This document shows, in pieces, positions 1 to 64,000 of a DNA stretch of 64,000 nt. The stretch's first letter is position 1. The number at the start of each line of letters is the position of its first letter. The notes under the pieces were generated by a model. It made no database searches, was not told the origin of the DNA, and saw only the letters and a list, made by a program, of their open reading frames with translations. Origin of the DNA: an uncultured Starkeya sp. (GTDB taxonomy: Bacteria; Pseudomonadota; Alphaproteobacteria; Rhizobiales; Xanthobacteraceae); the NCBI GenBank assembly GCA_964543245.1, contig CAZIXP010000001.1, positions 49,882 to 113,881 on the forward strand, written 5' to 3'. Made by a program: the position numbers and the translations under genes.

Positions 1-9552: not shown

Positions 9553-10716
9553 TCACGCCTTGAGCACGGCGCCCTCAGGCACGAGGCCGATCTCGACATA
9601 GCGCCACAGGGCGACGAGCAGCTTGCGGGCGAGCGCGACGATGGCGATGCGGCGCGGGCGGCCCTTCAGCGGGCCGACGCGCTCGCGGAACCACAGGCTC
9701 AGAGCGCTGTCGGGCTGATGGCGCAGCCACAGCCAGGCGAGCTCGATCATGGTGGTGCGGGCCTTGGCGTTGCCGGCCTTGGCGATGCCCTGGTCGCGGC
9801 TCAGGCCCCCGGAGCGGAACGGGCTGGCGTCGAGCCCGACATAGGCCCCGAGCTGGCGGCGGTTGTCGAAGCGGCGATAGAATACCTCGCCGGTCAGCAC
9901 CGTGGCGATCTCGCCGCCGACCGCCTTGAGCCGGGCCAGGGTCTGGATCTTGGCCGCCTCGGGGTGGCCTGTGGCCTTCGCCGCCGCGATGGCGTCGCGC
10001 TCGGCCTCGATCGCGGCGATCATCTCCAGGACCAGCTCGAGCCGCCTGATCTCGCGCGCGATCTCGGCCACGAGCCGCGGCGCCAGCGCCCGGCCGTCGC
10101 CGGTCACCAGCCCGGCGAGGCGGGCGTGGCGGTCGCGCTTGAGCGGCTCGTAGTCGTAGACGCCCTGGCACGCCAGCAACCCCTTGATGCGGTTGACGTG
10201 GCGCACCCGCTCGCCGACCAGCCGGTGGCGCTCGCGGTGCAGGCGGCGGGCGTCCTCCTCCGCAACGCTCGGCACCCGCACCACGCTCACCACCTTGGGC
10301 TCGCCGCGCAGATGGGCCAACAGCGCCCGCAGCAGGGCGCGGGCGTCGATCCGATCGGTCTTGGCCCGCCGCGCCCGCCGGTTCACCTCAACGCTCGCCG
10401 GATCGAACACGTGGCTCCTCACGCCCTCGGCCTCGAGCAACCGGTGCAGCCAGAAGCCGTCGTAACCCGCTTCGTAGCACGACACGATCGCAACCGGCCG
10501 CTTGAGCGCCGTCGCCACCTGCCGGCGCAACCGCGCCAGCAACTCCAGCAGCGCCGCCCCGTTGCCGGCCGGCAGCGGATAAAGGCTGATCTTGTCGCAA
10601 AGCGGCGTCAGAACCGCCACCAGCCAGCTCTTCTTGCTCAATTCGATTGCCACGGCGACCGGCGCCGGATCACAATGAGACGTGGCGGGCGAGAACGCTG
10701 TCGTGCGGATATCCAT
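9553..10716 (-). CDS. IS110 family transposase/recombinase
   Basis: RuvC-like motifs (AIELSK, CYEAG, KTDRIDA) and C-terminal Tnp domain (GAYVGLDASPFRSGG, AKAGN). Confidence 0.95.
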   Translation of the reverse strand: MDIRTTAFSPATSHCDPAPVAVAIELSKKSWLVAVLTPLCDKISLYPLPAGNGAALLELLARLRRQVATALKRPVAIVSCYEAGYDGFWLHRLLEAEGVRSHVFDPASVEVNRRARRAKTDRIDARALLRALLAHLRGEPKVVSVVRVPSVAEEDARRLHRERHRLVGERVRHVNRIKGLLACQGVYDYEPLKRDRHARLAGLVTGDGRALAPRLVAEIAREIRRLELVLEMIAAIEAERDAIAAAKATGHPEAAKIQTLARLKAVGGEIATVLTGEVFYRRFDNRRQLGAYVGLDASPFRSGGLSRDQGIAKAGNAKARTTMIELAWLWLRHQPDSALSLWFRERVGPLKGRPRRIAIVALARKLLVALWRYVEIGLVPEGAVLKA

Positions 10717-11875
10717 CAGTCTCTCCTATGGGCTGTCGGGTGAGGGAAACCGAAACGGTAGCACCTCGCCCGCCGCGCCCGCATAGGATCTTCACCCTTG
10801 TCGGCGCCGGTCTCTGGTCGCCCGCGCAAGTGACATCACGCAATGCCGATTTCGTGCCGCGCGGTGTGGACTGGATCGAAGAAGCCGTTGCCGAGTTCGA
10901 TCCGGACGCAAACGTCGTGGCGACGGCCTCGGGAAGGCGGATCGAGTACGACTTCCTGATGGTCGCGACGGGCCTCAAGCTCGACTATGCCGCCGTCGAG
11001 GGCATGGACGTCTCGCTGATCGGCCGCGAGGGCATCGCCTCGATCTATGCCGGCCCGCAGGAGGCTGCGGCTTCGGCTGCCGCGATCGACCGGTTCCTGG
11101 AGACCGGTGGTGTCGGTCTGTTCGGCCGCCCGGAGACGGAGATGAAATGCGCCGGCGCGCCGCTGAAGATCACCTTCATCACTGATGACAAGGCGCGCAG
11201 GCAGGGGAGACGAGATGCGGTTGAGCTCAAATACAATGCGCACAATCCGACCGTCTTCGCCGTGCCGACGGTCAACGACAAGGTGACGGAGATGTTCGCG
11301 GAGCGCGACATCGCGGTCAACTACGCTCATGTGCTCAAGGCGATCGATCCCGGCGGCAGGACTGCGACCTATGCGACCGAAGCCGGCGACGTCGTGCTCG
11401 ACTATGATTTCATCCATGTCGTTCCGCCCATGCGCGCGCCGGACGCGGTGCGGAACAGCCCATTGCCCTGGCAGGAAGGGGAATTCGCCGCTGATGGCTG
11501 GGTGGAGGCCGACAGGGCGACGCTGCGCCATCCCCGCTATCCGAACGTCTTCGCGATTGGCGACATAGCGGGCGTGCCGCGTGGCAAGACCGCCGCGAGT
11601 GTCAAATCGCAGGTTCCCGTGGTGGTGGAGAATCTCGTGGCCGAGACAGCAGGGCGCACGCCGCAGGCAACCTATAACGGCTACACCTCCTGCCCGATGG
11701 TGACCGGTTACGGCACGGCCATGCTGATCGAGTTCGACTATGACGGCACGCTCGTCCCATCCTTCCCCTTCATCGATCCTCTGGAGGAATTGTGGGTGTC
11801 GTGGCTCATCGAGGAAAAGGGCCTGCTCGGGGCCTATCGCGCCATGTTGCGTGGACGCGCTTGAGGAGGACCGTC

Positions 11876-12244
11876 ATGAGCGATTTCAATCCGGTCACCC
11901 TGTTCCACATCTTCTATGAAAGCGTTGGCCTATGGTTTTGGCCTTTGCTGTTTCTGGCCGCGCTCGCTCTATACGCCATCGTGTCCGGCCTGCGCATTCT
12001 GCGTGTCGCCGGCCGGCCTGCGACAAGGCCGCTGATCGCGATGGTGATGGTGGGCCTGGCGGCGGCGGTAGTCTTCACATTTCTGGTCCCACTCTGGACG
12101 CACGCCGATCCGGGAGCCCTCAGCGCGCCCGTCGACTACGTCTTCGCATTCCTGCTGGCGCTTGCGCCTGCGGCCGTAATCGCCTCGCTGGTGTTCTCCC
12201 TGGCGGCGCGTCGCTGCGCGGCAAAATCGGGAAGGCCTGCTTGA
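11876..12244 (+). CDS. DUF5368-like membrane protein, sqr partner
   Basis: MSDFNPVTLFHIFYESVGLWFW; three TM segments; directly follows sqr with an AGGAGG RBS. Confidence 0.7.
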   Translation: MSDFNPVTLFHIFYESVGLWFWPLLFLAALALYAIVSGLRILRVAGRPATRPLIAMVMVGLAAAVVFTFLVPLWTHADPGALSAPVDYVFAFLLALAPAAVIASLVFSLAARRCAAKSGRPA

Positions 12245-12252
12245 CCCGAAAT

Positions 12253-12718
12253 CTATCCGAAGGTTCCTTGGGAAGATACCGCACACCGCACGCTGTTCGG
12301 CCAACGCAGATACAGCTCTGCGACAATCACGTTGGGCACCCAGCACAACCAGGCGATAGCCTGGTAGGTGGTGGGGGACCAAAGTCCAGGATCTCGGTCG
12401 CCACGATGTATAGCCGCAGGGTCACCGCCGACAAGGTCACCGCCACGGAGCGGATGATCCATCGCCGGTGTCCTGCGTAGTCACGGTTCATAGCCAACCC
12501 GACGCCGATTGCGGTCGTTCCAAGCCAGGCAACGGCCAAGAGAGCGAACCCCCAAATGGCCACGATCCCTGCCTCCGTGGTGAGGGCCAACCAGAATCCA
12601 CTTAGCGCCGAGAACAGAATGATGATGGCATAGATGCGACCGAGCAGGCGGTGGATAGCCGGGCGACTCTTTCGCAAACCCTGCCAGAACTGAAAAGGCA
12701 CCAGGGCAAGCGGGCTCG
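12253..12718 (-). pseudogene. DUF2306-like membrane protein, 5'-truncated and frameshifted
   Basis: PAIHRLLGRIY, HRRWIIRS..TLSAVTLR; the C-terminal AWLCWVPN is in another frame. Confidence 0.7.
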
Positions 12719-12997
12719 ATGCCGCAATTCGTCCTGCTGCTGATGCTGGTGCTCTTCCCGCTCCAGATCCTCGCCGGCGGGCTCACCCCGGTCGAGAACA
12801 TGCCGGATGGCCTGCGCATGCTGATGTCGGCAGCACCCGACACGCATTTCGTGTCGCTGTCGCAGGCGATCCTGTTCCGTCGAGCAGGATTGGACGCGAT
12901 CTGGCCTCAATTCCCTGCGCTTGTCCTGATCGGCCTCGCCTTCTTCTCCTTCTCCCTCTCGCGTTTTCAAAAGTCGCTCAGGTATTCGAGAGTCTAG
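12719..12997 (+). pseudogene. 3' fragment of an ABC-2 permease (YhhJ-like)
   Basis: MPQFVLLLMLVLFPLQILAGGLTPVENMP...PDTHFVSLSQAILFR matches only the C-terminal part of such permeases. Confidence 0.7.
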
Positions 12998-15830
12998 GCT
13001 GAGCTGCAATCACGAGCTTGGCCAGTTCCCGCAGCCACAGGACCGAGCTCGCCGTCGCCACGCAGATCAGCCAGTCGGTACCGTCGAGGCTCACGGTCGA
13101 GAACGCCTGTTGCAGGAAGGGTAGATAGACCACCCCCGCCTGCAGGGCGAGCGACAGCGTGACCGCTACCCACAGCCATCGATTGGCGAACAGCCCGGAA
13201 AAGGCACTGCGCTCGTCTGAGCGGGCGTTGAAGACGTTGAAGAGCTGGAACAGCGTTAGCGTCGTGAAGCCCTTCGTTCGGGCATGATCGATCGTGCCCG
13301 TCCCCTCGATCAACCCGCCTGGCAGCGAGCCGTCGATAACGAGCAGCGTGCCTGCCGCCATGATGACGCCGACGAAGACGATCCCGGTCCACATGCGCCG
13401 CGTGATCACGCGTTCGCCGCGCCGGCGGGGCGGCTTTCCCATCGTGTCGGGATCGGCCGGGTCGAGGCCGAGCGCACGCGCGGGTGCGCCGTCGGTGACG
13501 AGGTTGATCCACAGGATCTGTGTGGCAAGCAACGGCAAAACGACGGCCCCCCCGTGCCCTGCGGCCAGCCCGATCAGGTCCGCCGCCAACACGCCGAAGA
13601 ACATGGTCATGACCTCGCCAATGTTCGACGACAAGAGATAGCGGAGGAATTTGCGGATGTTGGAAAAGATCGCCCGGCCTTCCTCCACAGCCGCGACGAT
13701 CGTAGCGAAATTGTCGTCCGCAAGCACGATGTCGGCAGCCTCCTTGGAGACGTCGGTCCCGGTGATGCCCATTGCGATCCCGATATCGGCGGCCTTCAGC
13801 GCCGGCGCGTCGTTGACCCCATCACCTGTCATCGCCACCGTGTCGCCTTGGCCGCGCATCGCTTCCACGATCCGGAGCTTGTGGACGGGGTCGACCCTTG
13901 CATAGACCGATACATCACCGACGATGCGCTCGAGTTCATGTTGCGGCATCCTTGCCAGTTCGGCACCCGAAAGCACACGTCCGCCCTCGCTGATTCCGAG
14001 CTCGCCAGCGATTACGGCGGCCGTCTTTGGATGATCACCGGTGATCATGACCGTCCGGATACCGGCCTGACGGGCCTTCGCGACCGCCTGTCGCGCCTCG
14101 TCGCGAGGCGGATCGATCATTCCCACAAGGCCGAGGAAGACGAGACCTTGCTCTATCTCCTCGCCGAACCCATTGGGATCACTTTCCTCGTCCGGCAGCG
14201 AGCGAAAGGCGACGCCCAGCGTGCGCATCGCCTCTCCCGCGAGCGCATCGTTCGCCCGCTGGATCTCGCCGCGCCGCTCCTGCGTCAGCGGTCTGGTCTT
14301 CTCGCCGACAAGCTCGTGCGAGCAATGTGCCAGCAGCACGTCGGGGGCGCCCTTGGTGAAGGCGCGCAGACCGCCGTCCCGGTCTGCGTCGCGGTGCACC
14401 GTACTCATCAGCTTGCGCTCCGACGAGAACGGAACTTCGCCCACCCGCGAGAAACGCGCGTCGAGAGCATCGGCTTCCAGTCCCGCCCTGCGGGCGGCGG
14501 CGATCAGGGCGCCTTCCGTTGGATCACCCTGAACCATCCAGCGACCGTCACGGTCCTGAAGGACCGCATTGTTGGCACGTTCGGCGGCGGCAAGCGCTCG
14601 TACCATCTCTGATCTCAGCACGGCCTGGGCCGGGTCGCTCAGGTTCGGTTCGACACGGCCCTCGGGCGAATAGCCCGTGCCGTCAAAACTGGCAAAGCCG
14701 CTCGCCGTGACGATCCGGCGCACGGACATCTCGTTGCGGGTGAGCGTGCCAGTCTTGTCGGAGGCAATGACCGTTGCCGAGCCCAGCGTCTCGACCGCGG
14801 CGAGATGCCGGACGATCGCCCGGCGCGCCGCCATCCGCTGGACGCCGATCGACAGCACCGCCGTGACGACGGCCGGCAGGCCTTCGGGCACGGCTGCGAC
14901 CGCCAGCGCCACGCCGAGGATCAGGACGTCGAATGCGCTGGTCAGGCTCGTCACGTCGGTCACCAGGAAGATGATGCCGATCATCGACGCTGCGATGGAA
15001 ACGACGATCGCGCCGAGCACTCGCCCAACCCGGTCGAGTTCCCGCTGCAGCGGCGTGCCCTTGTCGCGGGTCTGTTCGAGCATGCCGGCGATGCGGCCCA
15101 TCTCGGTCCGCATACCTGTGGCGGTAACCACAGCGACACCGTGGCCGCGCGCGACGGCTGTTCCGCTGAACAACATGTTGCCGCGATCGCCCAGAGCCGC
15201 GTCCGTCGCCGCGGTGTCGGCATGTTTGGCTACGGGGATACTCTCCCCGGTCAGCGCCGCCTCTGCAGCATGGAGAGCCGAGCTTTCGAGCACGCGGGCG
15301 TCGGCCGGAACCATGTTGCCCTCCTCGACGAGGATGACGTCGCCGGGCACGAGCAGATCCGCCGAGATACTGCGCCTTTCTCCGCCGCGCATGACGTTCG
15401 CTTGCGGCGCCGTCATGCCGCGCAAAGCCTCGGCCGCGGCCTCGGCGCGCGACTGCTGCACGTAGCCCATCACCGCGTTGAGGAACACGATGGAGAGAAT
15501 GACGATCGCTTCATAGGGGAGAACGGCGTCGCGCTCGTAGAGCCAGAGTCCACCGGAGATCAGAGCGGCGACGATGAGCAACAGGACCAGCGTGTCCGTA
15601 AACTGGCCGAGAAACCGCAACCAGGCCGGTCGTGGAGGCTTCGTATCGAGCCTGTTTCGTCCCCATCGATCGAGCCGTGCGACCGCTTCAGTCTCGGTCA
15701 GCCCCGCTGCGCCATCGGAGGCGAGGGCGGCAAGGACATGCTCAGCGGTTTGGCTATGCGCATCAATGACTTCGGGTGTTTGCTCGCCCAAATCACGGCC
15801 TCCGCGGTCGATCTCGCATGGGATGCTCAT
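12978..15830 (-). CDS. Cation-translocating P-type ATPase (P2A-like)
   Basis: [34 protein letters not shown] and INLVTDG motifs. Confidence 0.95.
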
Positions 15831-15910
15831 TCACGCGCGGCCATGAAATCGCGCGCATAGCTCATCCGGGTTCCAGGATGTGTAGCATCCTCATCCAACC
15901 ATTGTTTCAA

Positions 15911-15924
15911 TTGACGCAGCGCAG
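15911..15924. promoter_or_regulatory. Possible FixK/FNR-type box upstream of the P2A ATPase
   Basis: TTGACGCAGCGCAG, one mismatch to TTG(A/C)-N6-(T/G)CAA, ~80 bp from the start. Confidence 0.35.
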
Positions 15925-15996
15925 AGAAGAGACCGGGCCTTTAGCCATTACGGATCCATTGATAGGTACTGCACGCGATCGCAAAGCAGATCCAGG

Positions 15997-16401
15997 TTAC
16001 GCGCGGGCGATCGCCGCGGCGATTGCGTCTACGTCATGTCCAGTGAGATCCTTGGCGAGGGTCCCCGCCAGCCGCGCCGTCAGCACGTCGTGAAAATCGC
16101 GACGTATCTCGCCCAGCGTCCTCGGATCGGCAACCACGAACAGCGTCTCGATGGCGGCGCCGAGGGCCTGCCGGTTGAGAAAGGCGGCCGCAGCGGCGGC
16201 GAAATCGTCTTCACGAAGCCGTGCCTCGTCAGGATTGGCGGCGGCGTTTCTGTGACGTGTCCCCGATCCTCCGTTGGCAGCTTTGATGTCGTGATCGGAT
16301 AGCGCGGTCAGCTCGATGCGAGGCTCATGGCCCTTATTGTGGAACAGGCGCAGCTTTTCGCCGTCCACCACTGCGACCGTCGTTCCGTTTGGCAGGATCA
16401 T
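15997..16401 (-). CDS. Host attachment / baeRF12-family protein
   Basis: MILPNGTTVAVVDGEKLRLFHN...EDDFAA...LFVVADPRTLGEIR. Confidence 0.8.
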   Translation of the reverse strand: MILPNGTTVAVVDGEKLRLFHNKGHEPRIELTALSDHDIKAANGGSGTRHRNAAANPDEARLREDDFAAAAAAFLNRQALGAAIETLFVVADPRTLGEIRRDFHDVLTARLAGTLAKDLTGHDVDAIAAAIARA

Positions 16402-16489
16402 TTCTTTCCTCTTTCGTCTACTGGACAGGATAGCGGGTCCTAATGCCACGGGTTCGACAGACCGGGCCTCGGTGACAAATTGGTCATCA

Positions 16490-16503
16490 TTGACAGGTAT
16501 CAA
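16490..16503. promoter_or_regulatory. FNR/FixK-type box
   Basis: TTGAC-AGGT-ATCAA, ~90 bp upstream of the baeRF12 gene. Confidence 0.6.
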
Positions 16504-16515
16504 AGACACAATGTG

Positions 16516-18330
16516 TCATCGCAGCGCCCGGAGCGCGTTCAAGATGACCGCGACGTCGATGGCCTCCTGTAAGAAGGCGCCGGCTACCGGAGGGAGATAG
16601 CCGAACGCGGCGAAGATCATGGCAACGACCGAGAGCCCGAGGCCCACAGCGACGCTCTCCAGCGCAATGCGACGTGTCCGCCGGGCAACGCGTACCGCCA
16701 CGGCGAGCTTGTCGATACGGTCGACCAGCAGGACAACGTCGGCGCTTTCCGCGGAGGCCGCCGAGCCGCGGGCTCCCATGGCGACGCCCACGCCGGCGCT
16801 GGCCAGCGCCGGCGCGTCGTTTATGCCGTCGCCGACCATGAGGACCGGCGCCCGGGCCGCTTCCTGCGCCACGACCTGGACTTTTCTCTCCGGCGTCAGT
16901 TCTCCGTAGGCTGGTGCGACCGAAAGCTGGCCGGCGACGGCATCCACGACGTCCTGACGGTCACCGGACGCGATCACAATCCGATCGATCCCGGATTCCT
17001 TTAGCACCTCCAGCATGGCAGCGGCGTCGGGCCTGAGGTCGTCGGCGAGCACGATGATGCCAGCAAGCGCTCCATCCACCGCAACCGCGACGACTACACT
17101 TCCTTCAGGTAGGTCGGCGCGCAAAGAATAGGGATCACGATCTTCGACGAGCTCGTGGATGAAGCGACTGCCGCCGGCCGCGACAATTCGGCCTTCGACC
17201 GCGCCACGAATACCGGTGCCGCCGATTTCGCTCACCTCCGAAGGCGGCGACAAGGACAGGTGCCTGCGACGTGCCTCCTTCACCAACGCCTGCGCGATCA
17301 CATGGCCTGACGCTTGGTCGAGCGAGGCCGCCAGACGCAGCATTTCGTTGGCGTCCCAGCCCTCCACGGTTCTCATTGCGGTGATGCGCGCCTCGCCGAA
17401 GGTCAGCGTACCCGTCTTGTCGAGGATGGCGGTTCTGACCTTCGCTAGCATTTCGAGAGCGCCGCCGTCCTTGATGAGAACGCCCTCTCTCGCCGTACGG
17501 GACATGCCGGCTATGATGGCCACCGGCAATGCGAGGATCAGCGGACAGGGCGTCGCCACGACGAGCACCGCCAACGCCCGGATTCTGTCCTCTGTGATCC
17601 ACCATGCCGCACCTGCGATCAGGACAGTGAGGATCAGGAACCAGACTGCATAGCGGTCGGCGATGCGAACGCTCGGCGCCTTCCTTTCCTGCGCTTGCCG
17701 CACCAGACGGACAATGTTGGCGTATGTGCTGTCGGCGGCCGGCCGGACGGCGCGCAGATCGAACGGCGCGCCCGCATTGGCCGCGCCGCTCAACACTTCG
17801 TCGCCTTCGCCCAGCCGGGCGGGCAGGCTTTCTCCGGTCAGGGCGGACCGGTCGAGCATGGCCGTGTCGGAAAGCAGGACCCCGTCCACCGGCGCCACTT
17901 CACCCTGGCGCACGAGAACGCGATCGCCCGGCAGGAGCGCCTCGATCGGCACGGTCTCAAGCCTGCCGTCGACATAGCGGCTGGCTTCACGCGCGACGCG
18001 GCCCAGCAACGCCGCCATTTCGCGCCGTGCGCGTCCCTCGGCATAACCCTCGAGAAACTGACCGCCGGCATACATCAGCGCGACGATGTTGCCCGCCAGC
18101 GGCTCGCCAAAGGCGAGCGCCGCCGACATGGAAAGGGCGGCGACGAGGTCGAGTCCGACCTCGCCGCGACGCAGGCTAGTGACGATCTCGATGATCAGCC
18201 CGGCAAGGACGACTGCCGTTCCTGCCGACCATGCCCACCCCGCCCACGCGTCACCAACGACCCAGGCGATAGACCCGCCAACCAGGCCGGCTGTGGCGAC
18301 CGCGAGAAGAAAAGTGCGCGCAGACAGCAT
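16516..18330 (-). CDS. Heavy-metal P1B ATPase (P1B-5-like, no hemerythrin domain)
   Basis: TGES, ATPCPL, DKTGT, GDGINDAP and QEAIDVAVILNALR. Confidence 0.85.
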   Translation of the reverse strand: MLSARTFLLAVATAGLVGGSIAWVVGDAWAGWAWSAGTAVVLAGLIIEIVTSLRRGEVGLDLVAALSMSAALAFGEPLAGNIVALMYAGGQFLEGYAEGRARREMAALLGRVAREASRYVDGRLETVPIEALLPGDRVLVRQGEVAPVDGVLLSDTAMLDRSALTGESLPARLGEGDEVLSGAANAGAPFDLRAVRPAADSTYANIVRLVRQAQERKAPSVRIADRYAVWFLILTVLIAGAAWWITEDRIRALAVLVVATPCPLILALPVAIIAGMSRTAREGVLIKDGGALEMLAKVRTAILDKTGTLTFGEARITAMRTVEGWDANEMLRLAASLDQASGHVIAQALVKEARRRHLSLSPPSEVSEIGGTGIRGAVEGRIVAAGGSRFIHELVEDRDPYSLRADLPEGSVVVAVAVDGALAGIIVLADDLRPDAAAMLEVLKESGIDRIVIASGDRQDVVDAVAGQLSVAPAYGELTPERKVQVVAQEAARAPVLMVGDGINDAPALASAGVGVAMGARGSAASAESADVVLLVDRIDKLAVAVRVARRTRRIALESVAVGLGLSVVAMIFAAFGYLPPVAGAFLQEAIDVAVILNALRALR

Positions 18331-18490
18331 CTGTATCGCCTATAGCAACGTGTTCCGGTCGAACGTGAAGGAGGTTCAGAAAGTCTCGGTACCGTCTTTT
18401 GCAACGAGGTCGGAGGGTTGACCCGTCGGACCCCGCTGAATCGACCTATCTTGTCGCCTCGTTCCCCGCACTGCCGCGGCCGAGGGTTCG

Positions 18491-18594
18491 TCAGGCCGAG
18501 ACCGGCTGCCTCATGCTTTTCGCAGCACAACGACCCGCCGCAAGCATGACACGATCGTCCCGGCCGCGACAATCACCGGGTTGAAGTCAGCCAT
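18491..18594 (-). pseudogene. Internally deleted DUF5368 paralog
   Basis: Start MADFNPV joined out of frame to MLAAGRCAAKS; both ends match the 11876-12244 protein. Confidence 0.7.
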
Positions 18595-18606
18595 TGTCCT
18601 TGCTCC

Positions 18607-18926
18607 TCACGCACGTCCGTGCAGCATGGCGCGGTAGGCTCCCCTGAGTTCTTTTTCCTCGATCACCCAGGAGATCCAGCGTTCCTCGAGCGGTAGATGA
18701 AGGGGAAAGGAGGGGATCAAGGTGCCATCATAGTTGTACTCGATCAGCATCGCCTTGTGCAGGCGGTGACCATCGGGCAGGAGGTGTAGAGGTTATAGGT
18801 TGCTGTCGGATCGCCTCCGGCGGTCTCGGCAACCAGATTGTCCACGACCACCGTGACCTGCCATTTGACGCTCGCCGCAGTCTTGCCGCGGGGCACGCCG
18901 GCCACATCCCCGACAGCGAAGACGTT
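18607..18926 (-). pseudogene. sqr: 3' remnant of a second Tat-type sqr paralog (frameshifted)
   Basis: NVFAVGDVAGVPRGKTAASVK...YTSCPMVT, then shifted frame AMLIEYNYDGTLIPSF...GAYRAMLHGRA*; close to the 10791-11864 protein. Confidence 0.85.
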
Positions 18927-19571
18927 AGCGCCGGTGGCGATCACCACCCCGGTGCCCTGTCCGGCCGCCACCATCGTTCCCGAATAGGCCATGGAGGTGC
19001 GGTCGCCCAGCGCCGCGTCGGCCGTCGCCGGCCGTTCGGCCCTGGCGCTGGCGACGGATTCGCCGGTCAGGGCCGCCTCCTCGATGAGCAGGCCGCGTGC
19101 GCGCAGAAGCCGCAGGTCGGCCGGCACGCGGTCACCGGCCTCCAGCAGCACGACGTCGCCCGGCACGAACTCGGCGCCGGGCACGCTCTGGCGCTGTCCT
19201 GCCCGCAGGACATGCGCCCGCGGCGAGATCATCTTGTGGATCGCGGCGAGCGCGTCCTCGGCCTTGCCCTCCTGGACGAAGCCCACGATGGCGTTGATCA
19301 GCACCACGGCGACGATGACGCCGGCATCGACGAGGTGTCCGGGGACTCAGGCCGCGACCGCGCCCGCGAGCAGGAAATAGATCAGCGCGCTGTTGAACTG
19401 GGCCAGGAAACGAAAGACGGGATGGCGTCCGGCCGGCGGCGGCAGGGCATTCGGCCCGTGCTGGTGGAGGCGCTGCGCAGCCTCATGCGCCGACGGGCCG
19501 GAAGGGTCCGAGCCGAGCGCGGAGACCACCTCCTCTGCCGGCAGGGCATGCGATCGCTGCGTCATATCCAT
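18927..19571 (-). pseudogene. 5' fragment of a cation P-type ATPase with an internal stop, fused to the sqr remnant
   Basis: HGPNALP, FVQEGKAE, GDRVPADLRL and TGES; stop at 19347-19349; ends at VIATGA|NVFAVGD. Confidence 0.85.
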
Positions 19572-19740
19572 CGAAATGCGGTTTCTCTTTCGCGTTTTCG
19601 GCGGCAAGCGCGCGCAGCCTGCCCGTCGTCAGACACGATCTGCGGTCCGCACACCTTCAAACTCACCCTGGCACGCACGCAGGCGGCTGTCTCGATAGCC
19701 GACGATCGCCAGAGCCACGCCAGCCGATGATCCGGTCCGT

Positions 19741-21267
19741 TCACCCGGCTAGGCTTTGCGCGCTGACGGAGGCCGGTTCGGATTGCATGCTGCCGCGCTC
19801 GCGCAGTCTCGCATGCCAGGAGAGCGCTTCCTCGATGACATGCGGGGTGTGGCCGCCGCGGGCAAGCGCGCGTCGATGATAGTCGCAAAGCGCGTCGCGA
19901 TAGCCCGGATGCACGCAGTTCGCGATGATGGAGCGGGCACGCTCGCGAGGCGCCAGGCCGCGCAAATCCGCCAGACCGATCTCGGTCACCACCAGGTCGA
20001 CATCGTGTTCGGTATGGTCGACATGGCTCACCATCGGCACCACGCTCGACACCAGACCATCCCTGGCCGTCGACTTGGTGACGAACACCGACAGGTAGGC
20101 GTTGCGCGCGAAATCGCCGGAGCCGCCAATGCCGTTCATCATATGCGTGCCGCCGACATGGGTCGAATTGATGTTGCCGTAGATGTCGAACTCCAGCGCG
20201 GTGTTGATGCCGATGATGCCGAGCCGGCGCACGACTTCCGGATGATTGCTGATTTCCTGCGGGCGCAGGATCAGCCGCTGCTTGTAGCGGGGCAATTGCG
20301 GCAGCACCGCCTGGTACTTCGCCGGCGAGAGCGTGATGGACGAGCCGGAGGCGAAATCGAGCTTGCCGGCATCGAACAGCTCGAAGGTCGAATCCTGCAG
20401 CACCTCGGAATACATCGTCAGACTATGGAAGGGCGTGTCGATCAGCCCGTGCAGCACGGCGTTGGCAATGGTGCCGATGCCGGCCTGCAACGGTTGCAGG
20501 CGCTCTGTAAGCCGACCCTTCTTCACCTCGTGCAGGAAGAACTCCGTCAGGTGTCCCGCGATCGCGCGTGTCTCCGCGTCGGGTGGCAGCACGGTCGAGG
20601 AACTGTCGAGCTTCGTCGTGATGACGATGGCCGCGATCTTTCCCGGGTCGACGGGAATGAAGGGCAGTCCGATCCGACTTTGCGGGGCGACGACCGGAAT
20701 CGGCTCGCGCGCAGGCCTGCGCGTGGGGATGTAGATGTCGTGGAGACCTTCGAGCGCGGCGGGCTGGGAGAGGTTGATCTCGACGATGACCTTCTCGGCG
20801 AGAATGGCGAAGCTCGCCGAGTTGCCGACCGATGTGGTCGGCACGATGCCGCCCTCTTCGGTAATGGCCACAGCTTCGATGACCGCGACGTCGACCGGGC
20901 CCATCTGGCGGCTACGCAGCAGCTCGACGGTCTCCGACAGGTGCTGGTCGATGAACATCACCTCGCCGGCATTGATCGCCTTGCGCAAGGCCGGATCGAC
21001 CTGGAACGGCAGGCGGCGGGCGAGAACGCGAGCCTCCGCCAGCGTCTTGTCGAGGTCGTTGCCGAGTGACGCGCCGGTGATCAGGGTGATCTTCAGCGGC
21101 TCGGTTCGCGCGCGCTCGGCGAGCGCCATCGGCACCGCCTTGGCCTCGCCGGCGCGGGTGAAGCCGCTCATGCCGACCGTCATGCCGTCCTTGATCAGAC
21201 GCGCGGCTTCCTCCGCACTGACGACCAGATCCCGAAGGTCGGAACGGCGTACCCGATCCTGATACAT
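19741..21267 (-). CDS. Acetyl-CoA hydrolase / succinate CoA-transferase family protein
   Basis: GMSGFTRAGEAKAVP, LQAGIGTIANAV, SEVLQD and MNGIGGSGDFARNA. Confidence 0.9.
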   Translation of the reverse strand: MYQDRVRRSDLRDLVVSAEEAARLIKDGMTVGMSGFTRAGEAKAVPMALAERARTEPLKITLITGASLGNDLDKTLAEARVLARRLPFQVDPALRKAINAGEVMFIDQHLSETVELLRSRQMGPVDVAVIEAVAITEEGGIVPTTSVGNSASFAILAEKVIVEINLSQPAALEGLHDIYIPTRRPAREPIPVVAPQSRIGLPFIPVDPGKIAAIVITTKLDSSSTVLPPDAETRAIAGHLTEFFLHEVKKGRLTERLQPLQAGIGTIANAVLHGLIDTPFHSLTMYSEVLQDSTFELFDAGKLDFASGSSITLSPAKYQAVLPQLPRYKQRLILRPQEISNHPEVVRRLGIIGINTALEFDIYGNINSTHVGGTHMMNGIGGSGDFARNAYLSVFVTKSTARDGLVSSVVPMVSHVDHTEHDVDLVVTEIGLADLRGLAPRERARSIIANCVHPGYRDALCDYHRRALARGGHTPHVIEEALSWHARLRERGSMQSEPASVSAQSLAG

Positions 21268-21453
21268 GACTGTTTCCCCCACTTGTCGCCCTCGGTCCTG
21301 GCCGTCCCAGGCAACAGCTCTGCTTGTCGTTTCGCGAGCCAGCCGCACCGGCTGACCCGCTTCGCGTTGCCGGCAATGTTCCGATTGCCTGGCATCATGG
21401 CTCGAGCGCCTATCCTCCATCCCGGTGGCAGCGCGCATCCGGGCCCGTCGCTG

Positions 21454-22233
21454 TCACTGGGCCGTATAGCCGCCGTCGATCACGAGCTCCGAGCCCGTTA
21501 CGAACTTCGATTCGTCCGATGCCAGGTAGAGAATTCCATAGGCGATGTCGTTCGGCTCGCCCACGTGGCCGATCGGGTGCAGTGCGTCGAGCGCCTTGCG
21601 TCCCGCATCCGCCTCGCCATCCTCGCTCACCAAAGTGTCCACCAGCGGCGTCCAGATGTAGCCGGGGTGAACCGAGTTCACGCGGATATTGAGCTTTTCC
21701 TTCGCGCAGTAGAGAGCCACCGACTTGGTGTAGAGCCGCACACCGCCCTTCGAGGCATTGTAGACGCCGAGCAGCGGGTCGCCGACGAGGCCGAGGATCG
21801 AGGAGAGGTTGATGATCGAGCCTCCCGGACGCGGATCATTGCGCTTCATCGCGAGCATCGCGTGCTTGGTGCCCAGATAGACACCGTCGAGATTGATGCT
21901 CATCAGCTTGCGCCAGTCTTCATAGGTCTGCTCGTCGGGCGGGCAGGATTTGGCGATGCCGGCATTGTTGACGACGATGTCGACACGACCGAAGCGATCG
22001 GTCGTCGCTTCCACCGCCGCTTCCCACGCGCTTTCATCCGTCACGTCATGATGAACAAACAAGGCGTCGCCGCCGGCCTTGCGGATACCCTCGGCGACCT
22101 GCTCGCCTTCCGCATCCTTGATGTCGGTGATCGCCACCTTCGCGCCCTCGCGCGCCAGTAACTCGGCCGTCGCCCGGCCGATACCCTGGGCCGCACCGGT
22201 GACGATGGCGACCTTTCCTTCAACACGTCGCAT
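21454..22233 (-). CDS. SDR family oxidoreductase
   Basis: TGAAQGIG, NNAG, catalytic YNASK and VNSVHPG. Confidence 0.95.
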   Translation of the reverse strand: MRRVEGKVAIVTGAAQGIGRATAELLAREGAKVAITDIKDAEGEQVAEGIRKAGGDALFVHHDVTDESAWEAAVEATTDRFGRVDIVVNNAGIAKSCPPDEQTYEDWRKLMSINLDGVYLGTKHAMLAMKRNDPRPGGSIINLSSILGLVGDPLLGVYNASKGGVRLYTKSVALYCAKEKLNIRVNSVHPGYIWTPLVDTLVSEDGEADAGRKALDALHPIGHVGEPNDIAYGILYLASDESKFVTGSELVIDGGYTAQ

Positions 22234-22262
22234 GACAATTTCCTTTCAACGATACTTTTTGA

Positions 22263-22544
22263 CTATTCGCTATTGCTTGGCAAACCACTTTGATCCCGGT
22301 CAATGCTTGTCGCAGGATCCAGCATGATCTTCTTGAGAATCCTGCGCACGAGCGGCGCGACCACCAGCACGCTCGGGAAAGCGATCACCCAGGACGAGAA
22401 GTAGGCCCGTACCCAGAACGAGATGATGTCGGACGACCAGCCGACCGCCAGTGCCGTGGATATCCCCGAGATGATGAAGGTCTGTATCCCGGAGAGCAGC
22501 AGCGCGAAGGCCAGATTCTCGTATTTCCTCGGCAGGAACGCCAT
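22263..22544 (-). CDS. DUF2798-like small membrane protein
   Basis: LLLSGIQTFIISGI...WVRAYFSSWVIAFPSVLVVAPLVRRI. Confidence 0.8.
   Translation of the reverse strand: MAFLPRKYENLAFALLLSGIQTFIISGISTALAVGWSSDIISFWVRAYFSSWVIAFPSVLVVAPLVRRILKKIMLDPATSIDRDQSGLPSNSE
22290..22303. promoter_or_regulatory. FNR/FixK-type box upstream of the SDR gene
   Basis: TTGAT-CCCG-GTCAA, 57 bp from the SDR start. Confidence 0.6.
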
Positions 22545-22580
22545 TCCAACAACCATGATGCAGACGGACTCTCCTTCGAT

Positions 22581-22619
22581 ACATACGATACTGCGCAAAT
22601 GCGTAGAAACGGATAATTC
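22581..22619 (-). promoter_or_regulatory. Putative LysR/OxyR-type operator, copy of 30878-30916
   Basis: Its reverse complement matches 30878-30916 at about 31 of 39 positions (aligned by eye). Confidence 0.55.
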
Positions 22620-22726
22620 GCATCACCGTCATTGATGGCGTCGATCAAGCGCGCCGGCCCCGCACGGCGCGCGACGAACAATTTTATCTTCATACTTGTG
22701 TAGATACGGCATCACGCGTATATCAA

Positions 22727-22744
22727 TTTCAGAAATTTTTGAAA
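22727..22744. promoter_or_regulatory. Palindromic operator upstream of the GbsR-type regulator/cyd operon
   Basis: TTTCA-N8-TGAAA, 17 bp upstream of the regulator ATG. Confidence 0.55.
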
Positions 22745-22761
22745 CTTCAGGATCCGCGGGC

Positions 22762-23334
22762 ATGAACCTTCCGCCACTCGTCCAGGCCTTCGTGCTGCAT
22801 TTCGGCGAAATGGGCAGCCGCTGGGGCATCAACCGCACCGTCGGCCAGATCTATGCACTGCTCTATGTCTCGCCCGAACCGCTCTGCGCCGACCAGATCG
22901 TCGAGGCGCTCGGCATTTCCCGCTCCAACGTCTCGATGAGCCTGCGCGAGCTGCAGGGATGGGACCTCGTCGTGCTCAAGCACCTGCCCGACGATCGACG
23001 CGACTTCTTCACCACGCCGGACGACGTCTGGCAGATCCTTCGCACCCTCGCCGAGGAACGCAAGAAGCGCGAGATCGACCCGACGCTCTCGGTCCTGCGC
23101 GAAATCCTCATGCAGCAGCCGGGCAACGAGAACGAACGCTTCGCGCAGCAGCGCATGGCCGAGATGCACGGCCTGATCGAGCGCCTGACCAACTGGTACG
23201 ACGATGTCAAACGGCTCGAAACCGACCGCCTCGCAACGCTTCTGAGCCTCGGCTCCAAAGTGACGAAGCTGCTCGAGACCAAGGACAAGATCGTCTCCAT
23301 CGGCCGCAAGAAGCCGCGCTCCGGGGAGACGTGA
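22762..23334 (+). CDS. GbsR/MarR family regulator of the cyd operon
   Basis: FVLHFGEMGSRWGINRTVGQIYALL and SRSNVSMSLREL. Confidence 0.9.
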   Translation: MNLPPLVQAFVLHFGEMGSRWGINRTVGQIYALLYVSPEPLCADQIVEALGISRSNVSMSLRELQGWDLVVLKHLPDDRRDFFTTPDDVWQILRTLAEERKKREIDPTLSVLREILMQQPGNENERFAQQRMAEMHGLIERLTNWYDDVKRLETDRLATLLSLGSKVTKLLETKDKIVSIGRKKPRSGET

Positions 23335-25118
23335 GCGTGACCGGGGCGGGCAGCATCAGCATGCGATCGGGTTCGGGAACGCCACCGGCGGCGTCCGGCC
23401 CATCGGCCAGTGCCCGCACCGGATCGGCGTCTCTTGCCGATGAGGGTCTCTCGGACGACGGACCGAAACAGCCCGGGCGGACGCTTTTGGGGCCGACGCT
23501 TCAGGTTGCCGCCTCGCTGCTCTGGATACCGCAGGCCGCGCTCATCAGCCTGTCGGTCGGCGACATTGCCGCCGGTGGCGACATCGACGCCGTGCTCATC
23601 AATGCGGGAGGCGTTCTGGCGCTCGGCATCGTCAGGGCCGTGGTCGACGCGCTCGGCGGCCGGGTCGCCTATCGCCGGGCGCGCGCGCTCCTGTCTCATC
23701 ATCGCCGCGACGCCGTTGCGACGCTGGCCGCCCGCTCGCCGCTCGATGCCGGGCGCCCGGCATCCGGGCTTGCCGCAAGCACACTCGGCGAGCAGGCCGA
23801 GGCGATCGTTCCCTATCTTGCCCGTTTCCAGCCGGCGCGCCTGCGGGCGAGCATCGTTCCCCTTGCCATCCTTGGCTGCGTCCTCGTCTGGTCATGGGCC
23901 GCCGCTCTCGTCCTCCTCATCGCCGCGCCGCTGATCCCGATCTTCATGGCGCTTATCGGATGGCGCGCCAAAGCAGCCTCCGAGGCGCAGCTTGTCGAAT
24001 TGGGCGGCATGAATGCCTTTCTGCTCGACAGGCTGCGCGGCCTGGCGACGATCCGTTCGCTCGATGCCGTCGATCTGACCGCCAATCGGCTGAGAGCCGA
24101 CGCCGAGAGCCTGCGCACCCGCACAATGGCGGTGCTGCGCATCGCCTTTCTGTCTTCGGCCGTGCTCGAGCTCTTCGCCGCGCTCGGCGTCGCCATGGTC
24201 GCCGTCTACGTCGGCTTCCATCTTCTCGGCCAGCTTCCCTTCGGCGCATGGGCAGGCAAGCTTTCGCTGAGCGAAGGCCTGTTCATCCTGCTGCTGGCGC
24301 CCGCCTTCTTCGAGCCCTTGCGCGACCTCTCCGCCGTCTGGCATGACCGCGCCGCCGGCGAGGCCGCGCTCGAAGCCCTGCAGCGCCTCGCCCAGAAAGG
24401 CGAACGGCTCCCCGGTGCCGCTAACGGGGAGCCGGGGGACAAACCATCCTCGCTGGCGCCGCTTTCCGTGCGCGTCGACAACCTCCGTTTCCGTCATGCC
24501 GGACAGCGCGCGCCGGTCTTCGATGGTTTTGGGCTCACGGTCGCGGCGGGAGAACATGTCGCACTGCTCGGGCCCAGCGGAACGGGAAAGTCGACACTGC
24601 TAGCGCTGCTTGCCGGTCTCTCCCTTCCCGAAAGCGGGCGCATCGCCATCGCTGGAGAGACGTTGTCGGATCGCAATGCCGCACGATTGCGCCGCCGCAT
24701 TGCCTGGATCGGCCAGACCCCGCATGTCTTCGCCGGCACGCTCGCCGGCAATGTCTCCCTCGGTCGGTCCGACGTCAGCAGAGCAGCCATCCATAGTGCG
24801 CTGCAAAGCGTCGGTCTCGGAGAGGTTGCCGCCAGGAGAGGGGCCGTTCCGGTCGGCGAGAACGGGGTCGGGCTTTCGGGCGGCGAGGCTTCCCGCCTGG
24901 CGCTCGCGCGCGTGGCCGTGGCCCCGCAGACTGGGCTGATCCTCGTCGACGAGCCCACCGCCCATCTCGACACGAGGACCGCAGCGGCGATCGCCGATGC
25001 GTTGATTGCGCTTGCCCGTGACCGCACGCTGATCGTGGCCACCCATGATCCGGTGCTCGCGGCGCGCATGGACCGGATCGTGCGCCTGGCGCCTTCGCCG
25101 CTGGAGGACGCCGCATGA
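23331..25118 (+). CDS. cydD: Thiol reductant ABC exporter CydD
   Basis: RTMAVLRIAFLSSAVLELF, APAFFEPLR, Walker A GPSGTGKST, LSGGE, DEPTAHLD; start uncertain. Confidence 0.9.
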   Translation: MSVTGAGSISMRSGSGTPPAASGPSASARTGSASLADEGLSDDGPKQPGRTLLGPTLQVAASLLWIPQAALISLSVGDIAAGGDIDAVLINAGGVLALGIVRAVVDALGGRVAYRRARALLSHHRRDAVATLAARSPLDAGRPASGLAASTLGEQAEAIVPYLARFQPARLRASIVPLAILGCVLVWSWAAALVLLIAAPLIPIFMALIGWRAKAASEAQLVELGGMNAFLLDRLRGLATIRSLDAVDLTANRLRADAESLRTRTMAVLRIAFLSSAVLELFAALGVAMVAVYVGFHLLGQLPFGAWAGKLSLSEGLFILLLAPAFFEPLRDLSAVWHDRAAGEAALEALQRLAQKGERLPGAANGEPGDKPSSLAPLSVRVDNLRFRHAGQRAPVFDGFGLTVAAGEHVALLGPSGTGKSTLLALLAGLSLPESGRIAIAGETLSDRNAARLRRRIAWIGQTPHVFAGTLAGNVSLGRSDVSRAAIHSALQSVGLGEVAARRGAVPVGENGVGLSGGEASRLALARVAVAPQTGLILVDEPTAHLDTRTAAAIADALIALARDRTLIVATHDPVLAARMDRIVRLAPSPLEDAA

Positions 25119-26806
25119 TCGCTCGTGCACGCCAGTTACTTCCGGTCGCGCGGCTGTTCCTCACCGGCAACCGCCCCATGCTGCTCTCCGGACTGTTGCT
25201 TTCGGCGGCGACGGCGCTTTCCGGCGTGGCGCTCCTCGGCCTTTCCGGCTGGTTCATCACCGCGACAGCCATCGCGGGTCTGTCCGTTGCGACCGCGCTC
25301 GCCTTCGACGTGTTTGCGCCGTCCGCGGGCATCCGCTTCCTGGCGCTGGCGCGCACGGCCGCCCGCTACGGCGAGCGGTTGACCACGCATGACGCCACGC
25401 TCGGCGTTCTCGCCGAACTGCGCGAGCGCCTGTTCCGGGGATGGGCAAGAGCAGGGGTGGCGGGCGAACTCGCCAAGCGTCCCGCCCGTCTTCTCTTCCG
25501 CCTCACGCTCGACATCGACGCGCTCGACTCGCTCTATCTGCGGGTCGCCGTCCCGATCGCCGCCGCGCTCGCCGTGGCGCTGACGAGTGGTGTCGCCCTG
25601 GCGCTGGTGCATCCCGTGCTCGGCGCGGTGACCGCCATCTTTCTGGTTGTCGTCGGGACGGGCATCCCGATCGCAGCGGCGGTGGCTGCGAGGCGGCCGG
25701 CCCGGCGCAGGGCCTATGCCCTGGAGATCCTGCGCTCGCGGGTCATCGACCTCATCGCCGGCCAGACCGAATGGATCATGGCCGGGCAGCTCGCCGATCG
25801 CCAAGGCGAGCTCGGCGCCGTAGACCGCTACCTGTCGGACAGTGACGACGCACTGAACCGCATCGAAACGATGACCAGCATCGCCTTCGGCGCCGCCGGC
25901 GCGCTTCTCTTGTCGGCCGTCCTCGTGGCCATGGGGCTTCTGGCCGGACAAGGCATGTTCGCCGCGCCGGTCGCCGCCCTCGGCCTCCTCATAGCCCTGG
26001 CCGCGCTCGATCCCTTTGCGGCGCTGCGGCGCGGATCCGTCGAACTCGGCCGCACGCTGCTTGCGGTACGGCGGATCGCACCGCGTCTGGAGGCTGCGGC
26101 CCCGGCACCCGCCATCGCACCGCCGCCACCAGGTATCGCCACGTGCATTGTCGATGTCACCATCAGGCATTCCGGCGCGAGAGCCCCGATCCTCCATGCG
26201 ATCTCGCTTTCAATACGGGCTGGCGATCGTGTCGCCGTGATCGGCCCGAGCGGAGCCGGTAAGTCGACGCTGCTTGCCCTCATCGCCGGCGAGATCCGCG
26301 CCGAGACGGGGCAGGTCGCATGCAGCTCCGCTACGCTCTTCACCCAGCGGACCGAACTGTTCCAGGATTGCGTACGCGACAATCTTCGCCTTGCCGACCC
26401 GCAGGCCGACGACCGCCGTCTTTGGGGGGCGCTGGACGCCGCCGGGCTGCGCCGCGACATCGAAGCCATGTCGCACGGTCTGAACACGCGCCTCGGGGAG
26501 GCAGGATACGGCCTTTCCGGAGGACAGGCACGCCGGCTCGCACTCGCCCGTCTTCTCCTTCGTGACACCCCGCTCTGGCTGCTCGACGAGCCGACGGAAG
26601 GTCTCGATGGGGCGACGGCGCGTGACGTGCTTGCGCGCATCATGGCGCAGGCCGCAGGCCACACGATCGTCGTGGCGACGCATATCCGGCGCGAGGCCGA
26701 AAACGCCGACCGACTGGTCATCCTGAACAAGGGAACCATCACCGCCGTCATCGGGCGTGGCGAGCCCGGCTTCGTGGCCGCACTCGCCGCGCTGCGACCC
26801 GACTGA
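25115..26806 (+). CDS. cydC: Thiol reductant ABC exporter CydC
   Basis: LLGLSGWFITATA, RTAARYGERLTTHDAT, GPSGAGKST, LSGGQARRL, DEPTEGLD. Confidence 0.92.
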   Translation: MIARARQLLPVARLFLTGNRPMLLSGLLLSAATALSGVALLGLSGWFITATAIAGLSVATALAFDVFAPSAGIRFLALARTAARYGERLTTHDATLGVLAELRERLFRGWARAGVAGELAKRPARLLFRLTLDIDALDSLYLRVAVPIAAALAVALTSGVALALVHPVLGAVTAIFLVVVGTGIPIAAAVAARRPARRRAYALEILRSRVIDLIAGQTEWIMAGQLADRQGELGAVDRYLSDSDDALNRIETMTSIAFGAAGALLLSAVLVAMGLLAGQGMFAAPVAALGLLIALAALDPFAALRRGSVELGRTLLAVRRIAPRLEAAAPAPAIAPPPPGIATCIVDVTIRHSGARAPILHAISLSIRAGDRVAVIGPSGAGKSTLLALIAGEIRAETGQVACSSATLFTQRTELFQDCVRDNLRLADPQADDRRLWGALDAAGLRRDIEAMSHGLNTRLGEAGYGLSGGQARRLALARLLLRDTPLWLLDEPTEGLDGATARDVLARIMAQAAGHTIVVATHIRREAENADRLVILNKGTITAVIGRGEPGFVAALAALRPD

Positions 26807-26886
26807 CGGCGCTCAACCGCAATCAGGCGCTACCTCTGGCGTGACGCCGTAACGACAAGGAGGCCGGACGAAGCCGGACCAAGTCA

Positions 26887-28464
26887 ATGGAACTCGATAT
26901 TGTTGATCTTTCGCGGCTGCAATTCGCCATAACCGCGCTCTACCACTTCCTGTTCGTGCCGCTGACGCTCGGCCTCTCCGTGCTGCTGGCCATCATGGAG
27001 ACGGTCTATGTCATGACCGGCCGGCCGATCTGGCGACAGATGACGAAATTCTGGGGCACGTTGTTCGGCATCAACTTCGTCCTCGGCGTCGCCACCGGCA
27101 TCGTCATGGAATTCCAGTTCGGCATGAACTGGAGCTACTACAGCCACTATGTCGGGGACATCTTCGGCGCGCCGCTGGCGATCGAGGGTCTGATGGCCTT
27201 CTTCCTCGAGGCGACCTTTGTCGGTCTGTTCTTCTTCGGCTGGGACAAGCTCTCCAAGGTCGGTCATCTCGTGGCGACCTGGGCGGTGGCGCTCGGCTCC
27301 AACCTTTCGGCGCTGTGGATCCTCGTCGCCAACGGCTGGATGCAGAACCCGGTCGGCTCCGTCTTCAATCCCGAAACAATGCGCATGGAGGTTAGCGACT
27401 TCTATGCCGTGCTGCTCAACCCGGTGGCGCAGGCGAAGTTCGTCCATACGGTCTCGGCAGGCTATGTCACCGCCGCGGTGTTCGTGCTCGGCGTTTCGGC
27501 TTGGTACGTGCTGAAGGGCCGTCATGCGGAACTCGCGAAACGCTCTATGACGGTTGCCGCCTCCTTCGGCCTTGCGGCTGCCCTGTCCGTCGTCGTGCTC
27601 GGTGACGAAAGCGGTTATCTGTCGACCGAGCACCAGAAGATGAAGCTCGCGGCCATCGAGGGCATGTGGGAAACCGAACCGGCGCCCGCCGCCTTCACGC
27701 TCCTCGGCTTGCCCGATCAGCAATCCCGCGAGACCCATTACGCGGTCAAGATTCCCTGGGTCATGGGCCTGATCGGCACCCGCTCGCTCACCACCGAAAT
27801 CCCGGGCATCGACGAGCTCGTGGTCCATGCCGAAAGCCGCATCCGCCGGGGAATCACGGCCTTCGACGCGCTCCAGCAGATTCGCCAAGCCGGTGGCCCG
27901 AACGCCGTCGCTGCGGACGTTCGCGCGGCCTTCGAGGACAACGGCCAGCATCTCGGCTACGCCTTGCTGCTCAAGCGCTACGTCGACGATCCGCGCCAGG
28001 CGAGCGACGCGCAGATCGCGCAGGCGGCATGGGATACGGTGCCGCACGTGCCGTCCCTGTTCTGGTCGTTCCGCATCATGGTCGGGCTGGGCTTCTTCTT
28101 CATCGCCCTGATGGCCCTGTTCTTCTATCTCTCGGCAAGACGCAGGCTCGACCGCTATCCCCTGCTGCTGCGTCTCGCGGTCTTTTCCATCCCGCTGCCG
28201 TGGATCGCAGCCGAGCTCGGCTGGGTCGTCGCCGAGTTCGGCCGCCAGCCCTGGATCATCGAAGGGGTGCTTCCCACCGCCGCCGCGGTCTCCAATCTCG
28301 GGGCCGCGACACTGCTCGTCACCATCGCCGGCTTCGTGCTGATCTACACGGTCCTGTTCGTCATCGAGATGGCCCTGATGATCCGGGCGATCCGCAAGGG
28401 ACCCGAGCCCGACGACGAGGCCGAGGCCGAGCTCGTTTCCCCCTCCCTCGTCGCCGCGGAGTGA
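26887..28464 (+). CDS. cydA: Cytochrome bd ubiquinol oxidase subunit I
   Basis: [38 protein letters not shown] and GRQPW. Confidence 0.97.
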
Positions 28465-28469
28465 ACCTC

Positions 28470-29627
28470 ATGATCCTGCATCAATTCATCGACTACGAAA
28501 TGCTCCGCGTCGTCTGGTGGCTGCTGCTCGGCGTGCTCCTGATCGGCTTCGCCGTGATGGACGGCTTCGACCTTGGCACCGCCACGCTGCTGCCCTTCGT
28601 CGCCAGGAGCGATGTGGAGCGGCGCGTCGTCATCAACGCGGTCGGGCCGGTCTGGGAAGGCAACCAGGTCTGGCTGATCCTCGGCGGCGGCGCCATCTTC
28701 GCCGCCTGGCCGCCGCTCTATGCGGTGTCCTTCTCCGGCTTCTACCTGGCCATGTTCGCCATCCTCTTCGCGCTGATCCTGCGCCCGGTCGGCTTCAAAT
28801 ACCGTTCCAAGCGCGACAGCGCGGCCTGGCGCTCGGCCTGGGACTGGGCCCTCTTCATCGGCGGCTTCGTGCCGGCGCTCGTCATGGGCGTGGCCGTCGG
28901 CAATGTGCTGCAGGGCGTGCCGTTCCGTTTCGGCGACGATCTGCGCATCTATTACGAGGGCACGACGCTGTTCGAACTGCTCAATCCGTTCGGATTGCTG
29001 GCCGGCCTTGTCTCGGTCGCCATGCTCGTCATGCATGGGGCGGCCTGGCTCATCCTCAAAAGCGAGGGGCCCGTCGCCGAGCGCGCGCGACGCTGGGGGA
29101 GCATTGCCGCCACCGTGACGATCGTCCTGTTCGCGCTCGGCGGCCTCTGGCTCTGGCTCGGCATCGACGGCTATCGGATCACCAGCGAGGTCACCACGAC
29201 CGGTGCGTCCAACCCGCTGCGCAAAACCGTCGAGGAGGCGCCGGGCGTCTGGTTTGAGAACTATGGCGCGCATCCGTGGATGACGATCGCTCCCGCGCTC
29301 GGCTTCCTCGGCGCGGCGGGAGGCTACGTGTTCATGCGCGCGCGCCGGGAAATCCCGGCACTGCTCTCCACCTCGGTCTCCATCCTCGGCATCATCTCGA
29401 CGGTGGGATTGTCGATGTTCCCGTTCATCCTTCCGTCCTCCCTCGACCCCCGGTCGAGCCTGACGGTCTGGGATGCCTCCTCGAGCCATCTCACGCTCTT
29501 CATCATGCTGGTCGTGACCGTCGTCTTCGTGCCGATCATCGTCGCCTACACCGCGTGGGTCTATCGCGTCCTGTGGGGCAAGGTCGACGAAAAGAGCATC
29601 CGCGAAGGAAACGGTCACGCCTATTGA
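28470..29627 (+). CDS. cydB: Cytochrome bd ubiquinol oxidase subunit II
   Basis: [17 protein letters not shown] and [10 protein letters not shown]. Confidence 0.97.
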
Positions 29628-29644
29628 CGGAAAGGATAGTTGCA

Positions 29645-29791
29645 ATGTGGTATTTCGCCTGGCTTCTCGGCCTGCCGCTGGCGGCGGCGTTCGCCGTCCT
29701 CAATGCGATGTGGTACGAACTCATGGACGACGCGGCGAAGAAGCCGGCGCAGCCGCTTCACGCGACCGGACATACACACCCCGACCGGTAA
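29645..29791 (+). CDS. cydX: Cytochrome bd oxidase small subunit X
   Basis: MWYFAWLLGLPLAAAFAVLNAMWYE. Confidence 0.92.
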   Translation: MWYFAWLLGLPLAAAFAVLNAMWYELMDDAAKKPAQPLHATGHTHPDR

Positions 29792-29934
29792 GTCCTGGGA
29801 CGTCACCTTTCGGTGGCGTCTTGGCGTCCTCCAGCGGCGGCGGTCGCTTTGTCATGTCGCAGCGCCGATGGTTCATCGGCGCATGCCAAGGGCGGATGCT
29901 GTCGAGGCACCCCATGCCGCGTGGCGGCCTCGCT

Positions 29935-30846
29935 TCACCCCTGCTGGCCTTTGGCCCAGGTCTGGATGAGCCGTCCCAGGGCACGGAACTCCTCGCCGCG
30001 CATCGATTGCCTGCGCCAGCACAGGCCGATCTCCCGGGCATTGGCCTGGTCCGACAGCGGCCGCGTCACCACCGGGCTGCCTTTGAGAATGCCCGCGGAC
30101 AGCGCGCTTTCGGGAAGCAGGGTCGCTCCCATCCCCTCGGCGACCATGGCGACCAGCGTGTGTAGGCTGGTCGCCGAAAAGGTCGTCTGCATCCGTCGGG
30201 GAGCCGCCTCCAGGAACGGCAATGCATGGCTGTGAAGGCACTGATCCTTCTCCAGGAGCAGAAGCGGCTCGCCGTTGAGGTTATCCTCGCTCAAACATTG
30301 CGCATCAGCGAGCGGATGCTGAGGGCTGCAGGCGAACCAATAGGGGTCCTTGAACAGGGCCATCGTCTCGAAGCCGCCCACGTCATAGGGAAAGGCCATG
30401 AGCAGCAGATCGAGCCGGCCTGTCGCCAGCCGATCGAGCAGAGCCCCCGTCTTGTCCTCCCGCAGCACCAGCCTCAGCTCCGGATATCGCCCGCTGATGT
30501 AGGGCAGGAGCCTCGGAAGAAGAAACGGCCCGATCGTCGGGATCACGCCAAGGGCGAGCTGACCGGTCAAAGGCAGGGCTGCCCGCGCGCCCATCTCGAT
30601 GAGCGCCTCGGCCTCTTGGAGAAGATGGCGGGCCCGCTCGGCGATCTGGAGACCGGCCGGTGTGATGAAGACAGTCCGCTTCGTGCGCTCGGCCAGCGTG
30701 ACGCCGAGCACGGCTTCGAGTTCCCTGATGCCGACGCTGAGCGTCGACTGGGTCACCCTGCATACATCCGCCGCCCGTCCGAAATGGCTGTGATCCGCCA
30801 GGGCGACGAGATAGCGCAGCTGCCTCAGATTCGGGAGCGGCTTCAC
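29935..30846 (-). CDS. OxyR-like LysR regulator with only the Cys199-equivalent
   Basis: NLRQLRYLVALAD..HFGRAA, GVIPTIGPFLLP, LLLLEKDQCLHSHALPFL, TSLHTLVAMVAEG. Confidence 0.85.
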   Translation of the reverse strand: MKPLPNLRQLRYLVALADHSHFGRAADVCRVTQSTLSVGIRELEAVLGVTLAERTKRTVFITPAGLQIAERARHLLQEAEALIEMGARAALPLTGQLALGVIPTIGPFLLPRLLPYISGRYPELRLVLREDKTGALLDRLATGRLDLLLMAFPYDVGGFETMALFKDPYWFACSPQHPLADAQCLSEDNLNGEPLLLLEKDQCLHSHALPFLEAAPRRMQTTFSATSLHTLVAMVAEGMGATLLPESALSAGILKGSPVVTRPLSDQANAREIGLCWRRQSMRGEEFRALGRLIQTWAKGQQG

Positions 30847-30877
30847 CGGCAATCGTTTCCTTCGATAACTGAAGCCA

Positions 30878-30916
30878 GAATAATTCATTTCTACGAACTT
30901 ACGCAATATCGTATAT
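30878..30916 (+). promoter_or_regulatory. Putative operator between the OxyR-like gene and PDO 2
   Basis: AT-rich, contains ATAA-N7-CTAC (half OxyR-like site); near-copy at 22581-22619. Confidence 0.55.
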
Positions 30917-30951
30917 GAGGCGCAGAGCAATATTCGAAGGAGGATCATCTG

Positions 30952-31854
30952 ATGGGCCCGAAGCCAGCTTCCTATCCAGTCGATCTCTCGGTCAGTCCAG
31001 ACGTGACGCCGTTTTTCGACGAGGCGACCAACACCATCAGCTACGTCGTCAAGGACCCGACCTCCAAGGCGTGCGCCATTGTCGATTCGGTGATGGACAT
31101 CGACTACGCCGCCGGCCGGATCGCCTACGAGTCCGCCGATGAGATAATCGACTTCGTCACCAGGAATGGATTGACCGTCGAGTGGCTGATCGAGACGCAC
31201 GTCCACGCCGACCATCTTTCGGCCGCGCCCTACATCCAGGCGAAGCTCGGCGGCAAGCTGGGCATCGGCGACCGCATCACCATCGTCCAGGACACCTTCG
31301 GCAAGATCTTCAACGAAGGCACCGAGTTTCAGCGGGACGGCAGCCAGTTCGACCGGCTGTTCCAGGACGGGGACACCTACACGATCGGGACGATGAATGC
31401 GTTCGCCATGCACACGCCCGGCCACACGCCCGCATGCATGACCCATGTCGTCGGCAATGCCGCCTTCGTGGGCGACACCCTGTTCATGCCCGACAGCGGA
31501 ACGGCTCGCGCCGATTTCCCGGGTGGGGATGCACACGAACTCTATCGCTCCATCAAGAAGGTGCTCGCCCTTCCTCCTGAGATGCGCCTGTTCATGTGCC
31601 ACGACTATGGTGCCGACGGCCGGCGGGAAATCCGATGGGAAACCACGGTCGGTGAGGAGCGCGCGCACAACAAGCACGCGCGCGACGGCATCAGCGAAGA
31701 CGAGTTCGTCGCCATGCGGACGGCCCGCGACGCGACCCTCGCCATGCCCAAGCTCATCATTCCGTCGATCCAGGTGAACATGAAGGCCGGCGAACTGCCT
31801 GCGCCCGATGCCAGCGGCAAGCGCTTCCTCAAGGTTCCCATCGACGCTCTCTGA
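30952..31854 (+). CDS. MBL-fold persulfide dioxygenase (PDO 2)
   Basis: FFDEATNTISYVV, ETHVHADH, TPGHT, DTLFMPDSGTARADFPGG, CHDY. Confidence 0.9.
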   Translation: MGPKPASYPVDLSVSPDVTPFFDEATNTISYVVKDPTSKACAIVDSVMDIDYAAGRIAYESADEIIDFVTRNGLTVEWLIETHVHADHLSAAPYIQAKLGGKLGIGDRITIVQDTFGKIFNEGTEFQRDGSQFDRLFQDGDTYTIGTMNAFAMHTPGHTPACMTHVVGNAAFVGDTLFMPDSGTARADFPGGDAHELYRSIKKVLALPPEMRLFMCHDYGADGRREIRWETTVGEERAHNKHARDGISEDEFVAMRTARDATLAMPKLIIPSIQVNMKAGELPAPDASGKRFLKVPIDAL

Positions 31855-31918
31855 CTGCCGGATATCCGCAGCAGAATCACCCCGCACCCCGCTCAACCAC
31901 AACGAAAAGGACAACCCT

Positions 31919-32653
31919 ATGAGCTGCTCCGATACCAGACCCCAGCCGACGCCGACGGCCAGCGAGAGCCCGGCGCCAAGCGTCGCCTCCGCGTCGTACG
32001 CACCGACCGAGCCGGCCGGCTCCGCGGCCATGCCCCGCATCAACGAACCGGCGCCGGCCTTCAAGGCCAACACGACCCATGGCGAGCGCTCGCTTGCGGA
32101 CTACAAAGGGCGCTGGCTCGTGCTGTTCTCCCACCCGGCCGATTTCACGCCTGTGTGCACCACCGAGTTCATCGGCTTCGCCAAGGCTGCCAACGCGTTC
32201 AAGGCGCTCGACTGCGAATTGCTCGGTCTCTCCATCGACAGCATCTTCTCGCATCTAGCCTGGGTCAGGAACATCAAGGAGAAGTTCGAGGTCGATATCC
32301 CGTTCCCGATCATCGAGGATCTGTCGATGACGGTCGCCAGGGCCTACGGCATGATCCACCCGGGCGCCTCCGACACCTCCGCCGTGCGCGCGACCTTCAT
32401 CATCGATCCCAATGGCATCCTGAGGGCCATGGTCTACTACCCGATGACCAACGGCCGCAGCGTCGCGGAGATCCTCCGCCTCGTGAAAGCGCTCCGCACC
32501 AGCGATGCCCATTCCGTCGCCACCCCGGAGGCCTGGCAGCCCGGCGAGAAGGTTCTGGTCGGTGCACCGAAGACCGTCGAGGCCTGCGAGAGCCGCATGA
32601 AGGACGGCCTCGAGACGACAGACTGGTACTTCTCCATGAAGTCCGTCGCCTGA
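31919..32653 (+). CDS. Peroxiredoxin (Prx6 / 1-Cys-type) with a Pro/Ala/Ser-rich N-terminal extension
   Basis: HPADFTPVCTTEF, VRATFIIDP and YYPMTNGRS. Confidence 0.92.
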   Translation: MSCSDTRPQPTPTASESPAPSVASASYAPTEPAGSAAMPRINEPAPAFKANTTHGERSLADYKGRWLVLFSHPADFTPVCTTEFIGFAKAANAFKALDCELLGLSIDSIFSHLAWVRNIKEKFEVDIPFPIIEDLSMTVARAYGMIHPGASDTSAVRATFIIDPNGILRAMVYYPMTNGRSVAEILRLVKALRTSDAHSVATPEAWQPGEKVLVGAPKTVEACESRMKDGLETTDWYFSMKSVA

Positions 32654-32663
32654 CAATCAGCTT

Positions 32664-32690
32664 CGGGACGTTCCCCAAAGGGACGTCCCG
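32664..32690 (+). terminator. Hairpin after the peroxiredoxin gene, possible terminator
   Basis: cgggacgt-t-ccc-caaa-ggg-acgtcccg; only a weak U-tract. Confidence 0.4.
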
Positions 32691-32926
32691 ACATTGTTGT
32701 CTCCGGCGACAAGGGCGGCCTCGACGGGGCGGAAGCCCGCAAGGACGGATGCGGCCGAAGAAATGGGCCGACGCGCGAGAAGCATCGCGCCGAAGCGAGC
32801 ATCGGTCTCTCACCGGGCGAGCTCATCACGAAAAGCAACCTCGGAGGCTGAAGCGCTTGCTTGCCCCGTCAATGGCCGAACGGCGCCGATTCAATTGAGA
32901 TGTTCAACGAGCGAGTGTAGCCGCAT

Positions 32927-33364
32927 ATGTCTGTCACAACCGATCGCAATATCGTTCATATAGAGGAGAGTGGTCACGGCCCCTACGGTCAGTTCGTCAG
33001 CATCGGTCACCATGTCCTCGGCGCGGACGAGCCGCAGGCGCTTGGTGGCGAGGACACCGGCCCTGATCCCTTCGAGTTCGTCATGGCCGGTCTTGGCGCC
33101 TGCACGGCCATGACCATCCGCATGTACGCGAGCAGAAAGAACTGGCCGCTTGAAAACGTCCAGGTATCCGTCCAGCACGTGCGCGCCACGGGCGTCTCTT
33201 CAGATACCAGGCCGCACGCCATGGAACGACGCATCGTGCTCGTCGGTCCGCTCACCGACGAGCAGCGCGACGCCCTCATCAAAATAGCGCAAAAGTGCCC
33301 GGTCGGTCTCGCCCTCGAGGCCGGGATCGAGGTGCTCACGGTTGAGGCGACCGGAGTGAGTTGA
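32927..33364 (+). CDS. OsmC/YhfA family protein
   Basis: ADEP..LGGEDTGPDP, GLGACTAMT and AQKCPV. Confidence 0.9.
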   Translation: MSVTTDRNIVHIEESGHGPYGQFVSIGHHVLGADEPQALGGEDTGPDPFEFVMAGLGACTAMTIRMYASRKNWPLENVQVSVQHVRATGVSSDTRPHAMERRIVLVGPLTDEQRDALIKIAQKCPVGLALEAGIEVLTVEATGVS

Positions 33365-33594
33365 ACGGTCTCTACCAAGGCGAATTCAGGGCTCTTCTCG
33401 ACCGCGCCAACCTACCGCTCCATAGTTGCACGATCGGCGTTCGTGTCGAAGACGCCATGGGGTGGGGCAAGCAGCAGCGACGGCCCATTCAGGTCGAACA
33501 CCTTCGCCATCCCCGCCGCATCCGTGCTGACCCACTCTCAGGCAATCAAGCGTGGCCATTTTCATCTCGGTTCGGCGATGCTGGCGCAGCATGT

Positions 33595-33720
33595 AGCCGG
33601 AGAACACCCAGCCGCTGACCGCATCGGCACCACGGTAGACGACCGTGTCGACGAAGTTCTTAGTCTTGTATTTGTCGGCTGTCGGCACCGAAATTAAAAG
33701 GCATCTCGCGACCGGGGCGC
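33595..33720 (-). pseudogene. Fragment of an NTP/NDP-exchange (AAA/MFS) transporter
   Basis: DKYKTKNFVDTVVYRGADAVSGW motif only. Confidence 0.6.
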
Positions 33721-34050
33721 ACAAGCGCGTATTCTCCGACGTGCGGATAACCATGCCTATGCCTGCCCCCGATGGTGATAGGTGAGCGCCGAACTCCGCC
33801 TACAGTCGCCATCCGCCCCCGGGACCACCATAGGAACCGTTGTAGTAGATCAGATGGCGGATGCTGTCGGGATAGAGCGAGGCATGGTGGTCGAGTCACT
33901 GCGACCCCGTCGTCCAGCCACGCCATCATGCGGCCTATCCCCTCGGCATGATTGCGCTGTGTCGACGGTCGCCGGGTTTGGTAGATCTTCTCAGAAGAAG
34001 AGCTGTGATTTGGCAATGTCTCGGCAATGCGGCGCGTCATAGAGCCTCGA

Positions 34051-35013
34051 CTACCGGTCTGCGCGGGTTTGCTTGGCCAGTTCGCGTGCAAAGCTGATCA
34101 GGCGCTGCAGGCTCGGATTGTCATTTGCAGGAGACCAGACGGCGCTGAAAGGAACAATATCCGCCTCTGCGCTAAGAGGGACCAGGCTGAGGTCACGGAT
34201 GGTCACCCCCCTCCAAGCCTCGACGACCGGCGTTATTCCTTTGCCCATGGCGACCATATGCATCAAGGTCTCCTGATGCACATCGTGATACTCAACCATC
34301 GGATAGGTGCTGTAGTCACAGATTCTCCGCACGATGTAGTCACGGATTTCCGGTCCGGGACCAAAACGGGATACGATGAACACTTCATCGACCAACTGCG
34401 ACCAATCGAGCTTCTCGAGCCGGGACAATGGATGGGACCGAGGCAGGGCGATATGGACCCGCTCTCGCCAGAGCTCCACCGTATTGCACCCCTTCACCTC
34501 GCCGTTGCCCGTAAAAAATCCTACGTCGAGCTGATGGGCGCGAATGGTGCGAATATGGTCCTGACGCCCGCCATCACGAATATCGAGCCGGACTCCAGCG
34601 TGCGCAGCCTCGTATCTACATAGGAGCTCCCGCAGAAATCCTCCGGCGAGCGTCGTGATCACCCCGACCCGCAGCCTGCCGGTCTCCACACGCCCCGCAG
34701 CTTCCGCGCACTGGATGGCCTGCCAGATCTGTCGAATCGCCGGGACCGCTTGCTCAATGAACTGCCGGCCTGCTTCGGTCAGCCGAGTGCCAAACTGGCC
34801 ACGCTCGAACAGTCCGACACCTGTTCGATTCTCGAAATCTCGTATAGCTTTGCTGACACTGGACGGTTCCACACCCAGAAGATCCGCCGCGCCCCGAATG
34901 CTCGTGCTCTCTGCGGCGGCCAAGACATATCTTATTTGCCTGAAGTCAAAGTCTTTGGCCTTGCCAAAATGATCTGACGACGTCGCTTCTCGCGGATGCT
35001 TTCCTTTCGACAT
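34051..35013 (-). CDS. LysR family transcriptional regulator
   Basis: FRQIRYVLAAAESTSIRGAA..LGVEPSSVSKAIRDFE HTH; C-terminal WSPANDNPSLQRL. Confidence 0.88.
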   Translation of the reverse strand: MSKGKHPREATSSDHFGKAKDFDFRQIRYVLAAAESTSIRGAADLLGVEPSSVSKAIRDFENRTGVGLFERGQFGTRLTEAGRQFIEQAVPAIRQIWQAIQCAEAAGRVETGRLRVGVITTLAGGFLRELLCRYEAAHAGVRLDIRDGGRQDHIRTIRAHQLDVGFFTGNGEVKGCNTVELWRERVHIALPRSHPLSRLEKLDWSQLVDEVFIVSRFGPGPEIRDYIVRRICDYSTYPMVEYHDVHQETLMHMVAMGKGITPVVEAWRGVTIRDLSLVPLSAEADIVPFSAVWSPANDNPSLQRLISFARELAKQTRADR

Positions 35014-35175
35014 TCCGCCCCTTCCGGACATTTCCTACACGCGGGCGAGCTGACCTTTCGTCGTTAGAATCGGCCGCACAAGCAATGCGCCATTTGCCCT
35101 TACAGTCCTCTTCTCGGGCTGGGTGCCGCAGGTCCGGGCCGTGGCGTAGGCTGTAGTCAGAAGCTGTACCTTCTA

Positions 35176-36582
35176 CTACGAGCAGGTGATTGCTCTGTTC
35201 TCGGCGCGATCGGGATCGGCGCGGGGCGCTCGCGACAGCATGGCTTTGCTGAATTGCAGCTCCGCGCGAAGACCGCCCTCGGAACGGTTCCCGAGACTGA
35301 CATTCCCGCCGAGGCGCTTTGCCGCCAGCTCGGCAATCGCGAGCCCGAGACCGCTTCCCATCGCTGTCTTGTTGCGGCCGCGGTAGAACCTTTCGCAAAC
35401 CTTGGGCAACTCGTCTTCGGGGATTCCGGGGCCGTTGTCTTCAATGGTCACCGCGACGGCGTCGCCATCGATCCTCACTCCGCAACGGACGACGCCGTCG
35501 TTGCGGGAATGCAGCACGGCATTTTCCATGAGGTTGCGCACCGCCAGCATGAACAGCGACGCGTCGAGCTGAAGATAGATATCGTTCAGCTTGGCGTCGA
35601 TCTCGATCGGCACCGCGTCCGAGTAGTGTTGGCGGATGTCGTCGACGAGCTGGCCGACCAGCTTGCCCAGGTTGACGCGACGACCGTCGGCATCGGCTTC
35701 GCCCCGCTCGGCATTCGTCAGGTCGGTGAGCTGACGCATCAGCCGAGAGGTCCGGTCCACTCCGACCACAATCTGGCGCAGAGCGTTGCGCCGAATGTCG
35801 GGATCGTCGCTACCCAGCGCGACCTGCGCCTGGGTTTTGAGTCCCGCAACCGGCGTGCGCAGTTCATGCGCCGCGAAAGCCGTGAAGTCGCGCTCGCGCT
35901 CGCGGGCCGCATGGACGCGTCCGAACAGCCCGTTGAGCGAGCGGATGACGGGCTTGATCTCGGAGGGCGTGTCCACGTCCGGCAGCGCGCTCAGATCGGA
36001 CGCCGGACGTGTCTCCAACGCATGAGCCATCTTGTTGAGAGGCCCGAGGCCTTTCCTGACGCTCAGCCATATCAGCCCGGCCAGGATCGGCAGGATCAGC
36101 AGTGCCGGAAGGGCCAGGCCCCGGATGACATCGGCGACCAGCCGGTCGCGAACGCGCATATTGTCCCCGACGAGAACGCGCATGCCCAGATCGGCGTTGA
36201 CCACGGCATAGACGCGCCAGGTCTCTCCATCGATGAGCGTCTCCGAAAAGCCATCCTTGGCATCGGATAGGGGAGTCGCCGGCGCTGCGTCCGAACGGCC
36301 GACCAGGGTCCCGTCCAGCGCCCAGATCTGACACGAAAGCTGGCGATCGTAGGAGGCATGCATGGTTGGCTCGATGGCCGGAATCTGCGCTGCGCGCATC
36401 GGATCGATCTCCTGGCTGGTGATCAGCGAGCTCACCATGCGCGCCGCCTCGATCAGCCGGGCGTCGAGAACCCGCTCCACCTCAGCGCGGGTGCTGAGAT
36501 AGATCCAGGCGATCGCCGACATCCACACCACGCCGGTGGTGATCATCAGGATCAGGAAGAGCCGGCTCCGGATCGACGTCAC
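35176..36582 (-). CDS. Sensor histidine kinase (QseC/PmrB-like)
   Basis: Two TM segments, FAAHELRTP, NLMENA, DNGPGI and GSGLGL. Confidence 0.93.
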   Translation of the reverse strand: MTSIRSRLFLILMITTGVVWMSAIAWIYLSTRAEVERVLDARLIEAARMVSSLITSQEIDPMRAAQIPAIEPTMHASYDRQLSCQIWALDGTLVGRSDAAPATPLSDAKDGFSETLIDGETWRVYAVVNADLGMRVLVGDNMRVRDRLVADVIRGLALPALLILPILAGLIWLSVRKGLGPLNKMAHALETRPASDLSALPDVDTPSEIKPVIRSLNGLFGRVHAARERERDFTAFAAHELRTPVAGLKTQAQVALGSDDPDIRRNALRQIVVGVDRTSRLMRQLTDLTNAERGEADADGRRVNLGKLVGQLVDDIRQHYSDAVPIEIDAKLNDIYLQLDASLFMLAVRNLMENAVLHSRNDGVVRCGVRIDGDAVAVTIEDNGPGIPEDELPKVCERFYRGRNKTAMGSGLGLAIAELAAKRLGGNVSLGNRSEGGLRAELQFSKAMLSRAPRADPDRAENRAITCS

Positions 36583-37244
36583 GCGGTCGCCTCCGCCAGC
36601 TTGTAGCCGACGCCGCGCACCGTCTCGATGACGCTCGGGCCGAGCTTCTGCCTCAGATTGTGGATGTGCACTTCGATCGTGTTGCTTTCGATATCCTCTT
36701 GCCAGCCATAGAGCCGGTCCTCGAGCTGCGACTTCGACAGGATTTGGCCGGGCCGATCCATCAGCGCATGCAGGATGGAGAACTCGCGGCGCGAAAGACG
36801 AATCGCCTCACCGCTCTTTGTGACCGCCATCGTCGCGGGATCGAGGCGCAGATCGCGCCAGATGCGGCAGGCGGACGCGCCGCCGTTGCCGCGTCGCGTC
36901 AGCGCCCTCAGCCGGGCGGCTACCTCGTTCAGATCGAAGGGCTTCCCCAGATAGTCGTCCGCGCCGGCGTCGAGGCCGGCGATCCGGTCGGGCACGCTGT
37001 CCCGCGCCGTCAGAAGAAGGACCGGCGTTCCAACCTGCCGCCCTCGCAATTCGTCCAGTACGCCGAGCCCCGAGCCGTCAGGGAGCATCAGGTCGAGGAC
37101 GACCGCGTCAAAGGCCGAGATTCTTAGTGCAGCCGAGGCATCGGCGCAGGTGGAGACTGCGTCAACCGTGAAACCGGCCAGGCCCAGCCCGACCTGCAGG
37201 CCGTTCAGCAGCACCGCGTCATCTTCGACGACCAAAACTCTCAT
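36579..37244 (-). CDS. OmpR-family response regulator (QseB/PmrA-like)
   Basis: VEDD, LDLMLPDGSG, LTARD, GADDYLGKPF, SNTIEVHIHNLRQKL. Confidence 0.95.
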   Translation of the reverse strand: MRVLVVEDDAVLLNGLQVGLGLAGFTVDAVSTCADASAALRISAFDAVVLDLMLPDGSGLGVLDELRGRQVGTPVLLLTARDSVPDRIAGLDAGADDYLGKPFDLNEVAARLRALTRRGNGGASACRIWRDLRLDPATMAVTKSGEAIRLSRREFSILHALMDRPGQILSKSQLEDRLYGWQEDIESNTIEVHIHNLRQKLGPSVIETVRGVGYKLAEATA

Positions 37245-37292
37245 GACAACTTTGCTCAGCTTCCGTCAGAACAGTCGCAATCGGGTGCCGAC

Positions 37293-37309
37293 CTTAAGCC
37301 AGCCTTAAG
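37293..37309. promoter_or_regulatory. CTTAAG-N5-CTTAAG direct-repeat box (response regulator/dsbA divergent promoter)
   Basis: cttaag-ccagc-cttaag; PmrA/QseB-type box. Confidence 0.75.
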
Positions 37310-37379
37310 GTGGCAGGCGTGGATCCCGGCTCCAGGCGGTATGCCGCCTGTCCCTCTCACGATCGAAAGGAGATTCCGT

Positions 37380-38018
37380 ATGCCAGCTCTCACGCGTCGC
37401 GGCGCCATGGTCACCATGGGAGGCGCGGCTCTCGCGGTGCCTCTCATGCAACGCTCCGCCCTCGCGCAACACGCCGACGTTTCGAAGGAAATGATTCTCA
37501 ATGACCCCTCGGCCCCGGTTTCCGGAGACCCCCGCGGCGACCTGACGATCGTGGCCTTCCTCGACTACAACTGCCCCTACTGCAAGAAGTCCGCGCCCGA
37601 CCTTGCTCGCGTCGTGAAGGAAGACGGCAAGATCCGCCTCGTCTACAAGGATTGGCCGGTGATCCGGCCGACCTCGATCGATGGTGCCACCATGGCGCTC
37701 GCCGCCAAATATCAGGGCAAATACGAGGTTGCGCACCACGCCCTGATGGGCATTCCCGGGGTCGGCGTCCCAAGGGAGAAAATGCGCGAAGGTCTGGAGG
37801 CCGCGGGCATCGACATGCGCCGCCTCGACGCTGACATGACAGCCAAGGCAGCTGAAATCGACGCCATCATCAAGCGCAACATGGCGCAGGCCGATGCCAT
37901 CGGTTTCTCGGGCACGCCAGCCTACCTCATTGGGCCCTTCCAGACTTCGACCCTGGACTATCAAGGCTTCAAACTGGCTGTGGCGGACGCGCGCAAGCGG
38001 CAGGCAGAGGGACAGTGA
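37380..38018 (+). CDS. DsbA family thiol:disulfide oxidoreductase, Tat-like signal
   Basis: LTRR signal, FLDYNCPYCK, KDWPV and GTPA. Confidence 0.88.
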   Translation: MPALTRRGAMVTMGGAALAVPLMQRSALAQHADVSKEMILNDPSAPVSGDPRGDLTIVAFLDYNCPYCKKSAPDLARVVKEDGKIRLVYKDWPVIRPTSIDGATMALAAKYQGKYEVAHHALMGIPGVGVPREKMREGLEAAGIDMRRLDADMTAKAAEIDAIIKRNMAQADAIGFSGTPAYLIGPFQTSTLDYQGFKLAVADARKRQAEGQ

Positions 38019-38031
38019 GACGAACACGTGC

Positions 38032-38409
38032 TCACCACCCCCGCTCGCGATGTTTGCTGTCGATCGTGCTGCCTTTGATCTTGCCGATCGCGACGGTCAG
38101 CGGGCACGAGCCATAGCCGTCACAGGCCTTCGGAAACGACTTGCCATCGCAGGCGGACAGGAGGTTGGCCACCACGGAAGACTGAGGCCGCACGGCTGCA
38201 GCCGTCTGGGCATTTGCCGTCGAGACCGCATCCCTGCCCGGCTGGTACGAATGCGTCTCCGAGGGCTCCGCGACGGCGATGTCGAGATCACGCCTCGGTC
38301 GCTTGAACTCTGCCGCAACGGCTATACCGGCGGCTCCTCCACCGACGATGATGATGTGGTGCTTGAGCTGCAGCGCCTTCGGCTCCTGCGGATGCACGGC
38401 AGCTTCCAT
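38032..38409 (-). pseudogene. sqr: Internally deleted type II sqr remnant
   Basis: IIIVGGGAAGIAVAA...HSYQPG joined near 38235 directly to DAVSTANAQTAAAVR...DGYGSCPLTV; the central part, including KCAGAP, is missing. Confidence 0.8.
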
Positions 38410-38446
38410 TGAATTTTCCCATTTTCAGATCGTTACTTCTGATTTT

Positions 38447-38461
38447 GTGTAATTGTGTAAT
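38447..38461. promoter_or_regulatory. GTGTAA(T/C)TGTGTAAT motif shared with 55991-56005
   Basis: 14 of 15 identical to the reverse complement of 55991-56005; 30 bp upstream of the blh-like start. Confidence 0.55.
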
Positions 38462-38491
38462 CCATGTCGACAATAGTCAAGCAGGCATCCC

Positions 38492-39150
38492 ATGGAGCTC
38501 ATTCCGGTCACAGAGAAGTTTTCCGTCGCGGGGCAACTTCAGCCCGAAGATTTCGCTAAGTTGCGTCGCCTCGGTTTCAGGAGCGTCATCAACAATCGTC
38601 CCGACGGCGAGGACCCGTCACAGCCGGGGACCAAGGCGGAAGAAGCGGCGGCCAGGGCGGCCGGTCTCGACTACGTGTTCATCCCCGTCACCAGCACCTC
38701 GATGACGGCGGACGATGCTCGCCGTTTCGCCGAAGCCATCGTCGCGTCGGACGGCCCCGTCCTGGCGCATTGCCATTCCGGCGCGCGTTCCTTCTACATG
38801 TGGGTGCTGGCCGGCGACGCGGACGTTCCGGGATTAAAGAATGACAAGTTCGTCGCCACGGCGAGCGGGACCGCACCGGACCACGCCCAGTTCCGGATCG
38901 CTGTGAGTCGAGGTCCAGCCAAACCAACGATGTAGGGTTTTTTCGATCCTCGCACTTGAGGCCGTCCGGCGCGTCGCCGGCGATCCGGCGATCAAATCAT
39001 GCGCCATCATCGATCCAGTCCTCGCCTGCGCCGAGAAGCCCGGAGCTGCCAGGACCGAACACGCCGACGGGATCCTCGCCAATTCGTCGAGCAGGTCCTG
39101 ATGGTCGAATGTATTTTCGACACCCAACCCCGCACGGCGTCCACCTGCGG
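38492..39150 (+). pseudogene. blh: Degraded Blh-like DUF442-PDO fusion gene
   Basis: Intact DUF442 domain (NNRPDGED, AHCHSGARS), then KPTM*GFFDPRT*, frameshifted SCAIIDPV and ECIFDTQP traces of the PDO N-terminus, then truncation. Confidence 0.75.
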
Positions 39151-39164
39151 AGGCCGCCGTCTCT

Positions 39165-39181
39165 CTTAATGCTGTCTTAAG
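39165..39181. promoter_or_regulatory. CTTAA(T/G)-N5-CTTAAG box upstream of dsbG
   Basis: cttaat-gctgt-cttaag. Confidence 0.7.
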
Positions 39182-39237
39182 CTGGCAGGGAGAGGACGCC
39201 AATGTTCTGAGTTTTGCACGCGACGGTCTCAATGGGC

Positions 39238-40029
39238 ATGATCGAATTGAAGAAGCTTCTGCTCTCTGCCGCTTTCGCAGCGAGCCTCGCAGGCTGCAAT
39301 GACGACAGCGGCACGGCCTCGGCAGATGCTGGCCGTGAGGGGGAGGCGGTCTTGCAGGCTCTCGAGGAACGGGGCCTGACCGTCCACGGTCCTCTCGATG
39401 TCCCGGGAGGATTGAGCGCATTCGCCGCGAGCTCGGGCACGCAGCCGGTGGCCATCTATGTCATGCCGGATTCCAACTACGCGCTGATCGGAACGCTGAT
39501 CGATGCGCACGGCAACTCCGTCGCCGACGCCGAGTTAAATCGGGTGGCGAGCGAACCAATCGAGCGCGAAGCCTGGGCAGCGCTCGAGGCCGCGGCCTGG
39601 GTTCAGGACGGAAACCCCAATGCGGAGCGCATCGTCTATGTATTCACCGATGCGAACTGCCCGTACTGTAACCAGCTATGGCGCTCGGCGCGTCCATGGG
39701 TGGAGGCCGGCAAGATCCAGCTACGTCATATCATGGTCGGCGTGATCCGCGCCGATTCTGCCGGGAAGGCGGCCGCGATTCTGGAAGCATCCGATCAGCA
39801 GGCCGCGCTCACTCAGAATGAACTGAACCATGCCAGCGGCGGCATCGCCCCTCTTGCGACCATATCCGCCGACACCAACGCCAAACTCAACAGCAATGTC
39901 GAGTTGATGAGGCGGCTGGGCTTCAGCGGCACGCCGGGGCTCGTTTCCAGAGGCAGCGACGGTTCCCTCAACGTGCAGGCCGGCGCCCCCCGGGGAGCCG
40001 CCCTCGAGATCGTGTTCGGGCCGCTTTAG
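39238..40029 (+). CDS. dsbG: Thiol:disulfide interchange protein DsbG (lipoprotein signal)
   Basis: LAGC lipobox, VYVFTDANCPYC, PWVEAGKIQLRHIMVGVI, GTP; start uncertain. Confidence 0.9.
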   Translation: MIELKKLLLSAAFAASLAGCNDDSGTASADAGREGEAVLQALEERGLTVHGPLDVPGGLSAFAASSGTQPVAIYVMPDSNYALIGTLIDAHGNSVADAELNRVASEPIEREAWAALEAAAWVQDGNPNAERIVYVFTDANCPYCNQLWRSARPWVEAGKIQLRHIMVGVIRADSAGKAAAILEASDQQAALTQNELNHASGGIAPLATISADTNAKLNSNVELMRRLGFSGTPGLVSRGSDGSLNVQAGAPRGAALEIVFGPL

Positions 40030-40074
40030 GCCGTCTCGGTCGCGGGCGTGCGGCGTCAGCAGAGCCGCGCACCT

Positions 40075-40091
40075 CTTAAGCCTGCCTTAAG
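40075..40091. promoter_or_regulatory. CTTAAG-N5-CTTAAG box upstream of dsbD
   Basis: cttaag-cctgc-cttaag. Confidence 0.75.
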
Positions 40092-40135
40092 CTGCCGATC
40101 AGACCTCTCCCGCCCGTGTCACATGAAGCGGGAGC

Positions 40136-41995
40136 ATGCCGTTGCCTTCGAGAACTATCTCGTCCGTCCTTGTCGCGGTGCTGATGATCGCGATTGCCGC
40201 GATATCCACGCCGGCATCTGCGCAGGTGACGTCCACGGGAGGGATGCCGCTCCCCGTCGATCAGGCGTTCCAGCTCTCTGCGACGCGCGAAGGCGACGAG
40301 GGCGTCCGGCTGCAATGGACGATCGCGTCAGGCTACTATCTCTATCACGATAAATTCGGCGTCACGCAGGGCGCGTCCGACCTCGCGATGCCCGAACTCC
40401 AGGGCAACGGTCAAAGCAAAGACGATCCGACATTCGGCCCATCCACCGTCTTCCTTGACCACGTCGCCGCCGTGGTTCCTCTCGAAGCCTCGGCATCCGG
40501 CCCGCTCGAAGTCCACTATCAGGGATGTCAGGACAACGGCATCTGCTACCCGCCGATCATCCGGCATGTCGATGTCACGACACTCGCCGTGACCGATCCG
40601 CAGCAACGCGCACCGGCAACGCAGGCTCATGAATGGACAGCTCCCATTTCGGGGGCGCCGGCGCTGGCGAGCGGCGTCACCATCGCGGCGGATAATGGCG
40701 GCTTGATCGGCTCGCTGCTCAAAGACGGCGGCGTCGCGATGGTGCTGGCAAGCTTCCTGATGTTCGGCGTGCTGCTCGCCTTCACCCCTTGCGTGTTCCC
40801 GATGTACCCGATCCTCGCCGGAGCGATCGCGCGTCAGGGCGAGTCGGTCACAGCGGCCAGGGGTTTCAACCTGTCGCTCGCCTATGTCTTGGCCATGGCG
40901 ACCGCCTTCGGGCTCCTCGGCGTGGTCGCCGCCTGGTCGGGCCAGAATCTGCAGATGGCGCTTCAGTCTCCGCTCGCCATCGGCGCCGTCTCGATCCTGT
41001 TCGTCATCCTCGCCCTGTCCATGTTTGGCCTGTTCGAATTGCAGCTGCCATCGGCCTGGGTGAACGCCATCGGCCGTATCGGCCAGGGTGATCGCGGGTC
41101 GCTGGCCTCGGCCGCACTGCTTGGCTTCACCTCCGCGCTGATCGTCGGACCGTGCGTCACCGCACCGCTCGCTGGTGCGCTGATCTATATCGCGCAGACC
41201 GGCGACGTGGCGCTTGGCGCCGCATCGCTCTTCGCGCTCGGCCTCGGCAAGGGCATTCCGCTGATTGCCTTCGGCACGCTCGGTCCGAAAGCCTTGCCCA
41301 AGGCCGGGGCGTGGATGACCTCGGTGCGCCAGGCGTTCGGCTTCGTGTTCGTGGCCACCGCGATCTGGATGGTCTCGCGCCTCATCCCCGCCGAGGCCGG
41401 CCTTGCGCTCTGGGCCCTCTTTGCCATTGGTCTCGCGGTGTGGCTCGGAGCCTTCGATTCGCTCGGGCCCGACGCACCAGGGCGACGCCGGACCGCCAAG
41501 GCCGCCGGCATCGCCGCAGCCCTCTACGGCATCGTGCTCGCGGTCGGCGCCGCCAGCGGGGCCAATGACCCTTTCCGTCCCCTGAGCAACCTCGCCGCGT
41601 ACACGCGGGGCAGCGCCGGTTCTGCGCAAGCGCTGGCTTTCCGAAACGCGGCGACCCCGGCCGAGCTGCGAACCGGGCTTGCCGCAGGCAACGGCAAGCC
41701 AAGCCTCCTCTATGTCACGGCCGACTGGTGCATCACCTGCGCGGTCATCGATCGCAGCGTTCTTTCCGACCCCGCCGTCCAGTCCACGCTCGCCCGCTTC
41801 AATCTCATCAAGCTCGACGTCAGCGCCAACACGCCCGACCAGAGCCAGATCATGCAGAGCCTTCAGGTCGTCGGCCCACCGACAATGATCTTCGTCGGTC
41901 CTGAGGGACAGGAGACGACGGGAACCCGCCTCGTCGGCGACGTGACCAAGGCGACCTTGCGGGCCTCGGTCGAGCGTATGGGCCTGGTCCAATGA
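40136..41995 (+). CDS. dsbD: Protein-disulfide reductase DsbD
   Basis: alpha domain QGCQDNGICYPP, TM domain FTPCVFPM and GPCVTAPL, thioredoxin domain ADWCITC. Confidence 0.95.
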   Translation: MPLPSRTISSVLVAVLMIAIAAISTPASAQVTSTGGMPLPVDQAFQLSATREGDEGVRLQWTIASGYYLYHDKFGVTQGASDLAMPELQGNGQSKDDPTFGPSTVFLDHVAAVVPLEASASGPLEVHYQGCQDNGICYPPIIRHVDVTTLAVTDPQQRAPATQAHEWTAPISGAPALASGVTIAADNGGLIGSLLKDGGVAMVLASFLMFGVLLAFTPCVFPMYPILAGAIARQGESVTAARGFNLSLAYVLAMATAFGLLGVVAAWSGQNLQMALQSPLAIGAVSILFVILALSMFGLFELQLPSAWVNAIGRIGQGDRGSLASAALLGFTSALIVGPCVTAPLAGALIYIAQTGDVALGAASLFALGLGKGIPLIAFGTLGPKALPKAGAWMTSVRQAFGFVFVATAIWMVSRLIPAEAGLALWALFAIGLAVWLGAFDSLGPDAPGRRRTAKAAGIAAALYGIVLAVGAASGANDPFRPLSNLAAYTRGSAGSAQALAFRNAATPAELRTGLAAGNGKPSLLYVTADWCITCAVIDRSVLSDPAVQSTLARFNLIKLDVSANTPDQSQIMQSLQVVGPPTMIFVGPEGQETTGTRLVGDVTKATLRASVERMGLVQ

Positions 41996-42795
41996 ACGCC
42001 ATCAGCATCGGCCCGTTCGTCTTCGCCGCGGCGCAGTTCGCGGCCATTCTCGGCATCTTCGCCTTCACGATCGCAACATCGATCCTGGCACGCCGCTTCG
42101 ACCCGCTGATCGGTCGCTGGTCGACATGGGCGCTGATCGGCGGCCTGATCGCGGCTCGGCTCGGGCATGTCGGCCTGCATTGGCAAAGCTTCATCGCAGA
42201 ACCGTGGCGAGTGATCGCATTCTGGCAAGGCGGCTTCGAGCCGATCGCCGGTCTGATCGGCGTCGCCATCATCAGCGCCTTCTTCATTCGTTCCCTCAAG
42301 ACCGGTGCGGCAGCCGCAGGCGCGCTTGGCCTCAGCCTTGTCGTCTGGATCGGCGTCACGCAGCTCACCCAGGCGACTCTCGGCCAGCCTGCGCCGACCG
42401 TCGCCCTGCAACAGATCGACGGCCCGCCGCTTGCCGTTAGCGACGTCGCCGGCAAGCCGGCCGTTATCAATCTCTGGGCGAGCTGGTGCCCGCCCTGCCG
42501 CAGGGAAATGCCGTTGCTTGCCGAGATCGCCGCAAGCAGGGACGACGTCGCCTTCCTCTTCGTCAATCAGGGCGAAGGATCGGACACGATCCGCTCCTAT
42601 CTTGCATCCGCGAATCTCAAGCTCGATCGCGTGCTGCTCGATCAGGCGATGCAGATCCCAAGGCACTACGGGACGATGGGGCTTCCCATCACCCTTTTCC
42701 TCAGAGCCGACGGAACCCTCGCGTCCATGCATATGGGCGAAATCTCCCGGGAAGCCCTCAACGCCAATATCGAGAAAATAACGGGTCCGACATGA
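41992..42795 (+). CDS. Membrane-anchored TlpA-like thioredoxin with N-terminal TM domain
   Basis: LIAARLGHV TM region; NLWASWCPPCRREMP; FVNQGE; GLPIT. Confidence 0.88.
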   Translation: MNAISIGPFVFAAAQFAAILGIFAFTIATSILARRFDPLIGRWSTWALIGGLIAARLGHVGLHWQSFIAEPWRVIAFWQGGFEPIAGLIGVAIISAFFIRSLKTGAAAAGALGLSLVVWIGVTQLTQATLGQPAPTVALQQIDGPPLAVSDVAGKPAVINLWASWCPPCRREMPLLAEIAASRDDVAFLFVNQGEGSDTIRSYLASANLKLDRVLLDQAMQIPRHYGTMGLPITLFLRADGTLASMHMGEISREALNANIEKITGPT

Positions 42796-42902
42796 CGCCG
42801 GTGGTTCCGATGCAAATCGCGGCCGGCCCGCTGCCCTTCACCCCCAAAGTTGAACCATCCGCCTTCCTCGATTCGGGCGCGGCCAACGATGCGTAACGAC
42901 CA

Positions 42903-43514
42903 ATGATTTCGTCTAGGAAAAGCGGAGCGTTCTTCACCCTGCTGGTCAGCCTCGTTGTGGCCGGTTGCACCACGACGACAACCACATCTATCACACAGGC
43001 GCGCGATCGCTCACAACCCGCCGCTGGGATCGAGGCTTCCAGGGTCGATCCGAAGAACCGGCGACAACAGGTGGACTATCGCACGCCGCATGCCCCGGGA
43101 ACGATCATCGTCGATACGACAAATCGCTTCATCTATCTGGTGCAGGAAAACGGAAAGGCGATGCGTTACGGGGTCGGCGTCGGTCGCGAAGGGCTCGCGT
43201 TCACAGGCACGGCCAATATTGGCCTCAAGCGCGAATGGCCGCGCTGGACGCCGACACCCAACATGATCGCTCGCGAGCCCGAACGATATGCGCGCTGGGC
43301 CGCCGGGATGGAGGGCGGACCGAACAATCCTCTCGGCGCGCGGGCGCTCTACCTTTACAAGGACGGTAAGGACACGCTGTTCCGCATCCACGGCACCAAT
43401 GAACCGCACACCATCGGCCATGCCGTCTCGTCCGGCTGCATCCGCATGTTGAATCAGGACGTCATCGACCTCTATCGTCGCGTCCCGGCAGGATCGAAAG
43501 TCGTTGTGCTGTAG
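42903..43514 (+). CDS. L,D-transpeptidase (YkuD/ErfK) lipoprotein
   Basis: VAGC lipobox, RYGVGVGREG, NPLGARALYL, RIHGT...SSGCIRM. Confidence 0.93.
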   Translation: MISSRKSGAFFTLLVSLVVAGCTTTTTTSITQARDRSQPAAGIEASRVDPKNRRQQVDYRTPHAPGTIIVDTTNRFIYLVQENGKAMRYGVGVGREGLAFTGTANIGLKREWPRWTPTPNMIAREPERYARWAAGMEGGPNNPLGARALYLYKDGKDTLFRIHGTNEPHTIGHAVSSGCIRMLNQDVIDLYRRVPAGSKVVVL

Positions 43515-43583
43515 CCGCGTTGGCATAGTCAATCATTTGGAACGGACGCCTCCCATTACAACGATCCGGAGGCCTCCAAAGCA

Positions 43584-44240
43584 ATGGGGTTTCGTAACAT
43601 GGAGATCAATTGGGACAGCAGATTCGAACGTGAGGACTATCTCTTCGGGACCGAGCCAAACGCTTTTCTTGCCTCGCAGGCCTTCCGGCTGCAACCTGGA
43701 ATGAAGGCGCTTGCGGTCGCCGACGGAGAGGGGCGCAACGGCGTCTGGCTCGCCGAGCGTGGGCTCGACGTCGTTTCGTTCGATGCCTCAACGGTCGCGC
43801 TTGCAAAGGCGCGGGACCTCGCCCGCCGACGCGACGTGACCTTGCAGACCGTGCATTCCGATCTTGCCGAGTGGGAGTGGGAACCCGAAACCTACGACGT
43901 CGTCGCCGCGATCTTTGTGCAGTTCGCACCGCCCGATTTGCGCAAGACGATGTTCGAAGGCTTCCACACATGCCTGAAGCCTGGCGGAATTCTGATCATG
44001 CGGGGATATCGCGTCGAACAGCTTCGCTACGGCACCGGTGGCCCGCCGCACGCCGATCATCTCTACACGAAGGATATGCTGATCCGGTCATTCGGGCATT
44101 GGGAAATCCGATACCTTCAGGAGCATGACAGCGTGATCGAGGAAGGAGCCGGGCATTCCGGCATATCGGCCCTGATCGATCTCGTTGCCGAAAAGGCAAG
44201 ACATGATGTCCTGCCGCTCCCCTCATTGAAGGCCGCGTAG
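43584..44240 (+). CDS. Class I SAM-dependent methyltransferase
   Basis: WDSRF..EDYLFGTEPNAFL, VADGEGRNGVWLA and LKPGG. Confidence 0.88.
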   Translation: MGFRNMEINWDSRFEREDYLFGTEPNAFLASQAFRLQPGMKALAVADGEGRNGVWLAERGLDVVSFDASTVALAKARDLARRRDVTLQTVHSDLAEWEWEPETYDVVAAIFVQFAPPDLRKTMFEGFHTCLKPGGILIMRGYRVEQLRYGTGGPPHADHLYTKDMLIRSFGHWEIRYLQEHDSVIEEGAGHSGISALIDLVAEKARHDVLPLPSLKAA

Positions 44241-44294
44241 ACGGATTGCATAGCGATGTCGTAGCTCGTGACGTCATCGCGCATCGGGCGCCAC

Positions 44295-45038
44295 CTAGCC
44301 AACCGCCAGATACGACATCATTGGGTCGGGGATGACGACGATCGGGCTGCCATCGCGAACCTCGTCATGGAGATGGATGACATCCTGATTGAGCAGCCGG
44401 ATGCAGCCGGACGAGACGGCATGACCGATCGAAAAGGCCTCGGGCGTGCCGTGCAGCCGATAGAGCGTGTCGCGCCCGCCTTCATGAATGTAAAGCGCGC
44501 GCGAGCCAAGCGGGTTGTTGAGTCCGGGGTCCATTCCGCCATTTGCGATGCTGTACGGCTCCAGCTCGGGCTGGCGGGCGACCATGCTGTCGGGCGGCGT
44601 CCAACGCGGCCATTTGCGCTTGTAGGCGACGATCGCGCGCCCCGACCATGCAAAGCCTTCGCGGCCGACGCCGATGCCATAACGCGTCGCGCGGCCCTCC
44701 GGCTTCACATGGTAGAGGTACTTGCCAGGCGTATCGACGATCAGCGTTCCTGGCCGCTCCTCTGTCGGATAGTCGACCTCCGTCCGCCAGAAGCGGCGAT
44801 CGACCTGGGAGACGTCGACCTCGGGAATGGGGAACGGCTCGTTCGGCATCGCCGTATACATCAGCGGAACCACGGGTTCCGGCTCGACCTTGACAACTGG
44901 CGCCATCATCGGGACCGGCTGGCGTGTCGATACGCAGCCCGCCAGTGTAAAGGCGCTGGCGCCGACCAGAAATGCGCGCCGTGCCAGCGGCCTGGAAAGT
45001 GTCGTTTTACTCAATTGTCTCTCAGCCTTCCGAATCAT
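44295..45038 (-). CDS. L,D-transpeptidase, Tat/lipoprotein signal
   Basis: ARRAFL..LAGC, RYGIGVGREG, NPLGSRALY, RLHGT...SSGCIRL. Confidence 0.93.
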   Translation of the reverse strand: MIRKAERQLSKTTLSRPLARRAFLVGASAFTLAGCVSTRQPVPMMAPVVKVEPEPVVPLMYTAMPNEPFPIPEVDVSQVDRRFWRTEVDYPTEERPGTLIVDTPGKYLYHVKPEGRATRYGIGVGREGFAWSGRAIVAYKRKWPRWTPPDSMVARQPELEPYSIANGGMDPGLNNPLGSRALYIHEGGRDTLYRLHGTPEAFSIGHAVSSGCIRLLNQDVIHLHDEVRDGSPIVVIPDPMMSYLAVG

Positions 45039-45070
45039 TCCGGTTCAGAACGCTCAAACGTCAGGGCCAC

Positions 45071-45087
45071 CTTAAGCCTGCCTTAAG
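45071..45087. promoter_or_regulatory. CTTAAG-N5-CTTAAG box between the L,D-transpeptidase and thioredoxin genes
   Basis: cttaag-cctgc-cttaag. Confidence 0.75.
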
Positions 45088-45127
45088 ACGGGAACTCACC
45101 GTTGCCTCGAACAACGGAGAGCCACAA

Positions 45128-45655
45128 ATGCTGATTTCGACCTGGAAGCTGGCAGACATTCACCGGAACGATCAGGGCGCGGGTGCCTGCGGTCATCGTC
45201 CGTCCCGGTCCGCGATCGTCGCAACGCGGCGTCAACTCCTGATCGGAGCTCTCAGCGTCGCGGCCGCTACCAGCCTTGCCGTTCCTGCCGGGGCCGCGGT
45301 CCTGACCGTCACCAACCTCGACCAATACCGAGGCGGTCTTGCACGCCTCGCTCCGCGCTACCGGACCGCGCTCGTCGACATTGGCGCGGAATGGTGCGCC
45401 TTCTGCAAGACCATTGATCAGAAGATCCTCCCGGACCCCGGCGTCCGGCGAGCCATGGAGCGAATTGCGCTGATCAAGGTCGACGTGACCAGAATGGGCC
45501 AGTCCAGCCGCGAGCTCCTTCGATACCTGCGCGCCGACGGGCCCCCAACGCTCTTCGTCGTGCAGACTGCGAGCGGACATGAATTCTCAGGCACGCGATC
45601 CGTCGGAGCCTTTCGAGCGAGTGACCTCGTCCGGCGCCTGCGCCCGTTCGCCTGA
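45128..45655 (+). CDS. Exported thioredoxin-family protein (DsbD gamma-like)
   Basis: TRRQLL signal, GAEWCAFCK, IKVDVT and GPPT; start uncertain. Confidence 0.8.
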   Translation: MLISTWKLADIHRNDQGAGACGHRPSRSAIVATRRQLLIGALSVAAATSLAVPAGAAVLTVTNLDQYRGGLARLAPRYRTALVDIGAEWCAFCKTIDQKILPDPGVRRAMERIALIKVDVTRMGQSSRELLRYLRADGPPTLFVVQTASGHEFSGTRSVGAFRASDLVRRLRPFA

Positions 45656-45686
45656 CATCGATACCGGTTTCAAGACATGCGGGAGC

Positions 45687-45700
45687 TTGATTGAGATCAA
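45687..45700. promoter_or_regulatory. Perfect FNR/FixK consensus box upstream of the triheme cytochrome-tsdA operon
   Basis: TTGAT-TGAG-ATCAA, 47 bp before the ATG. Confidence 0.75.
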
Positions 45701-45746
45701 CGCGTGCGTTGGGCCGCTCATGATACTTACATAATTACTGAAAGTA

Positions 45747-47099
45747 ATGGGGCGGATCGTGAAACTGTTCATCAAGCTAGCGCTATTCGCGATCTGCGGA
45801 CTTGGAATCTCCTATGCCTTCGCGATTTCCACCCCCTATTGGTTCAAGCCGAAGGCCGAGGCGCATGTCGACGTCACCGATGCCGCCCTGATCCGCCAGG
45901 GCGCGTATCTCGCGCGCGCAGGCGACTGCATCGCTTGCCACACCGCCCCTGGCGGCAAACCCTTCGCCGGCGGCCTCGGCATGCAGACGCCGATGGGCAC
46001 GATCTATTCGACCAACATCACGCCCGATGCTCAAACGGGTATCGGCGGCTACAGCTACGGCGACTTCGAGCGGGCCGTACGAAAAGGCATCCGGCCCGAC
46101 GGCACGCACCTCTACCCCGCCATGCCCTACGTCTCCTATGCTGTCGTCAAGGACGAGGACATCAAGGCGCTCTACGCCTACTTCATGTCGAGCGTCGAAG
46201 GGGTCCGGCAGGACAACCAGCCGACCACCATGCCTTGGCCGCTCAGCATGCGCTGGCCGCTTGCCTGGTGGCAGCTCATGTTCGCCCAGCCCCGCGACTT
46301 TGCCGCGACGACCACCGATCCGCAGCTCGTGCGCGGCGCCTATCTTGTCGAGGGCCTCGCCCATTGCGGCGCCTGCCATACGCCACGCGGCATCGCGTTT
46401 CAGGAAACGGCCCTCGCCGATGGCCCGAACAGCCGATTTCTGTCGGGCTCCGTCCTGGAGGGCTGGTACGCCAAAAACCTTCGCGATGAAGACACTGGCC
46501 TGTCGACCTGGACGGTCGATGAGATCGTCGATTTCCTGAAGACTGGCCGCAATGCCAAGACGGCGGCCTTCGGCTCGATGTCCGATGTCGTTGAGCATTC
46601 CACCCAGTATCTTGCGGCCGACGACCTGACGACGATCGCCACCTACCTCAAATCGCTGAACGCCCGCGACGGACGCAGCCCGACATGGCAGCCGAAGGAG
46701 GATCTCACCACCGCGGCCCTCAAGGCCGGCGATTTCAGCGCCCCCGGCGCCATGTCCTACGTCGAGCACTGCGCGACCTGCCACCGGATGGACGGCAAGG
46801 GCGCGCCGCGCATCTATCCGGCGCTCGCCGGAAACTCGATGGTCTTTGCCGATGATCCAAGCTCCCTCATCCAGGTGACGCTTGCCGGCGGGCGCATGCC
46901 CCGCACCCCGCATGACACCATGGCCTTCACCATGCCCGGCTTCGCTCACCTGACGAACCGCGAGGTCGCGGCGATGCTGAACTTCATCCGCAATGGCTGG
47001 GGCAATCACGGCAGCGAGATCACCGAGGCCGACATCTCGCGCATGCGTCATGAGATCGCGCGCAAGCCGAAGCACTACGTACCGGGAGAACAAGAATGA
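45747..47099 (+). CDS. Triheme cytochrome c, AdhB / gluconate dehydrogenase cytochrome-subunit family
   Basis: GAYLARAGDCIACH, STNITPD, GAYLVEGLAHCGACHTPR, CATCH; N-terminal membrane anchor. Confidence 0.9.
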   Translation: MGRIVKLFIKLALFAICGLGISYAFAISTPYWFKPKAEAHVDVTDAALIRQGAYLARAGDCIACHTAPGGKPFAGGLGMQTPMGTIYSTNITPDAQTGIGGYSYGDFERAVRKGIRPDGTHLYPAMPYVSYAVVKDEDIKALYAYFMSSVEGVRQDNQPTTMPWPLSMRWPLAWWQLMFAQPRDFAATTTDPQLVRGAYLVEGLAHCGACHTPRGIAFQETALADGPNSRFLSGSVLEGWYAKNLRDEDTGLSTWTVDEIVDFLKTGRNAKTAAFGSMSDVVEHSTQYLAADDLTTIATYLKSLNARDGRSPTWQPKEDLTTAALKAGDFSAPGAMSYVEHCATCHRMDGKGAPRIYPALAGNSMVFADDPSSLIQVTLAGGRMPRTPHDTMAFTMPGFAHLTNREVAAMLNFIRNGWGNHGSEITEADISRMRHEIARKPKHYVPGEQE

Positions 47100-48007
47100 C
47101 CAACCGCTCCCTCATCTTGACCGGGATCGCGATCGTGGCGATCACCGCAGCGGCCGGCATATTTGCGCTAACGCACCAGCGCACGCTGGATGCCCCGGTT
47201 AACGACGCAATCGCGATCCTGGACGCTACCGGCGCCCGCATCGGCGACTATCGCATTCCGCCGGACAGTTCGATCGCGCAAGAGCCCAATGCGGTTGCCA
47301 TCATGCTTGGCAAGCGGCTGCTGAACGAAACCGCGCGCCTGCTTCCCACCAATGTCGGCAACGGGCTCAACTGCAACTCCTGCCACATGGCTCAAGGCAA
47401 GCTCTCCGACGCCAACACCTACATCAATACAAGCAATTTCTATCCCGCCGTCATGCCCCGCGCCGGGCGCGTGGTCGATCTCGTCACGCGCATCAACGGC
47501 TGCTTCCAGCGATCGATGAACGGCAAGCCTCTCGCAGAGGACAGCTCCGAAATGCAGGCAATGGTCGCCTATATGGACTGGTTGCGGCAGGACGTGGCCA
47601 AAGGCGCCAGGGTTGCGGTCCGCAACGCCGGGCCGATCGACGACACTCTGATACCGGATCCCGAGAGAGGCCAGGCGATCTACGCCGCCCAGTGCGCCTC
47701 ATGCCATGGCGCCAATGGGCAGGGCATGAAAGACCAGTCCGGCGACTATATCTTCCCGCCGCTCTGGGGTGACGAATCGTTCAATATCGGCGCCGGCATG
47801 GCGAGAACTTACAAGGCGGCGCAGTTCGTCAAATATGCGATGCCGCCGGCCATGAACCTGATACCTCCGCTCGGAACGGGCGGCGTCCTCTCCGATCAGG
47901 ATGCCGTCGATGTTTCGGAATACTTCACCCACATGCCCCGTCCCGATTTCGCCGGAAAAGTGCACGACTGGCCCACAGGCAACAAGCCGGAGGACGCGCG
48001 TTATTAG
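47096..48007 (+). CDS. tsdA: Diheme thiosulfate dehydrogenase / tetrathionate reductase TsdA (copy 1)
   Basis: CNSCH, catalytic Cys in RINGCFQRSMNG, CASCH, PPLWGDESFNIGAGM, KYAMPP. Confidence 0.85.
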   Translation: MTNRSLILTGIAIVAITAAAGIFALTHQRTLDAPVNDAIAILDATGARIGDYRIPPDSSIAQEPNAVAIMLGKRLLNETARLLPTNVGNGLNCNSCHMAQGKLSDANTYINTSNFYPAVMPRAGRVVDLVTRINGCFQRSMNGKPLAEDSSEMQAMVAYMDWLRQDVAKGARVAVRNAGPIDDTLIPDPERGQAIYAAQCASCHGANGQGMKDQSGDYIFPPLWGDESFNIGAGMARTYKAAQFVKYAMPPAMNLIPPLGTGGVLSDQDAVDVSEYFTHMPRPDFAGKVHDWPTGNKPEDARY

Positions 48008-48038
48008 AACATGTCTTTTTCAAGGCTGAACCTGGTTT

Positions 48039-48055
48039 CTTAAGGTTGCCTTAAG
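48039..48055. promoter_or_regulatory. CTTAAG-N5-CTTAAG box upstream of the ccoN-like operon
   Basis: cttaag-gttgc-cttaag. Confidence 0.75.
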
Positions 48056-48125
48056 CTTGGTTTCCGAGCGCTGACCCCATGCGCCTGCCGCAAGAGCCAG
48101 GCCGCAAAGGGGGAGGGGTTAGCGC

Positions 48126-49700
48126 ATGGTGACGATGGGACTGTTGTTGGCGTTGAGCTTCGCCGTGTCGCTGCTCGCGCTCGCGTTCCTGATCTGGGCG
48201 ATCAGCAACAAGCAGATCAAGCTCGACCAGCAAGACGCCAAGGTGATCTTCGCCGCGGGCGACGAGAACCACCTTGACAGCCCCGACGCCGAGCAATCGC
48301 CCGCCAGGCGACATTACTTCGACACCGTCACCACCGGCATCGACCACATATCCATGAGGCCGGCGGCCGTCCTTCTCGTCGCGGCCACCCTATGGCTGCT
48401 CGTCGGTTCGGCCTTCGGCCTCATCGCCTCGCTGAAGCTGCATTGGCCGGACTGGCTTTCCGCCTACGCACCGCTCACCTTCGGCCGCGTCCGCACGCTA
48501 CACCTCAACCTTGTCATCTACGGGTGGCTGTCGCAGGCCGGCATCGCCGCGATGATCTGGGTTTTGCCGCGCATCTTCCACACGCCGCTGCGCGCGCCCC
48601 GGATGCCGATCATCGGAGCGGTCCTCTGGAACATCGCCGTGGCGCTGGGAGCCGTCGCGATCGCCAACGGCTGGACGGATGGCGAGGAGTGGCTGGAAAT
48701 TCCCTGGCAGCTCGACATGCTGTTGGCGCTGGCCGGCGTCTTCTTCGTCATCCCGCTGGTGAAGACGACGCTCGCTCGGGAGGTCCACCACATCTATGTG
48801 AGCGGCTGGTACTTCCTCGCGGGAATCCTCTGGTTCCCCTGTCTCTTCGTCATTGCAAATCTGCCCTACATCCATTCGGGCGTCGAAGAGGCCACGGTGA
48901 ACTGGTGGTTCGCGCACAATGTGCTGGGCCTCTGGCTGACGCCGCTCGGCGTGGGAACGGCCTACTACTTCATTCCGAAAATCATCGGCAAACCGATCTA
49001 TTCCTATTCCGTCTCACTGCTTGGATTCTGGGGCCTCGCACTCTTCTACAGCCAGGTGGGCATCCATCATCTGATCGGCGGACCGGTGCCGACCTGGGTC
49101 GTGACGCTCTCCATCGTTCATTCGGTGATGATGTTCATCCCGGTGATCGCGGTGGCCATCAACCAGCATGTCACGGTCGCCCGCAATCTCTGGGCCCTGA
49201 AAGAATCGCTGCCGTTGCGCTTCATATCCTTCGGCGCCGTCATGTATACGCTGGCGTCGTTCCAGGGTTCGATCGAGGCGCTGCGCTCGGTCAACACGGT
49301 CACGCATTTCACGCACTACACGGTCGGGCACGCCCATCTCGGCGCCTACGCCTTCGTGACGATCGTCATGTTCGGCGCTGCCTATCACATGCTGCCGCGC
49401 ATGACCGGCCGGGCCTTCCAGTGGCCGGCTCTGATCAACGCTCACTTCTGGCTGATCGTCGTCGGCTTCGCGATCTACTTTTTCGGGCTTTCGATCGGTG
49501 GCGTGCTGCAGGGCCTCGCCATGCTCGATGCGACACGTCCGTTCTCTGACAGCGTCATCCTCACGATCCCTTACCTCGAGGCGCGCAGTCTCGGCGGCAG
49601 CCTTATGACGCTTGGCCACATCCTCTTCGCCGTCAATGTCGCCGCCATCCTCATTCCGCGCCGGGCATCGGCGGCCGCACGCGTGGTGCCCGCCGAATGA
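48126..49700 (+). CDS. ccoN: Divergent cbb3-type (C-family) oxidase subunit I with a CcoS-like N-terminal extension
   Basis: RTLHLN, WWFAHN, FYSQVGIHH and GHAHLG give all six His ligands and the helix VII Tyr. Confidence 0.85.
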   Translation: MVTMGLLLALSFAVSLLALAFLIWAISNKQIKLDQQDAKVIFAAGDENHLDSPDAEQSPARRHYFDTVTTGIDHISMRPAAVLLVAATLWLLVGSAFGLIASLKLHWPDWLSAYAPLTFGRVRTLHLNLVIYGWLSQAGIAAMIWVLPRIFHTPLRAPRMPIIGAVLWNIAVALGAVAIANGWTDGEEWLEIPWQLDMLLALAGVFFVIPLVKTTLAREVHHIYVSGWYFLAGILWFPCLFVIANLPYIHSGVEEATVNWWFAHNVLGLWLTPLGVGTAYYFIPKIIGKPIYSYSVSLLGFWGLALFYSQVGIHHLIGGPVPTWVVTLSIVHSVMMFIPVIAVAINQHVTVARNLWALKESLPLRFISFGAVMYTLASFQGSIEALRSVNTVTHFTHYTVGHAHLGAYAFVTIVMFGAAYHMLPRMTGRAFQWPALINAHFWLIVVGFAIYFFGLSIGGVLQGLAMLDATRPFSDSVILTIPYLEARSLGGSLMTLGHILFAVNVAAILIPRRASAAARVVPAE

Positions 49701-50317
49701 ACCGCTATCTTCCCCTTTCGATCATCGCGCTCGGCATCCTGGCTTTCGCAACCTTGCTGCTTGTCATCGCGCCGGGCATCCAGATCGGCCGTCACGACGC
49801 TCCGCCTGGTCTGGAGCCCTATACCGAGCAGCAATTGCGCGGCCGCCAGGTCTACGTGTCGCTCGGCTGCGTCTACTGTCACAGCCAGCAACCGCGATCG
49901 CCCGACCAGGCGCCCGACGGCGCACGGGGCTGGGGACGTCCGGCCATTGCCGCGGATTACACCTACGATGCGCCCCATCAGCTTGGGACAATGCGCACCG
50001 GACCCGATCTCCTGAACGTCGGCGCAAGACTGCCGTCACGGGACTGGCACCTGGCCCATCTCTATCAGCCGCGCGCCATCTTCGACTGGAGCATCATGCC
50101 GGCCTATCCTTTCCTCTTCGAGGTCAAGGGTGCCCCCGGTCCCGGCGACGTTGTCGTCTCCATGCCTTCCGGCTTTGGGCCCGAAGCAGGCGTTATCGTC
50201 GCCAAGCAGGACGCGCTTGATCTCACCGCCTATCTGCTGTCCCTCGACCGTACATATCCGGCGCCCGCCGACGCCATTCGCGACGATGGCTACCGCCGTC
50301 CGGAGGGCACGCCATGA
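49697..50317 (+). CDS. ccoO: cbb3-type oxidase subunit II-like monoheme cytochrome
   Basis: GRQVYVSLGCVYCHSQQPR, RTGPDL and SIMPAY. Confidence 0.88.
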   Translation: MNRYLPLSIIALGILAFATLLLVIAPGIQIGRHDAPPGLEPYTEQQLRGRQVYVSLGCVYCHSQQPRSPDQAPDGARGWGRPAIAADYTYDAPHQLGTMRTGPDLLNVGARLPSRDWHLAHLYQPRAIFDWSIMPAYPFLFEVKGAPGPGDVVVSMPSGFGPEAGVIVAKQDALDLTAYLLSLDRTYPAPADAIRDDGYRRPEGTP

Positions 50318-51561
50318 CCGCTGACAAAAAGCAGGAAGCGGAGCGCTCTTCTCGCATCGACGAAACCTTCGAGCCCTACGAACTGCACGGCAAGATGCCA
50401 TGGCCGCTGATCGCGTTCGCCGTCGGACTCGGTCTCTGGGGCGTTGCCACGCTGTTCGAGACGCGAGAGGACGTTGTTGGCGCTCAGGCGGAGCGCGTCG
50501 CTCGAAGCCATACGGAAACCGGCGTGGCGACTGAACCCGGCGCGCCGCTCTTCCTCGCCCGGTGCTCGACATGTCATCAGCCGGACGGCTTGGGCGTGCG
50601 CGGCGCCATCCCTCCGCTTGCCGGCTCTGCCTTCGTCGCTCACGGGCCGGAGCTTGTCGCAACGATCCTGCTGCGCGGCATTGATGGACCGATCCGTGTT
50701 GGCGACCATGTCTTTAACGGGCACATGCCGAGCTTCTCCAGTGTGCTCACGGATGTCGAAATCGGCGAGCTCGCAACCTATGTCGCACGTCGCTTCGGCA
50801 CGTCGTCCGACAGCCTTAACGCTCCGGATGTGGCCATGCTGCGCGATCGTGTCGCCGGCAGCGGCAGCTTCAAGGGCGGGGCCGAGATTGCGTCGTCCAC
50901 CGACCTCGATCTGGGCCATCAGCCGGCCTTCGTCCCTGCGACCGCCATGTCGCTCACCCCGGAAGTGTCCGCGCTGGTCTTCACCGGCCGCGGCGAGCAA
51001 TGGGCTTGCGCAAGCTGTCACGGCGATCTCGGCCAGGGCAAGGAGAATACCCCGCGCCTCGCCGGCCTTTCCGCCGATTACATCGTCAAGCAGCTCGGCG
51101 ACTTCGCGGCGGGCCGTCGCCTCAACGAATCCATGCGGTTGATCGTGGCCTCGCTGTCCGATGAGGAAAAGCGCCAGCTCGGCGACTATTACGCCGCGCT
51201 ACGCGTGCCATCGAACGCCCGGCCCGATCTCGGCGGGAGCCTCGCGCGCGGCGAGGCTCTCGCGCTTCATGGCGACTGGAGCCGCAACGTCCCGGCCTGC
51301 TTCTCCTGTCATGGGCCCTCCGGCTTCGGCGTCGCACCCGAATTCCCGCCGATCGCCGCCCAGCATGCCGCCTACACCGCGAGCCAGCTTGCGGCATGGG
51401 CCGGGGGCCATCGCAACAATTCTCCGCTCGATCTGATGGGGCGGATCTCACGCGAACTCAGCGACGCCGATCGAAGGGCCGTGGCCGACTACCTCGCCTC
51501 CCTCCCTCCAGTGCCAGCAGGAGACGACACCCAGATCGCGGAAATCGGAGAACATCCATGA
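50314..51561 (+). CDS. Membrane-anchored triheme cytochrome c: monoheme domain fused to a TsdB/c4-like diheme unit
   Basis: TM segment, then CSTCH, CASCH and GDWSRNVPACFSCHGP. Confidence 0.85.
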   Translation: MTADKKQEAERSSRIDETFEPYELHGKMPWPLIAFAVGLGLWGVATLFETREDVVGAQAERVARSHTETGVATEPGAPLFLARCSTCHQPDGLGVRGAIPPLAGSAFVAHGPELVATILLRGIDGPIRVGDHVFNGHMPSFSSVLTDVEIGELATYVARRFGTSSDSLNAPDVAMLRDRVAGSGSFKGGAEIASSTDLDLGHQPAFVPATAMSLTPEVSALVFTGRGEQWACASCHGDLGQGKENTPRLAGLSADYIVKQLGDFAAGRRLNESMRLIVASLSDEEKRQLGDYYAALRVPSNARPDLGGSLARGEALALHGDWSRNVPACFSCHGPSGFGVAPEFPPIAAQHAAYTASQLAAWAGGHRNNSPLDLMGRISRELSDADRRAVADYLASLPPVPAGDDTQIAEIGEHP

Positions 51562-52592
51562 CAGAGCCTGCGGAGAGCCTTGCCGCCAAACCAGCCGATC
51601 CTCAGAGAGGGCGGATTGCACGATGGTGGATCCACGCAGCCGGCGCTGGCATCATCGCCGCCGCCCTGGGAGCGCTCGCCTACGAAAGCGGCATCATCCC
51701 AGGACGACAAACGTCGCAGCAAGTCGCCGGGCCTGCCACGGCTGGCTTCTTCCAGCCTCCGGCCGACGACCAGATTCCCGACGACGAGTTCGGCGCCGCC
51801 ATCCGTCGGGGGCAGGCGATCTTCATGAACACCTCGACCAATGCATCCCAATATGTGGGCAACGGCCTGTCCTGTTCGAACTGCCATCTCGGCGCCGGCC
51901 GCCAGCCATTCTCCGCCCCGATGTGGGCTGCCTGGGGCCAGTATCCCCGCTACCGGTCGAAGAACAACCAGATCAACACGATGGAAGATCGCGTGCAAGG
52001 GTGCTTCACCTTCTCCATGAACGCCCAACACTCGGTTGCCGGTGGGCCTCCGCCGCATGGCGATGACATCTATCGCGATCTTCAAAGCTACTTCTACTGG
52101 CTTGCTAGCGGCGCCCCCAACAACGAGCTGATGAGCGGCGCCGGATTTGGCAGAGTGGCCAGGACCGAGCTCGGCTACTCTCCCGAGCGCGGCGCCCAAG
52201 TGTTCGCGGCCAACTGCGCCGTCTGCCACGGTGCCGAGGGTCAGGGCCAGATGGACATCAACGATCGCTATGTCTTTCCGCCGCTCTGGGGTCCGAATTC
52301 CTACAATTGGGGTGCCGGCATGGCCCGCATCGACACGGCTGCGGCCTTCATCAAGCACAACATGCCATTGTCCCAGCCCGGCCGGCTGACCGATCAGGAG
52401 GCGTGGGACGTCGCCGCCTATATCAACAGCTTCGAGCGTCCGAAGGATGCGAGACAGCAGGGGCGCACGATCGAGGAAACGCGCCGACTCTACCACGATG
52501 GCGATGAGATCTATTACGGACAGGTCGTCAACGGCGTGCTTCTGGGCGTCGGCACCCCCGATCCGGTGCGGCCGGTCGGCGCCGTGGACTGA
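51558..52592 (+). CDS. tsdA: Diheme thiosulfate dehydrogenase TsdA (copy 2), membrane-anchored
   Basis: CSNCH, RVQGCFTFSMN, CAVCH, PPLWGPNSYNWGAGM, KHNMP. Confidence 0.88.
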   Translation: MTEPAESLAAKPADPQRGRIARWWIHAAGAGIIAAALGALAYESGIIPGRQTSQQVAGPATAGFFQPPADDQIPDDEFGAAIRRGQAIFMNTSTNASQYVGNGLSCSNCHLGAGRQPFSAPMWAAWGQYPRYRSKNNQINTMEDRVQGCFTFSMNAQHSVAGGPPPHGDDIYRDLQSYFYWLASGAPNNELMSGAGFGRVARTELGYSPERGAQVFAANCAVCHGAEGQGQMDINDRYVFPPLWGPNSYNWGAGMARIDTAAAFIKHNMPLSQPGRLTDQEAWDVAAYINSFERPKDARQQGRTIEETRRLYHDGDEIYYGQVVNGVLLGVGTPDPVRPVGAVD

Positions 52593-52597
52593 CCGCC

Positions 52598-54748
52598 ATG
52601 CGCCGGCTCGTCGCGGTCGAGGGCATGGCATGCGGCGGCTGCGCGCGCGGGCTGGAAAAGCGTCTCAGCCAACTCGAAGGCGTCAACAGCGTCGGCGTCC
52701 ACCATCTGACCGCATCCATGCTGGTCGATTGGGACGAGGCGAGGACATCGATCGCCAAGATCGCGTCCGTCGTCTCGAGCGCCGGGTATGCCCTGGTCGA
52801 CCGGCATCAGCCCGACGAACTATCGGCAATGCTTTCTGGAGATATTCGCCGGCTGAGCCTTCGCCTTGCCGTCGCCGTGATGGCAGGGATGTGGTCGATG
52901 GCGCTCGCCGTCGTACTCTACGTCTCCGACATCGATGCGACAGTCGCCTGGTGGATCGCGCTCGCCTCCGGCGTCCTGGCGCTGCCGGTCCTGCTCTGGG
53001 CGGGAGCTGGCATCTTCTGGATGGCCTTCCGATCAGTCCGACTGCGTACGCCCACCATGGATCTACTGATCGCCTTGGGCGCCGGCGGCGCATTTGCTCT
53101 CTCTTTGGTGTCACTCGCGTCCGGATCATCGCATGTCTATTTCGACACCGCGACAATGCTGATCACGCTTCTCCTTCTCGGGCGTCTCGTCGATCTGATC
53201 ACCAGGCGCAGCGCAATCGATGCGTTGAAGGCTCTCGAAGAGGCTTCCGTGGAGACGGCCGTAAGACGCACCGCTTCGGGGAACAAAGTTGTCCCATGCA
53301 GTGAGGTCGAGATCGGCGATCGGGTCGTCATCGACGCCGGCGCGGCGATCAGTGTCGACGGGATCATCCAGGAGGGCCGGAGCCTCATCAACCGCGCGGT
53401 CCTGACAGGTGAAAGCCATCCGCTTCCGGTCGGCGCCGGGCAACGCGTCGAGGCGGGCGCGATCAATCTCGAAAGGCGCCTCATCGTTTCGGTCGACCGT
53501 GCCCATGGAGATCGCGACCTTGATCGTATGGGCGGCGCGATCATGCTGGAGCTTGCCCGGCGCGGCACGCTCGCCTCACGCGCCGACCGTCTCGCCGGCG
53601 TGCTGAGCTGGGGAATCCCGGGATTGGCGCTGCTCACTGCGGTCACGCTGCCGCTCGCAGGGGTCGCGGGAGCAGACGCCATTCTGAGGGGGCTGACGGT
53701 GCTTGCCGCAGCCTGCCCGTGCGCTTTGTCGATCGCCGCGCCGCTTGCACAGGCGCGCGCGGCCGGCATCGCGGCGAGACTCGGCCTGCGGCTCCGGGAT
53801 CCTGTCGCTTTTGAATCGCTCGCCCAGCCGGCAACAGCCATCTTCGACAAGACGGGTACTCTGACCACAGGCCTCCCCTCAGTGGTTGAGGTCGCTGCTG
53901 CCAAGGGCTGGAGCAAAGACGATGTGCTGCGGCTTGCTGCAATTGCCGAAACCGGGATCGATCATCCTCTGGCGCGGGCGATCGTCGCACGACACGGCCG
54001 TGAAGAAGGCGCGGGCGGGACGCGGCGGGAACGCAGCGCCGAGGCAAGGGATCGCGACGGTCGTTGCATCAGCGTCTATGGAATCGATCGCGACGACGGC
54101 ATGACCTCGCTTGCCGTGAGCCTCGACGATGTCGTCATCGGCTCCCTCGGCCTCGCCGATGCTCCCACCGGCCAAGCGCGCGGGACCGTCGACCGGTTCC
54201 GGGAGATGGGTATCGACATGTGGATTGCGTCCGGAGACGGCGGCGGTCCGACGTTGCGGGTCGCGAAGCCTCTCGGTATTCCCGCGCCCCGCGTCCGTTA
54301 CGGCTGCACGCCGGCAGACAAGGTTGAGCTCGTGAAAGCCGCAACCGCTCCTGTTCTCTTCGTCGGGGATGGCGTTAACGACGCTCCGGCGCTCGCCGCC
54401 GCCGATTGCGGCATTTCCGTTGCCGGTGCCCATAGCGCCGCTGCGCGAACCGCGGACGTGGTCATCGTCAATGGCGGGATCGATCAGCTCGTGTCTGCGA
54501 TCGCGCTTGCCCGTCGCACGGTCGCAATCACCCGACAGAACGTGGGCCTCGCCATGATCTACAACCTGTTGGCCGTCCCGTTGGCAATTGCGGGCACGCT
54601 GTCGCCGTCCCTAGCGGCCCTCGCCATGCTCGCGAGTTCGTCGTCGGTCGCGTTCAACAGCTTGCGTTTAGAACCATCAGGGACGTCCGCCCCGCCGGCA
54701 AAAGCGGCGCCCCAGTCCGCAGAACTCTGCGACGAGCCTGTTGGTTAG
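52598..54748 (+). CDS. Cu-type P1B ATPase, CcoI/FixI-like
   Basis: N-terminal [29 protein letters not shown] and MLASS. Confidence 0.88.
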   Translation: MRRLVAVEGMACGGCARGLEKRLSQLEGVNSVGVHHLTASMLVDWDEARTSIAKIASVVSSAGYALVDRHQPDELSAMLSGDIRRLSLRLAVAVMAGMWSMALAVVLYVSDIDATVAWWIALASGVLALPVLLWAGAGIFWMAFRSVRLRTPTMDLLIALGAGGAFALSLVSLASGSSHVYFDTATMLITLLLLGRLVDLITRRSAIDALKALEEASVETAVRRTASGNKVVPCSEVEIGDRVVIDAGAAISVDGIIQEGRSLINRAVLTGESHPLPVGAGQRVEAGAINLERRLIVSVDRAHGDRDLDRMGGAIMLELARRGTLASRADRLAGVLSWGIPGLALLTAVTLPLAGVAGADAILRGLTVLAAACPCALSIAAPLAQARAAGIAARLGLRLRDPVAFESLAQPATAIFDKTGTLTTGLPSVVEVAAAKGWSKDDVLRLAAIAETGIDHPLARAIVARHGREEGAGGTRRERSAEARDRDGRCISVYGIDRDDGMTSLAVSLDDVVIGSLGLADAPTGQARGTVDRFREMGIDMWIASGDGGGPTLRVAKPLGIPAPRVRYGCTPADKVELVKAATAPVLFVGDGVNDAPALAAADCGISVAGAHSAAARTADVVIVNGGIDQLVSAIALARRTVAITRQNVGLAMIYNLLAVPLAIAGTLSPSLAALAMLASSSSVAFNSLRLEPSGTSAPPAKAAPQSAELCDEPVG

Positions 54749-54911
54749 GCGCGGTTAGAGTGCCGCTTCGTGGGCGGCTTGCGAATGGAGCTTCGTCGCC
54801 GACAAGATGCGAGATACTCGGTTCCAATCTTCGCGAAGATCGCCAGCCGGCGTACCCAGGACGAGCAGCTGAGCCCGCAAGCTTAAGAGCCGGTCAAGGA
54901 TCGATGATCCG

Positions 54912-55307
54912 TCAACGCAGTCGTGCGAAGTTGGCGGCGCCCTCGATCACGTGCTCTCGTTTCTGACTCGCTTCCGGCCGCGTCATCTTGAGAAGCATTT
55001 GTTCAGGATTGCCGGCGCCGAATACCGCCTCGATGCTGCGCACGCACAAAACAACGGGTTCGCCGGCAAGGCTGTAATAGACCTGCTTGGCCTGACGACG
55101 CGTCGTGACCAGCTCAGCCTTGCGGAGCTCGGCGAGCTGCTGGCTGAGCGCTGGCTGCCCGATGCCGGTTGCCACGTCCATTTCCGTCACCGACTTTTCC
55201 CCTTCGAGGAGAAGGGAAAGGATCATCAACCGTTGCGATTGCGCGAACTTGCGCAGCTTGTCGGCCGCGGCCTCGGCTTGCGCCCGGGACTGCCATAGCG
55301 CCTTCAT
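54912..55307 (-). CDS. ArsR family regulator (third copy, lacks the BigR cysteine pair)
   Basis: RLMILSLLLEGEKSV, QPALSQQLAELR; start overlaps the prx stop. Confidence 0.85.
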   Translation of the reverse strand: MKALWQSRAQAEAAADKLRKFAQSQRLMILSLLLEGEKSVTEMDVATGIGQPALSQQLAELRKAELVTTRRQAKQVYYSLAGEPVVLCVRSIEAVFGAGNPEQMLLKMTRPEASQKREHVIEGAANFARLR

Positions 55308-55924
55308 CCATCTCTCCGGCAGAACCAGTCGGACTCGTGCTGCGCCTTTTCTTCGGCCGGCAGGAGAAGCGGCTGCCCCGGCTGCCAATCAGCCGGAGCA
55401 AGCTTCTCGCCGGAATGGGTGGCCTGCAGCGCCGCCACCATCCGCAGCATTTCGTCGACCGAACGTCCGATGGTCAGCGGATAGTGCGTGATCGCCCGGA
55501 TGACGCCCTCCGGGTCGATGAAGTAACTCGCCCGAACTCCCGCGCTGTTCTCCGCCGTCTCGTCGATCATACCGTAGGTGCGACCGACGAGCATGGACGG
55601 GTCCTCGATCACCGGAAACGGGATTTCCACCGAAAAGAGCTCACGAATGGAGCGGGCCCAGGCGACATGCGCATAGAGGCTGTCGACCGACAGACCGAGA
55701 AGTGCGCAATCGAGCGCAGCGAAACGATCGTGCGCTTTGGCGAGCGCCACGAACTCTGTGGTGCAGACCGGCGTGAAGTCCGCCGGGTGCGCAAAGAACA
55801 GCAGCCACCGGCCCTTGTAGTCGGAAAGCCGGATCGGACCTTGGGTGGAACGGGCCTCGAAATCAGGAGCGGCGTCGCCCATACGCAGGGTCCGGGGAGG
55901 TATGCGGATCGATACGTCGTTCAT
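55304..55924 (-). CDS. Peroxiredoxin (Prx6-type, second copy)
   Basis: HPADFTPVCTTEF, VRASYFIDP and DWFC. Confidence 0.92.
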   Translation of the reverse strand: MNDVSIRIPPRTLRMGDAAPDFEARSTQGPIRLSDYKGRWLLFFAHPADFTPVCTTEFVALAKAHDRFAALDCALLGLSVDSLYAHVAWARSIRELFSVEIPFPVIEDPSMLVGRTYGMIDETAENSAGVRASYFIDPEGVIRAITHYPLTIGRSVDEMLRMVAALQATHSGEKLAPADWQPGQPLLLPAEEKAQHESDWFCRRDG

Positions 55925-55990
55925 CGAAGCTGTGGTCTCGAAAGCGTCACTTACGTGTTTGTCGTATGGCGCGCCGCCTGACGCAATACG

Positions 55991-56005
55991 ATTACACAGT
56001 TACAC
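55991..56005. promoter_or_regulatory. Operator-like motif upstream of prx-arsR, shared with 38447-38461
   Basis: attacacagttacac, the reverse complement of gtgtaactgtgtaat. Confidence 0.55.
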
Positions 56006-56149
56006 GGTTCGTTGAATAGATAAATGAAGAGGCGACGCGGCCGGCTTCGAATCCCGAGGAAGACGGCCGGTTCCAACCCACGGCCCGTCCACGCGGTCAT
56101 CGCTGCTTCACTGCCCGACCTGGGAGAATTCCGTGATCAAGCGTACTTC

Positions 56150-56171
56150 GGTGTTGACCAGGTGTTGACCA
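56150..56171. repeat. Perfect tandem 11-bp repeat (ggtgttgacca x2) near the island end
   Basis: Read directly; lies 66 bp from the tRNA 3' end. Confidence 0.85.
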
Positions 56172-56176
56172 GCTTC

Positions 56177-56212
56177 AAAAAAGGGGGAAGCCGCCCTTGG
56201 GCGGCTTCCCTT
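56177..56212 (-). terminator. Rho-independent terminator of tRNA-Gly
   Basis: gggaagccgcc-cttg-ggcggcttccc stem followed by a T6 tract on the minus strand. Confidence 0.8.
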
Positions 56213-56237
56213 AAACCTCTGAGTTTCAAAGAGAAAC

Positions 56238-56312
56238 TGGAGCGGGCGAAGGGATTCGAACCCTCGACCCCAACCTTGGCAAGGTTGTGCTCTACCCCTG
56301 AGCTACACCCGC
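56238..56312 (-). tRNA. tRNA-Gly (anticodon GCC) with encoded CCA
   Basis: GCGGGTGTAGCTCAGGGGTAGAGCACAACCTTGCCAAGGTTGGGGTCGAGGGTTCGAATCCCTTCGCCCGCTCCA. Confidence 0.97.
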
Positions 56313-56541
56313 ACCGCTCCTCGGCGTGGCGACCTGTTTGGCCGCCCCCGAACGCGGCGTTCTATGCCCCATGCCGCAGACGATTGCAACGGGGTGGTGA
56401 CGTTTCTTTCCACAGGGCTGTGGACATCGGCATGCCGGAAGATTCCCGCGCGGTCGCCAGCGGCGTCTTGTGCCAGACACCAGAATATGGGAGGCCGGAT
56501 CGCGGATCGTGCGCAGCGTCCGCCTCGTGGAGGATCATCCC

Positions 56542-57432
56542 ATGCGCCACCTCACCGTCGCCGCGACCCAGATGGCCTGCTCCTGGGACATTCCCGGCAA
56601 CATCGCGCGGGCCGAAGCGCTGGTGCGCGCGGCGGCCGCCCGCGGCGCCCGGCTGATCCTGATCCAGGAGCTGTTCGAGACACCCTATTTCTGCCAGGAC
56701 CAGCTCTACGAATACCTCGCCCTTGCCAAGCCGCTGGAGGGCAACCCGCTGATCCAGCATTTCGTGGCGCTGGCGCGCGAGCTCGGCGTGGTGCTGCCGC
56801 TCAGCTTCTTCGAGCGGGCGGGACAGGCCGCCTTCAACAGCCTCGCCGTCATTGACGCCGACGGCCGCATCGCCGGGGTCTACCGCAAGAGCCATATCCC
56901 CGACGGGCCCGGCTACACCGAGAAGTTCTATTTTTCGCCGGGTGACACCGGCTTCCGGGTGTGGGACACGCAGGTCGGGCGGATCGGGGTCGGCATCTGC
57001 TGGGACCAGTGGTTCCCGGAATGCGCCCGGGCCATGGCGCTGATGGGGGCGGAGGTGCTGCTCTATCCCACCGCCATCGGGTCCGAACCGCACGATCCCG
57101 CGCTCGATTCGGCTGGCCACTGGCAGCGGGTGATGCAGGGCCATGCCGGCGCCAATCTGATGCCCCTCGTCGCGTCGAACCGGATCGGCACGGAGGCCGG
57201 GCGCAACGGCACCTCCCTCACCTTCTATGGTTCCTCCTTCATCGCCGATCCCACCGGCGCCAAGGTCGCCGAGGCGGGGCGGGACGAGGAAGCGGTGCTC
57301 ACCGCCACCTTCGATCTCGACGCCATCGCGCAGCAGCGCCATTCCTGGGGTGTGTTCCGCGACCGCCGGCCGGAACTCTATGGCGCGCTGCTGAGCCTCG
57401 ACGGCCGCCAACCCCACGCCGCCACGCGCTGA
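56542..57432 (+). CDS. aguB: N-carbamoylputrescine amidase
   Basis: Nitrilase triad QELFETPYFC, YRKSHIPDGPGYTEKFYF, GICWDQWFPE; YPTAIGSEP. Confidence 0.93.
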   Translation: MRHLTVAATQMACSWDIPGNIARAEALVRAAAARGARLILIQELFETPYFCQDQLYEYLALAKPLEGNPLIQHFVALARELGVVLPLSFFERAGQAAFNSLAVIDADGRIAGVYRKSHIPDGPGYTEKFYFSPGDTGFRVWDTQVGRIGVGICWDQWFPECARAMALMGAEVLLYPTAIGSEPHDPALDSAGHWQRVMQGHAGANLMPLVASNRIGTEAGRNGTSLTFYGSSFIADPTGAKVAEAGRDEEAVLTATFDLDAIAQQRHSWGVFRDRRPELYGALLSLDGRQPHAATR

Positions 57433-57443
57433 AGGAGCCCGCC

Positions 57444-58550
57444 ATGACCGCCGACGCCCCCGCGACGCTGCCCGGCCGCCCCGCCGCCGACGGCTTCCGC
57501 ATGCCGGCGGAATGGGAGCCGCACGCTGGCACCCTGATGATCTGGCCGGTGCGGGCCGACAACTGGCGCGCCGGGGCGCGCCCGGCGCAGGCGGCGTTCG
57601 CCGCGGTGGCGGGGGCGATTGCCCGGTTCGAGCCCGTCACCATGCTGGTGCCGCCGGAGGCGCTCGCCTCGGCCCGCGAGACCCTGCCGCCAAGCGTGCA
57701 AATCCTTGAAATCCCGAGCAATGATTCCTGGTGCCGCGACAGCGGCCCGACCTTCGTGACCGATGCCGGCGGGCGCCTGCGCGGCGTACACTGGGACTTC
57801 AACGCCTGGGGCGGGCTCTACACCGATTTCGAGCAGGACCGCGCCCTCGCCGCCGCCGTTCTGGGGCAGGCCGGCGTTCCGCGCTACCGCGCGCCCTTCG
57901 TGCTGGAGGGTGGCTCGATCCATGTCGACGGCGAGGGCACGCTGCTCACCACCGAGGAGTGCCTGCTCAACCCGAACCGCAACCCGCAGCTCTCCCGCGA
58001 GGCGATCGAGCGCAACATGCGCGACTATCTCGGGGTCGAGTCGATCATCTGGCTGGAGTATGGTCTGGTGGATGATGAGACCGATGGACACATCGACAAC
58101 ATCGCCTGCTTCGTCCGCCCGGGGGTGGTGGCGCTGACCTGGTGCGACGACCCCGCCGACCCCCAGCACGCCCTCTCGCAGGCGGCGCTCGACCGCCTGT
58201 CCCGGGCGCGCGACGCCCGCGGCCGGCCGATCGAAGTAGTGAAGCTGCCGCTGCCGGGTCCGCTGTTCCGCACCGCCGCCGAAGCGGTGGAGGAGCCCCT
58301 CGCCGGGGGCGGCACCATGAGCCGCGGCGTCGGCGAGCGGCTCGGCGGGTCCTATGTGAACTTCTATGTCGGCAACGGCTTCGTGCTGATGCCCCTGCTG
58401 GACCCGCGCCACGACGAGGAGGCCCGCGCCATCCTCGCCGGCCTGTTCCCCGACCGCGAGGTGATCGGGCTGCCGACGCGGGAAATCCTGCTCGGCGGCG
58501 GCAACATCCACTGCATCACCCAGCAGATTCCGGTCGGCACGCCGGGCTGA
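57444..58550 (+). CDS. aguA: Agmatine deiminase
   Basis: MPAEWEPH, NDSWCRDSGP, LEGGSIHVDGEG, ETDGHIDN, GGGNIHCITQQ. Confidence 0.95.
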   Translation: MTADAPATLPGRPAADGFRMPAEWEPHAGTLMIWPVRADNWRAGARPAQAAFAAVAGAIARFEPVTMLVPPEALASARETLPPSVQILEIPSNDSWCRDSGPTFVTDAGGRLRGVHWDFNAWGGLYTDFEQDRALAAAVLGQAGVPRYRAPFVLEGGSIHVDGEGTLLTTEECLLNPNRNPQLSREAIERNMRDYLGVESIIWLEYGLVDDETDGHIDNIACFVRPGVVALTWCDDPADPQHALSQAALDRLSRARDARGRPIEVVKLPLPGPLFRTAAEAVEEPLAGGGTMSRGVGERLGGSYVNFYVGNGFVLMPLLDPRHDEEARAILAGLFPDREVIGLPTREILLGGGNIHCITQQIPVGTPG

Positions 58551-58602
58551 GGCTGCCCGGCTGAGGCTGCCGGCCGAAAGCCGCCGGACCGAGGCTGCCG
58601 GA
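58547..58602. repeat. Degenerate 14-bp tandem repeat x4 between convergent genes
   Basis: ctgaggctgcccgg / ctgaggctgccggc / cgaaagccgccgga / ccgaggctgccgga. Confidence 0.7.
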
Positions 58603-58635
58603 CTGGGCCCCGCCGGGCGCCGCTGCTGCGCGGTG

Positions 58636-59073
58636 TCAGGCGTCGGCGAGCCGGCGGATCAGCGCCTCCACGGCCATGGCATAGCCCGCCGGGCCGAGCC
58701 CGATGATGCAGCCCGTCGCCACCGCCGAGATCGGCGAGTGGTGGCGGAAGGCCTCGCGCTGGAACACGTTGCTGACATGGACCTGCAGCACCGGCCCGCC
58801 AAAGGCCGCCAGCGCGTCGGGAATGGCGATCGAGCCATAGGAGAGGCTGCCGGCATTGATGACGATGCCGTCGGCGGTGCCGCGCGCCTGCTGGATCCAG
58901 TCCACCAGCTCGCCCTCGTGGTTGGACTGGCGGAAGCCGAGCTCGGCGCCCATCGCGGCGGCGCGGGCACGGCAGGCCGCCTCGATGTCGGCCAGGGTCA
59001 GCCGGCCATAGGGACCGGAGGGGTCGAGGCCGTAGAGATTGGTGTTGGGGCCGCTGACGACCTCGATCCGCAC
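58636..59073 (-). CDS. Type II 3-dehydroquinate dehydratase-like protein with altered active site
   Basis: GPN...YG, RQSNHEGELVDWIQ, INAG, VHVSN...REAFRHHS; REP, THTS and EVH motifs are altered. Confidence 0.85.
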   Translation of the reverse strand: MRIEVVSGPNTNLYGLDPSGPYGRLTLADIEAACRARAAAMGAELGFRQSNHEGELVDWIQQARGTADGIVINAGSLSYGSIAIPDALAAFGGPVLQVHVSNVFQREAFRHHSPISAVATGCIIGLGPAGYAMAVEALIRRLADA

Positions 59074-59087
59074 GGTGTGCCTCCCCT

Positions 59088-59513
59088 TCACGGCATCTGG
59101 TCGTCGGCGCCGATGGCGGCCAGCCCGGCGCGGGCCACCGCGACGTCCTGCTCCCCGGTGCCCGAGCCGACGCCGATGCCGCCGAGGCAGACGCCATCGA
59201 CGATGATGGGCAGGCCGCCCTCCAGATTGGTGAGGCGCTGGCCGCCGGCGAGCGACAGCTTGATCTCGTCGGCGGGCTTCAGCCGCGAGGTCGGCTGGCG
59301 GTGCGAGGCGGCGGTGACCGCCTTCGACAGCGAGGTCTCGCGCGACAGCAGCTTGGCGCCGTCCATCCGCACGAAGGCCAGCAGATTGCCGCCCTCGTCG
59401 ACGATGTTGATGTTCTGCGGCACCCCCATTTCCGTCGCCTTGGCGACGGCGGCGGCGAGCATCTTCAGCGCGCCGGAATGGGTGAGCTTCAGGGTGGGGC
59501 GGAAGATCGACAT
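59088..59513 (-). CDS. GlcG/HbpS family heme-binding protein
   Basis: IVDEGGNLLAFVRMDGA, KAVTAA and GGLPIIVDGVCLGGIGVG. Confidence 0.9.
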   Translation of the reverse strand: MSIFRPTLKLTHSGALKMLAAAVAKATEMGVPQNINIVDEGGNLLAFVRMDGAKLLSRETSLSKAVTAASHRQPTSRLKPADEIKLSLAGGQRLTNLEGGLPIIVDGVCLGGIGVGSGTGEQDVAVARAGLAAIGADDQMP

Positions 59514-59537
59514 AAGGGCCTCGCGGCTCGGGGCTGG

Positions 59538-60215
59538 CTACTGGTCGCCGGGGACACCGTAGGACGGCGCGGTCGAAGGGTCGAGCGCACGGGTGACGTA
59601 AGCATCCATCTGCGGCTGCCACAGCGCCCAGAGCGCCGCCAGCTCCGCGATCGGGTCGGCCTCGGTCCAGTCGACCCTCAGGTCCGCCACCGGCCAGCCC
59701 ACCTTGTCCACCAGCAGCATGCCGGCGGAATGCACCGGCCCCTCCTCGCCGCCGGCCGCCACCGCGGCCTGCATCGCGGCGAGGATGCGATCGCCGAGAT
59801 GAGCCTGCGGCTGCGCCTCGAACGCCGCCACCATCGCGGCGGGCACCTCGAGCGAGGCCAGCAGGTTGCCCGCCGCCGCCACATCGGTGCCGGTGGCGAT
59901 GGCGTGGGTGCCGAGCGTGCGGGTGCCGGAATGGCCGGCGACCCGCCCCTCCCGGTCCAGCAGCACCACCTGGCGGAACGCGAAATGCGGCGCCTCGGCC
60001 TGGAACCGGGCCAGCGCCTCGTGCGCGGAAAGGCCCTGCGCCATGAGGTCCAGCCCCTTCGGCCCGAGGGTGGGATCGGTGATGTTCTGCGTCGCCACCA
60101 CCCCCACCCCGGCCCGGGCGTGGGCGCAGCGCGCCGCGACGCAGGGGCTGGAGGAGGAGACGGCGATGCCGAACATGCCGGTGCGCGCGCAGCGCGCGGA
60201 GACGGAGAAGGTCAC
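59538..60215 (-). CDS. DUF1028 (Ntn-hydrolase-like) protein
   Basis: TFSVSARC..TGMFGIAVSSSSP.V, ATQN, AAGNLL, GGEEGPVHSA, DLRVDW. Confidence 0.88.
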   Translation of the reverse strand: MTFSVSARCARTGMFGIAVSSSSPCVAARCAHARAGVGVVATQNITDPTLGPKGLDLMAQGLSAHEALARFQAEAPHFAFRQVVLLDREGRVAGHSGTRTLGTHAIATGTDVAAAGNLLASLEVPAAMVAAFEAQPQAHLGDRILAAMQAAVAAGGEEGPVHSAGMLLVDKVGWPVADLRVDWTEADPIAELAALWALWQPQMDAYVTRALDPSTAPSYGVPGDQ

Positions 60216-60228
60216 GCCGTCCTCCCGC

Positions 60229-60651
60229 TCAGGCCGCGTCGGGGATGACGGCCGTCACCTCGATCTCGACCAGCCATTCCGGCCGGGCGAGCGCGGGCAC
60301 CACCAGGCCGGTGGAGCAGGGGAACACGCCCTTCAGCCACTTGCCCATCTCCTGATAGACCGCCTCGCGGTAGCGGATGTCGGTGAGATAGACCACCACC
60401 CGGCAGATGTGGCTGAGGTCGCTGCCGGCTTCCTCCAGCAGCATCTTGATGTTGGCCATGGCCTTCTCGGCCTGCTTGCCGGCATCGCCGACATGGACGC
60501 TCTCGCGGGTGTCGAGGTCCTGGGCAACCTGCCCGCGCAGGAACACCATGGTGCCGCGCGCCACGACGCCCTGGGAGAGATCGTTGTCGAGCTTCTGCTC
60601 GGGGTAGGTCTGCTTGGTGTTGAAGGGGCGCAGGCGGGTGTGGACGACCAT
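60229..60651 (-). CDS. RidA/YjgF family protein
   Basis: HTRLRPFNTKQTYPEQKLDNDL, FLRGQV, PCSTGLVVPALARPEWLVEIEVTA. Confidence 0.9.
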   Translation of the reverse strand: MVVHTRLRPFNTKQTYPEQKLDNDLSQGVVARGTMVFLRGQVAQDLDTRESVHVGDAGKQAEKAMANIKMLLEEAGSDLSHICRVVVYLTDIRYREAVYQEMGKWLKGVFPCSTGLVVPALARPEWLVEIEVTAVIPDAA

Positions 60652-60675
60652 GGACGGCGTTCTCTCGGTTCGGGA

Positions 60676-61929
60676 TCAGGAGGTCGGCAGGGAGGCGGGC
60701 GCCCGCAGCGGCCAGGAGTCGACGGGGGCGTGCAGCAGGCTGGCGAGGCGGGACATCATGGCACCGGCCGCCGCCAGTTCGTCCAGCCCGATCCATTCGT
60801 CCGCCTTGTGGGCGCGAGCGATGTCGCCGGGACCGCAGACAATGGTGGGGATGCCGGCGCGGGCATAAAGCCCGGCCTCGGTCCCGAAGGCGAGGGTTAT
60901 CGGCTCGCCCGCGCCCGACGCCGCCGCGCCGGACAGCGCGGCGCCGAGCGCAACGGGCCAGCTCTGCGCGGGCGTGTCGAGCCCGGGATAGGCGCTGATC
61001 GGCTCCATGGCGAGCCCAGCCTCGGGCGCCTGCGCCGCCAGCGCGGCATGGGCCTCGCGCTGCAGCGCGTCGAGCCGGGAGACCAGCGCCGCCTCGTCCT
61101 CGCCGGGCAGGGTGCGCACCTCGAATTCCAGCACGGCGCGGTCCGGCACCAGGTTCAGCGCGCCGCCGCCATGCAGCGAGCCGACATGGACGCTGGACCA
61201 GGGCGGATCGAACGCCGGGTCGTGACGCACGCGCAGCTCGGCGCCGAGGGCGGACAGCGCCACCGCCATCCGCGCCGCCGCCTCCACCGCGTTCGCCGCC
61301 CGGTGCGGCAGGGCGGAATGCCCGCCCCGCCCGGTGAAGACCAGCCGGCGGGCCAGCTTGCCCTTGTGGGCGCGCGCTACCCTGAGGCCGGTGGGCTCGC
61401 CGACGATGCACAGCGCGGGCGGCGCGGGCAGCCCCGCCACGGCCGCCACCAGATCGTCCGCCCCGGCGCAGCCGACCTCCTCGTCATAGGACAGCGCGAT
61501 ATGCACCGGGGTCTGGCTGGCCGTGCCGAGGAACTGGGGCACCGCCGCCAGCGCGGTGGCGATGAAGCCCTTCATGTCGGTGCTGCCGCGGCCATAGACC
61601 CGGCCGTCCCGCAGCGCCGCCGCGAAGGGCGGGCTGGACCAGTTCTGCCCCTCGACCGGCACCACGTCGGTGTGGGCGGAGAGCACCACGCCCGGCCGGT
61701 CCGCCGGGCCGAGGGTGGCGAGCAGGGCGACCTTGTCGCCCGCGGCATTGGGCAACCGCCGCGCCTCGACACCGAAGCGGGAGAGATAATCGGCGATGTA
61801 GCCGGCAATGTCGCGGTTGGAGCGGTGGCTCACGCTCTCGAAGCCGATGAGGTCGCGCAGCAGCGCGACGGCGGCGGGGGTCGCCCGCCCCGCCGCCGCG
61901 CTTTCAGCCGAACCGCCTGACGAACCCAT
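60676..61929 (-). CDS. M20 family acetylornithine deacetylase-like amidohydrolase
   Basis: SAHTDVVP, GRGSTDMKG, SYDEEVGC, GEPT, GHS, FGTEAG and AHKADE. Confidence 0.9.
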   Translation of the reverse strand: MGSSGGSAESAAAGRATPAAVALLRDLIGFESVSHRSNRDIAGYIADYLSRFGVEARRLPNAAGDKVALLATLGPADRPGVVLSAHTDVVPVEGQNWSSPPFAAALRDGRVYGRGSTDMKGFIATALAAVPQFLGTASQTPVHIALSYDEEVGCAGADDLVAAVAGLPAPPALCIVGEPTGLRVARAHKGKLARRLVFTGRGGHSALPHRAANAVEAAARMAVALSALGAELRVRHDPAFDPPWSSVHVGSLHGGGALNLVPDRAVLEFEVRTLPGEDEAALVSRLDALQREAHAALAAQAPEAGLAMEPISAYPGLDTPAQSWPVALGAALSGAAASGAGEPITLAFGTEAGLYARAGIPTIVCGPGDIARAHKADEWIGLDELAAAGAMMSRLASLLHAPVDSWPLRAPASLPTS

Positions 61930-61936
61930 GGCGCCG

Positions 61937-62425
61937 CTAGGCCGAGGCCAGCCGGCGATAGCCCCGGCGGGTATAGACCAGCGGCTCCTCGGCATGGGTC
62001 TCCAGCGCCACCACCTCGCCGGCGACGATGTGATGGGTGCCGAACTGGAACACCCCCGCCACCCGGCAGTCGAAGCGGCACAGCGCGCCGTGCAGCAGCG
62101 GCGCCCCGGTGACGCGGGTGTCCCACGTGCCGGCGGCAAAGCGGTCCTCCCGCCATTCAGGGATGAGGCCGGCGAAGCTGTCGGCCACGCGGTGCTGGTC
62201 ATGGCCGAGGATGTTGGCCGCGAACACGCCATTGGCGAGGATCGCCGGCAGCGAACGGCTGTCGCGGTGGACGCAGAACAGCACCGAGGGCGGTTCCATC
62301 GACAGCGAGCACAGCGAGGACACGGTGAGCCCGGCACGCCCGGCCTCGCCCGCCGTCGTCACCACCGTAACGCCAGAGGCGGTGCGGCCCATGGCCTCCC
62401 GGAACAGGGCGGGATCGACGCTCAT
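61937..62425 (-). CDS. Flavin reductase (HpaC-like)
   Basis: FREAMGRTASGVTVVTT, SLSMEPP and GTHHIVAGEV. Confidence 0.92.
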   Translation of the reverse strand: MSVDPALFREAMGRTASGVTVVTTAGEAGRAGLTVSSLCSLSMEPPSVLFCVHRDSRSLPAILANGVFAANILGHDQHRVADSFAGLIPEWREDRFAAGTWDTRVTGAPLLHGALCRFDCRVAGVFQFGTHHIVAGEVVALETHAEEPLVYTRRGYRRLASA

Positions 62426-63888
62426 GACGCCAGCCCCGGACGGGCCCCCCACACCGCGTCGGACAGGCCGGCGGCCTTGCGGACGAACTCCAGCGGGCCC
62501 TCGAAGTCGAACGAATTGTACACCGCTGCGAGGTGGTTGAAGTGCGGCGCCTGGGCGAACTGGACGAAGGTGAGCCGGTGGCCGGCATAGTCGGAGTTCA
62601 GCAGGTCGCGGGCGAAGGCGAGCAGCTTGCGGCGGTCGTCCGCCCCCCACTCCTCGTTCAGGGTGTAGAACTTCTTCAGCCACTCGCTCGAGCCGGGCGC
62701 GGCGAAGGCGGCGGCGTTCGGCGTGACGCAGATCTGGCCGCCGCACAGCTCGCGGGCGATGTGCATCATCGCGGGAAGCTGCGAGCAGGCATGGACCCGG
62801 CCGGCATAGAGCAGCGACTGGTTCGGCATCAGCAGCCCGCCGGGGCTCTTCTCCGCCAGGGTGATCGAGGCGGTGAGGTGGGCATTGATGCCCTCGCGGT
62901 AGCAGACGAGGTCGGCGAGCTTCTCGCGGACCGACTGCAGCTTGTCGAGGCCGGTCTGCTTGGCGTTCCACATCGCCGCGCCGATCATCATGTCGGCGAC
63001 GTAGAGCAGGCGCTGCACATAGGGGAAGGCGGAGTAGCGGTGCAGGGTGGAGCGGATGAACTGCGCCGCCTTGGTGTGGCGGTAGAAGAACACGTCCTCC
63101 CACGGGATCAGCACGTTGTCGAAGATGACCAGCGCCTCGACCTCGTCGAACCGGTTGGCGAGGGGATAGTCGGCCGGGTCGGAACGGCCGGCGAAGCCGG
63201 AGCGGCAGATGTGCTTCACGCCCGGCGCGCCCATCTTCACCACGCAGCCCACGGCGTAGTCCGAGAGCTTCTCGTTGCTCCAGGCGCCGACGGTCGGCTT
63301 CAGGAAGGCCTGGTCGGCATAGGCGGCGGCGGTCTCGTATTTGGCGCCGCGGATGATGATGCCGGCATCGGTCTCCTTCACGACATGCACCATCATGTCG
63401 GGGTCCTGGTCCTGCGGCGCGCGGGAGCGGTCGCCCTTGGGATCGGTGTTGGCCGAGACGTGGAAGATGTCGTTGTCGAAGATGGTCTGGACGTGGCGGT
63501 CGACATTGTCGGCGAAGCGCGGGTCGAACTCGGCGAGCACGTCGCGCCCGTCGATCAGCGACCACACCTCGCCGATGGTCTCGTCGCCCACCCGGGTGAC
63601 GACGCCGCCGATGTCCTTCATCACCGCGTCGACCGCGCCGATCTTGTCGGACCAGTCCTTGGTCTCGCGCGGGGGCTTGTAGAAGATGGTGTTGCGCTTG
63701 TTGTCCTCGACATAGGTCAGGCGGTCCTGATAGGCCGCCTCATGCGCCATGTCGTACATGCGCGCCTTGACGTCGACGATGGGCTTGAACGCGGCGTGGG
63801 CGGTGATGTCCGCCACGCGCTCGCCATCGATCCAGACCTCGCGGCCGTCGCGCAGCCCGTTGCGGTACTCGTCACCTGTGCGGATCAT
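62422..63888 (-). CDS. 4-hydroxyphenylacetate 3-hydroxylase (HpaB/PvcC) family flavin-dependent monooxygenase
   Basis: RTGDEYRNGLRDGREVWIDGE, ANTDPKGDRS, IRGAK, RFDEVEALVIFDNVLIPWE. Confidence 0.9.
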   Translation of the reverse strand: MIRTGDEYRNGLRDGREVWIDGERVADITAHAAFKPIVDVKARMYDMAHEAAYQDRLTYVEDNKRNTIFYKPPRETKDWSDKIGAVDAVMKDIGGVVTRVGDETIGEVWSLIDGRDVLAEFDPRFADNVDRHVQTIFDNDIFHVSANTDPKGDRSRAPQDQDPDMMVHVVKETDAGIIIRGAKYETAAAYADQAFLKPTVGAWSNEKLSDYAVGCVVKMGAPGVKHICRSGFAGRSDPADYPLANRFDEVEALVIFDNVLIPWEDVFFYRHTKAAQFIRSTLHRYSAFPYVQRLLYVADMMIGAAMWNAKQTGLDKLQSVREKLADLVCYREGINAHLTASITLAEKSPGGLLMPNQSLLYAGRVHACSQLPAMMHIARELCGGQICVTPNAAAFAAPGSSEWLKKFYTLNEEWGADDRRKLLAFARDLLNSDYAGHRLTFVQFAQAPHFNHLAAVYNSFDFEGPLEFVRKAAGLSDAVWGARPGLAS

Positions 63889-63946
63889 CTGCCCATCCTT
63901 TTCTCGTGACGCAATCTTGTGCTGCGTGAGTGGATCGGTAAAATAT

Positions 63947-63971
63947 TTTCTATCGTTCCTTGAGATAGAAA
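63947..63971. promoter_or_regulatory. LysR-type inverted repeat in the divergent promoter
   Basis: tttctatc-N9-gatagaaa, containing T-N11-A. Confidence 0.55.
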
Positions 63972-63977
63972 TTCCCG

Positions 63978-64000
63978 ATGAACATCTCGCTGCGCGCCCT
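63978..64000 (+). CDS. Probable LysR regulator start (window edge)
   Basis: MNISLRA(L), divergent from the monooxygenase operon; only 7 complete codons visible. Confidence 0.45.

Follow-up and report, generated by a model that had tools for sequence, protein, structure and literature searches.

We propose that the LysR-type regulator encoded at 29935-30846 of the 64-kb window (the whole 64,000-nucleotide stretch of DNA that was analyzed) is an OxyR-derived local regulator of a divergent persulfide dioxygenase (PDO)-peroxiredoxin unit that would switch through one cysteine, Cys203, most likely by persulfidation, a reading that, on sequence evidence, we give about an even chance of being right. 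The features concerned are the following.

29935..30846, minus strand: OxyR-like LysR-type regulator, 303 aa, GTG start, HTH_1 and LysR_substrate domains
30211..30213, minus strand: codon of Leu212, at the E. coli Cys208 position by alignment
30238..30240, minus strand: codon of Cys203, the E. coli Cys199 equivalent and sole clade-invariant cysteine
30852..30886, minus strand: operator-like site GAAT-N16-ATCG-N7-CGAT, directly upstream of the regulator start codon
30952..31854, plus strand: persulfide dioxygenase, long bacterial form without DUF442 (PDB, NCBIfam, Pfam)
31919..32653, plus strand: Prx6-type peroxiredoxin, 244 aa (AhpC-TSA and 1-cysPrx_C; PRK13189)
32663..32691, plus strand: 12-bp GC-rich hairpin with a weak T tail, directly 3' of the peroxiredoxin stop codon
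32927..33364, plus strand: OsmC-family protein with Cys59 and Cys124 (PF02566, E 5e-16)

An OxyR-Like Regulator without Cys208

The regulator shares 41% identity over 296 residues with E. coli K-12 OxyR (L001:991-1905; MAFFT and BLASTP) and has the LysR-type domains PF00126 (HTH_1, E 5e-18) and PF03466 (LysR substrate-binding, E 4e-45). Its top NCBIfam model is OxyR NF008361, at 232 bits under the 329-bit whole-protein cutoff. The best PDB fold matches of its AF2 model (mean pLDDT 87.5) are OxyR structures 4x6g and 6g4r, with the sensing loop modeled at low confidence (pLDDT ~52-57). The reading frame is intact and its start was put at GTG 30846 on the basis of homologue starts and operator position; ATG 30888 was rejected as a start, the homologues beginning where the GTG does. 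The same DNA stretch is present in eight metagenome runs (word share 0.95-1.00), while no isolate transcriptome with the sequence was found, the matches being metagenome and metatranscriptome contigs. The 64-kb window contains no canonical OxyR.

Alignment of LEKDQCLHSHALPFL with E. coli LEDGHC199LRDQAMGFC208 (MAFFT, BLASTP) places Cys203 on Cys199 and Leu212 on Cys208, bearing out the first-pass annotation, which had read Cys199 as kept and Cys208 as replaced by leucine. The lack of Cys208 makes a Cys199-Cys208 disulfide switch impossible, as the annotation had also claimed, and this holds for the whole OxyR-derived clade to which the protein belongs. This clade comprises ~150 sequences with the signature C-L-H-S-H-A-L-P-x-[L/F] (C-L-H-S-H-A-L-P-F-L in the window regulator), all of which have lost Cys208. 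Clade members have Leu or Phe at this position, and Met, Ile or Tyr also occur among the Cys208-less sequences as a set, whereas the Cys199 equivalent is retained in every sequence examined. Being found throughout the clade, the substitution is not a product of chance or error. In neighbor-joining (NJ) trees 124 of 151 Cys208-less sequences form one pure clade, and all 150-151 group together in ~57% of 30 NJ bootstraps, which makes a single loss of Cys208 likely, though not proven. Literature searches for a clade of OxyRs without Cys208, or for any tie between OxyR and PDO, returned only canonical OxyR persulfidation and the OxyR of Deinococcus radiodurans (DrOxyR).

The description "one-cysteine" needs qualification: the window protein has five cysteines (29, 173, 184, 203 and 276, numbered from the GTG start), and it is in being clade-invariant that Cys203 stands alone. 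The annotation had named another resolving cysteine as the observation that would speak against its reading; none is clade-invariant. The one candidate considered, Cys173 (E. coli position 169), is kept in 89 of 120 homologues yet is not clade-specific, and was rejected because two-Cys OxyRs have it just as often (93% of these, versus 69% of the clade, where it is missing in 31%).

In published OxyR structures Thr100, Thr129, His198 and Arg266 form the H2O2-activating pocket. The equivalents of Thr100, Thr129 and Arg266 vary little or not at all within the clade and are kept in the window regulator, so that a quick reaction with H2O2 is to be expected; position 198 is Gln in the window regulator and His in ~80% of the clade. 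The Arg201 position holds His in the window regulator and His or Gln in 149 of 150 clade sequences, and further clade-specific changes lie at positions 165, 206, 229 and 233.

The Divergent Gene Unit and Its Operator

The regulator and PDO genes are separated by a divergent intergenic region of 105 nt, which contains the operator-like site. This is the only copy within the window, where no second site pointed to a wider regulon (one including cydAB, for example). Upstream of the regulator gene, ATCG-N7-CGAT occurs in 39 of 71 clade loci versus 0.24 expected after shuffling, and the aligned intergenic regions share GAAACGAAT...TGATCG-N7-CGAT in alpha- and gammaproteobacterial loci. A sigma-70 promoter scan of 29700-33700 and an Rfam scan of 29000-35500 gave no match.

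That the divergent operon opens with a PDO, as first annotated, is corroborated by PDB and NCBIfam matches. The gene at 30952-31854 encodes a predicted persulfide dioxygenase of metallo-beta-lactamase fold (PF00753, Lactamase_B) with an HVHADH metal motif of the HxHxDH type. It matches 4ysk/4ysl (E 1e-103), 9g8t (E 5e-119) and ETHE1 4chl (E 1e-17). In the NCBIfam Blh profile the match covers positions 140-423, which form the dioxygenase part (E 1e-116). Entry 4ysk, titled merely 'Beta-lactamase domain protein' in the search output, is one that we take to be the Myxococcus xanthus PDO. Short RNA-library contigs span the PDO stop codon and the PDO-peroxiredoxin spacer; DNA carry-over is possible.

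The peroxiredoxin scores 288 bits, over the cutoff, with NCBIfam PRK13189 and has the features of a Prx6-type 1-Cys enzyme throughout: a PVCTTE peroxidatic motif (the peroxidatic cysteine sits in FSHPADFTPVCTTE), a 1-cysPrx_C domain, a histidine eight residues before the peroxidatic cysteine (also in 51 of 56 orthologues), and a core in which that cysteine is the sole invariant one, with no conserved resolving cysteine. It departs from the type in an extra conserved cysteine at residue 3, on an Ala/Pro-rich N-terminal arm (31919-32026) that opens with Met-Ser-Cys; the start was set at 31919 (MSCSDT...) and a start at 32027 was rejected. HS- reduces Prx6-type sulfenates at >1e8 M-1 s-1 to give Prx-SSH and H2S2 (PMC12697902). 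The histidine required for this reduction is present in the window peroxiredoxin.

The third gene had been assigned to the same divergent unit. All three genes are indeed there, and 32927-33364 has both the domain and the two cysteines expected of OsmC/Ohr, but OsmC may not share the transcript: the gap from the peroxiredoxin measures 273 nt and contains the hairpin at 32663-32691, a possible terminator or attenuator ahead of OsmC, and OsmC is found 3' of the peroxiredoxin in such a unit only in the window and in L002 and L003, the window's closest relatives. By this distribution OsmC is a lineage-specific addition.

Neighborhoods across the Clade

The annotation had called for phylogeny and neighborhood analysis of Cys208-less OxyRs, and these revealed a conserved clade tied to persulfide-oxidation genes. 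We compared 71 clade loci with 48 loci of canonical two-Cys OxyR. Divergent neighbors at the clade loci comprise peroxiredoxin (61), PDO (39) and the sulfite exporter TauE (27), and the loci are also linked to cydAB (13), an SQR-like flavoprotein (10) and DUF442 (8), whereas PDO, TauE and DUF442 stand beside none of the 48 canonical loci (Fisher p ~2e-12 for the PDO linkage, each locus being counted as independent and kinship ignored). These counts indicate that the clade's link to sulfur genes is real and clade-specific. The proposal of a persulfide-responsive OxyR is thereby strengthened on the side of the PDO, TauE and DUF442 linkage, but its commonest target would be the peroxiredoxin, not PDO. 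At least 15 clade loci have the peroxiredoxin without a sulfur gene nearby, and three related loci (L004, L006 and L008) lack both peroxiredoxin and operator. The arm-bearing type of peroxiredoxin goes with sulfur genes in 26 of 28 cases, versus 4 of 27.

Both the operator and the order of the genes recur in alpha- and gammaproteobacteria, the gammaproteobacterial version reading PDO-Prx-DUF442-TauE. Culturable carriers include Rhodopseudomonas palustris BisB18, Pseudoxanthomonas, Pleomorphomonas and Chelatococcus. The cassette moves as a unit. The conjugative-transfer genes TraG_N and TraI_2 flank it in an assembly that bears the label P. aeruginosa; from this location, it may spread tolerance to combined sulfide and peroxide stress. 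In PLSDB plasmids, at megablast sensitivity, the cassette was absent and cydAB alone matched.

Proposed Mechanism and Competing Explanations

In the mechanism that we favor, the regulator would bind GAAT-N16-ATCG-N7-CGAT between the two divergent genes and switch upon modification of Cys203, its single invariant cysteine. The modification relevant in the cell would most likely be a persulfide (Cys-SSH). Polysulfide or glutathione persulfide would give it directly, or a peroxide-made sulfenate would capture H2S; through the latter route the regulator may respond to H2O2 as well. The Prx6-type peroxiredoxin would consume peroxide and, with H2S as reductant, generate persulfide, PDO would oxidize glutathione persulfide to sulfite, and TauE in relatives would export the sulfite. 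Cells exposed simultaneously to sulfide and to oxygen or peroxide would be the ones to benefit from such a cassette. Given its place beside a peroxiredoxin and persulfide-oxidizing genes in many bacteria, the regulator may sense reactive sulfur. That it would do so as a dedicated sulfane-sulfur sensor, the possibility raised in the annotation, is weakened by the peroxiredoxin as commonest neighbor, the retained H2O2-pocket residues, the need for Cys208 in the polysulfide response of E. coli OxyR, the two-cysteine chemistry of the dedicated persulfide sensors known to us, and the second predicted persulfide sensor in the window. The constitutive activity of E. coli OxyR substituted at positions 201 and 208 (PMC7038661) also counts against the favored mechanism. 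A bolder version, which we think clearly unlikely, makes the cassette a previously unrecognized route of sulfide oxidation independent of sulfide:quinone oxidoreductase (SQR): the peroxiredoxin would use H2O2 to turn H2S into persulfide, with the cysteine on its Ala/Pro-rich swinging arm resolving or carrying sulfur, PDO would form sulfite for export by TauE, and the Cys208-less OxyR would read the persulfide on its one cysteine.

The main competitor is a pure peroxide sensor, in which H2O2 or organic peroxide would convert Cys203 into a sulfenate or a mixed disulfide with a small thiol, oxidized Cys203 alone would activate the peroxiredoxin (and OsmC), and the sulfur genes would be co-regulated only since sulfide oxidation and oxidative stress coincide; we rate this as possible, if somewhat unlikely. 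The predominance of peroxiredoxin among the neighbors, including the loci without a nearby sulfur gene, agrees with it, as do the (nearly) invariant Thr100, Thr129 and Arg266, the frequent His198, the presence in the window of OsmC, another gene of peroxidase type, and the close structural match to regulatory domains of the Vibrio vulnificus OxyR2 type. D. radiodurans OxyR (DR0615), which naturally has a single sensing cysteine, moreover acts through its sulfenate (PMC2225504). Against it stand the missing enrichment of PDO, TauE and DUF442 at canonical OxyR loci, the association of the arm-bearing peroxiredoxin with sulfur genes, and the finding that common thiols reduce Prx6-type enzymes poorly but HS- does so very rapidly (PMC12697902); it also leaves the loss of the resolving cysteine without a reason.

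A regulator with no thiol switch at all, constitutive or responding as a LysR activator or repressor to a small ligand such as sulfite or thiosulfate, with a purely structural cysteine, strikes us as improbable. The whole clade has exchanged the residues at positions 201 and 208, substitutions at these positions make E. coli OxyR constitutively active (PMC7038661), and the further clade-specific changes could be read in the same way; however, all Cys208-less sequences examined keep the Cys199 equivalent and the activating pocket residues, and this strict retention of the cysteine is hard to explain other than by a chemical role. A nonfunctional OxyR copy, orphaned or in decay, is barely credible: the three loci lacking peroxiredoxin and operator would fit decay, but the intact frame, the highly conserved sensing loop, and the maintenance of operator and gene order across two proteobacterial classes and on a mobile element do not.

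For two decades there has been debate over whether modification of Cys199 suffices for OxyR or the Cys199-Cys208 disulfide is required, and a widespread natural clade with Cys199 and without Cys208 offers a ready-made test case for the OxyR mechanism. The linkage to PDO, TauE and DUF442 suggests co-option of an OxyR scaffold for reactive-sulfur homeostasis. Should the bolder version hold, the regulator would be the first OxyR-family, and the first LysR-type, primary reactive-sulfur sensor; canonical OxyRs have until now been classed as no more than secondary sulfur sensors (2026 review, PMC13467558). The constant pairing with a Prx6-type enzyme lends genomic support to H2S, seen in vitro, as the missing Prx6 reductant, and the cassette provides a bacterial system in which Prx6/H2S chemistry could be tested genetically.

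Comparison with Known Systems

The canonical OxyR operator core is ATAG-N7-CTAT, unlike the ATCG-N7-CGAT found here. With canonical two-Cys OxyRs (E. coli, P. aeruginosa, C. glutamicum) the window regulator nevertheless has in common the LysR architecture and fold, the equivalents of Cys199, Thr100, Thr129 and Arg266, and a divergent promoter with operator repeats ~11 bp apart and a peroxidase gene as target. It differs in the absence of Cys208, the change of Arg201 to His, the score below the NCBIfam OxyR cutoff, and the company of PDO, Prx6-type peroxiredoxin and TauE, never seen at the 48 canonical loci. Vibrio vulnificus OxyR2 is a second, specialized OxyR that adjoins a divergent peroxiredoxin gene, and we know of no link between it and sulfur-oxidation genes. 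Its regulatory domain (5x0v, 5b70) is a close structural and sequence match to the window regulator, and yet OxyR2 keeps both cysteines, one of them being C206, the residue changed in the PDB structure titled 'OxyR2 regulatory domain C206S mutant'.

The statement in the first-pass annotation that E. coli OxyR can be persulfidated at Cys199 agrees with the literature: in E. coli (Hou et al. 2019, PMC6831875), and likewise in P. aeruginosa (2026 study, PMC13295329), Cys199-SSH alters DNA binding and promoter activity, described as a 'single-Cys activated state'. The persulfide site is the same cysteine as proposed here, but these OxyRs are global H2O2 regulators that still have Cys208, and E. 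coli OxyR C208S lost the polysulfide response, Cys208 being needed in vivo (PMC6831875). As to DrOxyR, neither it nor the window regulator can form the intramolecular disulfide, and in DrOxyR one cysteine signals. DrOxyR keeps Cys210, and T201C 'puts the missing cysteine back' (PMC2225504), so that, judged from the residue numbers in that paper and not from an alignment, it retains an apparent Cys208 equivalent whereas the clade retains Cys199. Moreover, DrOxyR regulates globally in response to H2O2 (katE, dps, mntH), whereas the clade regulator would be local to the PDO cassette.

The dedicated persulfide sensors SqrR/BigR, CstR and FisR also control PDO, DUF442 (Blh) and TauE-type genes, and the enzyme content of the BigR operon resembles that of the gammaproteobacterial cassette. 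These sensors belong to families unrelated to the window regulator (ArsR, CsoR and sigma-54 activators, respectively) and to our knowledge use two cysteines that form polysulfide bridges; the window regulator, being LysR-type, lacks the ArsR fold and cysteine pair of SqrR/BigR. The window itself encodes at 3779-4165 a SqrR/BigR-type homologue in which both sensing cysteines are present, with DUF442 and another PDO as neighbors, and thus already contains a predicted persulfide sensor.

Regulator, Sensing Loop and Clade

The regulator and the genes facing it are arranged as follows.

29935–30846 (−): LysR-type regulator with HTH_1 and LysR_substrate domains
30238–30240 (−): codon of Cys203, the Cys199 equivalent
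30211–30213 (−): codon of Leu212, at the Cys208 position
30852–30886 (−): predicted operator
30952–31854 (+): persulfide dioxygenase (PDO)
31919–32653 (+): Prx6-type peroxiredoxin (Prx), divergent from the regulator
31919–32026 (+): Prx N-terminal arm, also at the 5′ end of Prx in clade loci L005–L036, L052 and L065
32663–32691 (+): 12-bp GC-rich hairpin, directly 3′ of the Prx stop
32927–33364 (+): OsmC-family protein, divergent from the regulator

Profile searching returned OxyR (NF008361, E 8e-69) as the best family model for the regulator, at 232 bits and below the NCBI equivalog cutoff of 329 bits. The nearest solved structures are all OxyRs (7l4s, 4x6g, 6g1b, Vibrio OxyR2 and 1i6a), and an AlphaFold model built from 95 homologues (mean pLDDT 87.5) superposes best on full-length OxyR of P. 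aeruginosa and C. glutamicum. Aligned with OxyR of E. coli K-12, to which it is 41% identical, the regulator bears out the first-pass annotation, in that the EKDQCLH cysteine corresponds to Cys199 and the Cys208 position is Leu. Residues are numbered from GTG 30846, taken as the most likely start since the N termini of homologues (M-x-P-L-P-N-L) fall there too; ATG 30888, further upstream, was rejected, as the conserved operator would then fall inside the coding sequence.

Cys208 is missing from 93 among the 120 best database homologues, which share the near-invariant loop C-L-H-S-H-A-L-P-x-[L/F]; two-Cys OxyRs (C-L-R-x-H-A-L-x-x-C) appear in this list from ~54% identity downward. Joining genomic loci to the database homologues gave 150 C208-less sequences, all of which retain the Cys199 equivalent, while the Arg201 position is His or Gln in 149/150 and further clade-specific substitutions affect residues 165, 206, 229 and 233 (E. 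coli numbering). Thr100, Thr129 and Arg266 are kept, and His198 in ~80% of the clade (Gln in the window regulator); these four residues we take to be the H2O2-activating pocket. In neighbor-joining trees a single pure clade holds 124/151 C208-less sequences, and all of them group together in ~57% of bootstraps. Judged from these comparisons, loss of Cys208 in the window regulator is a feature of its clade, not an accident. The earlier description of a one-cysteine protein holds in a narrower sense: the window regulator has five cysteines, and a search of the alignment for an alternative resolving residue found only the Cys199 equivalent to be invariant in the clade. Cys173, the best other candidate, is absent from 31% of the clade and equally common in two-Cys OxyRs.

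The clade regulator is like canonical OxyR in architecture and probably in its chemistry at Cys199, and differs from it at Cys208 and in curated score. By name the nearest precedent is the one-Cys OxyR of Deinococcus, which appears to be the opposite case, since it keeps its Cys210 and the missing cysteine was restored via T201C (PMC2225504). Literature searching turned up neither a report of an OxyR clade that lacks Cys208 nor one of OxyR paired with PDO.

Four Pleomorphomonas loci (L012, L014, L018 and L023, ~10030–12170) hold, 1–2.3 kb downstream of the first regulator and past a SLAC1/TehA-type channel gene, another paralogue without Cys208 (53% identical, loop CLHRHALPVF). A Dokdonella locus (L027) has instead, ~3 kb downstream, an OxyR-like gene of the two-Cys type (loop CLGEQATAFC, Cys at both positions; 39% identical). 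Clade members at loci L004, L006 and L008 are orphans: they share 63% identity with the window regulator and lack both Prx and the ATCG-N7-CGAT operator. Neighbors of the L004 gene are a CoA-transferase and a two-component system of the sigma-54 type.

Gene Neighborhoods and Operator

Scanning one genome per species gave 71 loci with the clade motif in the regulator, from genera including Rhodopseudomonas, Rhodoplanes, Xanthobacter, Pleomorphomonas, Rhizobium, Roseibium, Celeribacter, Pseudoxanthomonas, Thermomonas and Stenotrophomonas.

Genes at the 71 clade loci
Any divergent peroxiredoxin: 61
Prx6-type orthologue, 62–100% identical to the window Prx: 56
PDO in the divergent unit: 39
TauE sulfite exporter: 27
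cydA (cytochrome bd subunit I): 13, with cydB detected in 10
SQR-like flavoprotein with TAT signal: 10
DUF442 (Blh sulfur-transferase domain): 8
SLAC1/TehA-type channel: 8

In the window the divergent unit does open with a PDO, as had been claimed (4ysk, E 1e-103; dioxygenase half of Blh, E 1e-116); across the clade the order is PDO-Prx at some loci and Prx-PDO' at others. The control set comprised 80 canonical two-Cys OxyR loci from metagenomes, for 48 of which 1.5 kb or more of sequence was available upstream. PDO, TauE, DUF442 and Prx6-type genes were found at 0/48 of these; nine had a distant peroxiredoxin, 28–40% identical to the window Prx. Fisher tests of clade against control gave p ~2e-12 for PDO and ~5e-8 for TauE, values that ignore shared ancestry and compare locus sets from different collections. 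Linkage to Prx6-type Prx, persulfide-oxidation and sulfite-export genes is clade-specific. In Roseibium, cydA is accompanied by an Rrf2 regulator and the SQR-like flavoprotein.

The intergenic regions share the pattern GAAACGAAT(A/T)A, ~12 nt, TGATCG-N7-CGAT just upstream of the regulator start, and ATCG-N7-CGAT occurs there in 39/71 loci versus 0.24 expected by shuffling. Half-site spacing in the predicted operator (~11 bp) is like that of the OxyR tetramer operator, whereas the core differs from its ATAG-N7-CTAT. Such conservation supports a functional, locally acting regulator. The copy at 30852–30886 is the sole one in the 64-kb window, and no other regulon members were evident there by operator copy.

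Divergent Peroxiredoxin and OsmC

The peroxidatic cysteine is the sole invariant cysteine of the Prx core. Eight residues N-terminal of it, in the motif FSHPADFTPVCTTE, 51/56 orthologues have a His that appears by position to be the counterpart of His39 of human PrxVI, which we take to precede the peroxidatic cysteine by the same distance. HS- reduces Prx6-type sulfenate at >1e8 M-1 s-1 with His39 required, giving a protein persulfide that is not reduced by thioredoxin, glutaredoxin or GSH, and then H2S2 (Lang et al. 2025, PMC12697902). At its 5′ end Prx encodes, in the window and 27 other loci, an invariant Met-Ser-Cys followed by a 20–40-residue Ala/Pro/Val/Thr-rich linker. This arm is present in 26/28 loci with PDO, TauE or DUF442 and absent in 23/27 loci without them; it looks like a swinging-arm cysteine, which may resolve or carry sulfane sulfur.

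Only the window and two nearly identical relatives have OsmC after Prx, and this restriction, together with the hairpin and the 273-nt Prx–OsmC spacing, suggests that OsmC is probably a late addition, possibly on a separate transcript; it may have its own promoter.

Proposed Signal of the Regulator

The regulator would switch by one-cysteine modification of Cys203, the physiologically relevant form being a persulfide, which would arise either by direct reaction with polysulfide or GSSH or by capture of H2S by a sulfenate. In E. coli and P. aeruginosa, OxyR acquires Cys199-SSH and promoter activity changes as a result (PMC6831875, PMC13295329). A 2026 review counts OxyR among the secondary sulfur sensors only (PMC13467558). 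We give about even chances to a sulfur-responsive regulator, with or without a peroxide response. Against it, peroxiredoxin is the most constant partner (61/71 loci), the H2O2 pocket is conserved in the clade and dedicated persulfide sensors usually have two cysteines; moreover, the polysulfide response is lost in E. coli C208S (PMC6831875), and E. coli OxyR becomes constitutive upon 201 and 208 substitutions (PMC7038661). A peroxide-only sensor is the somewhat unlikely alternative. That the regulator is constitutive or ligand-controlled we consider improbable.

Other Thiol and Sulfide Genes

The window is, by annotation, rich in thiol and sulfide functions.

3779–11864: second, classical persulfide system
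3779–4165: SqrR/BigR-like ArsR-family regulator
4376–4909: DUF442 gene of this system
4958–5839: second PDO, 52% identical to that at 30952–31854
5948–7063: YeeE-like/DUF6691 protein
7002–8816: SulP
near 9074–9298 and 10791–11861: parts of an SQR-like gene that an IS110-family transposase appears to interrupt
9553–10716 (−): the IS110-family transposase
22959–29791: cydDC-cydABX, convergent with the regulator and immediately beside it
35176–37244: histidine kinase and response regulator pair
37341–42795: periplasmic thiol-redox cluster (DsbA-like, DUF442, DsbG, DsbD and TlpA-like genes), downstream of that pair
38492–38935: DUF442 gene of the cluster

Cytochrome bd is a sulfide-insensitive oxidase. 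The best solved relatives of the ArsR-family regulator are 6o8k–6o8o, presumably Rhodobacter SqrR, and BigR (3pqj); where the 6o8k chain has cysteines in the alignment (LC and FC motifs), the window protein has Cys at both places, and these are taken to be the two sensing cysteines. With this regulator the organism already has a dedicated persulfide sensor, a point in favor of the OxyR-like system responding to another signal or to a combined one. A single bacterium with two independent persulfide systems is known, however (PMC7315123).

Provenance and Possible Mobility

Window positions 21923–38850 are ~97–98% identical over 12–17 kb to two contigs (L002 and L003) labeled Halodurantibacterium flavum (Rhodobacterales) and Chelatococcus caeni (Hyphomicrobiales), reflecting either recent horizontal transfer or a mislabeled or contaminated assembly; the stretch is also found in wastewater and sludge metagenomes. 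In locus L073 (labeled P. aeruginosa, GCA_049425845.1), a regulator-PDO-Prx-DUF442-TauE module at 4021–7969 lies between TraG_N and TraI_2, which suggests integrative conjugative element cargo and horizontal spread, and adjoins copper and metal-resistance genes.

Follow-up and report, generated by a model that had tools for sequence, protein, structure and literature searches.

CTTAAG Direct Repeats as Predicted Sites of an Island-Borne DsbRS-Type Regulator Upstream of Dsb, TsdA and cbb3-Type Oxidase Genes

The window analyzed here, a stretch of DNA of 64 kb, contains five CTTAAG-N5-CTTAAG boxes, which we predict to be the sites of the adjacent DsbRS-type response regulator and to place Dsb, TsdA and cbb3 genes under its control. 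This reading, which is built on sequence comparison, is regarded as highly probable; binding itself, activation rather than repression, the operon limits and the signal are what we infer. Control of the thiol-redox and cbb3-TsdA genes by the adjacent pair through the boxes had been proposed in a preliminary description of the DNA, and it was supported by the co-occurrence of box and regulator clade, the divergence of the flanks, the PmrA-like contact residues and the DsbR-like architecture of the sites.

Boxes in the Window

Four exact copies of CTTAAG-N5-CTTAAG were found in the 64-kb window (boxes 1, 3, 4 and 5 in Table 1), whereas the expectation from shuffled sequences was 0.00 and none of 100 shuffles reached four copies. 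Box 2 is a CTTAAT-N5-CTTAAG variant with one mismatch. When up to two mismatches were allowed, six matches were obtained in the window versus 0.19 expected. The CTTAAG hexamer occurs ten times in the 64 kb, and nine of these copies lie inside boxes. The 11-bp register and a single orientation are common to the five boxes, with the spacers CCAGC, GCTGT, CCTGC, CCTGC and GTTGC from box 1 to box 5. The boxes described earlier thus proved to be real, and their positions, all intergenic and just 5' of dsbA and the regulator, dsbG, dsbD, trx and ldt, and ccoN, were confirmed. A motif scan of the window, for which 95 distinct sites from relatives were turned into a weight matrix, returned only the five boxes above a threshold of 12 bits, and no site above this threshold was present in the coding sequence of the window. 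A decayed sixth box corresponds to a site where relatives have a perfect box preceding a SoxB-like gene, which the window lacks.

Table 1. Positions of the boxes, genes and probable operons in the window.
Feature	Position	Strand	Remarks
LysR-type regulator	34051-35031		adjoins kinase gene
Sensor histidine kinase, DsbS-like	35176-36582	-	468 aa; Pfam, DsbS homology
OmpR/PhoB-family response regulator, DsbR-like	36579-37244	-	221 aa; Asp51; Pfam
Box 1	37293-37309	+	CTTAAGCCAGCCTTAAG; exact; spacer between divergent regulator and dsbA
dsbA	37380-38018	+	212 aa; CPYC; behind box 1
Box 2	39165-39181	+	CTTAATGCTGTCTTAAG; one mismatch; 5' of dsbG
dsbG	39232-40029	+	265 aa; CPYC; NCBIfam DsbG 289 bits, cut-off 124
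Box 3	40075-40091	+	CTTAAGCCTGCCTTAAG; exact; 5' of dsbD
Probable dsbD operon	40136-44240	+	overlaps or short gaps between genes
dsbD	40136-41995	+	first gene behind box 3
tlpA/dsbE-like redoxin	41992-42795	+	N-terminal membrane domain; dsbD operon
L,D-transpeptidase	42903-43514	+	dsbD operon
SAM methyltransferase	43584-44240	+	dsbD operon
Second L,D-transpeptidase (YkuD)	44295-45038	-	divergent from trx, near box 4
Box 4	45071-45087	+	CTTAAGCCTGCCTTAAG; exact; 5' of trx
Probable trx operon	45128-48007	+	trx-triheme cytochrome-tsdA, behind box 4
Thioredoxin-like protein (trx)	45128-45655	+	resembles DsbD C-terminal domain; CAFC
Triheme cytochrome c	45747-47099	+	quinone-reducing dehydrogenase subunit family; trx operon
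TsdA-type diheme thiosulfate dehydrogenase 1	47096-48007	+	trx operon
Box 5	48039-48055	+	CTTAAGGTTGCCTTAAG; exact; 5' of ccoN
Probable ccoN operon	48126-54748	+	behind box 5; genes overlap or 5 nt apart
ccoN	48126-49700	+	first gene
ccoO	49697-50317	+	FixO domain; ccoN operon
Triheme cytochrome	50314-51561	+	monoheme domain and TsdB/c4-like diheme domain; ccoN operon
TsdA 2	51558-52592	+	ccoN operon
P1B heavy-metal ATPase	52598-54748	+	GMxCxxC domain; last gene, ccoN operon
Decayed sixth box	54882-54898	.	CTTAAGAGCCGGTCAAG; two mismatches
tRNA-Gly(GCC)	56238-56312	-	likely island boundary; contig break and GC change

Measured from the end of the box, the start codon is 70 nt away in dsbA (ATG), 50 nt in dsbG, 44 nt in dsbD, 40 nt in trx and 70 nt in ccoN; on the divergent sides, 48 nt separate box 1 from the regulator start and 32 nt separate box 4 from the start of the L,D-transpeptidase. 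The range of 40–70 nt is compatible with a box that overlaps the -35 element. A class II geometry was assumed, because no sigma-70 -10 element was recognizable 3' of any of the five boxes. Where only 40–50 nt separate box and start, the leaders would be very short. Metatranscriptome coverage at the locus was flat and uninformative.

The boxes might also be structural, that is, hairpin terminators, attenuators or a dispersed repeat instead of protein sites. A terminator scan reported box 5 as a stem-loop of seven pairs, and boxes 3 and 5 are located 46 nt past the dsbG stop and 31 nt past the tsdA stop, respectively. However, boxes 1 and 4 each separate two divergent gene starts, where there is nothing to terminate, and the stem is weak, an A/T-rich 6-mer that lacks a proper T-tract. 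Further, pairing is lost without compensation in box 2 and in many relatives, and the flanks diverge, which a mobile repeat would have kept. We give a structural origin hardly any credence.

Genes Behind the Boxes

Domain and family-model searches showed that the genes had been named correctly in the preliminary description. In CcoN, the equivalents of H60, H207, Y251, H257, H258, H345 and H347 of 3MK7 chain A are kept. Both TsdA copies carry two CxxCH motifs each, and their GCF motif with the heme-1 Cys ligand aligns to that of the TsdA structures 4WQ7 and 5LO9 (E 1e-47 to 3e-84). In the strain of Paracoccus thiocyanatus concerned, the tsdA orthologue encodes the only enzyme that converts thiosulfate to tetrathionate, and it is experimentally required for tetrathionate formation; at the P. 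thiocyanatus locus, a box is located 5' of ccoN.

Response Regulator and Sensor Kinase

DsbRS (PA2479/PA2480) of Pseudomonas aeruginosa is a copper-sensing two-component system that activates dsbDEG; the DsbR site, TTAA-N7-TTAA (TAA-N7-TTAAT), has been footprinted in the dsb promoter region, and the functional residues of DsbS are the periplasmic Cys82, the phospho-acceptor His235 and the phosphatase residue Ser239, the last at a less conserved position (Yu et al., bioRxiv 10.1101/2020.08.17.255257). The window pair was compared with the core DsbR/DsbS of P. paraeruginosa, the sister-species orthologue of this pair. Its kinase (440 aa) has exactly Cys82, His235 and Ser239, and its locus has a divergent dsbD-dsbE-dsbG and two TAA-N7-TTAAT sites, both as published, with the same 6-5-6 layout as the window boxes. 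All five window boxes fit TTAA-N7-TTAA.

The window regulator was 49.8% identical to this DsbR over 219 aa, and the kinase was 31% identical to DsbS over 442 aa (E 2e-43), with 30.6% identity in the sensor domain (E 2e-17). By Pfam, the kinase consists of a 2CSK_N periplasmic sensor, whose single Cys is Cys84, a HAMP domain, a HisKA domain (His239) and a HATPase domain. Cys84, His239 and Thr243 align with Cys82, His235 and Ser239 of DsbS, and the sensor Cys is conserved among relatives from the alpha, beta and gamma classes. Yu et al. (bioRxiv 10.1101/2020.08.17.255257) list the kinase of Rhizobium sp. 60-20 as a DsbRS cognate; this protein and the window kinase share 74% identity. Regulator and kinase are encoded together beside dsb genes in 14 alphaproteobacterial and about 60 beta/gamma loci.

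The pair had been called QseBC-like. It is indeed an adjacent OmpR-family pair, but it falls into the DsbRS family instead of being QseBC or PmrAB proper: the NCBIfam equivalog cut-offs were missed for QseB (209 vs 345 bits), QseC (265 vs 475), PmrA (229 vs 330) and PmrB (135 vs 314). The regulator was 44.7% identical to K. pneumoniae PmrA, and its recognition helix carries S187, N188, V192 and H195. In PmrA, T187, N188, V192 and H195 contact the TAA bases of an XTTAAY-N5-XTTAAY site that overlaps the -35 element (PDB 4S04/4S05, 8JO2; PMC10570014). The box and the contact residues support PmrA-like working of the regulator, not PmrAB membership.

Conservation of the Box in Relatives

The exact box was present 5' of the regulator, at the position of box 1, in all 14 orthologous loci, whose regulators are 42–91% identical, and in none of 66 more distant OmpR-family loci. 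A box was found within 300 bp 5' of ccoN in 29 of the 46 loci in which CcoN is at least 70% identical, and in relatives with unalignable flanks, boxes still precede dsbD, dsbA, ldt and ccoN. The CTTAAT variant upstream of dsbG also occurs in loci L092, L094, L095 and L097, and the equivalent of box 4 is kept 5' of trx in L091-L105. The box co-occurs with the DsbR-like regulator clade across genera and across classes. In the beta/gamma relatives the half-sites are non-palindromic, and their outer positions showed direct-repeat symmetry in 44 and 30 of 80 and inverted symmetry in 12 and 18 of 80.

These data also bear on the identity of the binding protein. The 17-mer might be read as an inverted repeat by the LysR-type regulator, or the boxes might be bound by a host chromosomal PmrA/QseB-like regulator. 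CTTAAG is self-complementary, so that the box is formally an inverted repeat as well, and the LysR gene follows the kinase in the window as well as in the Rhizobium sp. 60-20-type island. The recognition helix of the window regulator is nearly identical to that of PmrA; as it is nearer to PmrA's than to DsbR's, cross-regulation by another PmrA-like regulator may occur. In contrast, no LysR gene was detected beside the regulator in the orthologous loci L001-L017, all of which keep the box; the non-palindromic beta/gamma half-sites favor direct-repeat over inverted symmetry; and the box tracks the DsbR-like clade across classes. A binder other than the adjacent regulator appears improbable.

The Conjugative Island

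The description of the system as island-encoded agreed with the presence of TrbI at the window start, the tRNA-Gly and near-identical copies across alphaproteobacterial orders. The island has a Trb-type transfer operon, and its copies, 98.4–98.6% identical, are spread over different alphaproteobacterial orders. A metagenome contig with 100% identity breaks at 56271, and past the tRNA-Gly the GC content rises to 0.68–0.73 and the genes are of the housekeeping type. No integrase adjoining the tRNA-Gly was seen within the window. The island also encodes a Blh-type dioxygenase, a Blh sulfur-transferase domain, a BigR-like repressor and an SQR remnant. Around the system, in the window or in relatives, the genes are mostly sulfur-related (TsdA twice, Blh, BigR-like, SQR remnant and SoxB-like), and classic copper-resistance genes are absent.

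Related clusters of ccoN-ccoO-tsdA-ATPase with a DsbRS-like pair are 100% conserved among P. paraeruginosa, Pigmentiphaga, P. abietaniphila and Cupriavidus gilardii. Carriers among Pseudomonas, Pigmentiphaga and Cupriavidus correspond to the known host range of the PAGI-2/CMGI-1 island family, to which these clusters presumably belong.

Proposed Mechanism and Signal

In the proposed mechanism, a periplasmic signal would be sensed by the sensor domain of the kinase via the conserved Cys84 and would switch the kinase from phosphatase to kinase activity. Once phosphorylated, the regulator dimer would occupy the head-to-tail CTTAAG half-sites, 11 bp apart, at or just 5' of the -35 element, and activate five promoters. 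The predicted outputs are dsbA, probably together with the regulator's own divergent operon (promoter 1); dsbG (promoter 2); dsbD-tlpA-ldt-methyltransferase (promoter 3); trx-triheme cytochrome-tsdA, possibly with the divergent ldt (promoter 4); and ccoN-ccoO-triheme cytochrome-tsdA-P1B ATPase (promoter 5). Such a regulon would couple two thiosulfate dehydrogenase modules, one probably leading to the quinone pool and the other to a dedicated cbb3-type oxidase, with the thiol-reducing and isomerizing machinery and the metal ATPase, which would mature and protect these cysteine-, heme c- and copper-dependent periplasmic proteins.

By homology, copper is the single most likely signal, with a probability that we put a little short of even. 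Copper binding, which requires Cys82, is the sole experimental signal of the family (Yu et al., bioRxiv 10.1101/2020.08.17.255257), and the last gene of the ccoN operon encodes a P1B ATPase whose metal-binding domain is of the copper type. The copper signal is transferred from one species.

With the same regulatory architecture, thiol-reactive sulfur (tetrathionate, polysulfide/persulfide or thiosulfate) might act on Cys84 instead, which would make the regulon a thiosulfate-oxidation module that brings its own defense against the thiol-oxidizing product. Two TsdA genes stand behind boxes, tsdB/tsdA-like genes flank the core dsbRS of P. paraeruginosa, and the window island has the Blh, BigR-like and SQR features named above. 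On the island of the Rhizobium sp. 60-20 type, a SoxB-like/TsdA-like/DsrE operon stands behind the same box, with SQR, a Blh sulfur transferase/dioxygenase, BigR-like, YeeE-like and TauE as neighbors. Gene neighborhood, however, does not evidence an inducer, and the copper binding of DsbS and the copper-type domain of the ATPase speak against sulfur, which we consider the main alternative to copper but a less likely signal.

Comparison with Known Systems

Compared with CcoNOQP of Pseudomonas stutzeri (3MK7), the window cluster keeps the heme and CuB His residues, the cross-link Tyr and CcoO, but it lacks ccoP and ccoQ and has a triheme cytochrome and TsdA in their stead; its CcoN is extended by about 80 residues N-terminally and scores 275 with TIGR00780, against an equivalog cut-off of 583. 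The window TsdAs resemble those of Allochromatium vinosum (4WQ7) and Marichromatium purpuratum (5LO9) in being diheme proteins with the heme-1 Cys motif, and TsdA 2 is preceded by a TsdB/c4-like domain, as in TsdBA. Unlike in those systems, the window tsdA genes are placed behind DsbR-type boxes and share their operons with genes for either a cbb3-type oxidase plus a metal ATPase or a quinone-linked triheme cytochrome. The window island shares a tRNA-Gly end with PAGI-2/CMGI-1 islands, but it is Trb-type, and its proteins are only 31–65% identical to those of PAGI-2-type copies.

PmrA is the best solved-structure relative of the window regulator (E 4e-51). The two proteins share N188, V192 and H195, with S187 in place of T187, the XTTAAY-N5-XTTAAY architecture is that of the window boxes, and the same mechanism, a head-to-tail dimer replacing the -35 element, would be expected. 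However, the window contains no lipid A modification targets, and its sensor is not PmrB-like. QseC is the best NCBIfam model of the kinase, matched at full length, and sources call its relatives QseC, but the gene context differs from that of QseBC.

The Dsb core of the regulon is already known, and its extension to TsdA and cbb3 seems to be undescribed. As in DsbRS, a regulator-kinase operon adjoins dsbD, dsbE (tlpA) and dsbG, both kinases resemble QseC and have one functional periplasmic Cys and the same His, TTAA cores lie 11 bp apart in the dsb-regulator spacer, and tsdB/tsdA-like cytochrome genes are adjacent. In contrast to DsbRS, the half-site is stricter (CTTAAG vs RTTAAY), the proteins are only 50% (regulator) and 31% (kinase) identical, Thr replaces Ser at H+4, and five promoters are predicted versus one divergent pair. 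Further, dsbA and dsbG each have their own box, the predicted regulon extends to a cbb3-type oxidase, a P1B ATPase and both TsdA modules, and the system rides a conjugative island. Taken together, these sequence features indicate that the window pair is a member of the DsbRS family, in an alphaproteobacterial, island-borne branch.

Sequence and Position of the Boxes

A pattern scan of the window detected four exact copies of CTTAAG-N5-CTTAAG, while 100 dinucleotide-preserving shuffles of the window gave no match to this pattern. A mismatch-tolerant scan, for which 0.19 matches were expected, added box 2 (CTTAATGCTGTCTTAAG), with one mismatch, and a two-mismatch copy. The CTTAAG hexamer is rare, with nine of its 10 occurrences in the 64 kb lying inside boxes. 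The preliminary description of five identically spaced boxes was confirmed in that all five are real, intergenic and equally spaced, but the first half of box 2 is CTTAAT. The five boxes share one orientation and an 11-bp register, and they were the only sites in the window above 12 bits in a scan with a weight matrix trained on 95 distinct sites from relatives. No −10 element was recognisable downstream of any box in a sigma-70 promoter scan, and metatranscriptome and metagenome contigs over 35000-54900 exhibited flat depth and no transcript ends.

The two-mismatch copy represents a decayed sixth box between convergent ATPase and BigR-like genes. At the equivalent place in the relatives L092-L100, a perfect box lies upstream of a SoxB-like gene of approximately 500 aa (metallophosphatase plus 5'-nucleotidase C; 16632-18157 in L092), which is missing from the window.

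Features of the window, with the distance from the end of each box to the start codon that follows it
Feature	Position	Strand	Description	Start	Box end to start codon (nt)
trbI	149-1348		left edge of the window		
Sulfur-stress cargo	4958-5839, 7002-8816, 54912-55924		elsewhere on the island		
Transposase	9553-10716	-	IS110 family		
P-type ATPases	12978-18330	-	a 950-aa type II enzyme and a 604-aa one lacking a metal-binding domain		
cydDC-cydAB-cydX	22959-29804		complete cluster		
Histidine kinase	35176-36582	-	QseC-like, 468 aa		
Response regulator	36579-37244	-	OmpR family, 221 aa		
Box 1	37293		exact; upstream of dsbA	37380	70
ORF	38032-38409	-	125 aa		
Box 2	39165-39181		one mismatch; upstream of dsbG	39232	50
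Box 3	40075		exact; upstream of dsbD	40136	44
TlpA-like redoxin	41992-42795		N-terminal membrane domain		
Box 4	45071		exact; upstream of trx	45128	40
Box 5	48039		exact; upstream of ccoN	48126	70
CcoN-like subunit region	48126-51561		N-terminal extension		
Decayed box	54882-54898		two mismatches		
tRNA-Gly(GCC)	56238-56312		likely island end		

Probable Assignment of the Boxes to the Adjacent Regulator

Because CTTAAG is its own reverse complement, the box can also be read as a hairpin or an inverted repeat. The hairpin or terminator reading was rejected on symmetry counts among 80 non-CTTAAG variants, in which the outer box positions kept direct-repeat symmetry in 44 and 30 cases and inverted symmetry, near chance, in 12 and 18. 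Moreover, boxes 1 and 4 each sit between two genes that start away from each other (48 nt from the regulator start and 32 nt from an L,D-transpeptidase start, respectively), where there is nothing to terminate. The low inverted counts also argue against an inverted repeat bound by a dimer, for which the LysR protein encoded nearby would be a candidate; this protein was rejected because orthologous loci carry the box without a LysR gene alongside.

The direct-repeat reading matches the binding site of PmrA-type regulators. The pmra-box, XTTAAY-N5-XTTAAY, overlaps the −35 element, and its TAA bases are contacted by PmrA T187, N188, V192 and H195 (PMC10570014), which correspond to S187, N188, V192 and H195 in the window regulator. 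Among 80 loci fetched with the regulator, CTTAAG-N5-CTTAAG was located just upstream of the regulator gene in all 14 orthologous loci (42-91% identical), and the exact box was absent from the other 66, more distant OmpR-family loci. The orthologous loci carried more boxes upstream of dsbD, dsbA and L,D-transpeptidase genes. A second set of 80 loci was fetched independently with CcoN; 46 of these had at least 70% identity, and the box was present at most 300 bp upstream of ccoN in 29 of the 46 and 1.4-3 kb upstream in another 12, the sequence flanking the boxes being often unalignable. The order dsbG-dsbE-dsbD, box, regulator, kinase was observed in approximately 60 beta- and gammaproteobacterial loci, with RTTAAS/NTTAAV half-sites, as in Pseudomonas. 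Taken together, these comparisons support the boxes as the predicted sites of the adjacent regulator and as a real, strongly conserved set of cis-elements, at which another PmrA-like regulator of the host may also act.

In low-GC uncultured Alphaproteobacteria (L010, L012, L014 and L015), CTTAAG-N5-CTTAAG lies approximately 450 bp upstream of a related regulator (42-46% identical), but the kinases have lost the cysteine of the sensor and neither dsb nor cco genes are close by. The same box may have been put to a different use in them.

Identity of the Regulator-Kinase Pair

The nearest solved relative of the regulator was PmrA/BasR (E 4e-51). Membership of QseBC or PmrAB was rejected, as regulator and kinase both fell under the curated equivalog cut-offs (NCBIfam); the initial naming of a QseBC-like pair needs this refinement, the pair being closer to DsbRS. 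In P. aeruginosa, DsbRS is a copper-sensing pair divergent from dsbDEG; DsbR-protected sites have the consensus TAA-N7-TTAAT, the ChIP-seq motif is TTAA-N7-TTAA, DsbS requires Cys82, His235 and Ser239, and a Rhizobium sp. 60-20 kinase next to a dsbA is listed as a DsbRS cognate (Yu et al., bioRxiv 10.1101/2020.08.17.255257). P. aeruginosa was not among the results of a profile scan for beta/gamma sensors, and the reference proteins used here are those of the core locus of its sister species P. paraeruginosa, found by a degenerate DNA pattern for RLA[AM]SARMV, and not the PAO1 proteins. The kinase of this locus is 440 aa long and has Cys82, His235 and Ser239 at exactly these positions; dsbD-dsbE-dsbG is divergent from the regulator, and the spacer contains two TAA-N7-TTAAT sites. 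The window regulator was 49.8% identical to P. paraeruginosa DsbR versus 44.7% to PmrA of K. pneumoniae. Over its whole length, the window kinase was 31% identical to DsbS, with Cys84, His239 and Thr243 aligned to Cys82, His235 and Ser239; the 60-20 kinase was 74% identical to it and shared Cys84 and His239. On the basis of synteny, key residues, motif and moderate identity, rather than reciprocal best hits, the pair is predicted to be a distant alphaproteobacterial branch of the DsbRS family.

Genes of the Cluster

Pfam, NCBIfam and solved-structure searches bore out the gene names initially given and sharpened them. On the plus strand, dsbA (CPYC), a Blh-type sulfur-transferase domain and dsbG (CPYC) are followed by dsbD, a tlpA-like redoxin (CPPC), an L,D-transpeptidase and a methyltransferase. 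A second L,D-transpeptidase gene is divergent and precedes trx, a thioredoxin resembling the DsbD C-terminal domain (CAFC), after which come a triheme cytochrome c of a family linking membrane dehydrogenases to quinone (E 4e-118) and a TsdA. At the end of the cluster, ccoN and ccoO are followed by a triheme cytochrome, which combines a monoheme with a TsdB/c4-like diheme part, then by the second TsdA and by a P1B ATPase that carries a GMxCxxC domain. Aligned with the P. stutzeri enzyme, CcoN had kept the cross-link tyrosine as well as all heme and CuB histidines; both TsdA proteins had the heme 1 Cys ligand motif. CxxCH motifs gave eleven heme c sites in the putatively co-regulated proteins. 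Neither ccoP nor ccoQ was found in the probable ccoN operon of the window, and the triheme cytochrome after ccoO may stand in place of CcoP.

The CcoN-like subunit has an N-terminal extension of approximately 80 residues. The membrane domain of the TlpA-like redoxin (approximately 100 residues) is weakly similar to the start of Lgt, the prolipoprotein diacylglyceryl transferase, and a 34-codon ORF, called in relatives too, follows its gene. The 125-aa ORF, starting MEAAVHPQEPKALQLKHHIIIVGGGAAGIAVA, corresponds to the FAD-binding N-terminus of a pyridine-nucleotide-disulfide oxidoreductase; it looks like a deletion remnant, as a full 421-aa SQR-like gene occupies the same place on the 60-20-type island (L250 7224-8489).

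Link to TsdA

A P. thiocyanatus strain has a single thiosulfate-to-tetrathionate enzyme, an orthologue of the downstream TsdA; a tsdB-like gene precedes it, and the box lies upstream of ccoN at its locus (L108). A SoxB-like/TsdA-like/DsrE operon of the 60-20-type island also has the box in front of it and is surrounded by SQR, Blh, BigR-like, YeeE and TauE genes. The core dsbRS of P. paraeruginosa is flanked, on the dsbS side, by diheme c4/TsdB-like and TsdA-like genes (L279 705-2230), the latter 54% identical to the second TsdA of the window. These three settings indicated that the link between DsbRS-type pairs and TsdA is old and general. The text of Yu et al. contains no occurrence of "cytochrome" and does not mention a TsdA link, searches of the literature on PA2479, PA2481 and PA2482 yielded no regulon data concerning cytochromes, and no paper linking the P. 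paraeruginosa tsdB/tsdA-like genes to DsbRS was found in the searchable literature.

Mobile Context

The claim that the system is island-encoded was supported by trbI, by the tRNA-Gly end, by a GC shift from approximately 0.63 on the island side to 0.68-0.73 beyond the tRNA, where genes are of housekeeping type, and by a near-identical cluster in other genera. Its DNA is 98.4-98.6% identical in Chelatococcus caeni, Halodurantibacterium flavum and a third genome, and the flanks beyond the LysR gene differ in C. caeni; DSM 103737 and CGMCC 1.12756, respectively, are cultured strains with near-identical copies of the island. The kinase is 100% identical in several Alphaproteobacteria, and the exact sequence is present in wastewater and sludge metagenomes. 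A plasmid collection gave partial, distant matches only, the best being ccoN-ccoO of Paracoccus replicons (79%). No integrase gene was seen beside the tRNA within the window, which implies that the integration module of the island lies outside it or was lost.

Redox and sulfur cargo of the island comprises a Blh dioxygenase, SulP, cydDC-cydAB, peroxiredoxins, OsmC and a BigR-like repressor. The Blh-type persulfide dioxygenase domain scored 588 bits, just under the cut-off of 625; SulP is a SulP/STAS permease, and the BigR-like repressor is of the ArsR family and accompanied by a peroxiredoxin. An identical ccoN-ccoO-tsdA-ATPase cluster with a DsbRS-like pair (sensor domain 100% identical) is shared by P. 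paraeruginosa, Pigmentiphaga kullae, P. abietaniphila and Cupriavidus gilardii (L161-L165, L170-L173), which indicates one recently spread mobile element. Judging from its host range, it is possibly of the PAGI-2/CMGI-1 type.

Signal and Function

By homology, copper would be the single most likely signal, at somewhat less than an even chance, and a reactive sulfur compound is a serious alternative of lower probability. Three rationales for co-regulation fit and are not mutually exclusive: the reductive Dsb/TlpA/Trx pathway and the ATPase could mature the CuB centre and all eleven heme c sites of the proteins induced with them, could repair thiols attacked by copper, which also poisons L,D-transpeptidases at their active-site cysteine, or could repair thiols that have been attacked by the TsdA product tetrathionate.

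A further reading, which we put forward tentatively and consider rather doubtful, is that DsbS-family kinases are general thiol-attack sensors, that the natural inducer of the island-borne alphaproteobacterial branch is a reactive sulfur compound, for instance tetrathionate or polysulfide, and that the regulon is a self-contained, horizontally mobile respiratory package. If so, these sensors would read periplasmic thiol-attacking agents generally and not copper specifically; thiosulfate would be oxidised via TsdA into a private cbb3-type oxidase and the quinone pool, and DsbD, TlpA, DsbG, DsbA and the spare L,D-transpeptidases would be induced to survive the thiol-oxidising product that the package itself generates. 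The same logic would apply to the tsdBA genes conserved next to dsbRS in the P. aeruginosa group.

Comparison with Known Systems

To our knowledge, DsbRS has been characterised so far in a single species, where it senses copper and controls dsbDEG, and the control of TsdA is essentially unknown; the boxes now predict a regulator for it. The window locus and roughly 150 relatives indicated that the DsbRS family is widespread on conjugative islands, that its predicted binding site can be read directly from sequence, and that TsdA-type thiosulfate dehydrogenases and an unusual CcoNO oxidase recur in its predicted regulon. The locus offers a testable tie between periplasmic disulfide homeostasis, copper and sulfur-compound respiration. 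The system is predicted to be of a known kind, DsbRS with PmrA-type boxes. The content of its predicted regulon (two TsdA genes, a P1B ATPase and a CcoNO oxidase lacking CcoP) and its mobile context appear to be new.

What the first reader, a model, noticed from the sequence alone, without database searches (positions are those of the whole stretch)
45687..48007. Second TsdA paired with an AdhB-like triheme cytochrome behind a perfect FNR box
Seen: TTGAT-N4-ATCAA 47 bp upstream of a two-gene unit. The residue before the heme-2 Met is Ala here (KYAMP) but Asn in TsdA copy 2 (KHNMP). By counting from CxxCH, this aligns with Lys208 of Allochromatium TsdA and Asn254 of Campylobacter TsdA. Known: that position tunes the direction of catalysis, and AdhB-type trihemes of acetic acid bacteria exchange electrons with ubiquinone. 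Inference: a low-oxygen, quinone-coupled TsdA. It could do quinol-driven tetrathionate respiration or feed thiosulfate electrons to the island's bd oxidase, closing a thiosulfate/tetrathionate cycle with copy 2.
Basis: partly seen in the sequence, partly recalled or inferred. Interest (0 to 1): 0.76.

Follow-up and report, generated by a model that had tools for sequence, protein, structure and literature searches.

The report
FNR-controlled TsdA with triheme cytochrome partner
A conserved two-gene unit pairs a thiosulfate/tetrathionate enzyme (TsdA) with a three-haem cytochrome of the kind that acetic acid bacteria use to reach ubiquinone, behind a low-oxygen (FNR-type) promoter box; this partner for TsdA appears undescribed and could link tetrathionate directly to the quinone pool.

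Summary
One perfect TTGAT-N4-ATCAA box lies at 45687-45700, 47 nt before a translationally coupled gene pair. The first gene encodes a three-haem cytochrome c, 48% identical to Gluconobacter AdhB. The second encodes a genuine TsdA with the Cys haem ligand and a KYAMP motif.

Comparative genomics strengthens it. The same pair is adjacent in 79 of the 80 best loci from Alpha-, Beta- and Gammaproteobacteria, often standing alone. An FNR-type box with at most one mismatch sits 45-64 nt before the start codon in 36 of 38 alphaproteobacterial upstream regions, against 1.3% of control windows.

The downstream genes are a separate operon: ccoN, ccoO, an anchored TsdB-like cytochrome, tsdA2 and a copper ATPase. 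It has its own CTTAAG-N5-CTTAAG box, probably bound by a PmrA/QseB-like regulator.

Best reading: a membrane-tethered TsdA:triheme complex induced at low oxygen that links the thiosulfate/tetrathionate couple to the respiratory chain, probably at ubiquinone. Thermodynamics favours quinol to tetrathionate. Quinone coupling and direction are inferred, not shown.

The Ala before the haem-2 Met varies within the clade (Ala and Asn about equal), so it is weak evidence for direction. I rate it a new variant of a known kind, of moderate to high interest.

The parts
45687..45700 (+). FNR/FixK-type box TTGATTGAGATCAA
   Evidence: It is the only exact match in the window (expected 0.01). It is conserved at the same spacing in orthologous loci. 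It has at most one mismatch in 36/38 alphaproteobacterial upstream regions against 1.3% of controls.
45720..45745 (+). Conserved promoter-proximal block (GATAyTTACATAATTA..GAAAGT). It holds candidate -10 hexamers (GATACT 45722-45727 or CATAAT 45730-45735) and a Shine-Dalgarno-like GAAAG.
   Evidence: The block is invariant between the window and L006/L008, while the spacer 45701-45719 diverges. With GATACT as the -10 element the box centre falls near -41.5, the class II FNR geometry. This is inference; the transcription start was not mapped.
45747..47099 (+). AdhB-family triheme cytochrome c, 450 aa. Its only hydrophobic segment is N-terminal (signal or anchor). GTG 45759 is an alternative start.
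   Evidence: It has three CxxCH motifs and hits Pfam Cytochrom_C. It matches 8gy2_B at E=4e-118 and 48% identity. The only hydrophobic segment is residues 1-29. It lies upstream of the tsdA1-type gene in 79/80 loci.
47096..48007 (+). TsdA1, a dihaem thiosulfate dehydrogenase/tetrathionate reductase of 303 aa with an N-terminal hydrophobic anchor or signal
   Evidence: It matches 4wq7 at E=1e-47 with the Cys-ligand motif and KYAMP aligned. It hits Pfam SoxA-TsdA_cyt-c. It overlaps the upstream gene as ATGA. The clade carries an insertion of about 8 residues after the haem-2 Met.
45128..45655 (+). Thioredoxin-like protein (DsbD C-terminal-domain type) with a twin-arginine signal, directly upstream. 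A CTTAAG-N5-CTTAAG box lies at 45071-45087.
   Evidence: Pfam Thioredoxin_7; NCBIfam DsbD C-terminal region; box. No terminator-like site lies between it and the FNR box, so read-through into the pair is possible.
48039..48055 (+). CTTAAGGTTGCCTTAAG direct-repeat box in the 118-nt gap. It marks a separate promoter for the oxidase operon.
   Evidence: Five such boxes occur in the window against 0.01 expected. A box lies about 86 nt upstream of ccoN in every locus that has ccoN, even where other genes are inserted after tsdA1.
48126..49700 (+). Divergent cbb3-type (C-family) oxidase subunit I, CcoN-like. Neighbouring operon, not part of the pair.
   Evidence: Pfam COX1. It matches 3mk7_A at E=4e-67 with all six His ligands and Tyr251 conserved. 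NCBIfam ccoN scores 275 bits, below the 583-bit cutoff.
49697..50317 (+). CcoO-like monohaem subunit
   Evidence: Pfam FixO at 4e-30. NCBIfam ccoO scores below its cutoff.
50314..51561 (+). Membrane-anchored triheme cytochrome: a TM helix, a monohaem domain and a TsdB/c4-like dihaem domain. It sits where ccoP would be.
   Evidence: Residues 230-402 match the TsdB part of 5lo9 (E=6e-29) and cytochromes c4. A TM segment spans residues 30-50.
51558..52592 (+). TsdA2 (KHNMP), of the type found in the Marichromatium TsdBA fusion
   Evidence: It matches 5lo9 at E=1e-84 and 4wq7 at E=3e-49. It is 34% identical to TsdA1.
52598..54748 (+). Copper-type P1B ATPase, in a CcoI/FixI-like position
   Evidence: Pfam HMA, E1-E2_ATPase and Hydrolase. 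NCBIfam heavy-metal and copper P-type ATPase hits are above cutoff.
35176..37244 (-). Two-component pair: a QseC-like histidine kinase (35176-36582) and a PmrA/QseB-like response regulator (36579-37244). A CTTAAG box lies at 37293. This is the candidate regulator of the island.
   Evidence: Pfam. NCBIfam best matches are PmrA/QseB and QseC, all below cutoff. Box.

Best explanation
The finding is a dedicated two-subunit respiratory module. TsdA1 is the catalytic dihaem subunit and interconverts thiosulfate and tetrathionate at its His/Cys haem. The AdhB-family triheme cytochrome is its fixed electron-transfer partner.

Shown:
- The two genes are translationally coupled and are inherited together across three proteobacterial classes.
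- In Alphaproteobacteria they are preceded by their own FNR/FixK-type box.
- Each protein has a single N-terminal hydrophobic segment.

Inferred:
- These segments tether the complex to the periplasmic face of the membrane.
- The triheme subunit exchanges electrons with the ubiquinone pool, as AdhB does.
- When the module is induced (low oxygen, reduced quinone pool), the energetically favoured flow is ubiquinol to triheme to TsdA haem 2 to haem 1 to tetrathionate. That would make it a bc1-independent ubiquinol:tetrathionate oxidoreductase for bacteria that have only ubiquinone.
- The enzyme is probably reversible.

My confidence by step:
- Dedicated TsdA:triheme complex: about 0.9.
- Control by an FNR-family regulator in Alphaproteobacteria: about 0.85.
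- Coupling at the quinone level: about 0.5.
- Net tetrathionate reduction under inducing conditions: about 0.45.
For: Pairing:
- The triheme gene lies immediately upstream of the tsdA1-type gene in 79/80 loci.
- The genes overlap as ATGA.
- The identities of the two proteins fall together across loci.
- The module stands alone among unrelated genes in Paracoccus, Stutzerimonas, Brucella anthropi, Pseudothauera and Stenotrophomonas. No other dedicated subunit is therefore needed.

Regulation:
- The exact box is unique in the window.
- It is conserved in position together with the -10 block.
- 36/38 alphaproteobacterial upstream regions have at most one mismatch, against 1.3% of control windows.
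- No FNR-like box lies upstream of ccoN, and other genes are inserted between tsdA1 and ccoN in L013 and L017.

Catalysis:
- TsdA homology and ligand motifs.
- The Cys motif is conserved in 115/120 homologues.

Quinone link:
- 48% identity to AdhB, which lies just outside the TsdA/SoxA-partnered trihemes.
- AdhB subunit II reduces ubiquinone and carries ubiquinone redox sites (PMC9171043).
- SoxX-triheme fusions next to soxA-YZ-B show the same module serving another Cys-haem sulfur enzyme.

Direction:
- The tetrathionate/thiosulfate couple is +198 mV (PMC9562282) and ubiquinone about +100 mV (textbook).
- Induction at low oxygen fits an electron-acceptor role.
- A small residue at the Asn254 position shifted CjTsdA towards reduction (PMC5146829).
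- In Paracoccus and Aquamicrobium a two-component-type box accompanies the FNR box. This resembles the TtrRS plus Fnr control of Salmonella ttr, an analogy I draw from memory.
Against: - No quinone-site residue was checked.
- The protein lacks the roughly 45 C-terminal residues present in AdhB and FdhC. From memory, these contribute to membrane binding in at least FdhC.
- Homologous trihemes are all known as electron acceptors of dehydrogenases, and the SoxX fusions work in an oxidative pathway.
- A tsdA preceded by 'cytC' in Pusillimonas is required for aerobic oxidation of thiosulfate to tetrathionate (10.1101/708438). Advenella loci of this clade carry the triheme. At least some members therefore run oxidatively in vivo.
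- Ala at the tuning position is not conserved.
- FNR-type boxes are rare in Beta- and Gammaproteobacteria (2/31).
- The box could belong to an NO-responsive family member (NnrR/Dnr) rather than an oxygen sensor.
- The expression data available were uninformative.
Confidence: 0.5

Rival explanations
1. The same complex works mainly oxidatively. Thiosulfate is oxidised to tetrathionate and the triheme passes the electrons into the respiratory chain. They go either to an oxidised quinone pool and on to the bd or bo oxidase or to Nar, or to high-affinity oxidases and denitrification enzymes. This would give supplementary energy under microoxic or denitrifying conditions.
For: - All characterised relatives of the triheme accept electrons from periplasmic dehydrogenases.
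- SoxX-triheme fusions lie in sox clusters.
- Knocking out tsdA in Pusillimonas, where it follows 'cytC', abolishes tetrathionate formation.
- Many carriers (Stutzerimonas, Psychrobacter, Advenella, Achromobacter, Paracoccus) belong to groups known for forming tetrathionate heterotrophically.
- From memory, the Pseudomonas stutzeri group oxidises thiosulfate anaerobically with nitrogen oxides (Sorokin 1999).
Against: - Thiosulfate to ubiquinone is uphill by about 100 mV (plus the textbook ubiquinone potential).
- The window already encodes an oxygen-linked oxidative route, TsdB-TsdA2 with the cbb3-type oxidase.
- Induction at low oxygen suits an acceptor better than a donor.
Confidence: 0.3
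2. The triheme is a functional analogue of TsdB. It links TsdA1 to soluble cytochromes c or directly to a terminal oxidase (here perhaps the neighbouring cbb3-type enzyme), not to quinone.
For: - It has no C-terminal hydrophobic segment.
- It lies next to the ccoNO operon in about 17 loci.
- Its third haem domain resembles CcoP-type and class I cytochromes.
Against: - In most loci (about 60 of 80) no oxidase genes are nearby.
- The oxidase operon brings its own TsdB-like cytochrome and its own promoter.
- The closest characterised relative is a quinone reductase subunit.
Confidence: 0.17
3. The FNR box drives one long seven-gene operon from the triheme gene to the ATPase gene, as in fixNOQP-fixGHIS. 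The pair would then be merely accessory cytochromes of a low-oxygen oxidase.
For: - No convincing intrinsic terminator lies in the 118-nt gap.
- A metatranscriptome contig spans 46949-48173.
- FNR boxes classically precede cbb3 operons (established knowledge).
Against: - A conserved CTTAAG-N5-CTTAAG box precedes ccoN in every locus.
- A GGDEF gene (L013) or an opposite-strand gene (L017) separates tsdA1 from ccoN.
- The pair occurs without the oxidase in most genomes.
- The metatranscriptome coverage is flat over both strands' genes and may contain DNA.
Confidence: 0.1

Closest known systems
TsdA / TsdB-TsdA thiosulfate dehydrogenase-tetrathionate reductase (Allochromatium vinosum, Campylobacter jejuni, Marichromatium purpuratum TsdBA)
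   Same: TsdA1 has the same dihaem fold family, the Cys-ligated active-site haem motif and the Met-ligated haem 2. The family is bidirectional, and the residue before the Met affects bias.
   Different: The partner is not the dihaem c4-type TsdB, HiPIP or bc1/cytochrome c. It is a 450-aa AdhB-family triheme cytochrome encoded immediately upstream. The clade carries an insertion of about 8 residues next to the haem-2 ligand and a conserved C-terminal tail. TsdA1 is only 34% identical to the TsdB-linked TsdA2 in the same window.
Subunit II (AdhB) of membrane-bound quinohaemoprotein alcohol dehydrogenase, and the cytochrome subunits of FAD-glucose, fructose and aldehyde dehydrogenases
   Same: Homology runs over the full length (E=4e-118, 48% identity), with three haem c sites and their Met motifs aligned. 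The role is that of an electron-transfer subunit for a periplasmic catalytic subunit. In AdhB the acceptor is ubiquinone.
   Different: The catalytic partner is a haem enzyme of sulfur metabolism, not a PQQ, FAD or Moco dehydrogenase, and no adhA-like gene is nearby. The C-terminal ~45 residues are missing. Databases often misname it 'alcohol dehydrogenase'.
Other tetrathionate/thiosulfate respiratory enzymes: TtrABC (Salmonella), DoxDA thiosulfate:quinone oxidoreductase (Acidianus, Acidithiobacillus)
   Same: The proposed overall reaction links the thiosulfate/tetrathionate couple to a quinone pool. The proposed control combines an anaerobic regulator with a two-component input. The Ttr comparison is from memory.
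   Different: There is no sequence relationship. No molybdopterin, Fe-S or DoxD/DoxA domains were found; only c-type cytochrome domains.
FNR/FixK-dependent promoters of fixNOQP/ccoNOQP
   Same: The same palindrome, TTGAT-N4-ATCAA, lies at a promoter-proximal position next to genes for microoxic respiration.
   Different: Here the box precedes the TsdA pair, not the cbb3-type oxidase genes. Those genes lack such a box and carry a different regulator site.

Membership tests
TsdA (dihaem thiosulfate dehydrogenase/tetrathionate reductase, SoxA family) | Two CxxCH haem c motifs in a protein of about 250-340 aa with significant similarity to characterised TsdA | tested here: met
   CNSCH and CASCH are present. 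It matches 4wq7 at E=1e-47 over residues 67-288. Pfam SoxA-TsdA_cyt-c scores 48 bits against a cutoff of 27.
TsdA (dihaem thiosulfate dehydrogenase/tetrathionate reductase, SoxA family) | Cysteine axial ligand of haem 1 (Av Cys96) in its conserved motif | tested here: met
   RINGCFQRSMNG aligns with RIGDCFERSLNG. The motif is conserved in 115/120 clade members.
TsdA (dihaem thiosulfate dehydrogenase/tetrathionate reductase, SoxA family) | Conserved Met ligand of haem 2 (Av Met209 / Cj Met255) | tested here: met
   KYAMP aligns with KHKMP. PMC5146829 states that the Met is strictly conserved.
TsdA (dihaem thiosulfate dehydrogenase/tetrathionate reductase, SoxA family) | Thiosulfate-oxidising or tetrathionate-reducing activity | not testable with these tools
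   Indirect evidence only. Swiss-Prot TsdA Q4FQB7 (Psychrobacter arcticus) is probably of this clade, because Stutzerimonas carries two TsdA types and Psychrobacter loci carry the module. I could not fetch its sequence.
TsdB-TsdA system | A dihaem c4-type TsdB encoded directly upstream of, or fused to, TsdA | tested here: not met
   The gene upstream of tsdA1 is an AdhB-type triheme. The criterion is met for tsdA2, whose upstream gene contains a TsdB-like dihaem domain.
Quinone-reactive triheme cytochrome c subunit of membrane dehydrogenases (AdhB type) | Three CxxCH motifs with Met distal-ligand motifs and full-length homology to AdhB | tested here: met
   Three CxxCH motifs. It matches 8gy2_B at E=4e-118, residues 38-434 against 33-434, with YPAMPY, FG(S/G)M and MPGF aligned. 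Identity is 48%.
Quinone-reactive triheme cytochrome c subunit of membrane dehydrogenases (AdhB type) | Partnered with a PQQ, FAD or Moco dehydrogenase catalytic subunit | tested here: not met
   The neighbours are a thioredoxin-like protein and TsdA. The partner is TsdA in 79/80 loci.
Quinone-reactive triheme cytochrome c subunit of membrane dehydrogenases (AdhB type) | Ubiquinone binding and reduction site; membrane association | not testable with these tools
   No description of the quinone-site residues of 8gy2 was available. The only hydrophobic segment is N-terminal, and the C-terminal extension of AdhB is absent.
FNR/FixK (CRP-FNR family) regulated promoter | TTGAT-N4-ATCAA palindrome upstream of the gene, conserved among orthologues | tested here: met
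   Exact and unique in the window. Present with at most one mismatch in 36/38 alphaproteobacterial upstream regions against 1.3% of controls, at 45-64 nt from the start codon.
FNR/FixK (CRP-FNR family) regulated promoter | Box centred near -41.5 relative to a mapped transcription start; oxygen-dependent expression requiring the regulator | not testable with these tools
   The transcription start is unknown. A candidate -10 (GATACT, 45722-45727) would give the class II geometry. A motif scan of the window found no FNR-type regulator gene. The metatranscriptome was uninformative.

The most novel reading that the evidence does not exclude
The pair is a bc1-independent ubiquinol:tetrathionate oxidoreductase. 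In genomes that carry the whole island it would work in series with the neighbouring TsdB-TsdA2-cbb3 oxidase. Tetrathionate and thiosulfate would then act as a diffusible periplasmic redox shuttle carrying electrons from the quinone pool to oxygen, as a mediator-based branch of the respiratory chain. The shuttle would be co-regulated with a periplasmic thiol-repair regulon (DsbD, thioredoxins, L,D-transpeptidase paralogues).
Probability: 0.1. Interest if true: 0.85.

Novelty: new variant of a known kind. Interest (0 to 1): 0.62.

Why it matters
TsdA is a widespread bidirectional enzyme. Its link to the respiratory chain is known only for a few cases: TsdB, HiPIP, and bc1 with cytochrome c.

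This analysis shows a large clade with a different, fixed partner from the quinone-reducing AdhB family. The clade has 476 relatives among species-representative genomes. It includes Brucella/Ochrobactrum, Achromobacter, Psychrobacter, Stutzerimonas and Paracoccus.

If the complex exchanges electrons with ubiquinone, it would be a fourth, unrelated type of tetrathionate/thiosulfate:quinone enzyme. It would give ubiquinone-only bacteria, including animal-associated opportunists, a route to tetrathionate respiration under oxygen limitation.

The work also corrects a common misannotation ('alcohol dehydrogenase'). It yields clear experiments, listed under the decisive next steps.

Tried and rejected
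- Expression evidence. Contigs from an activated-sludge metatranscriptome (X1) cover the whole region evenly, including genes on the opposite strand and the 118-nt gap. DNA carry-over cannot be excluded. I judged this uninformative for operon structure and regulation.
- Literature. I found no paper that links TsdA with an AdhB-type or triheme cytochrome, or with a cbb3 operon. Denkmann 2012, Kurth 2016 (JBC) and Brito 2015 are not held. A mention there cannot be excluded.
- Quinone site. I looked for a description of the quinone site or membrane anchor of AdhB/FdhC (8gy2, 7w2j) and found none.
- Regulator gene. A motif scan for an FNR/FixK-type regulator in the window found nothing.
- Single seven-gene FNR operon. 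Rejected as the main reading.
- Ala as a clade signature. Rejected.
- Paracoccus thiocyanatus. Its tsdA knockout could not be assigned to this clade, because the upstream gene is described only as cbb3-subunit-III-like or 'tsdB'.
- Plasmid search. It showed only that the pair occurs on some chromids and plasmids, and added nothing about function.
Full report
**1. The observation**

The window has exactly one TTGAT-N4-ATCAA site, TTGATTGAGATCAA at 45687-45700. Shuffled sequence predicts 0.01 such sites. The site ends 46 nt before ATG 45747.

Two overlapping genes follow. Gene 45747-47099 encodes 450 aa with CIACH, CGACH and CATCH. Gene 47096-48007 encodes 303 aa with CNSCH and CASCH. The stop of the first and the start of the second overlap as ATGA, with a GGAGAA motif just upstream. 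This arrangement is typical of translational coupling.

**2. The two proteins**

The 450-aa protein matches the cytochrome c subunit of Gluconobacter quinone-dependent alcohol dehydrogenase (8gy2_B).
- The match has E=4e-118 and covers residues 38-434.
- Identity is 48%.
- All three haem motifs and the YPAMPY, FG(S/G)M and MPGF methionine motifs align.
- Weaker matches are the cytochrome subunits of FAD-glucose, fructose and aldehyde dehydrogenases.
- Its only hydrophobic segment is N-terminal, residues 1-29.
- It ends 16 residues after the aligned core, whereas AdhB continues for about 44 more residues.

The 303-aa protein is a genuine TsdA.
- It matches Allochromatium TsdA at E=1e-47.
- The Cys-ligand motif aligns: RINGCFQRSMNG against RIGDCFERSLNG.
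- FVKYAMP aligns with FIKHKMP, which places Ala at the Lys208 position.
- PMC5146829 equates that position with Asn254 of Campylobacter TsdA. It reports that N254G shifts the bias towards tetrathionate reduction and K252G towards oxidation.

**3. Is the pair a unit?**

TsdA1 has thousands of homologues. I scanned one genome per species with an alignment of clade members. The scan found 476 relatives, and I analysed the best 80 loci.
- In 79 of 80 loci an AdhB-like triheme gene lies immediately upstream. The exception has only 332 nt of upstream sequence.
- The carriers span three classes:
  - Alphaproteobacteria: Brucella/Ochrobactrum, Pseudochrobactrum, Paracoccus, Xanthobacter.
  - Betaproteobacteria: Advenella, Achromobacter, a Neisseria species.
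  - Gammaproteobacteria: Psychrobacter, Ignatzschineria, Stutzerimonas.
- The identities of the two proteins fall in parallel across loci.
- In Paracoccus denitrificans, Stutzerimonas, Brucella anthropi, Pseudothauera and Stenotrophomonas the pair sits alone among unrelated genes.

The pair is therefore self-sufficient. The triheme must connect to general components of the respiratory chain.

**4. The FNR box**

In loci whose proteins are 79-88% identical to the window's, the box and a downstream block (GATAyTTACATAATTA..GAAAGT) are invariant, while the spacer between them diverges.

Among 69 distinct upstream regions I counted boxes with at most one mismatch within 260 nt of the start codon:

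| Set | Regions with a box |
|---|---|
| Alphaproteobacteria | 36 of 38, always 45-64 nt before the predicted start |
| Beta- and Gammaproteobacteria | 2 of 31 |
| Random windows from the same loci | 1.3% |

Achromobacter, Advenella and Stutzerimonas each carry a conserved variant with two mismatches at a fixed distance.

No FNR-like box, even allowing two mismatches, lies within 400 nt upstream of the ccoN-like gene in any locus. The box belongs to the pair.

Sequence alone cannot tell which family member binds it. FNR/FnrN and FixK would report oxygen; NnrR or Dnr would report NO.

**5. The neighbourhood**

Five more genes follow after a 118-nt gap.
- A CcoN-like subunit. All six metal-binding histidines and the cross-linked Tyr of the Pseudomonas stutzeri enzyme are conserved. 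It scores far below the NCBIfam ccoN cutoff.
- A CcoO-like subunit.
- A 415-aa cytochrome built from a TM anchor, a monohaem domain and a dihaem domain. The dihaem domain matches the TsdB part of Marichromatium TsdBA.
- TsdA2, which matches the TsdA part of the same fusion protein at E=1e-84.
- A copper-type P-type ATPase.

This is a TsdB-TsdA pair wired into a divergent cbb3-type oxidase operon. It is most simply read as a thiosulfate:oxygen route.

The operon has its own control element, CTTAAGGTTGCCTTAAG at 48039-48055.
- Five CTTAAG-N5-CTTAAG boxes occur in the window against 0.01 expected. All appear to lie between genes of the island.
- One always lies about 86 nt before ccoN, even where a GGDEF gene (L013) or an opposite-strand gene (L017) separates tsdA1 from ccoN.
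- The island encodes a PmrA/QseB-like response regulator and a QseC-like kinase.
- From memory, the box resembles the PmrA box.
- The oxidase cluster accompanies the pair in only about 17 of 80 loci.

In Paracoccus and Aquamicrobium the same box lies 250-310 nt upstream of the triheme gene, together with the FNR-type box. In the window the thioredoxin-like gene just upstream carries such a box, and no terminator-like site follows it. The pair may therefore receive two inputs.

**6. How it probably works**

What is shown:
- a dedicated TsdA:triheme gene pair;
- a conserved FNR-type site;
- an N-terminal hydrophobic segment on each protein.

The link to the quinone pool is inferred, on these grounds:
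- AdhB is just outside the TsdA-partnered trihemes in pairwise identity, 44-49% against 49-77% within the group.
- AdhB subunit II reduces ubiquinone and the enzyme has ubiquinone redox sites (PMC9171043).
- Relatives 58% identical are fused to a SoxX-like domain and sit next to soxA, soxYZ and soxB. This triheme module therefore serves Cys-haem sulfur enzymes more generally.

Direction is also inferred:
- The tetrathionate/thiosulfate couple is +198 mV (PMC9562282). Ubiquinone is near +100 mV (textbook value).
- Ubiquinol to tetrathionate is thus downhill by about 19 kJ/mol, and the reverse is uphill.
- Induction when oxygen is scarce and the quinone pool is reduced fits an acceptor role.

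Evidence against a purely reductive role:
- The family's known members are electron acceptors.
- In Pusillimonas a tsdA preceded by 'cytC' is needed for aerobic tetrathionate formation.
- Advenella loci of this clade carry the triheme.

TsdA enzymes are bidirectional, so both directions may be used in different hosts.

Among the 120 closest homologues about 55 have Ala and about 45 have Asn. An insertion of about 8 residues right after the haem-2 Met is clade-wide and is absent from Av, Mp and TsdA2. It lies where a partner would dock, which is an inference.

**7. Comparison with known systems, and novelty**

- The protein is a member of the TsdA family. All sequence criteria are met; activity is untested.
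- It is not a TsdB-TsdA system, because the partner criterion is not met.
- The cytochrome belongs to the AdhB family by sequence. It is not part of an alcohol dehydrogenase, although databases often name it so.
- It is unrelated to TtrABC and DoxDA.
- I found no paper describing this pairing. Three key closed-access papers could not be read.
- I therefore rate it a new variant of a known kind.

**8. Source and limits**

- The window is about 99% identical at protein level to contigs of Chelatococcus caeni DSM 103737 and of an assembly labelled Halodurantibacterium flavum.
- Near-identical islands occur in several genera of Hyphomicrobiales, which suggests recent transfer.
- Expression data were uninformative.
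- Nothing here shows activity, complex formation, quinone reactivity or oxygen-dependent regulation directly.

Noticed in passing
window 48126-54748: The operon is ccoN-like, ccoO-like, an anchored monohaem plus TsdB-like dihaem cytochrome, tsdA2, and a copper P-type ATPase. A canonical TsdB-TsdA pair sits where ccoP would be in a divergent cbb3-type oxidase operon. This is genomic support for the idea that TsdB donates directly to cbb3 oxidases, giving a candidate thiosulfate:oxygen oxidoreductase supercomplex. In CcoN, Glu323 is Gln and His243 is Gly (P. stutzeri numbering).
   Followed up: partly
window 37293, 39165, 40075, 45071, 48039 (17-nt boxes); regulator genes 35176-37244 (-): A CTTAAG-N5-CTTAAG direct-repeat box occurs five times against 0.01 expected. 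The sites lie upstream of dsbD, the thioredoxin-like gene, the ccoN-like gene and the response-regulator gene. It is probably the binding site of the island's PmrA/QseB-like regulator and QseC-like kinase. The identical 17-mer lies upstream of the triheme-tsdA pair in Paracoccus denitrificans (L009:8411-8427). Halomonas tsdBA is also reported next to a qseB-like regulator, DsbG and a thioredoxin (PMC9237845).
   Followed up: partly
window 39214-45655: The island gathers periplasmic thiol-redox and cell-wall genes: a DsbD/ScsB-like protein (40136-41995), several thioredoxin-like or AhpC-like proteins, and YkuD L,D-transpeptidase paralogues (42903-43514 and 44295-45038). Downstream lie an ArsR-type regulator and a 1-Cys peroxiredoxin (54912-55924). 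This may be a response to thiol-reactive tetrathionate or to copper. No test was made.
   Followed up: no
L092:5001-11399 (Rhodoblastus sp.): A 544-aa protein is 58% identical to the window's triheme and carries an extra N-terminal haem domain that sources annotate as SoxX. It lies directly upstream of soxA, soxY, soxZ and soxB. This is a SoxX-triheme fusion, which suggests that Sox electrons can enter through the same AdhB-type module.
   Followed up: partly
window 22290-22303 and 22959-29600: The cydDC-like ABC transporter genes and cydA (26887-28464) form the 'island's bd oxidase'. A one-mismatch FNR-like site (TTGATCCCGGTCAA) lies in the intergenic region upstream.
   Followed up: no
L006-L008, L016, L019-L022, L031 versus window; L011, L012: Near-identical copies of the whole island occur in assemblies from different genera (Shinella, Ancylobacter, Tardiphaga, a Bradyrhizobiaceae MAG, a Rhodospirillales MAG). 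The window's own version is 99% identical in Chelatococcus caeni and in an assembly labelled Halodurantibacterium flavum. This points to recent horizontal transfer or to mislabelled assemblies. L048 is labelled Bacillus subtilis but carries a Pseudochrobactrum-like locus.
   Followed up: no
L013:9912-11342; L017:9906-10972: In a Xanthobacter species a GGDEF-domain gene is inserted between tsdA1 and the ccoN-like gene. In Labrys and another Xanthobacter a 282-aa gene on the opposite strand is inserted there. The CTTAAG box stays next to ccoN in both cases.
   Followed up: partly
L073:10244-11179 (-) and L072:1740-2624 (-): In Stutzerimonas stutzeri and a Psychrobacter MAG a second TsdA gene, of the TsdA2 type (40-46% identity), lies within a few kb of the triheme-TsdA pair. 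The two TsdA types therefore co-occur outside the Hyphomicrobiales island as well.
   Followed up: no

What the first reader, a model, noticed from the sequence alone, without database searches (positions are those of the whole stretch)
48126..54748. Candidate self-contained thiosulfate:O2 oxidoreductase: ccoN-ccoO-(monoheme + TsdB fusion)-tsdA-ccoI
Seen: five tightly coupled genes (ATGA overlaps or a 5-bp gap). They encode a C-family oxidase subunit I with all heme/CuB ligands, CcoO, a membrane-anchored triheme cytochrome whose last two hemes are TsdB/c4-like, a membrane-anchored TsdA with its catalytic Cys, and a CcoI-like Cu ATPase. No canonical ccoQ/ccoP is present. Known: TsdA oxidises thiosulfate to tetrathionate and passes electrons to TsdB; CcoP is the usual electron entry into cbb3 oxidases. 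Inference: the triheme protein replaces CcoP and wires TsdA directly to the oxidase. That would make a mobile thiosulfate-oxidising respiratory complex that bypasses quinone and bc1.
Basis: partly seen in the sequence, partly recalled or inferred. Interest (0 to 1): 0.86.

Follow-up and report, generated by a model that had tools for sequence, protein, structure and literature searches.

The report
Oxidase operon with built-in thiosulfate dehydrogenase
This operon joins a divergent cbb3-type oxygen reductase to a membrane-tethered thiosulfate dehydrogenase (TsdA) through a cytochrome that sits where CcoP normally does; the same arrangement occurs in about 90 proteobacterial genomes, so it looks like a dedicated, horizontally spread thiosulfate-to-oxygen respiratory branch that I could not find described.

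Summary
Five tightly packed genes (three ATGA overlaps, one 5-bp gap) encode a C-family oxidase subunit I, CcoO, an anchored triheme cytochrome, TsdA and a P1B copper ATPase. Subunit I has all six His ligands and the active-site Tyr. The last two hemes of the triheme cytochrome are TsdB/c4-like. TsdA has the Cys heme ligand.

Of 93 distinct CcoN sequences of this clade with enough flanking DNA, 91 have tsdA within 4 kb downstream, across Alpha-, Beta- and Gammaproteobacteria. Seeded from TsdA instead, 42 of 45 informative loci have ccoNO upstream.

Four amendments:
- The anchored monoheme cytochrome is the ancestral third subunit of this oxidase lineage. Outgroups carry ACIII-ccoN-ccoO-monoheme c. 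TsdB is fused to it (44 loci), separate (5 loci) or takes its place (22 loci).
- CcoN carries a CcoS-like N-terminal extension.
- A second TsdA, paired with an alcohol-dehydrogenase-type triheme cytochrome, lies just upstream.
- A CTTAAG-N5-CTTAAG box links the operon to Dsb genes and to a PmrA/QseBC-like two-component system.

The region is ICE-like, and related copies are plasmid-borne or 99.99% identical across genera. Physical complex formation and enzyme activity remain untested.

The parts
48039..48055 (.). Operator-like box CTTAAGGTTGCCTTAAG, 87 nt upstream of the ccoN start codon
   Evidence: It is invariant in an alignment of 7 upstream regions, including Roseibium. There are 5 copies in the window against 0.01 expected. 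The same box lies 78-121 nt (291 nt in L022 and L023) upstream of ccoN in 19 of 79 loci.
48126..48305 (+). CcoS/FixS-like N-terminal extension of CcoN: one TM helix at residues 5-23 plus a conserved AxxIFxxGE tail
   Evidence: It is absent from 3mk7 CcoN, whose alignment starts at residue 84. Pfam FixS is the top hit in 14 of 14 clade members, best E 1.1e-4 and E 0.0047 for the window; the window's 17.1 bits is below the 23.1-bit gathering cut-off and bit scores for the other members were not returned. In the outgroup locus L083 a separate FixS gene sits directly upstream of ccoN.
48126..49700 (+). ccoN: subunit I of a divergent C-family heme-copper O2 reductase (524 aa)
   Evidence: All six His ligands and the helix-7 Tyr are conserved. 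A Shine-Dalgarno sequence GGGGGAGGGG lies upstream.
49697..50317 (+). ccoO: monoheme subunit II (206 aa), overlapping ccoN by ATGA
   Evidence: FixO E 4e-30 and TIGR00781 E 1.4e-29. It has a CVYCH motif and an N-terminal TM helix.
50314..51561 (+). Subunit III: a TM anchor (residues 30-48), a monoheme class-I cytochrome c domain (about residues 73-200) and a TsdB/c4-type diheme domain (about residues 216-400)
   Evidence: The AF2 model has mean pLDDT 79.4. The best Foldseek hits are the TsdB part of 5lo9 (rmsd 1.7 A over 186 columns) and cytochrome c4 in the P. aeruginosa bc1-cbb3 supercomplex 8smr_K (TMt 0.84).
51558..52592 (+). tsdA: diheme thiosulfate dehydrogenase with an N-terminal hydrophobic anchor or signal (344 aa)
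   Evidence: 5lo9 E 1.2e-84 and A. vinosum TsdA about E 3e-49. His110/Cys149 serve heme 1 and His224/Met269 serve heme 2.
52598..54748 (+). P1B-type Cu ATPase; CcoI-like by its position in the operon
   Evidence: TIGR01525 scores 393 bits, above its cut-off. It has HMA, CPC and DKTGT motifs. An ATPase follows tsdA in 59 of 80 loci and also follows the oxidase genes in outgroups L083 and L084 and in the sister cluster of L061.
45747..47099 (+). Second module, gene 1: a triheme cytochrome c homologous to the quinone-reactive cytochrome subunit of membrane alcohol, glucose and fructose dehydrogenases
   Evidence: 8gy2_B E 4e-118 and 8hdd_B E 1.4e-105. It has three CxxCH motifs and an N-terminal TM or signal segment.
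47096..48007 (+). Second module, gene 2: a TsdA paralogue (303 aa, 34% identical to the operon's TsdA), overlapping gene 1 by ATGA
   Evidence: A. vinosum TsdA E 1e-47; the Cys ligand (INGCF) and the Met (KYAMP) are conserved. The pair is also adjacent to the cluster in L002-L008, L190, L193-L205 and S. maltophilia L166.
45071..45087 (.). Second copy of the CTTAAG-N5-CTTAAG box, ahead of the thioredoxin-like / triheme / TsdA2 genes
35176..37244 (-). PmrA/QseB-like response regulator (36579-37244) and QseC-like histidine kinase (35176-36582); candidate regulators of the box
   Evidence: NCBIfam best hits are PmrA at 229 bits, QseB at 209 bits and QseC at 265 bits, all below their equivalog cut-offs. 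A box at 37293 lies in their promoter region.
37293..41995 (+). Dsb genes preceded by the same box: a DsbA-like gene (37341-38018; box at 37293), DsbG (39214-40029; box at 39165) and DsbD (40136-41995; box at 40075)
   Evidence: DsbG scores 289 bits, above its cut-off.

Best explanation
The five genes encode a dedicated thiosulfate-to-oxygen respiratory branch.

Proposed path (inferred):
1. TsdA, tethered to the outer face of the inner membrane, oxidises two thiosulfate to tetrathionate at its Cys-ligated heme.
2. The electrons pass through TsdA heme 2 to the two c4-type (TsdB) hemes of the anchored triheme protein, and then to its monoheme domain.
3. That protein occupies the subunit-III (CcoP) position of a divergent cbb3-type oxidase. 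From it the electrons go to the CcoO heme c, then to heme b and heme b3-CuB of CcoN, where O2 is reduced and a proton gradient is built.
4. The P1B ATPase and the CcoS-like extension of CcoN supply copper and maturation functions.

What is shown: the gene content, the ligand residues, the anchors, the fusions and the conserved linkage.

What is inferred: the order of electron transfer, a stable four-subunit complex, and proton pumping.

The operon has its own operator box, shared with Dsb genes and with a second TsdA module. It lies in an ICE-like sulfur-metabolism island.
For: - Identity of the parts.
- The oxidase looks like an O2 reductase: six His ligands and the active-site Tyr are conserved.
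- Linkage seeded from CcoN: tsdA lies within 4 kb downstream in 75 of 80 loci (3 of the 5 exceptions are truncated contigs), in 6 of 6 further loci, and in 91 distinct ccoN sequences overall against 2 without it.
- Linkage seeded from TsdA: 42 of 45 informative loci have ccoNO upstream, and linkage disappears only at about 50% TsdA identity or below.
- Position of subunit III: the gene after ccoO always carries the same N-terminal motif and TM anchor. It is a monoheme-TsdB fusion in 44 loci, an anchored TsdB alone in 22 and an anchored monoheme followed by a separate TsdB in 5.
- Outgroup oxidases (41-52% identical) have ccoN-ccoO-anchored monoheme c, with ACIII genes or SCO1, an ATPase or a separate FixS, and no TsdBA. 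The donor module has therefore been exchanged on a conserved oxidase core.
- The c4 fold of the TsdB domain matches the c4 that docks on cbb3 in structure 8smr.
- TsdA orthologues keep an N-terminal hydrophobic segment with a conserved Gly-rich motif.
- Pairwise distances of the five genes co-vary: r 0.81-0.93, Mantel 0 of 999 permutations.
- Experiments in carriers: deleting tsdA in P. thiocyanatus SST abolishes tetrathionate formation and lowers thiosulfate-dependent O2 uptake by 40-50% (bioRxiv 10.1101/683490). Its tsdA is preceded by a 'cbb3 subunit III-like' gene, and the type strain's locus L011 has the full cluster.
- A. thiophilum has the cluster.
- The thiosulfate-induced E. flavus cluster D0Y83_01340-01450 contains tsdB-tsdA (PMC7608252). 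The syntenic Qipengyuania locus L169 reads ccoN-ccoO-triheme-tsdA-ATPase-SoxB-like-SdoA-like.
- The idea that TsdB feeds cbb3 oxidases already exists in the literature (discussion of PMC9237845, citing Kurth 2016).
Against: - There is no direct evidence here for a physical complex or for activity.
- The window's own TsdA N-terminus is only moderately hydrophobic and ends in an AxA-like site, so it might be cleaved to give a soluble TsdA.
- tsdBA also occurs without this oxidase nearby, in H. titanicae (PMC9237845) and in the Burkholderiales MAGs L211, L213 and L214.
- Two loci have the oxidase with an anchored c4-type subunit but no tsdA. Neither partner strictly needs the other.
- The subunit-III anchor shows no detectable similarity to CcoP's N-terminal domain, and CcoP is not among the top 50 Foldseek hits.
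- Metatranscriptome contigs span the gene junctions, but at a flat low depth that DNA carry-over could explain.
- The co-variation of distances is also expected from shared vertical descent.
Confidence: 0.65

Rival explanations
1. The genes are only co-regulated neighbours. The oxidase is a general-purpose, CcoP-less cbb3 variant whose c4-type subunit accepts electrons from any periplasmic donor. TsdA is one soluble or loosely tethered donor among several, and there is no stable thiosulfate:O2 oxidoreductase complex.
For: - Two loci have the oxidase with the anchored c4 subunit but no tsdA.
- Sister and outgroup oxidases work with other donor modules or with none nearby.
- tsdBA occurs unlinked in other bacteria (PMC9237845).
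- The window's TsdA has a possible signal-peptidase site.
- c4 cytochromes are general donors to cbb3 (8smr hit).
Against: - Linkage is near-universal in both directions within the clade.
- Three junctions are translationally coupled by ATGA overlaps.
- TsdB is fused to the anchored subunit in 44 loci.
- A hydrophobic N-terminus with a conserved motif is kept on TsdA in 72 of 75 orthologues.
Confidence: 0.27
2. TsdA works here mainly as a tetrathionate reductase, as in Campylobacter jejuni. On this view the cytochromes deliver electrons to tetrathionate and the oxidase is merely adjacent.
For: - TsdA enzymes are bidirectional.
- The residue before the heme-2 Met is Asn, which I recall is also the case in the C. 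jejuni enzyme.
- The upstream TsdA paralogue is paired with a quinone-reactive type of triheme cytochrome, which would suit quinol-to-tetrathionate electron flow.
Against: - The same Asn-Met pair is present in M. purpuratum TsdBA, which by my recollection is adapted to thiosulfate oxidation; the call shows only the residues, not the direction of catalysis.
- An O2 reductase offers no electron source for tetrathionate reduction.
- Knock-outs of orthologous tsdA in P. thiocyanatus and E. flavus abolish tetrathionate formation from thiosulfate (10.1101/683490; PMC7608252).
Confidence: 0.05
3. The heme-copper enzyme is not an O2 reductase but an NO reductase or an inactive relative.
For: - It scores far below the ccoN and ccoO equivalog cut-offs.
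- Some distant representatives in the same search lack the CuB histidines.
Against: - All six metal-ligand His, the helix-7 Tyr and the Ca-site Glu are conserved and are invariant in the clade.
- cNOR is only a marginal hit (4xyd E 4.5e-4).
- A copper ATPase and a CcoS-like element accompany it.
Confidence: 0.03

Closest known systems
Canonical cbb3-type cytochrome c oxidase CcoNOQP with assembly genes ccoGHIS (P. stutzeri 3mk7; Rhodobacter; Bradyrhizobium FixNOQP)
   Same: - CcoN has the same metal ligands and cross-link Tyr.
- CcoO is present.
- A membrane-anchored c-type cytochrome is the third subunit.
- A Cu P1B ATPase and a CcoS-like element are encoded alongside.
   Different: - Only about 32-36% identity to canonical CcoN; bit scores are below the equivalog cut-offs.
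- There is no CcoQ.
- The third subunit is not CcoP: no FixP_N-like N-terminus, and it carries one heme or c4-type hemes.
- CcoS is fused to CcoN.
- No ccoG or ccoH is nearby.
- P. stutzeri E323 is Gln and H243 is Gly.
TsdA / TsdB thiosulfate dehydrogenase system, including the TsdBA fusion of Marichromatium purpuratum (5lo9) and A. vinosum TsdA (4wq7)
   Same: - TsdA has His/Cys ligation at heme 1 and His/Met at heme 2.
- A c4-type diheme TsdB is encoded immediately upstream.
- The closest solved structure for both parts is 5lo9.
   Different: - Here TsdB is fused to, or replaces, an anchored oxidase subunit.
- TsdA carries an N-terminal hydrophobic anchor and a C-terminal extension.
- The pair is embedded in an oxidase operon.
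- The classical systems are soluble periplasmic proteins that donate to HiPIP or soluble cytochromes (own knowledge).
bc1-c4-cbb3 respiratory supercomplex of Pseudomonas aeruginosa (8smr/8snh)
   Same: A c4-type diheme cytochrome delivers electrons to a cbb3 oxidase at close range. The TsdB domain superposes on that c4 with TMt 0.84.
   Different: - There the donor enzyme is bc1 (quinol), c4 is a separate protein and CcoP is present.
- Here the donor would be TsdA (thiosulfate) and the c4 module is part of the anchored subunit.
Alternative complex III gene clusters joined to heme-copper oxidase genes (ACIII-caa3/cbb3; the Flavobacterium ACIII-aa3 supercomplex, own knowledge)
   Same: The nearest outgroups of this CcoN clade are encoded directly after ACIII genes as ccoN-ccoO-monoheme c. 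The principle is the same: an electron-donor module is genetically attached to its oxidase.
   Different: The donor is a quinol oxidase, not a thiosulfate dehydrogenase. Those clusters have no TsdA or TsdB.
Thiosulfate:quinone oxidoreductase DoxDA (Acidianus, Acidithiobacillus; own knowledge)
   Same: It is membrane-bound, oxidises thiosulfate to tetrathionate and feeds a respiratory chain.
   Different: The proteins are unrelated. DoxDA has no hemes c and passes electrons to quinone rather than straight to a terminal oxidase.

Membership tests
C-family (cbb3-type) heme-copper O2 reductase, subunit I | Six His ligands for heme b, heme b3 and CuB | tested here: met
   H60, H207, H257, H258, H345 and H347 of 3mk7_A all align with His in the window protein. 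They are invariant in 16 clade members.
C-family (cbb3-type) heme-copper O2 reductase, subunit I | Active-site Tyr in helix 7 (Y251 in P. stutzeri), which separates O2 reductases from cNOR | tested here: met
   Y308 in FYSQVGIHH aligns with Y251. It is invariant in the clade.
C-family (cbb3-type) heme-copper O2 reductase | A CcoO (FixO) monoheme subunit encoded next to CcoN | tested here: met
   PF02433 E 4e-30; ATGA overlap with ccoN.
Canonical CcoNOQP (NCBIfam equivalogs) | Score above the curated cut-offs of TIGR00780 (ccoN), TIGR00781 (ccoO) and TIGR00782 (ccoP) | tested here: not met
   The scores are 274.6 against 583, 103.5 against 200.7 and 47.7 against 180. This is a separate subfamily.
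Canonical CcoNOQP | A diheme CcoP with a FixP_N-type N-terminal anchor, and a small CcoQ | tested here: not met
   14 N-termini gave no FixP_N hit, and a profile of them found no CcoP in the PDB. CcoP is absent from the top 50 Foldseek hits. Overlapping genes leave no room for a ccoQ.
TsdA thiosulfate dehydrogenase / tetrathionate reductase | Two CxxCH motifs with a Cys sixth ligand at heme 1 (Cys96 of A. vinosum TsdA) | tested here: met
   CSNCH and CAVCH are present, and Cys149 aligns with Cys96 in the 4wqc/4wq7 alignment.
TsdA thiosulfate dehydrogenase / tetrathionate reductase | Met ligand at heme 2 (Met209 of A. vinosum TsdA) and full-length similarity to solved TsdA | tested here: met
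   Met269 aligns with Met209, and Asn268 aligns with residue 208 as in M. purpuratum TsdBA. 5lo9 E 1.2e-84 over residues 41-333.
TsdA thiosulfate dehydrogenase / tetrathionate reductase | Catalysis of 2 thiosulfate to tetrathionate | not testable with these tools
   There is only indirect support: knock-outs of tsdA in P. thiocyanatus SST (10.1101/683490; the type-strain orthologue L011 is 72% identical to the window's TsdA) and in E. flavus (PMC7608252; its identity to the window's TsdA was not measured here).
TsdB (c4-type diheme electron acceptor of TsdA) | A c4-like diheme fold encoded immediately upstream of tsdA | tested here: met
   5lo9 residues 19-194 E 6e-29; c4 E 5e-26; Foldseek rmsd 1.7 A to the TsdB part; ATGA overlap with tsdA.
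CcoI/FixI-type (CopA2) copper ATPase | P1B ATPase with HMA CxxC, TM CPC and DKTGT motifs | tested here: met
   GMACGGC, ACPCAL and DKTGT are present; TIGR01525 scores 393 bits, above its cut-off.
CcoI/FixI-type (CopA2) copper ATPase | Membership of the CopA2/CcoI clade rather than the CopA1 efflux clade | not tested
   No phylogeny was made. The assignment rests on conserved position after the oxidase genes, in 59 of 80 loci and in the outgroups.
CcoS/FixS maturation protein (as an N-terminal fusion to CcoN) | Match to Pfam PF03597 / TIGR00847 | tested here: inconclusive
   It is the top Pfam hit in 14 of 14 members, best E 1.1e-4; the window's score (17.1 bits) is below the 23.1-bit gathering cut-off and bit scores for the other members were not returned. 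TIGR00847 gives E 0.1. Support comes from the separate FixS gene upstream of ccoN in outgroup L083.
Integrative conjugative element / genomic island | Conjugation genes, an integration site at a tRNA, a compositional break, and an integrase | tested here: inconclusive
   Found: TrbI at 149-1348, an IS110 transposase, tRNA-Gly at 56238-56312, a GC step from 0.64 to 0.72 at 56-57 kb, and identity to C. caeni ending at about 56.1-56.3 kb. No integrase or relaxase was seen among the ORFs annotated; the left end lies outside the window.

The most novel reading that the evidence does not exclude
CcoN, CcoO, the anchored (monoheme+)TsdB cytochrome and anchored TsdA form one stable membrane complex. 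That would be a true thiosulfate:oxygen oxidoreductase: a complete respiratory chain in a single particle, with a substrate dehydrogenase as an integral subunit of a proton-pumping terminal oxidase. The complex, spread by ICEs and plasmids, would be the main route by which heterotrophic Proteobacteria gain energy from oxidising thiosulfate to tetrathionate in soils, sludge and the sea.
Probability: 0.4. Interest if true: 0.85.

Novelty: new variant of a known kind. Interest (0 to 1): 0.7.

Why it matters
Many heterotrophic bacteria oxidise thiosulfate to tetrathionate, and some gain energy from it. How electrons get from TsdA to oxygen has been left at 'probably via TsdB and a cbb3 oxidase'.

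This cluster supplies a concrete genetic answer. A separate cbb3-type oxidase lineage has its third subunit as, or fused to, TsdB, and it is co-inherited with a tethered TsdA in at least 91 distinct genomic contexts across three proteobacterial classes. Carriers include genetically tractable strains in which tsdA has already been knocked out.

It also shows that a conserved oxidase core has exchanged its donor module, from ACIII to TsdBA. That bears on how respiratory supercomplexes evolve.

In practical terms, genomes that are now annotated 'cbb3 oxidase subunit I' and 'c-type cytochrome' could be re-read as thiosulfate oxidisers. That changes sulfur-cycle inferences from metagenomes.

Tried and rejected
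- CcoP homology of the subunit-III anchor. From memory the F-E-P-Y-E...P...W motif resembled CcoP's E-E-Y-D-N-P-L-P-x-W-W. Pfam FixP_N was not hit by any of 14 N-termini, and a profile search of the PDB found no CcoP. The idea was dropped.
- E323 to Gln as a peculiarity. Most non-canonical C-family representatives also have Gln there, so it is not informative.
- Expression evidence. Only metagenomes and a few metatranscriptomes hold the sequence. Contigs of run X25 span all the junctions, but at a flat depth of 3-7, also across convergent genes, so DNA carry-over cannot be excluded.
- Sigma-70 promoter scan: no hits.
- Plasmid collection: only partial hits of about 79% identity, to large Paracoccus replicons, without annotation.
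- A second CcoN-seeded scan returned largely the same loci.
- Literature: six full-text searches and reading of the TsdA papers found no description of a tsdBA-ccoNO operon.
- E. flavus 21-3 itself could not be retrieved. Its cluster content is inferred from the syntenic Qipengyuania locus L169.
- Multimer structure prediction was not possible with the tools.

Full report
**1. What is in the sequence**

On the + strand there are five genes without usable intergenic space:
- ccoN, 48126-49700
- ccoO, 49697-50317
- a triheme cytochrome c, 50314-51561
- tsdA, 51558-52592
- a P1B ATPase, 52598-54748

The first three junctions are ATGA overlaps. The last is a 5-bp gap.

CcoN is a C-family subunit I: Pfam COX1 E 2e-79, TIGR00780 E 1.6e-81, and P. 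stutzeri CcoN 3mk7_A E 3.7e-67. At 274.6 bits it is far below the 583-bit equivalog cut-off. In the alignment to 3mk7, His60, 207, 257, 258, 345 and 347 are all conserved. So are the helix-7 Tyr251, Glu122, Ser240, Tyr223 and Tyr317. His243 is Gly and Glu323 is Gln. The Gln is common among non-canonical C-family proteins.

CcoO is a FixO protein with one CVYCH motif.

The third protein has one TM helix (residues 30-48) and three CxxCH motifs. Its last two heme domains match the TsdB half of M. purpuratum TsdBA (E 6e-29) and cytochrome c4 (E 5e-26).

TsdA matches the TsdA half of 5lo9 at E 1.2e-84 and A. vinosum TsdA at about E 3e-49. Cys149 aligns with the heme ligand Cys96, and Asn268-Met269 align with positions 208/209.

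The ATPase has HMA (CxxC), CPC and DKTGT motifs.

One reservation applies: the N-terminal hydrophobic stretch of the window's TsdA is moderate (KD19 1.54) and ends in ALA|YE, so cleavage cannot be excluded.

**2. Where it comes from**

The region 45084-56079 is 99% identical to a contig of Chelatococcus caeni DSM 103737. Identical or near-identical sequence is present in wastewater and sludge metagenomes.

**3.

I seeded a scan of one genome per GTDB species with an alignment of this CcoN clade and fetched the 80 best loci (59-99% identity).
- tsdA lies within 4 kb downstream of ccoN in 75 of them.
- Three of the five exceptions are contigs that end too early.
- Two (L043, L045) have room but no tsdA.
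- Six additional loci from a second scan all have the cluster.

Seeding from TsdA instead, 42 of 45 informative loci have ccoN-ccoO upstream. The three unlinked ones are Burkholderiales MAGs whose TsdA is only about 48-50% identical.

Pooled over all loci, 91 distinct ccoN sequences have tsdA downstream and 2 do not.

Carriers include Paracoccus, Thioclava, Brevundimonas, sphingomonads, Brucella/Ochrobactrum, Azospirillum thiophilum, Bordetella, Alcaligenes, Pusillimonas, Massilia, Pandoraea, Stenotrophomonas, Luteimonas, Halomonas, Marinobacter, Spiribacter and Pseudomonas paraeruginosa.

Pairwise protein distances of CcoN, CcoO, the TsdB domain, TsdA and the ATPase are correlated in 59 complete loci (r 0.81-0.93; Mantel 0 of 999 permutations). 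This is consistent with inheritance as one unit, although vertical descent alone would also give correlation.

**4. What the third subunit really is**

In 71 loci the gene after ccoO always begins with the same motif, F(E/D)P(Y/W/F)E, then a Pro and a TM helix with a conserved W-G. Its heme content varies:
- three hemes (monoheme + TsdB) in 44 loci, mostly Alphaproteobacteria and Xanthomonadales
- two hemes (anchored TsdB only) in 22 loci, the Betaproteobacteria and P. paraeruginosa
- one heme, followed by a separate TsdB gene, in 5 loci: Halomonas, Marinobacter and Spiribacter

An exhaustive search of 1.84 billion representatives shows that the clade is isolated. The next relatives are 52%, 49%, 49% and 43% identical, and canonical CcoN about 32-36%.

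The contexts of these relatives are as follows:
- ccoN-ccoO-monoheme c-SCO1
- ACIII genes-FixS-ccoN-ccoO-monoheme c-P-type ATPase
- ACIII-...-ccoN-ccoO-monoheme c
- in Marinobacter, a second paralogous ccoN-ccoO-anchored monoheme-ATPase cluster without tsdBA

The anchored monoheme cytochrome is therefore the ancestral subunit III of this oxidase lineage. The proteobacterial clade acquired TsdBA as its donor module, in the position where relatives carry ACIII.

The AF2 model of the triheme protein (pLDDT 79.4) shows a long N-terminal helix, a class-I monoheme domain and a c4 domain. Foldseek places the c4 domain on TsdB of 5lo9 (rmsd 1.7 A) and on the c4 bound in the P. aeruginosa bc1-cbb3 supercomplex (TMt 0.84). 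CcoP is not among the top 50 hits. A suspected similarity of the anchor to CcoP's N-terminus was tested and not found.

**5. Tethering of TsdA**

In 72 of 75 orthologues the roughly 90 residues before the catalytic domain contain a hydrophobic segment with KD19 of at least 1.3. It reaches at least 1.6 in 61 of them. The segment carries a Gly-rich motif (A.GGGL.LFA.G.L....G) that is better conserved than its flanks: majority fraction 0.44 against 0.28 and 0.34. Most orthologues lack an AxA site. This favours a retained anchor. The H. titanicae authors also predicted a TM segment in their TsdA (PMC9237845).

**6.

(a) CcoN has a roughly 60-residue N-terminal extension with its own TM helix. Pfam FixS/CcoS is the top hit in 14 of 14 clade members, always below the gathering score (best E 1.1e-4). 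In outgroup L083 a free-standing FixS gene lies directly before ccoN. A CcoS-CcoN fusion is likely.

(b) A second module ends 119 bp upstream of ccoN. It consists of a triheme cytochrome (45747-47099) homologous to the quinone-reactive cytochrome subunit of membrane alcohol and glucose dehydrogenases (8gy2_B E 4e-118), overlapping by ATGA a TsdA paralogue (47096-48007). The paralogue matches A. vinosum TsdA at E 1e-47 and has the Cys and Met ligands. The pair recurs next to the cluster in the closest relatives and in S. maltophilia. Given the potentials involved, quinol-to-tetrathionate electron flow is more plausible than thiosulfate-to-quinone. This is speculation.

(c) A box, CTTAAG-N5-CTTAAG, occurs five times in the window against 0.01 expected. 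The five copies lie:
- 87 nt before ccoN
- before the thioredoxin-like / triheme / TsdA2 genes
- before DsbD
- before DsbG
- between a DsbA-like gene and a response regulator / histidine kinase pair

The best NCBIfam matches of that regulator pair are PmrA/QseB and QseC. The box is invariant in aligned upstream regions and is present upstream of ccoN in 19 of 79 loci. Its 11-bp periodicity, and my recollection of the PmrA box (YTTAAK-N5-YTTAAK), fit an OmpR-family regulator.

QseBC-like genes and Dsb genes also flank tsd genes in A. thiophilum and H. titanicae (PMC9237845). A plausible reason is protection of periplasmic thiols against tetrathionate. That is inference.

**7. Mobility**

The window starts with TrbI (149-1348). 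It also carries:
- an IS110 transposase
- a type-III-like SQR
- a Blh-type sulfur dioxygenase
- a TIGR01244 sulfurtransferase
- a YeeE-like protein
- SulP
- CydDC and CydA
- two further P-type ATPases

The low-GC stretch ends at tRNA-Gly (56238-56312), where GC rises from 0.64 to 0.72 and the identity to C. caeni stops.

Related 16-17.5-kb segments are 99.99% identical in Ancylobacter, a Tardiphaga MAG and Shinella granuli. One copy is on a 90.9-kb Neorhizobium plasmid, and Paracoccus copies are on large secondary replicons. No integrase was seen among the ORFs I annotated, and the left end of the element is outside the window. 'Mobile' is therefore well supported for the cluster in general and probable for this copy.

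**8. Experimental anchors from papers**

In P. thiocyanatus SST, deleting tsdA abolished tetrathionate formation and lowered thiosulfate-dependent O2 uptake by 40-50%. The gene before tsdA was described as resembling cbb3 subunit III (bioRxiv 10.1101/683490). The type strain's locus L011 is ccoN-ccoO-triheme-tsdA-ATPase.

In E. flavus 21-3, a thiosulfate-induced cluster D0Y83_01340-01450 contains tsdB (01390) and tsdA (01395, 36 kDa), followed two genes later by a SoxB-like 5'-nucleotidase (01405). tsdA deletion abolishes thiosulfate oxidation (PMC7608252). The syntenic Qipengyuania locus L169 reads ccoN-ccoO-triheme-tsdA-ATPase-5'-nucleotidase-MBL/rhodanese. The induced cluster therefore very probably includes the oxidase genes, although the paper never mentions them.

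The idea that TsdB may feed cbb3 oxidases is already in the literature (PMC9237845, citing Kurth 2016). None of six full-text searches found a description of the operon itself. Two key subscription papers could not be read.

**9. Verdict**

The most likely reading (0.65) is a dedicated thiosulfate-oxidising terminal branch in which tethered TsdA feeds, through TsdB hemes carried on the oxidase's own third subunit, a CcoP-less cbb3-type O2 reductase.

The main rival (0.27) keeps the electron path but denies a stable complex or an exclusive partnership. A reductase role for this TsdA and a non-O2 role for the oxidase are both unlikely.

This is a new variant of known kinds (cbb3 oxidase; TsdAB), not a new category. 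It is widespread, unannotated as such and directly testable.

Noticed in passing
window 48126-48305: CcoN carries a roughly 60-aa N-terminal extension with its own TM helix. It resembles the maturation factor CcoS/FixS: FixS is the top Pfam hit in 14 of 14 clade members, and the window's own score is below the gathering cut-off. In an outgroup, FixS is a separate gene just upstream of ccoN.
   Followed up: yes
window 45747-48007: A second TsdA paralogue has the Cys and Met ligands and matches A. vinosum TsdA at E 1e-47. It overlaps by ATGA a triheme cytochrome homologous to the quinone-reactive subunit of membrane alcohol and glucose dehydrogenases (E 4e-118). The pair ends 119 bp upstream of ccoN. 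It may be a quinol:tetrathionate or thiosulfate:quinone module. It recurs next to the cluster in the close relatives and in S. maltophilia (L166).
   Followed up: partly
window 37293, 39165, 40075, 45071, 48039: There are five copies of CTTAAG-N5-CTTAAG against 0.01 expected. They lie ahead of ccoN, the TsdA2 operon, DsbD, DsbG, and the DsbA-like gene / response-regulator pair. This suggests one regulon under the adjacent PmrA/QseB-QseC-like two-component system (35176-37244, - strand). The box is also upstream of ccoN in 19 of 79 other loci.
   Followed up: partly
window 149-1348, 9553-10716, 56238-56312; GC step at 56-57 kb: TrbI, an IS110 transposase, a tRNA-Gly border and a GC jump from 0.64 to 0.72 indicate that the first roughly 56 kb are part of an ICE-like island. 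Identity to the C. caeni contig stops at the same place. No integrase was seen among the ORFs annotated.
   Followed up: partly
window 4958-11864 and 38492-38935: The island has sulfur-metabolism cargo: a Blh-type sulfur dioxygenase (588 bits), a YeeE-like DUF6691 protein, a SulP permease, a type-III-like SQR and a TIGR01244 sulfurtransferase. Together these could make thiosulfate from sulfide and so feed TsdA.
   Followed up: no
window 22959-29600: CydDC-type ABC transporters and cytochrome bd subunit I (CydA, E 3e-176) lie in the same island, giving it a second terminal oxidase. From my own knowledge, bd oxidases tolerate sulfide.
   Followed up: no
L003, L004, L005 (whole loci): The same 16-17.5-kb segment, running from the methyltransferase gene to the peroxiredoxin gene and including both Tsd modules, is 99.99% identical in Ancylobacter sp., a Tardiphaga MAG and Shinella granuli. 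It is 97% identical in two further MAGs. This indicates very recent transfer between genera, or contamination.
   Followed up: partly
L191 (Neorhizobium sp. plasmid unnamed2, 90,874 bp): The complete cluster (CcoN 87% identical) sits on a small, fully sequenced plasmid.
   Followed up: no
L061 398-5568; L148 388-2992: Marinobacter genomes carry a second, paralogous cluster next to the tsd-linked one. It consists of CcoS-CcoN (54% identical), CcoO, an anchored monoheme cytochrome and a P-type ATPase, without tsdBA. This is probably the ancestral architecture.
   Followed up: partly
L043, L045 (=L118, L125): Two alphaproteobacterial MAGs have ccoN-ccoO-anchored c4-type diheme but no tsdA. An efflux pump follows instead.
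   Followed up: partly
window 54912-55924 (- strand): A 1-Cys peroxiredoxin is followed by an ArsR/BigR-like regulator (BigR model 72 bits, below its cut-off), convergent with the ATPase. The listed regulator ORF overlaps the peroxiredoxin gene by 85 nt, so its true start is probably the Met at about 55307. The pair is conserved only in the closest relatives (L001-L008).
   Followed up: partly
window 45000-56500 (runs X25, X26): Activated-sludge metatranscriptome contigs cover the whole region and span the tsdA2-ccoN, ccoN-ccoO, triheme-tsdA and tsdA-ATPase junctions. Depth is flat at about 3-7, against 192 over the tRNA. This is compatible with low expression or with DNA carry-over.
   Followed up: partly
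L169 13131-16368: In the Qipengyuania MAG the cluster is followed by a SoxB-like 5'-nucleotidase and an MBL+rhodanese protein. This matches the published thiosulfate-induced E. flavus cluster, whose description omits the oxidase genes.
   Followed up: partly
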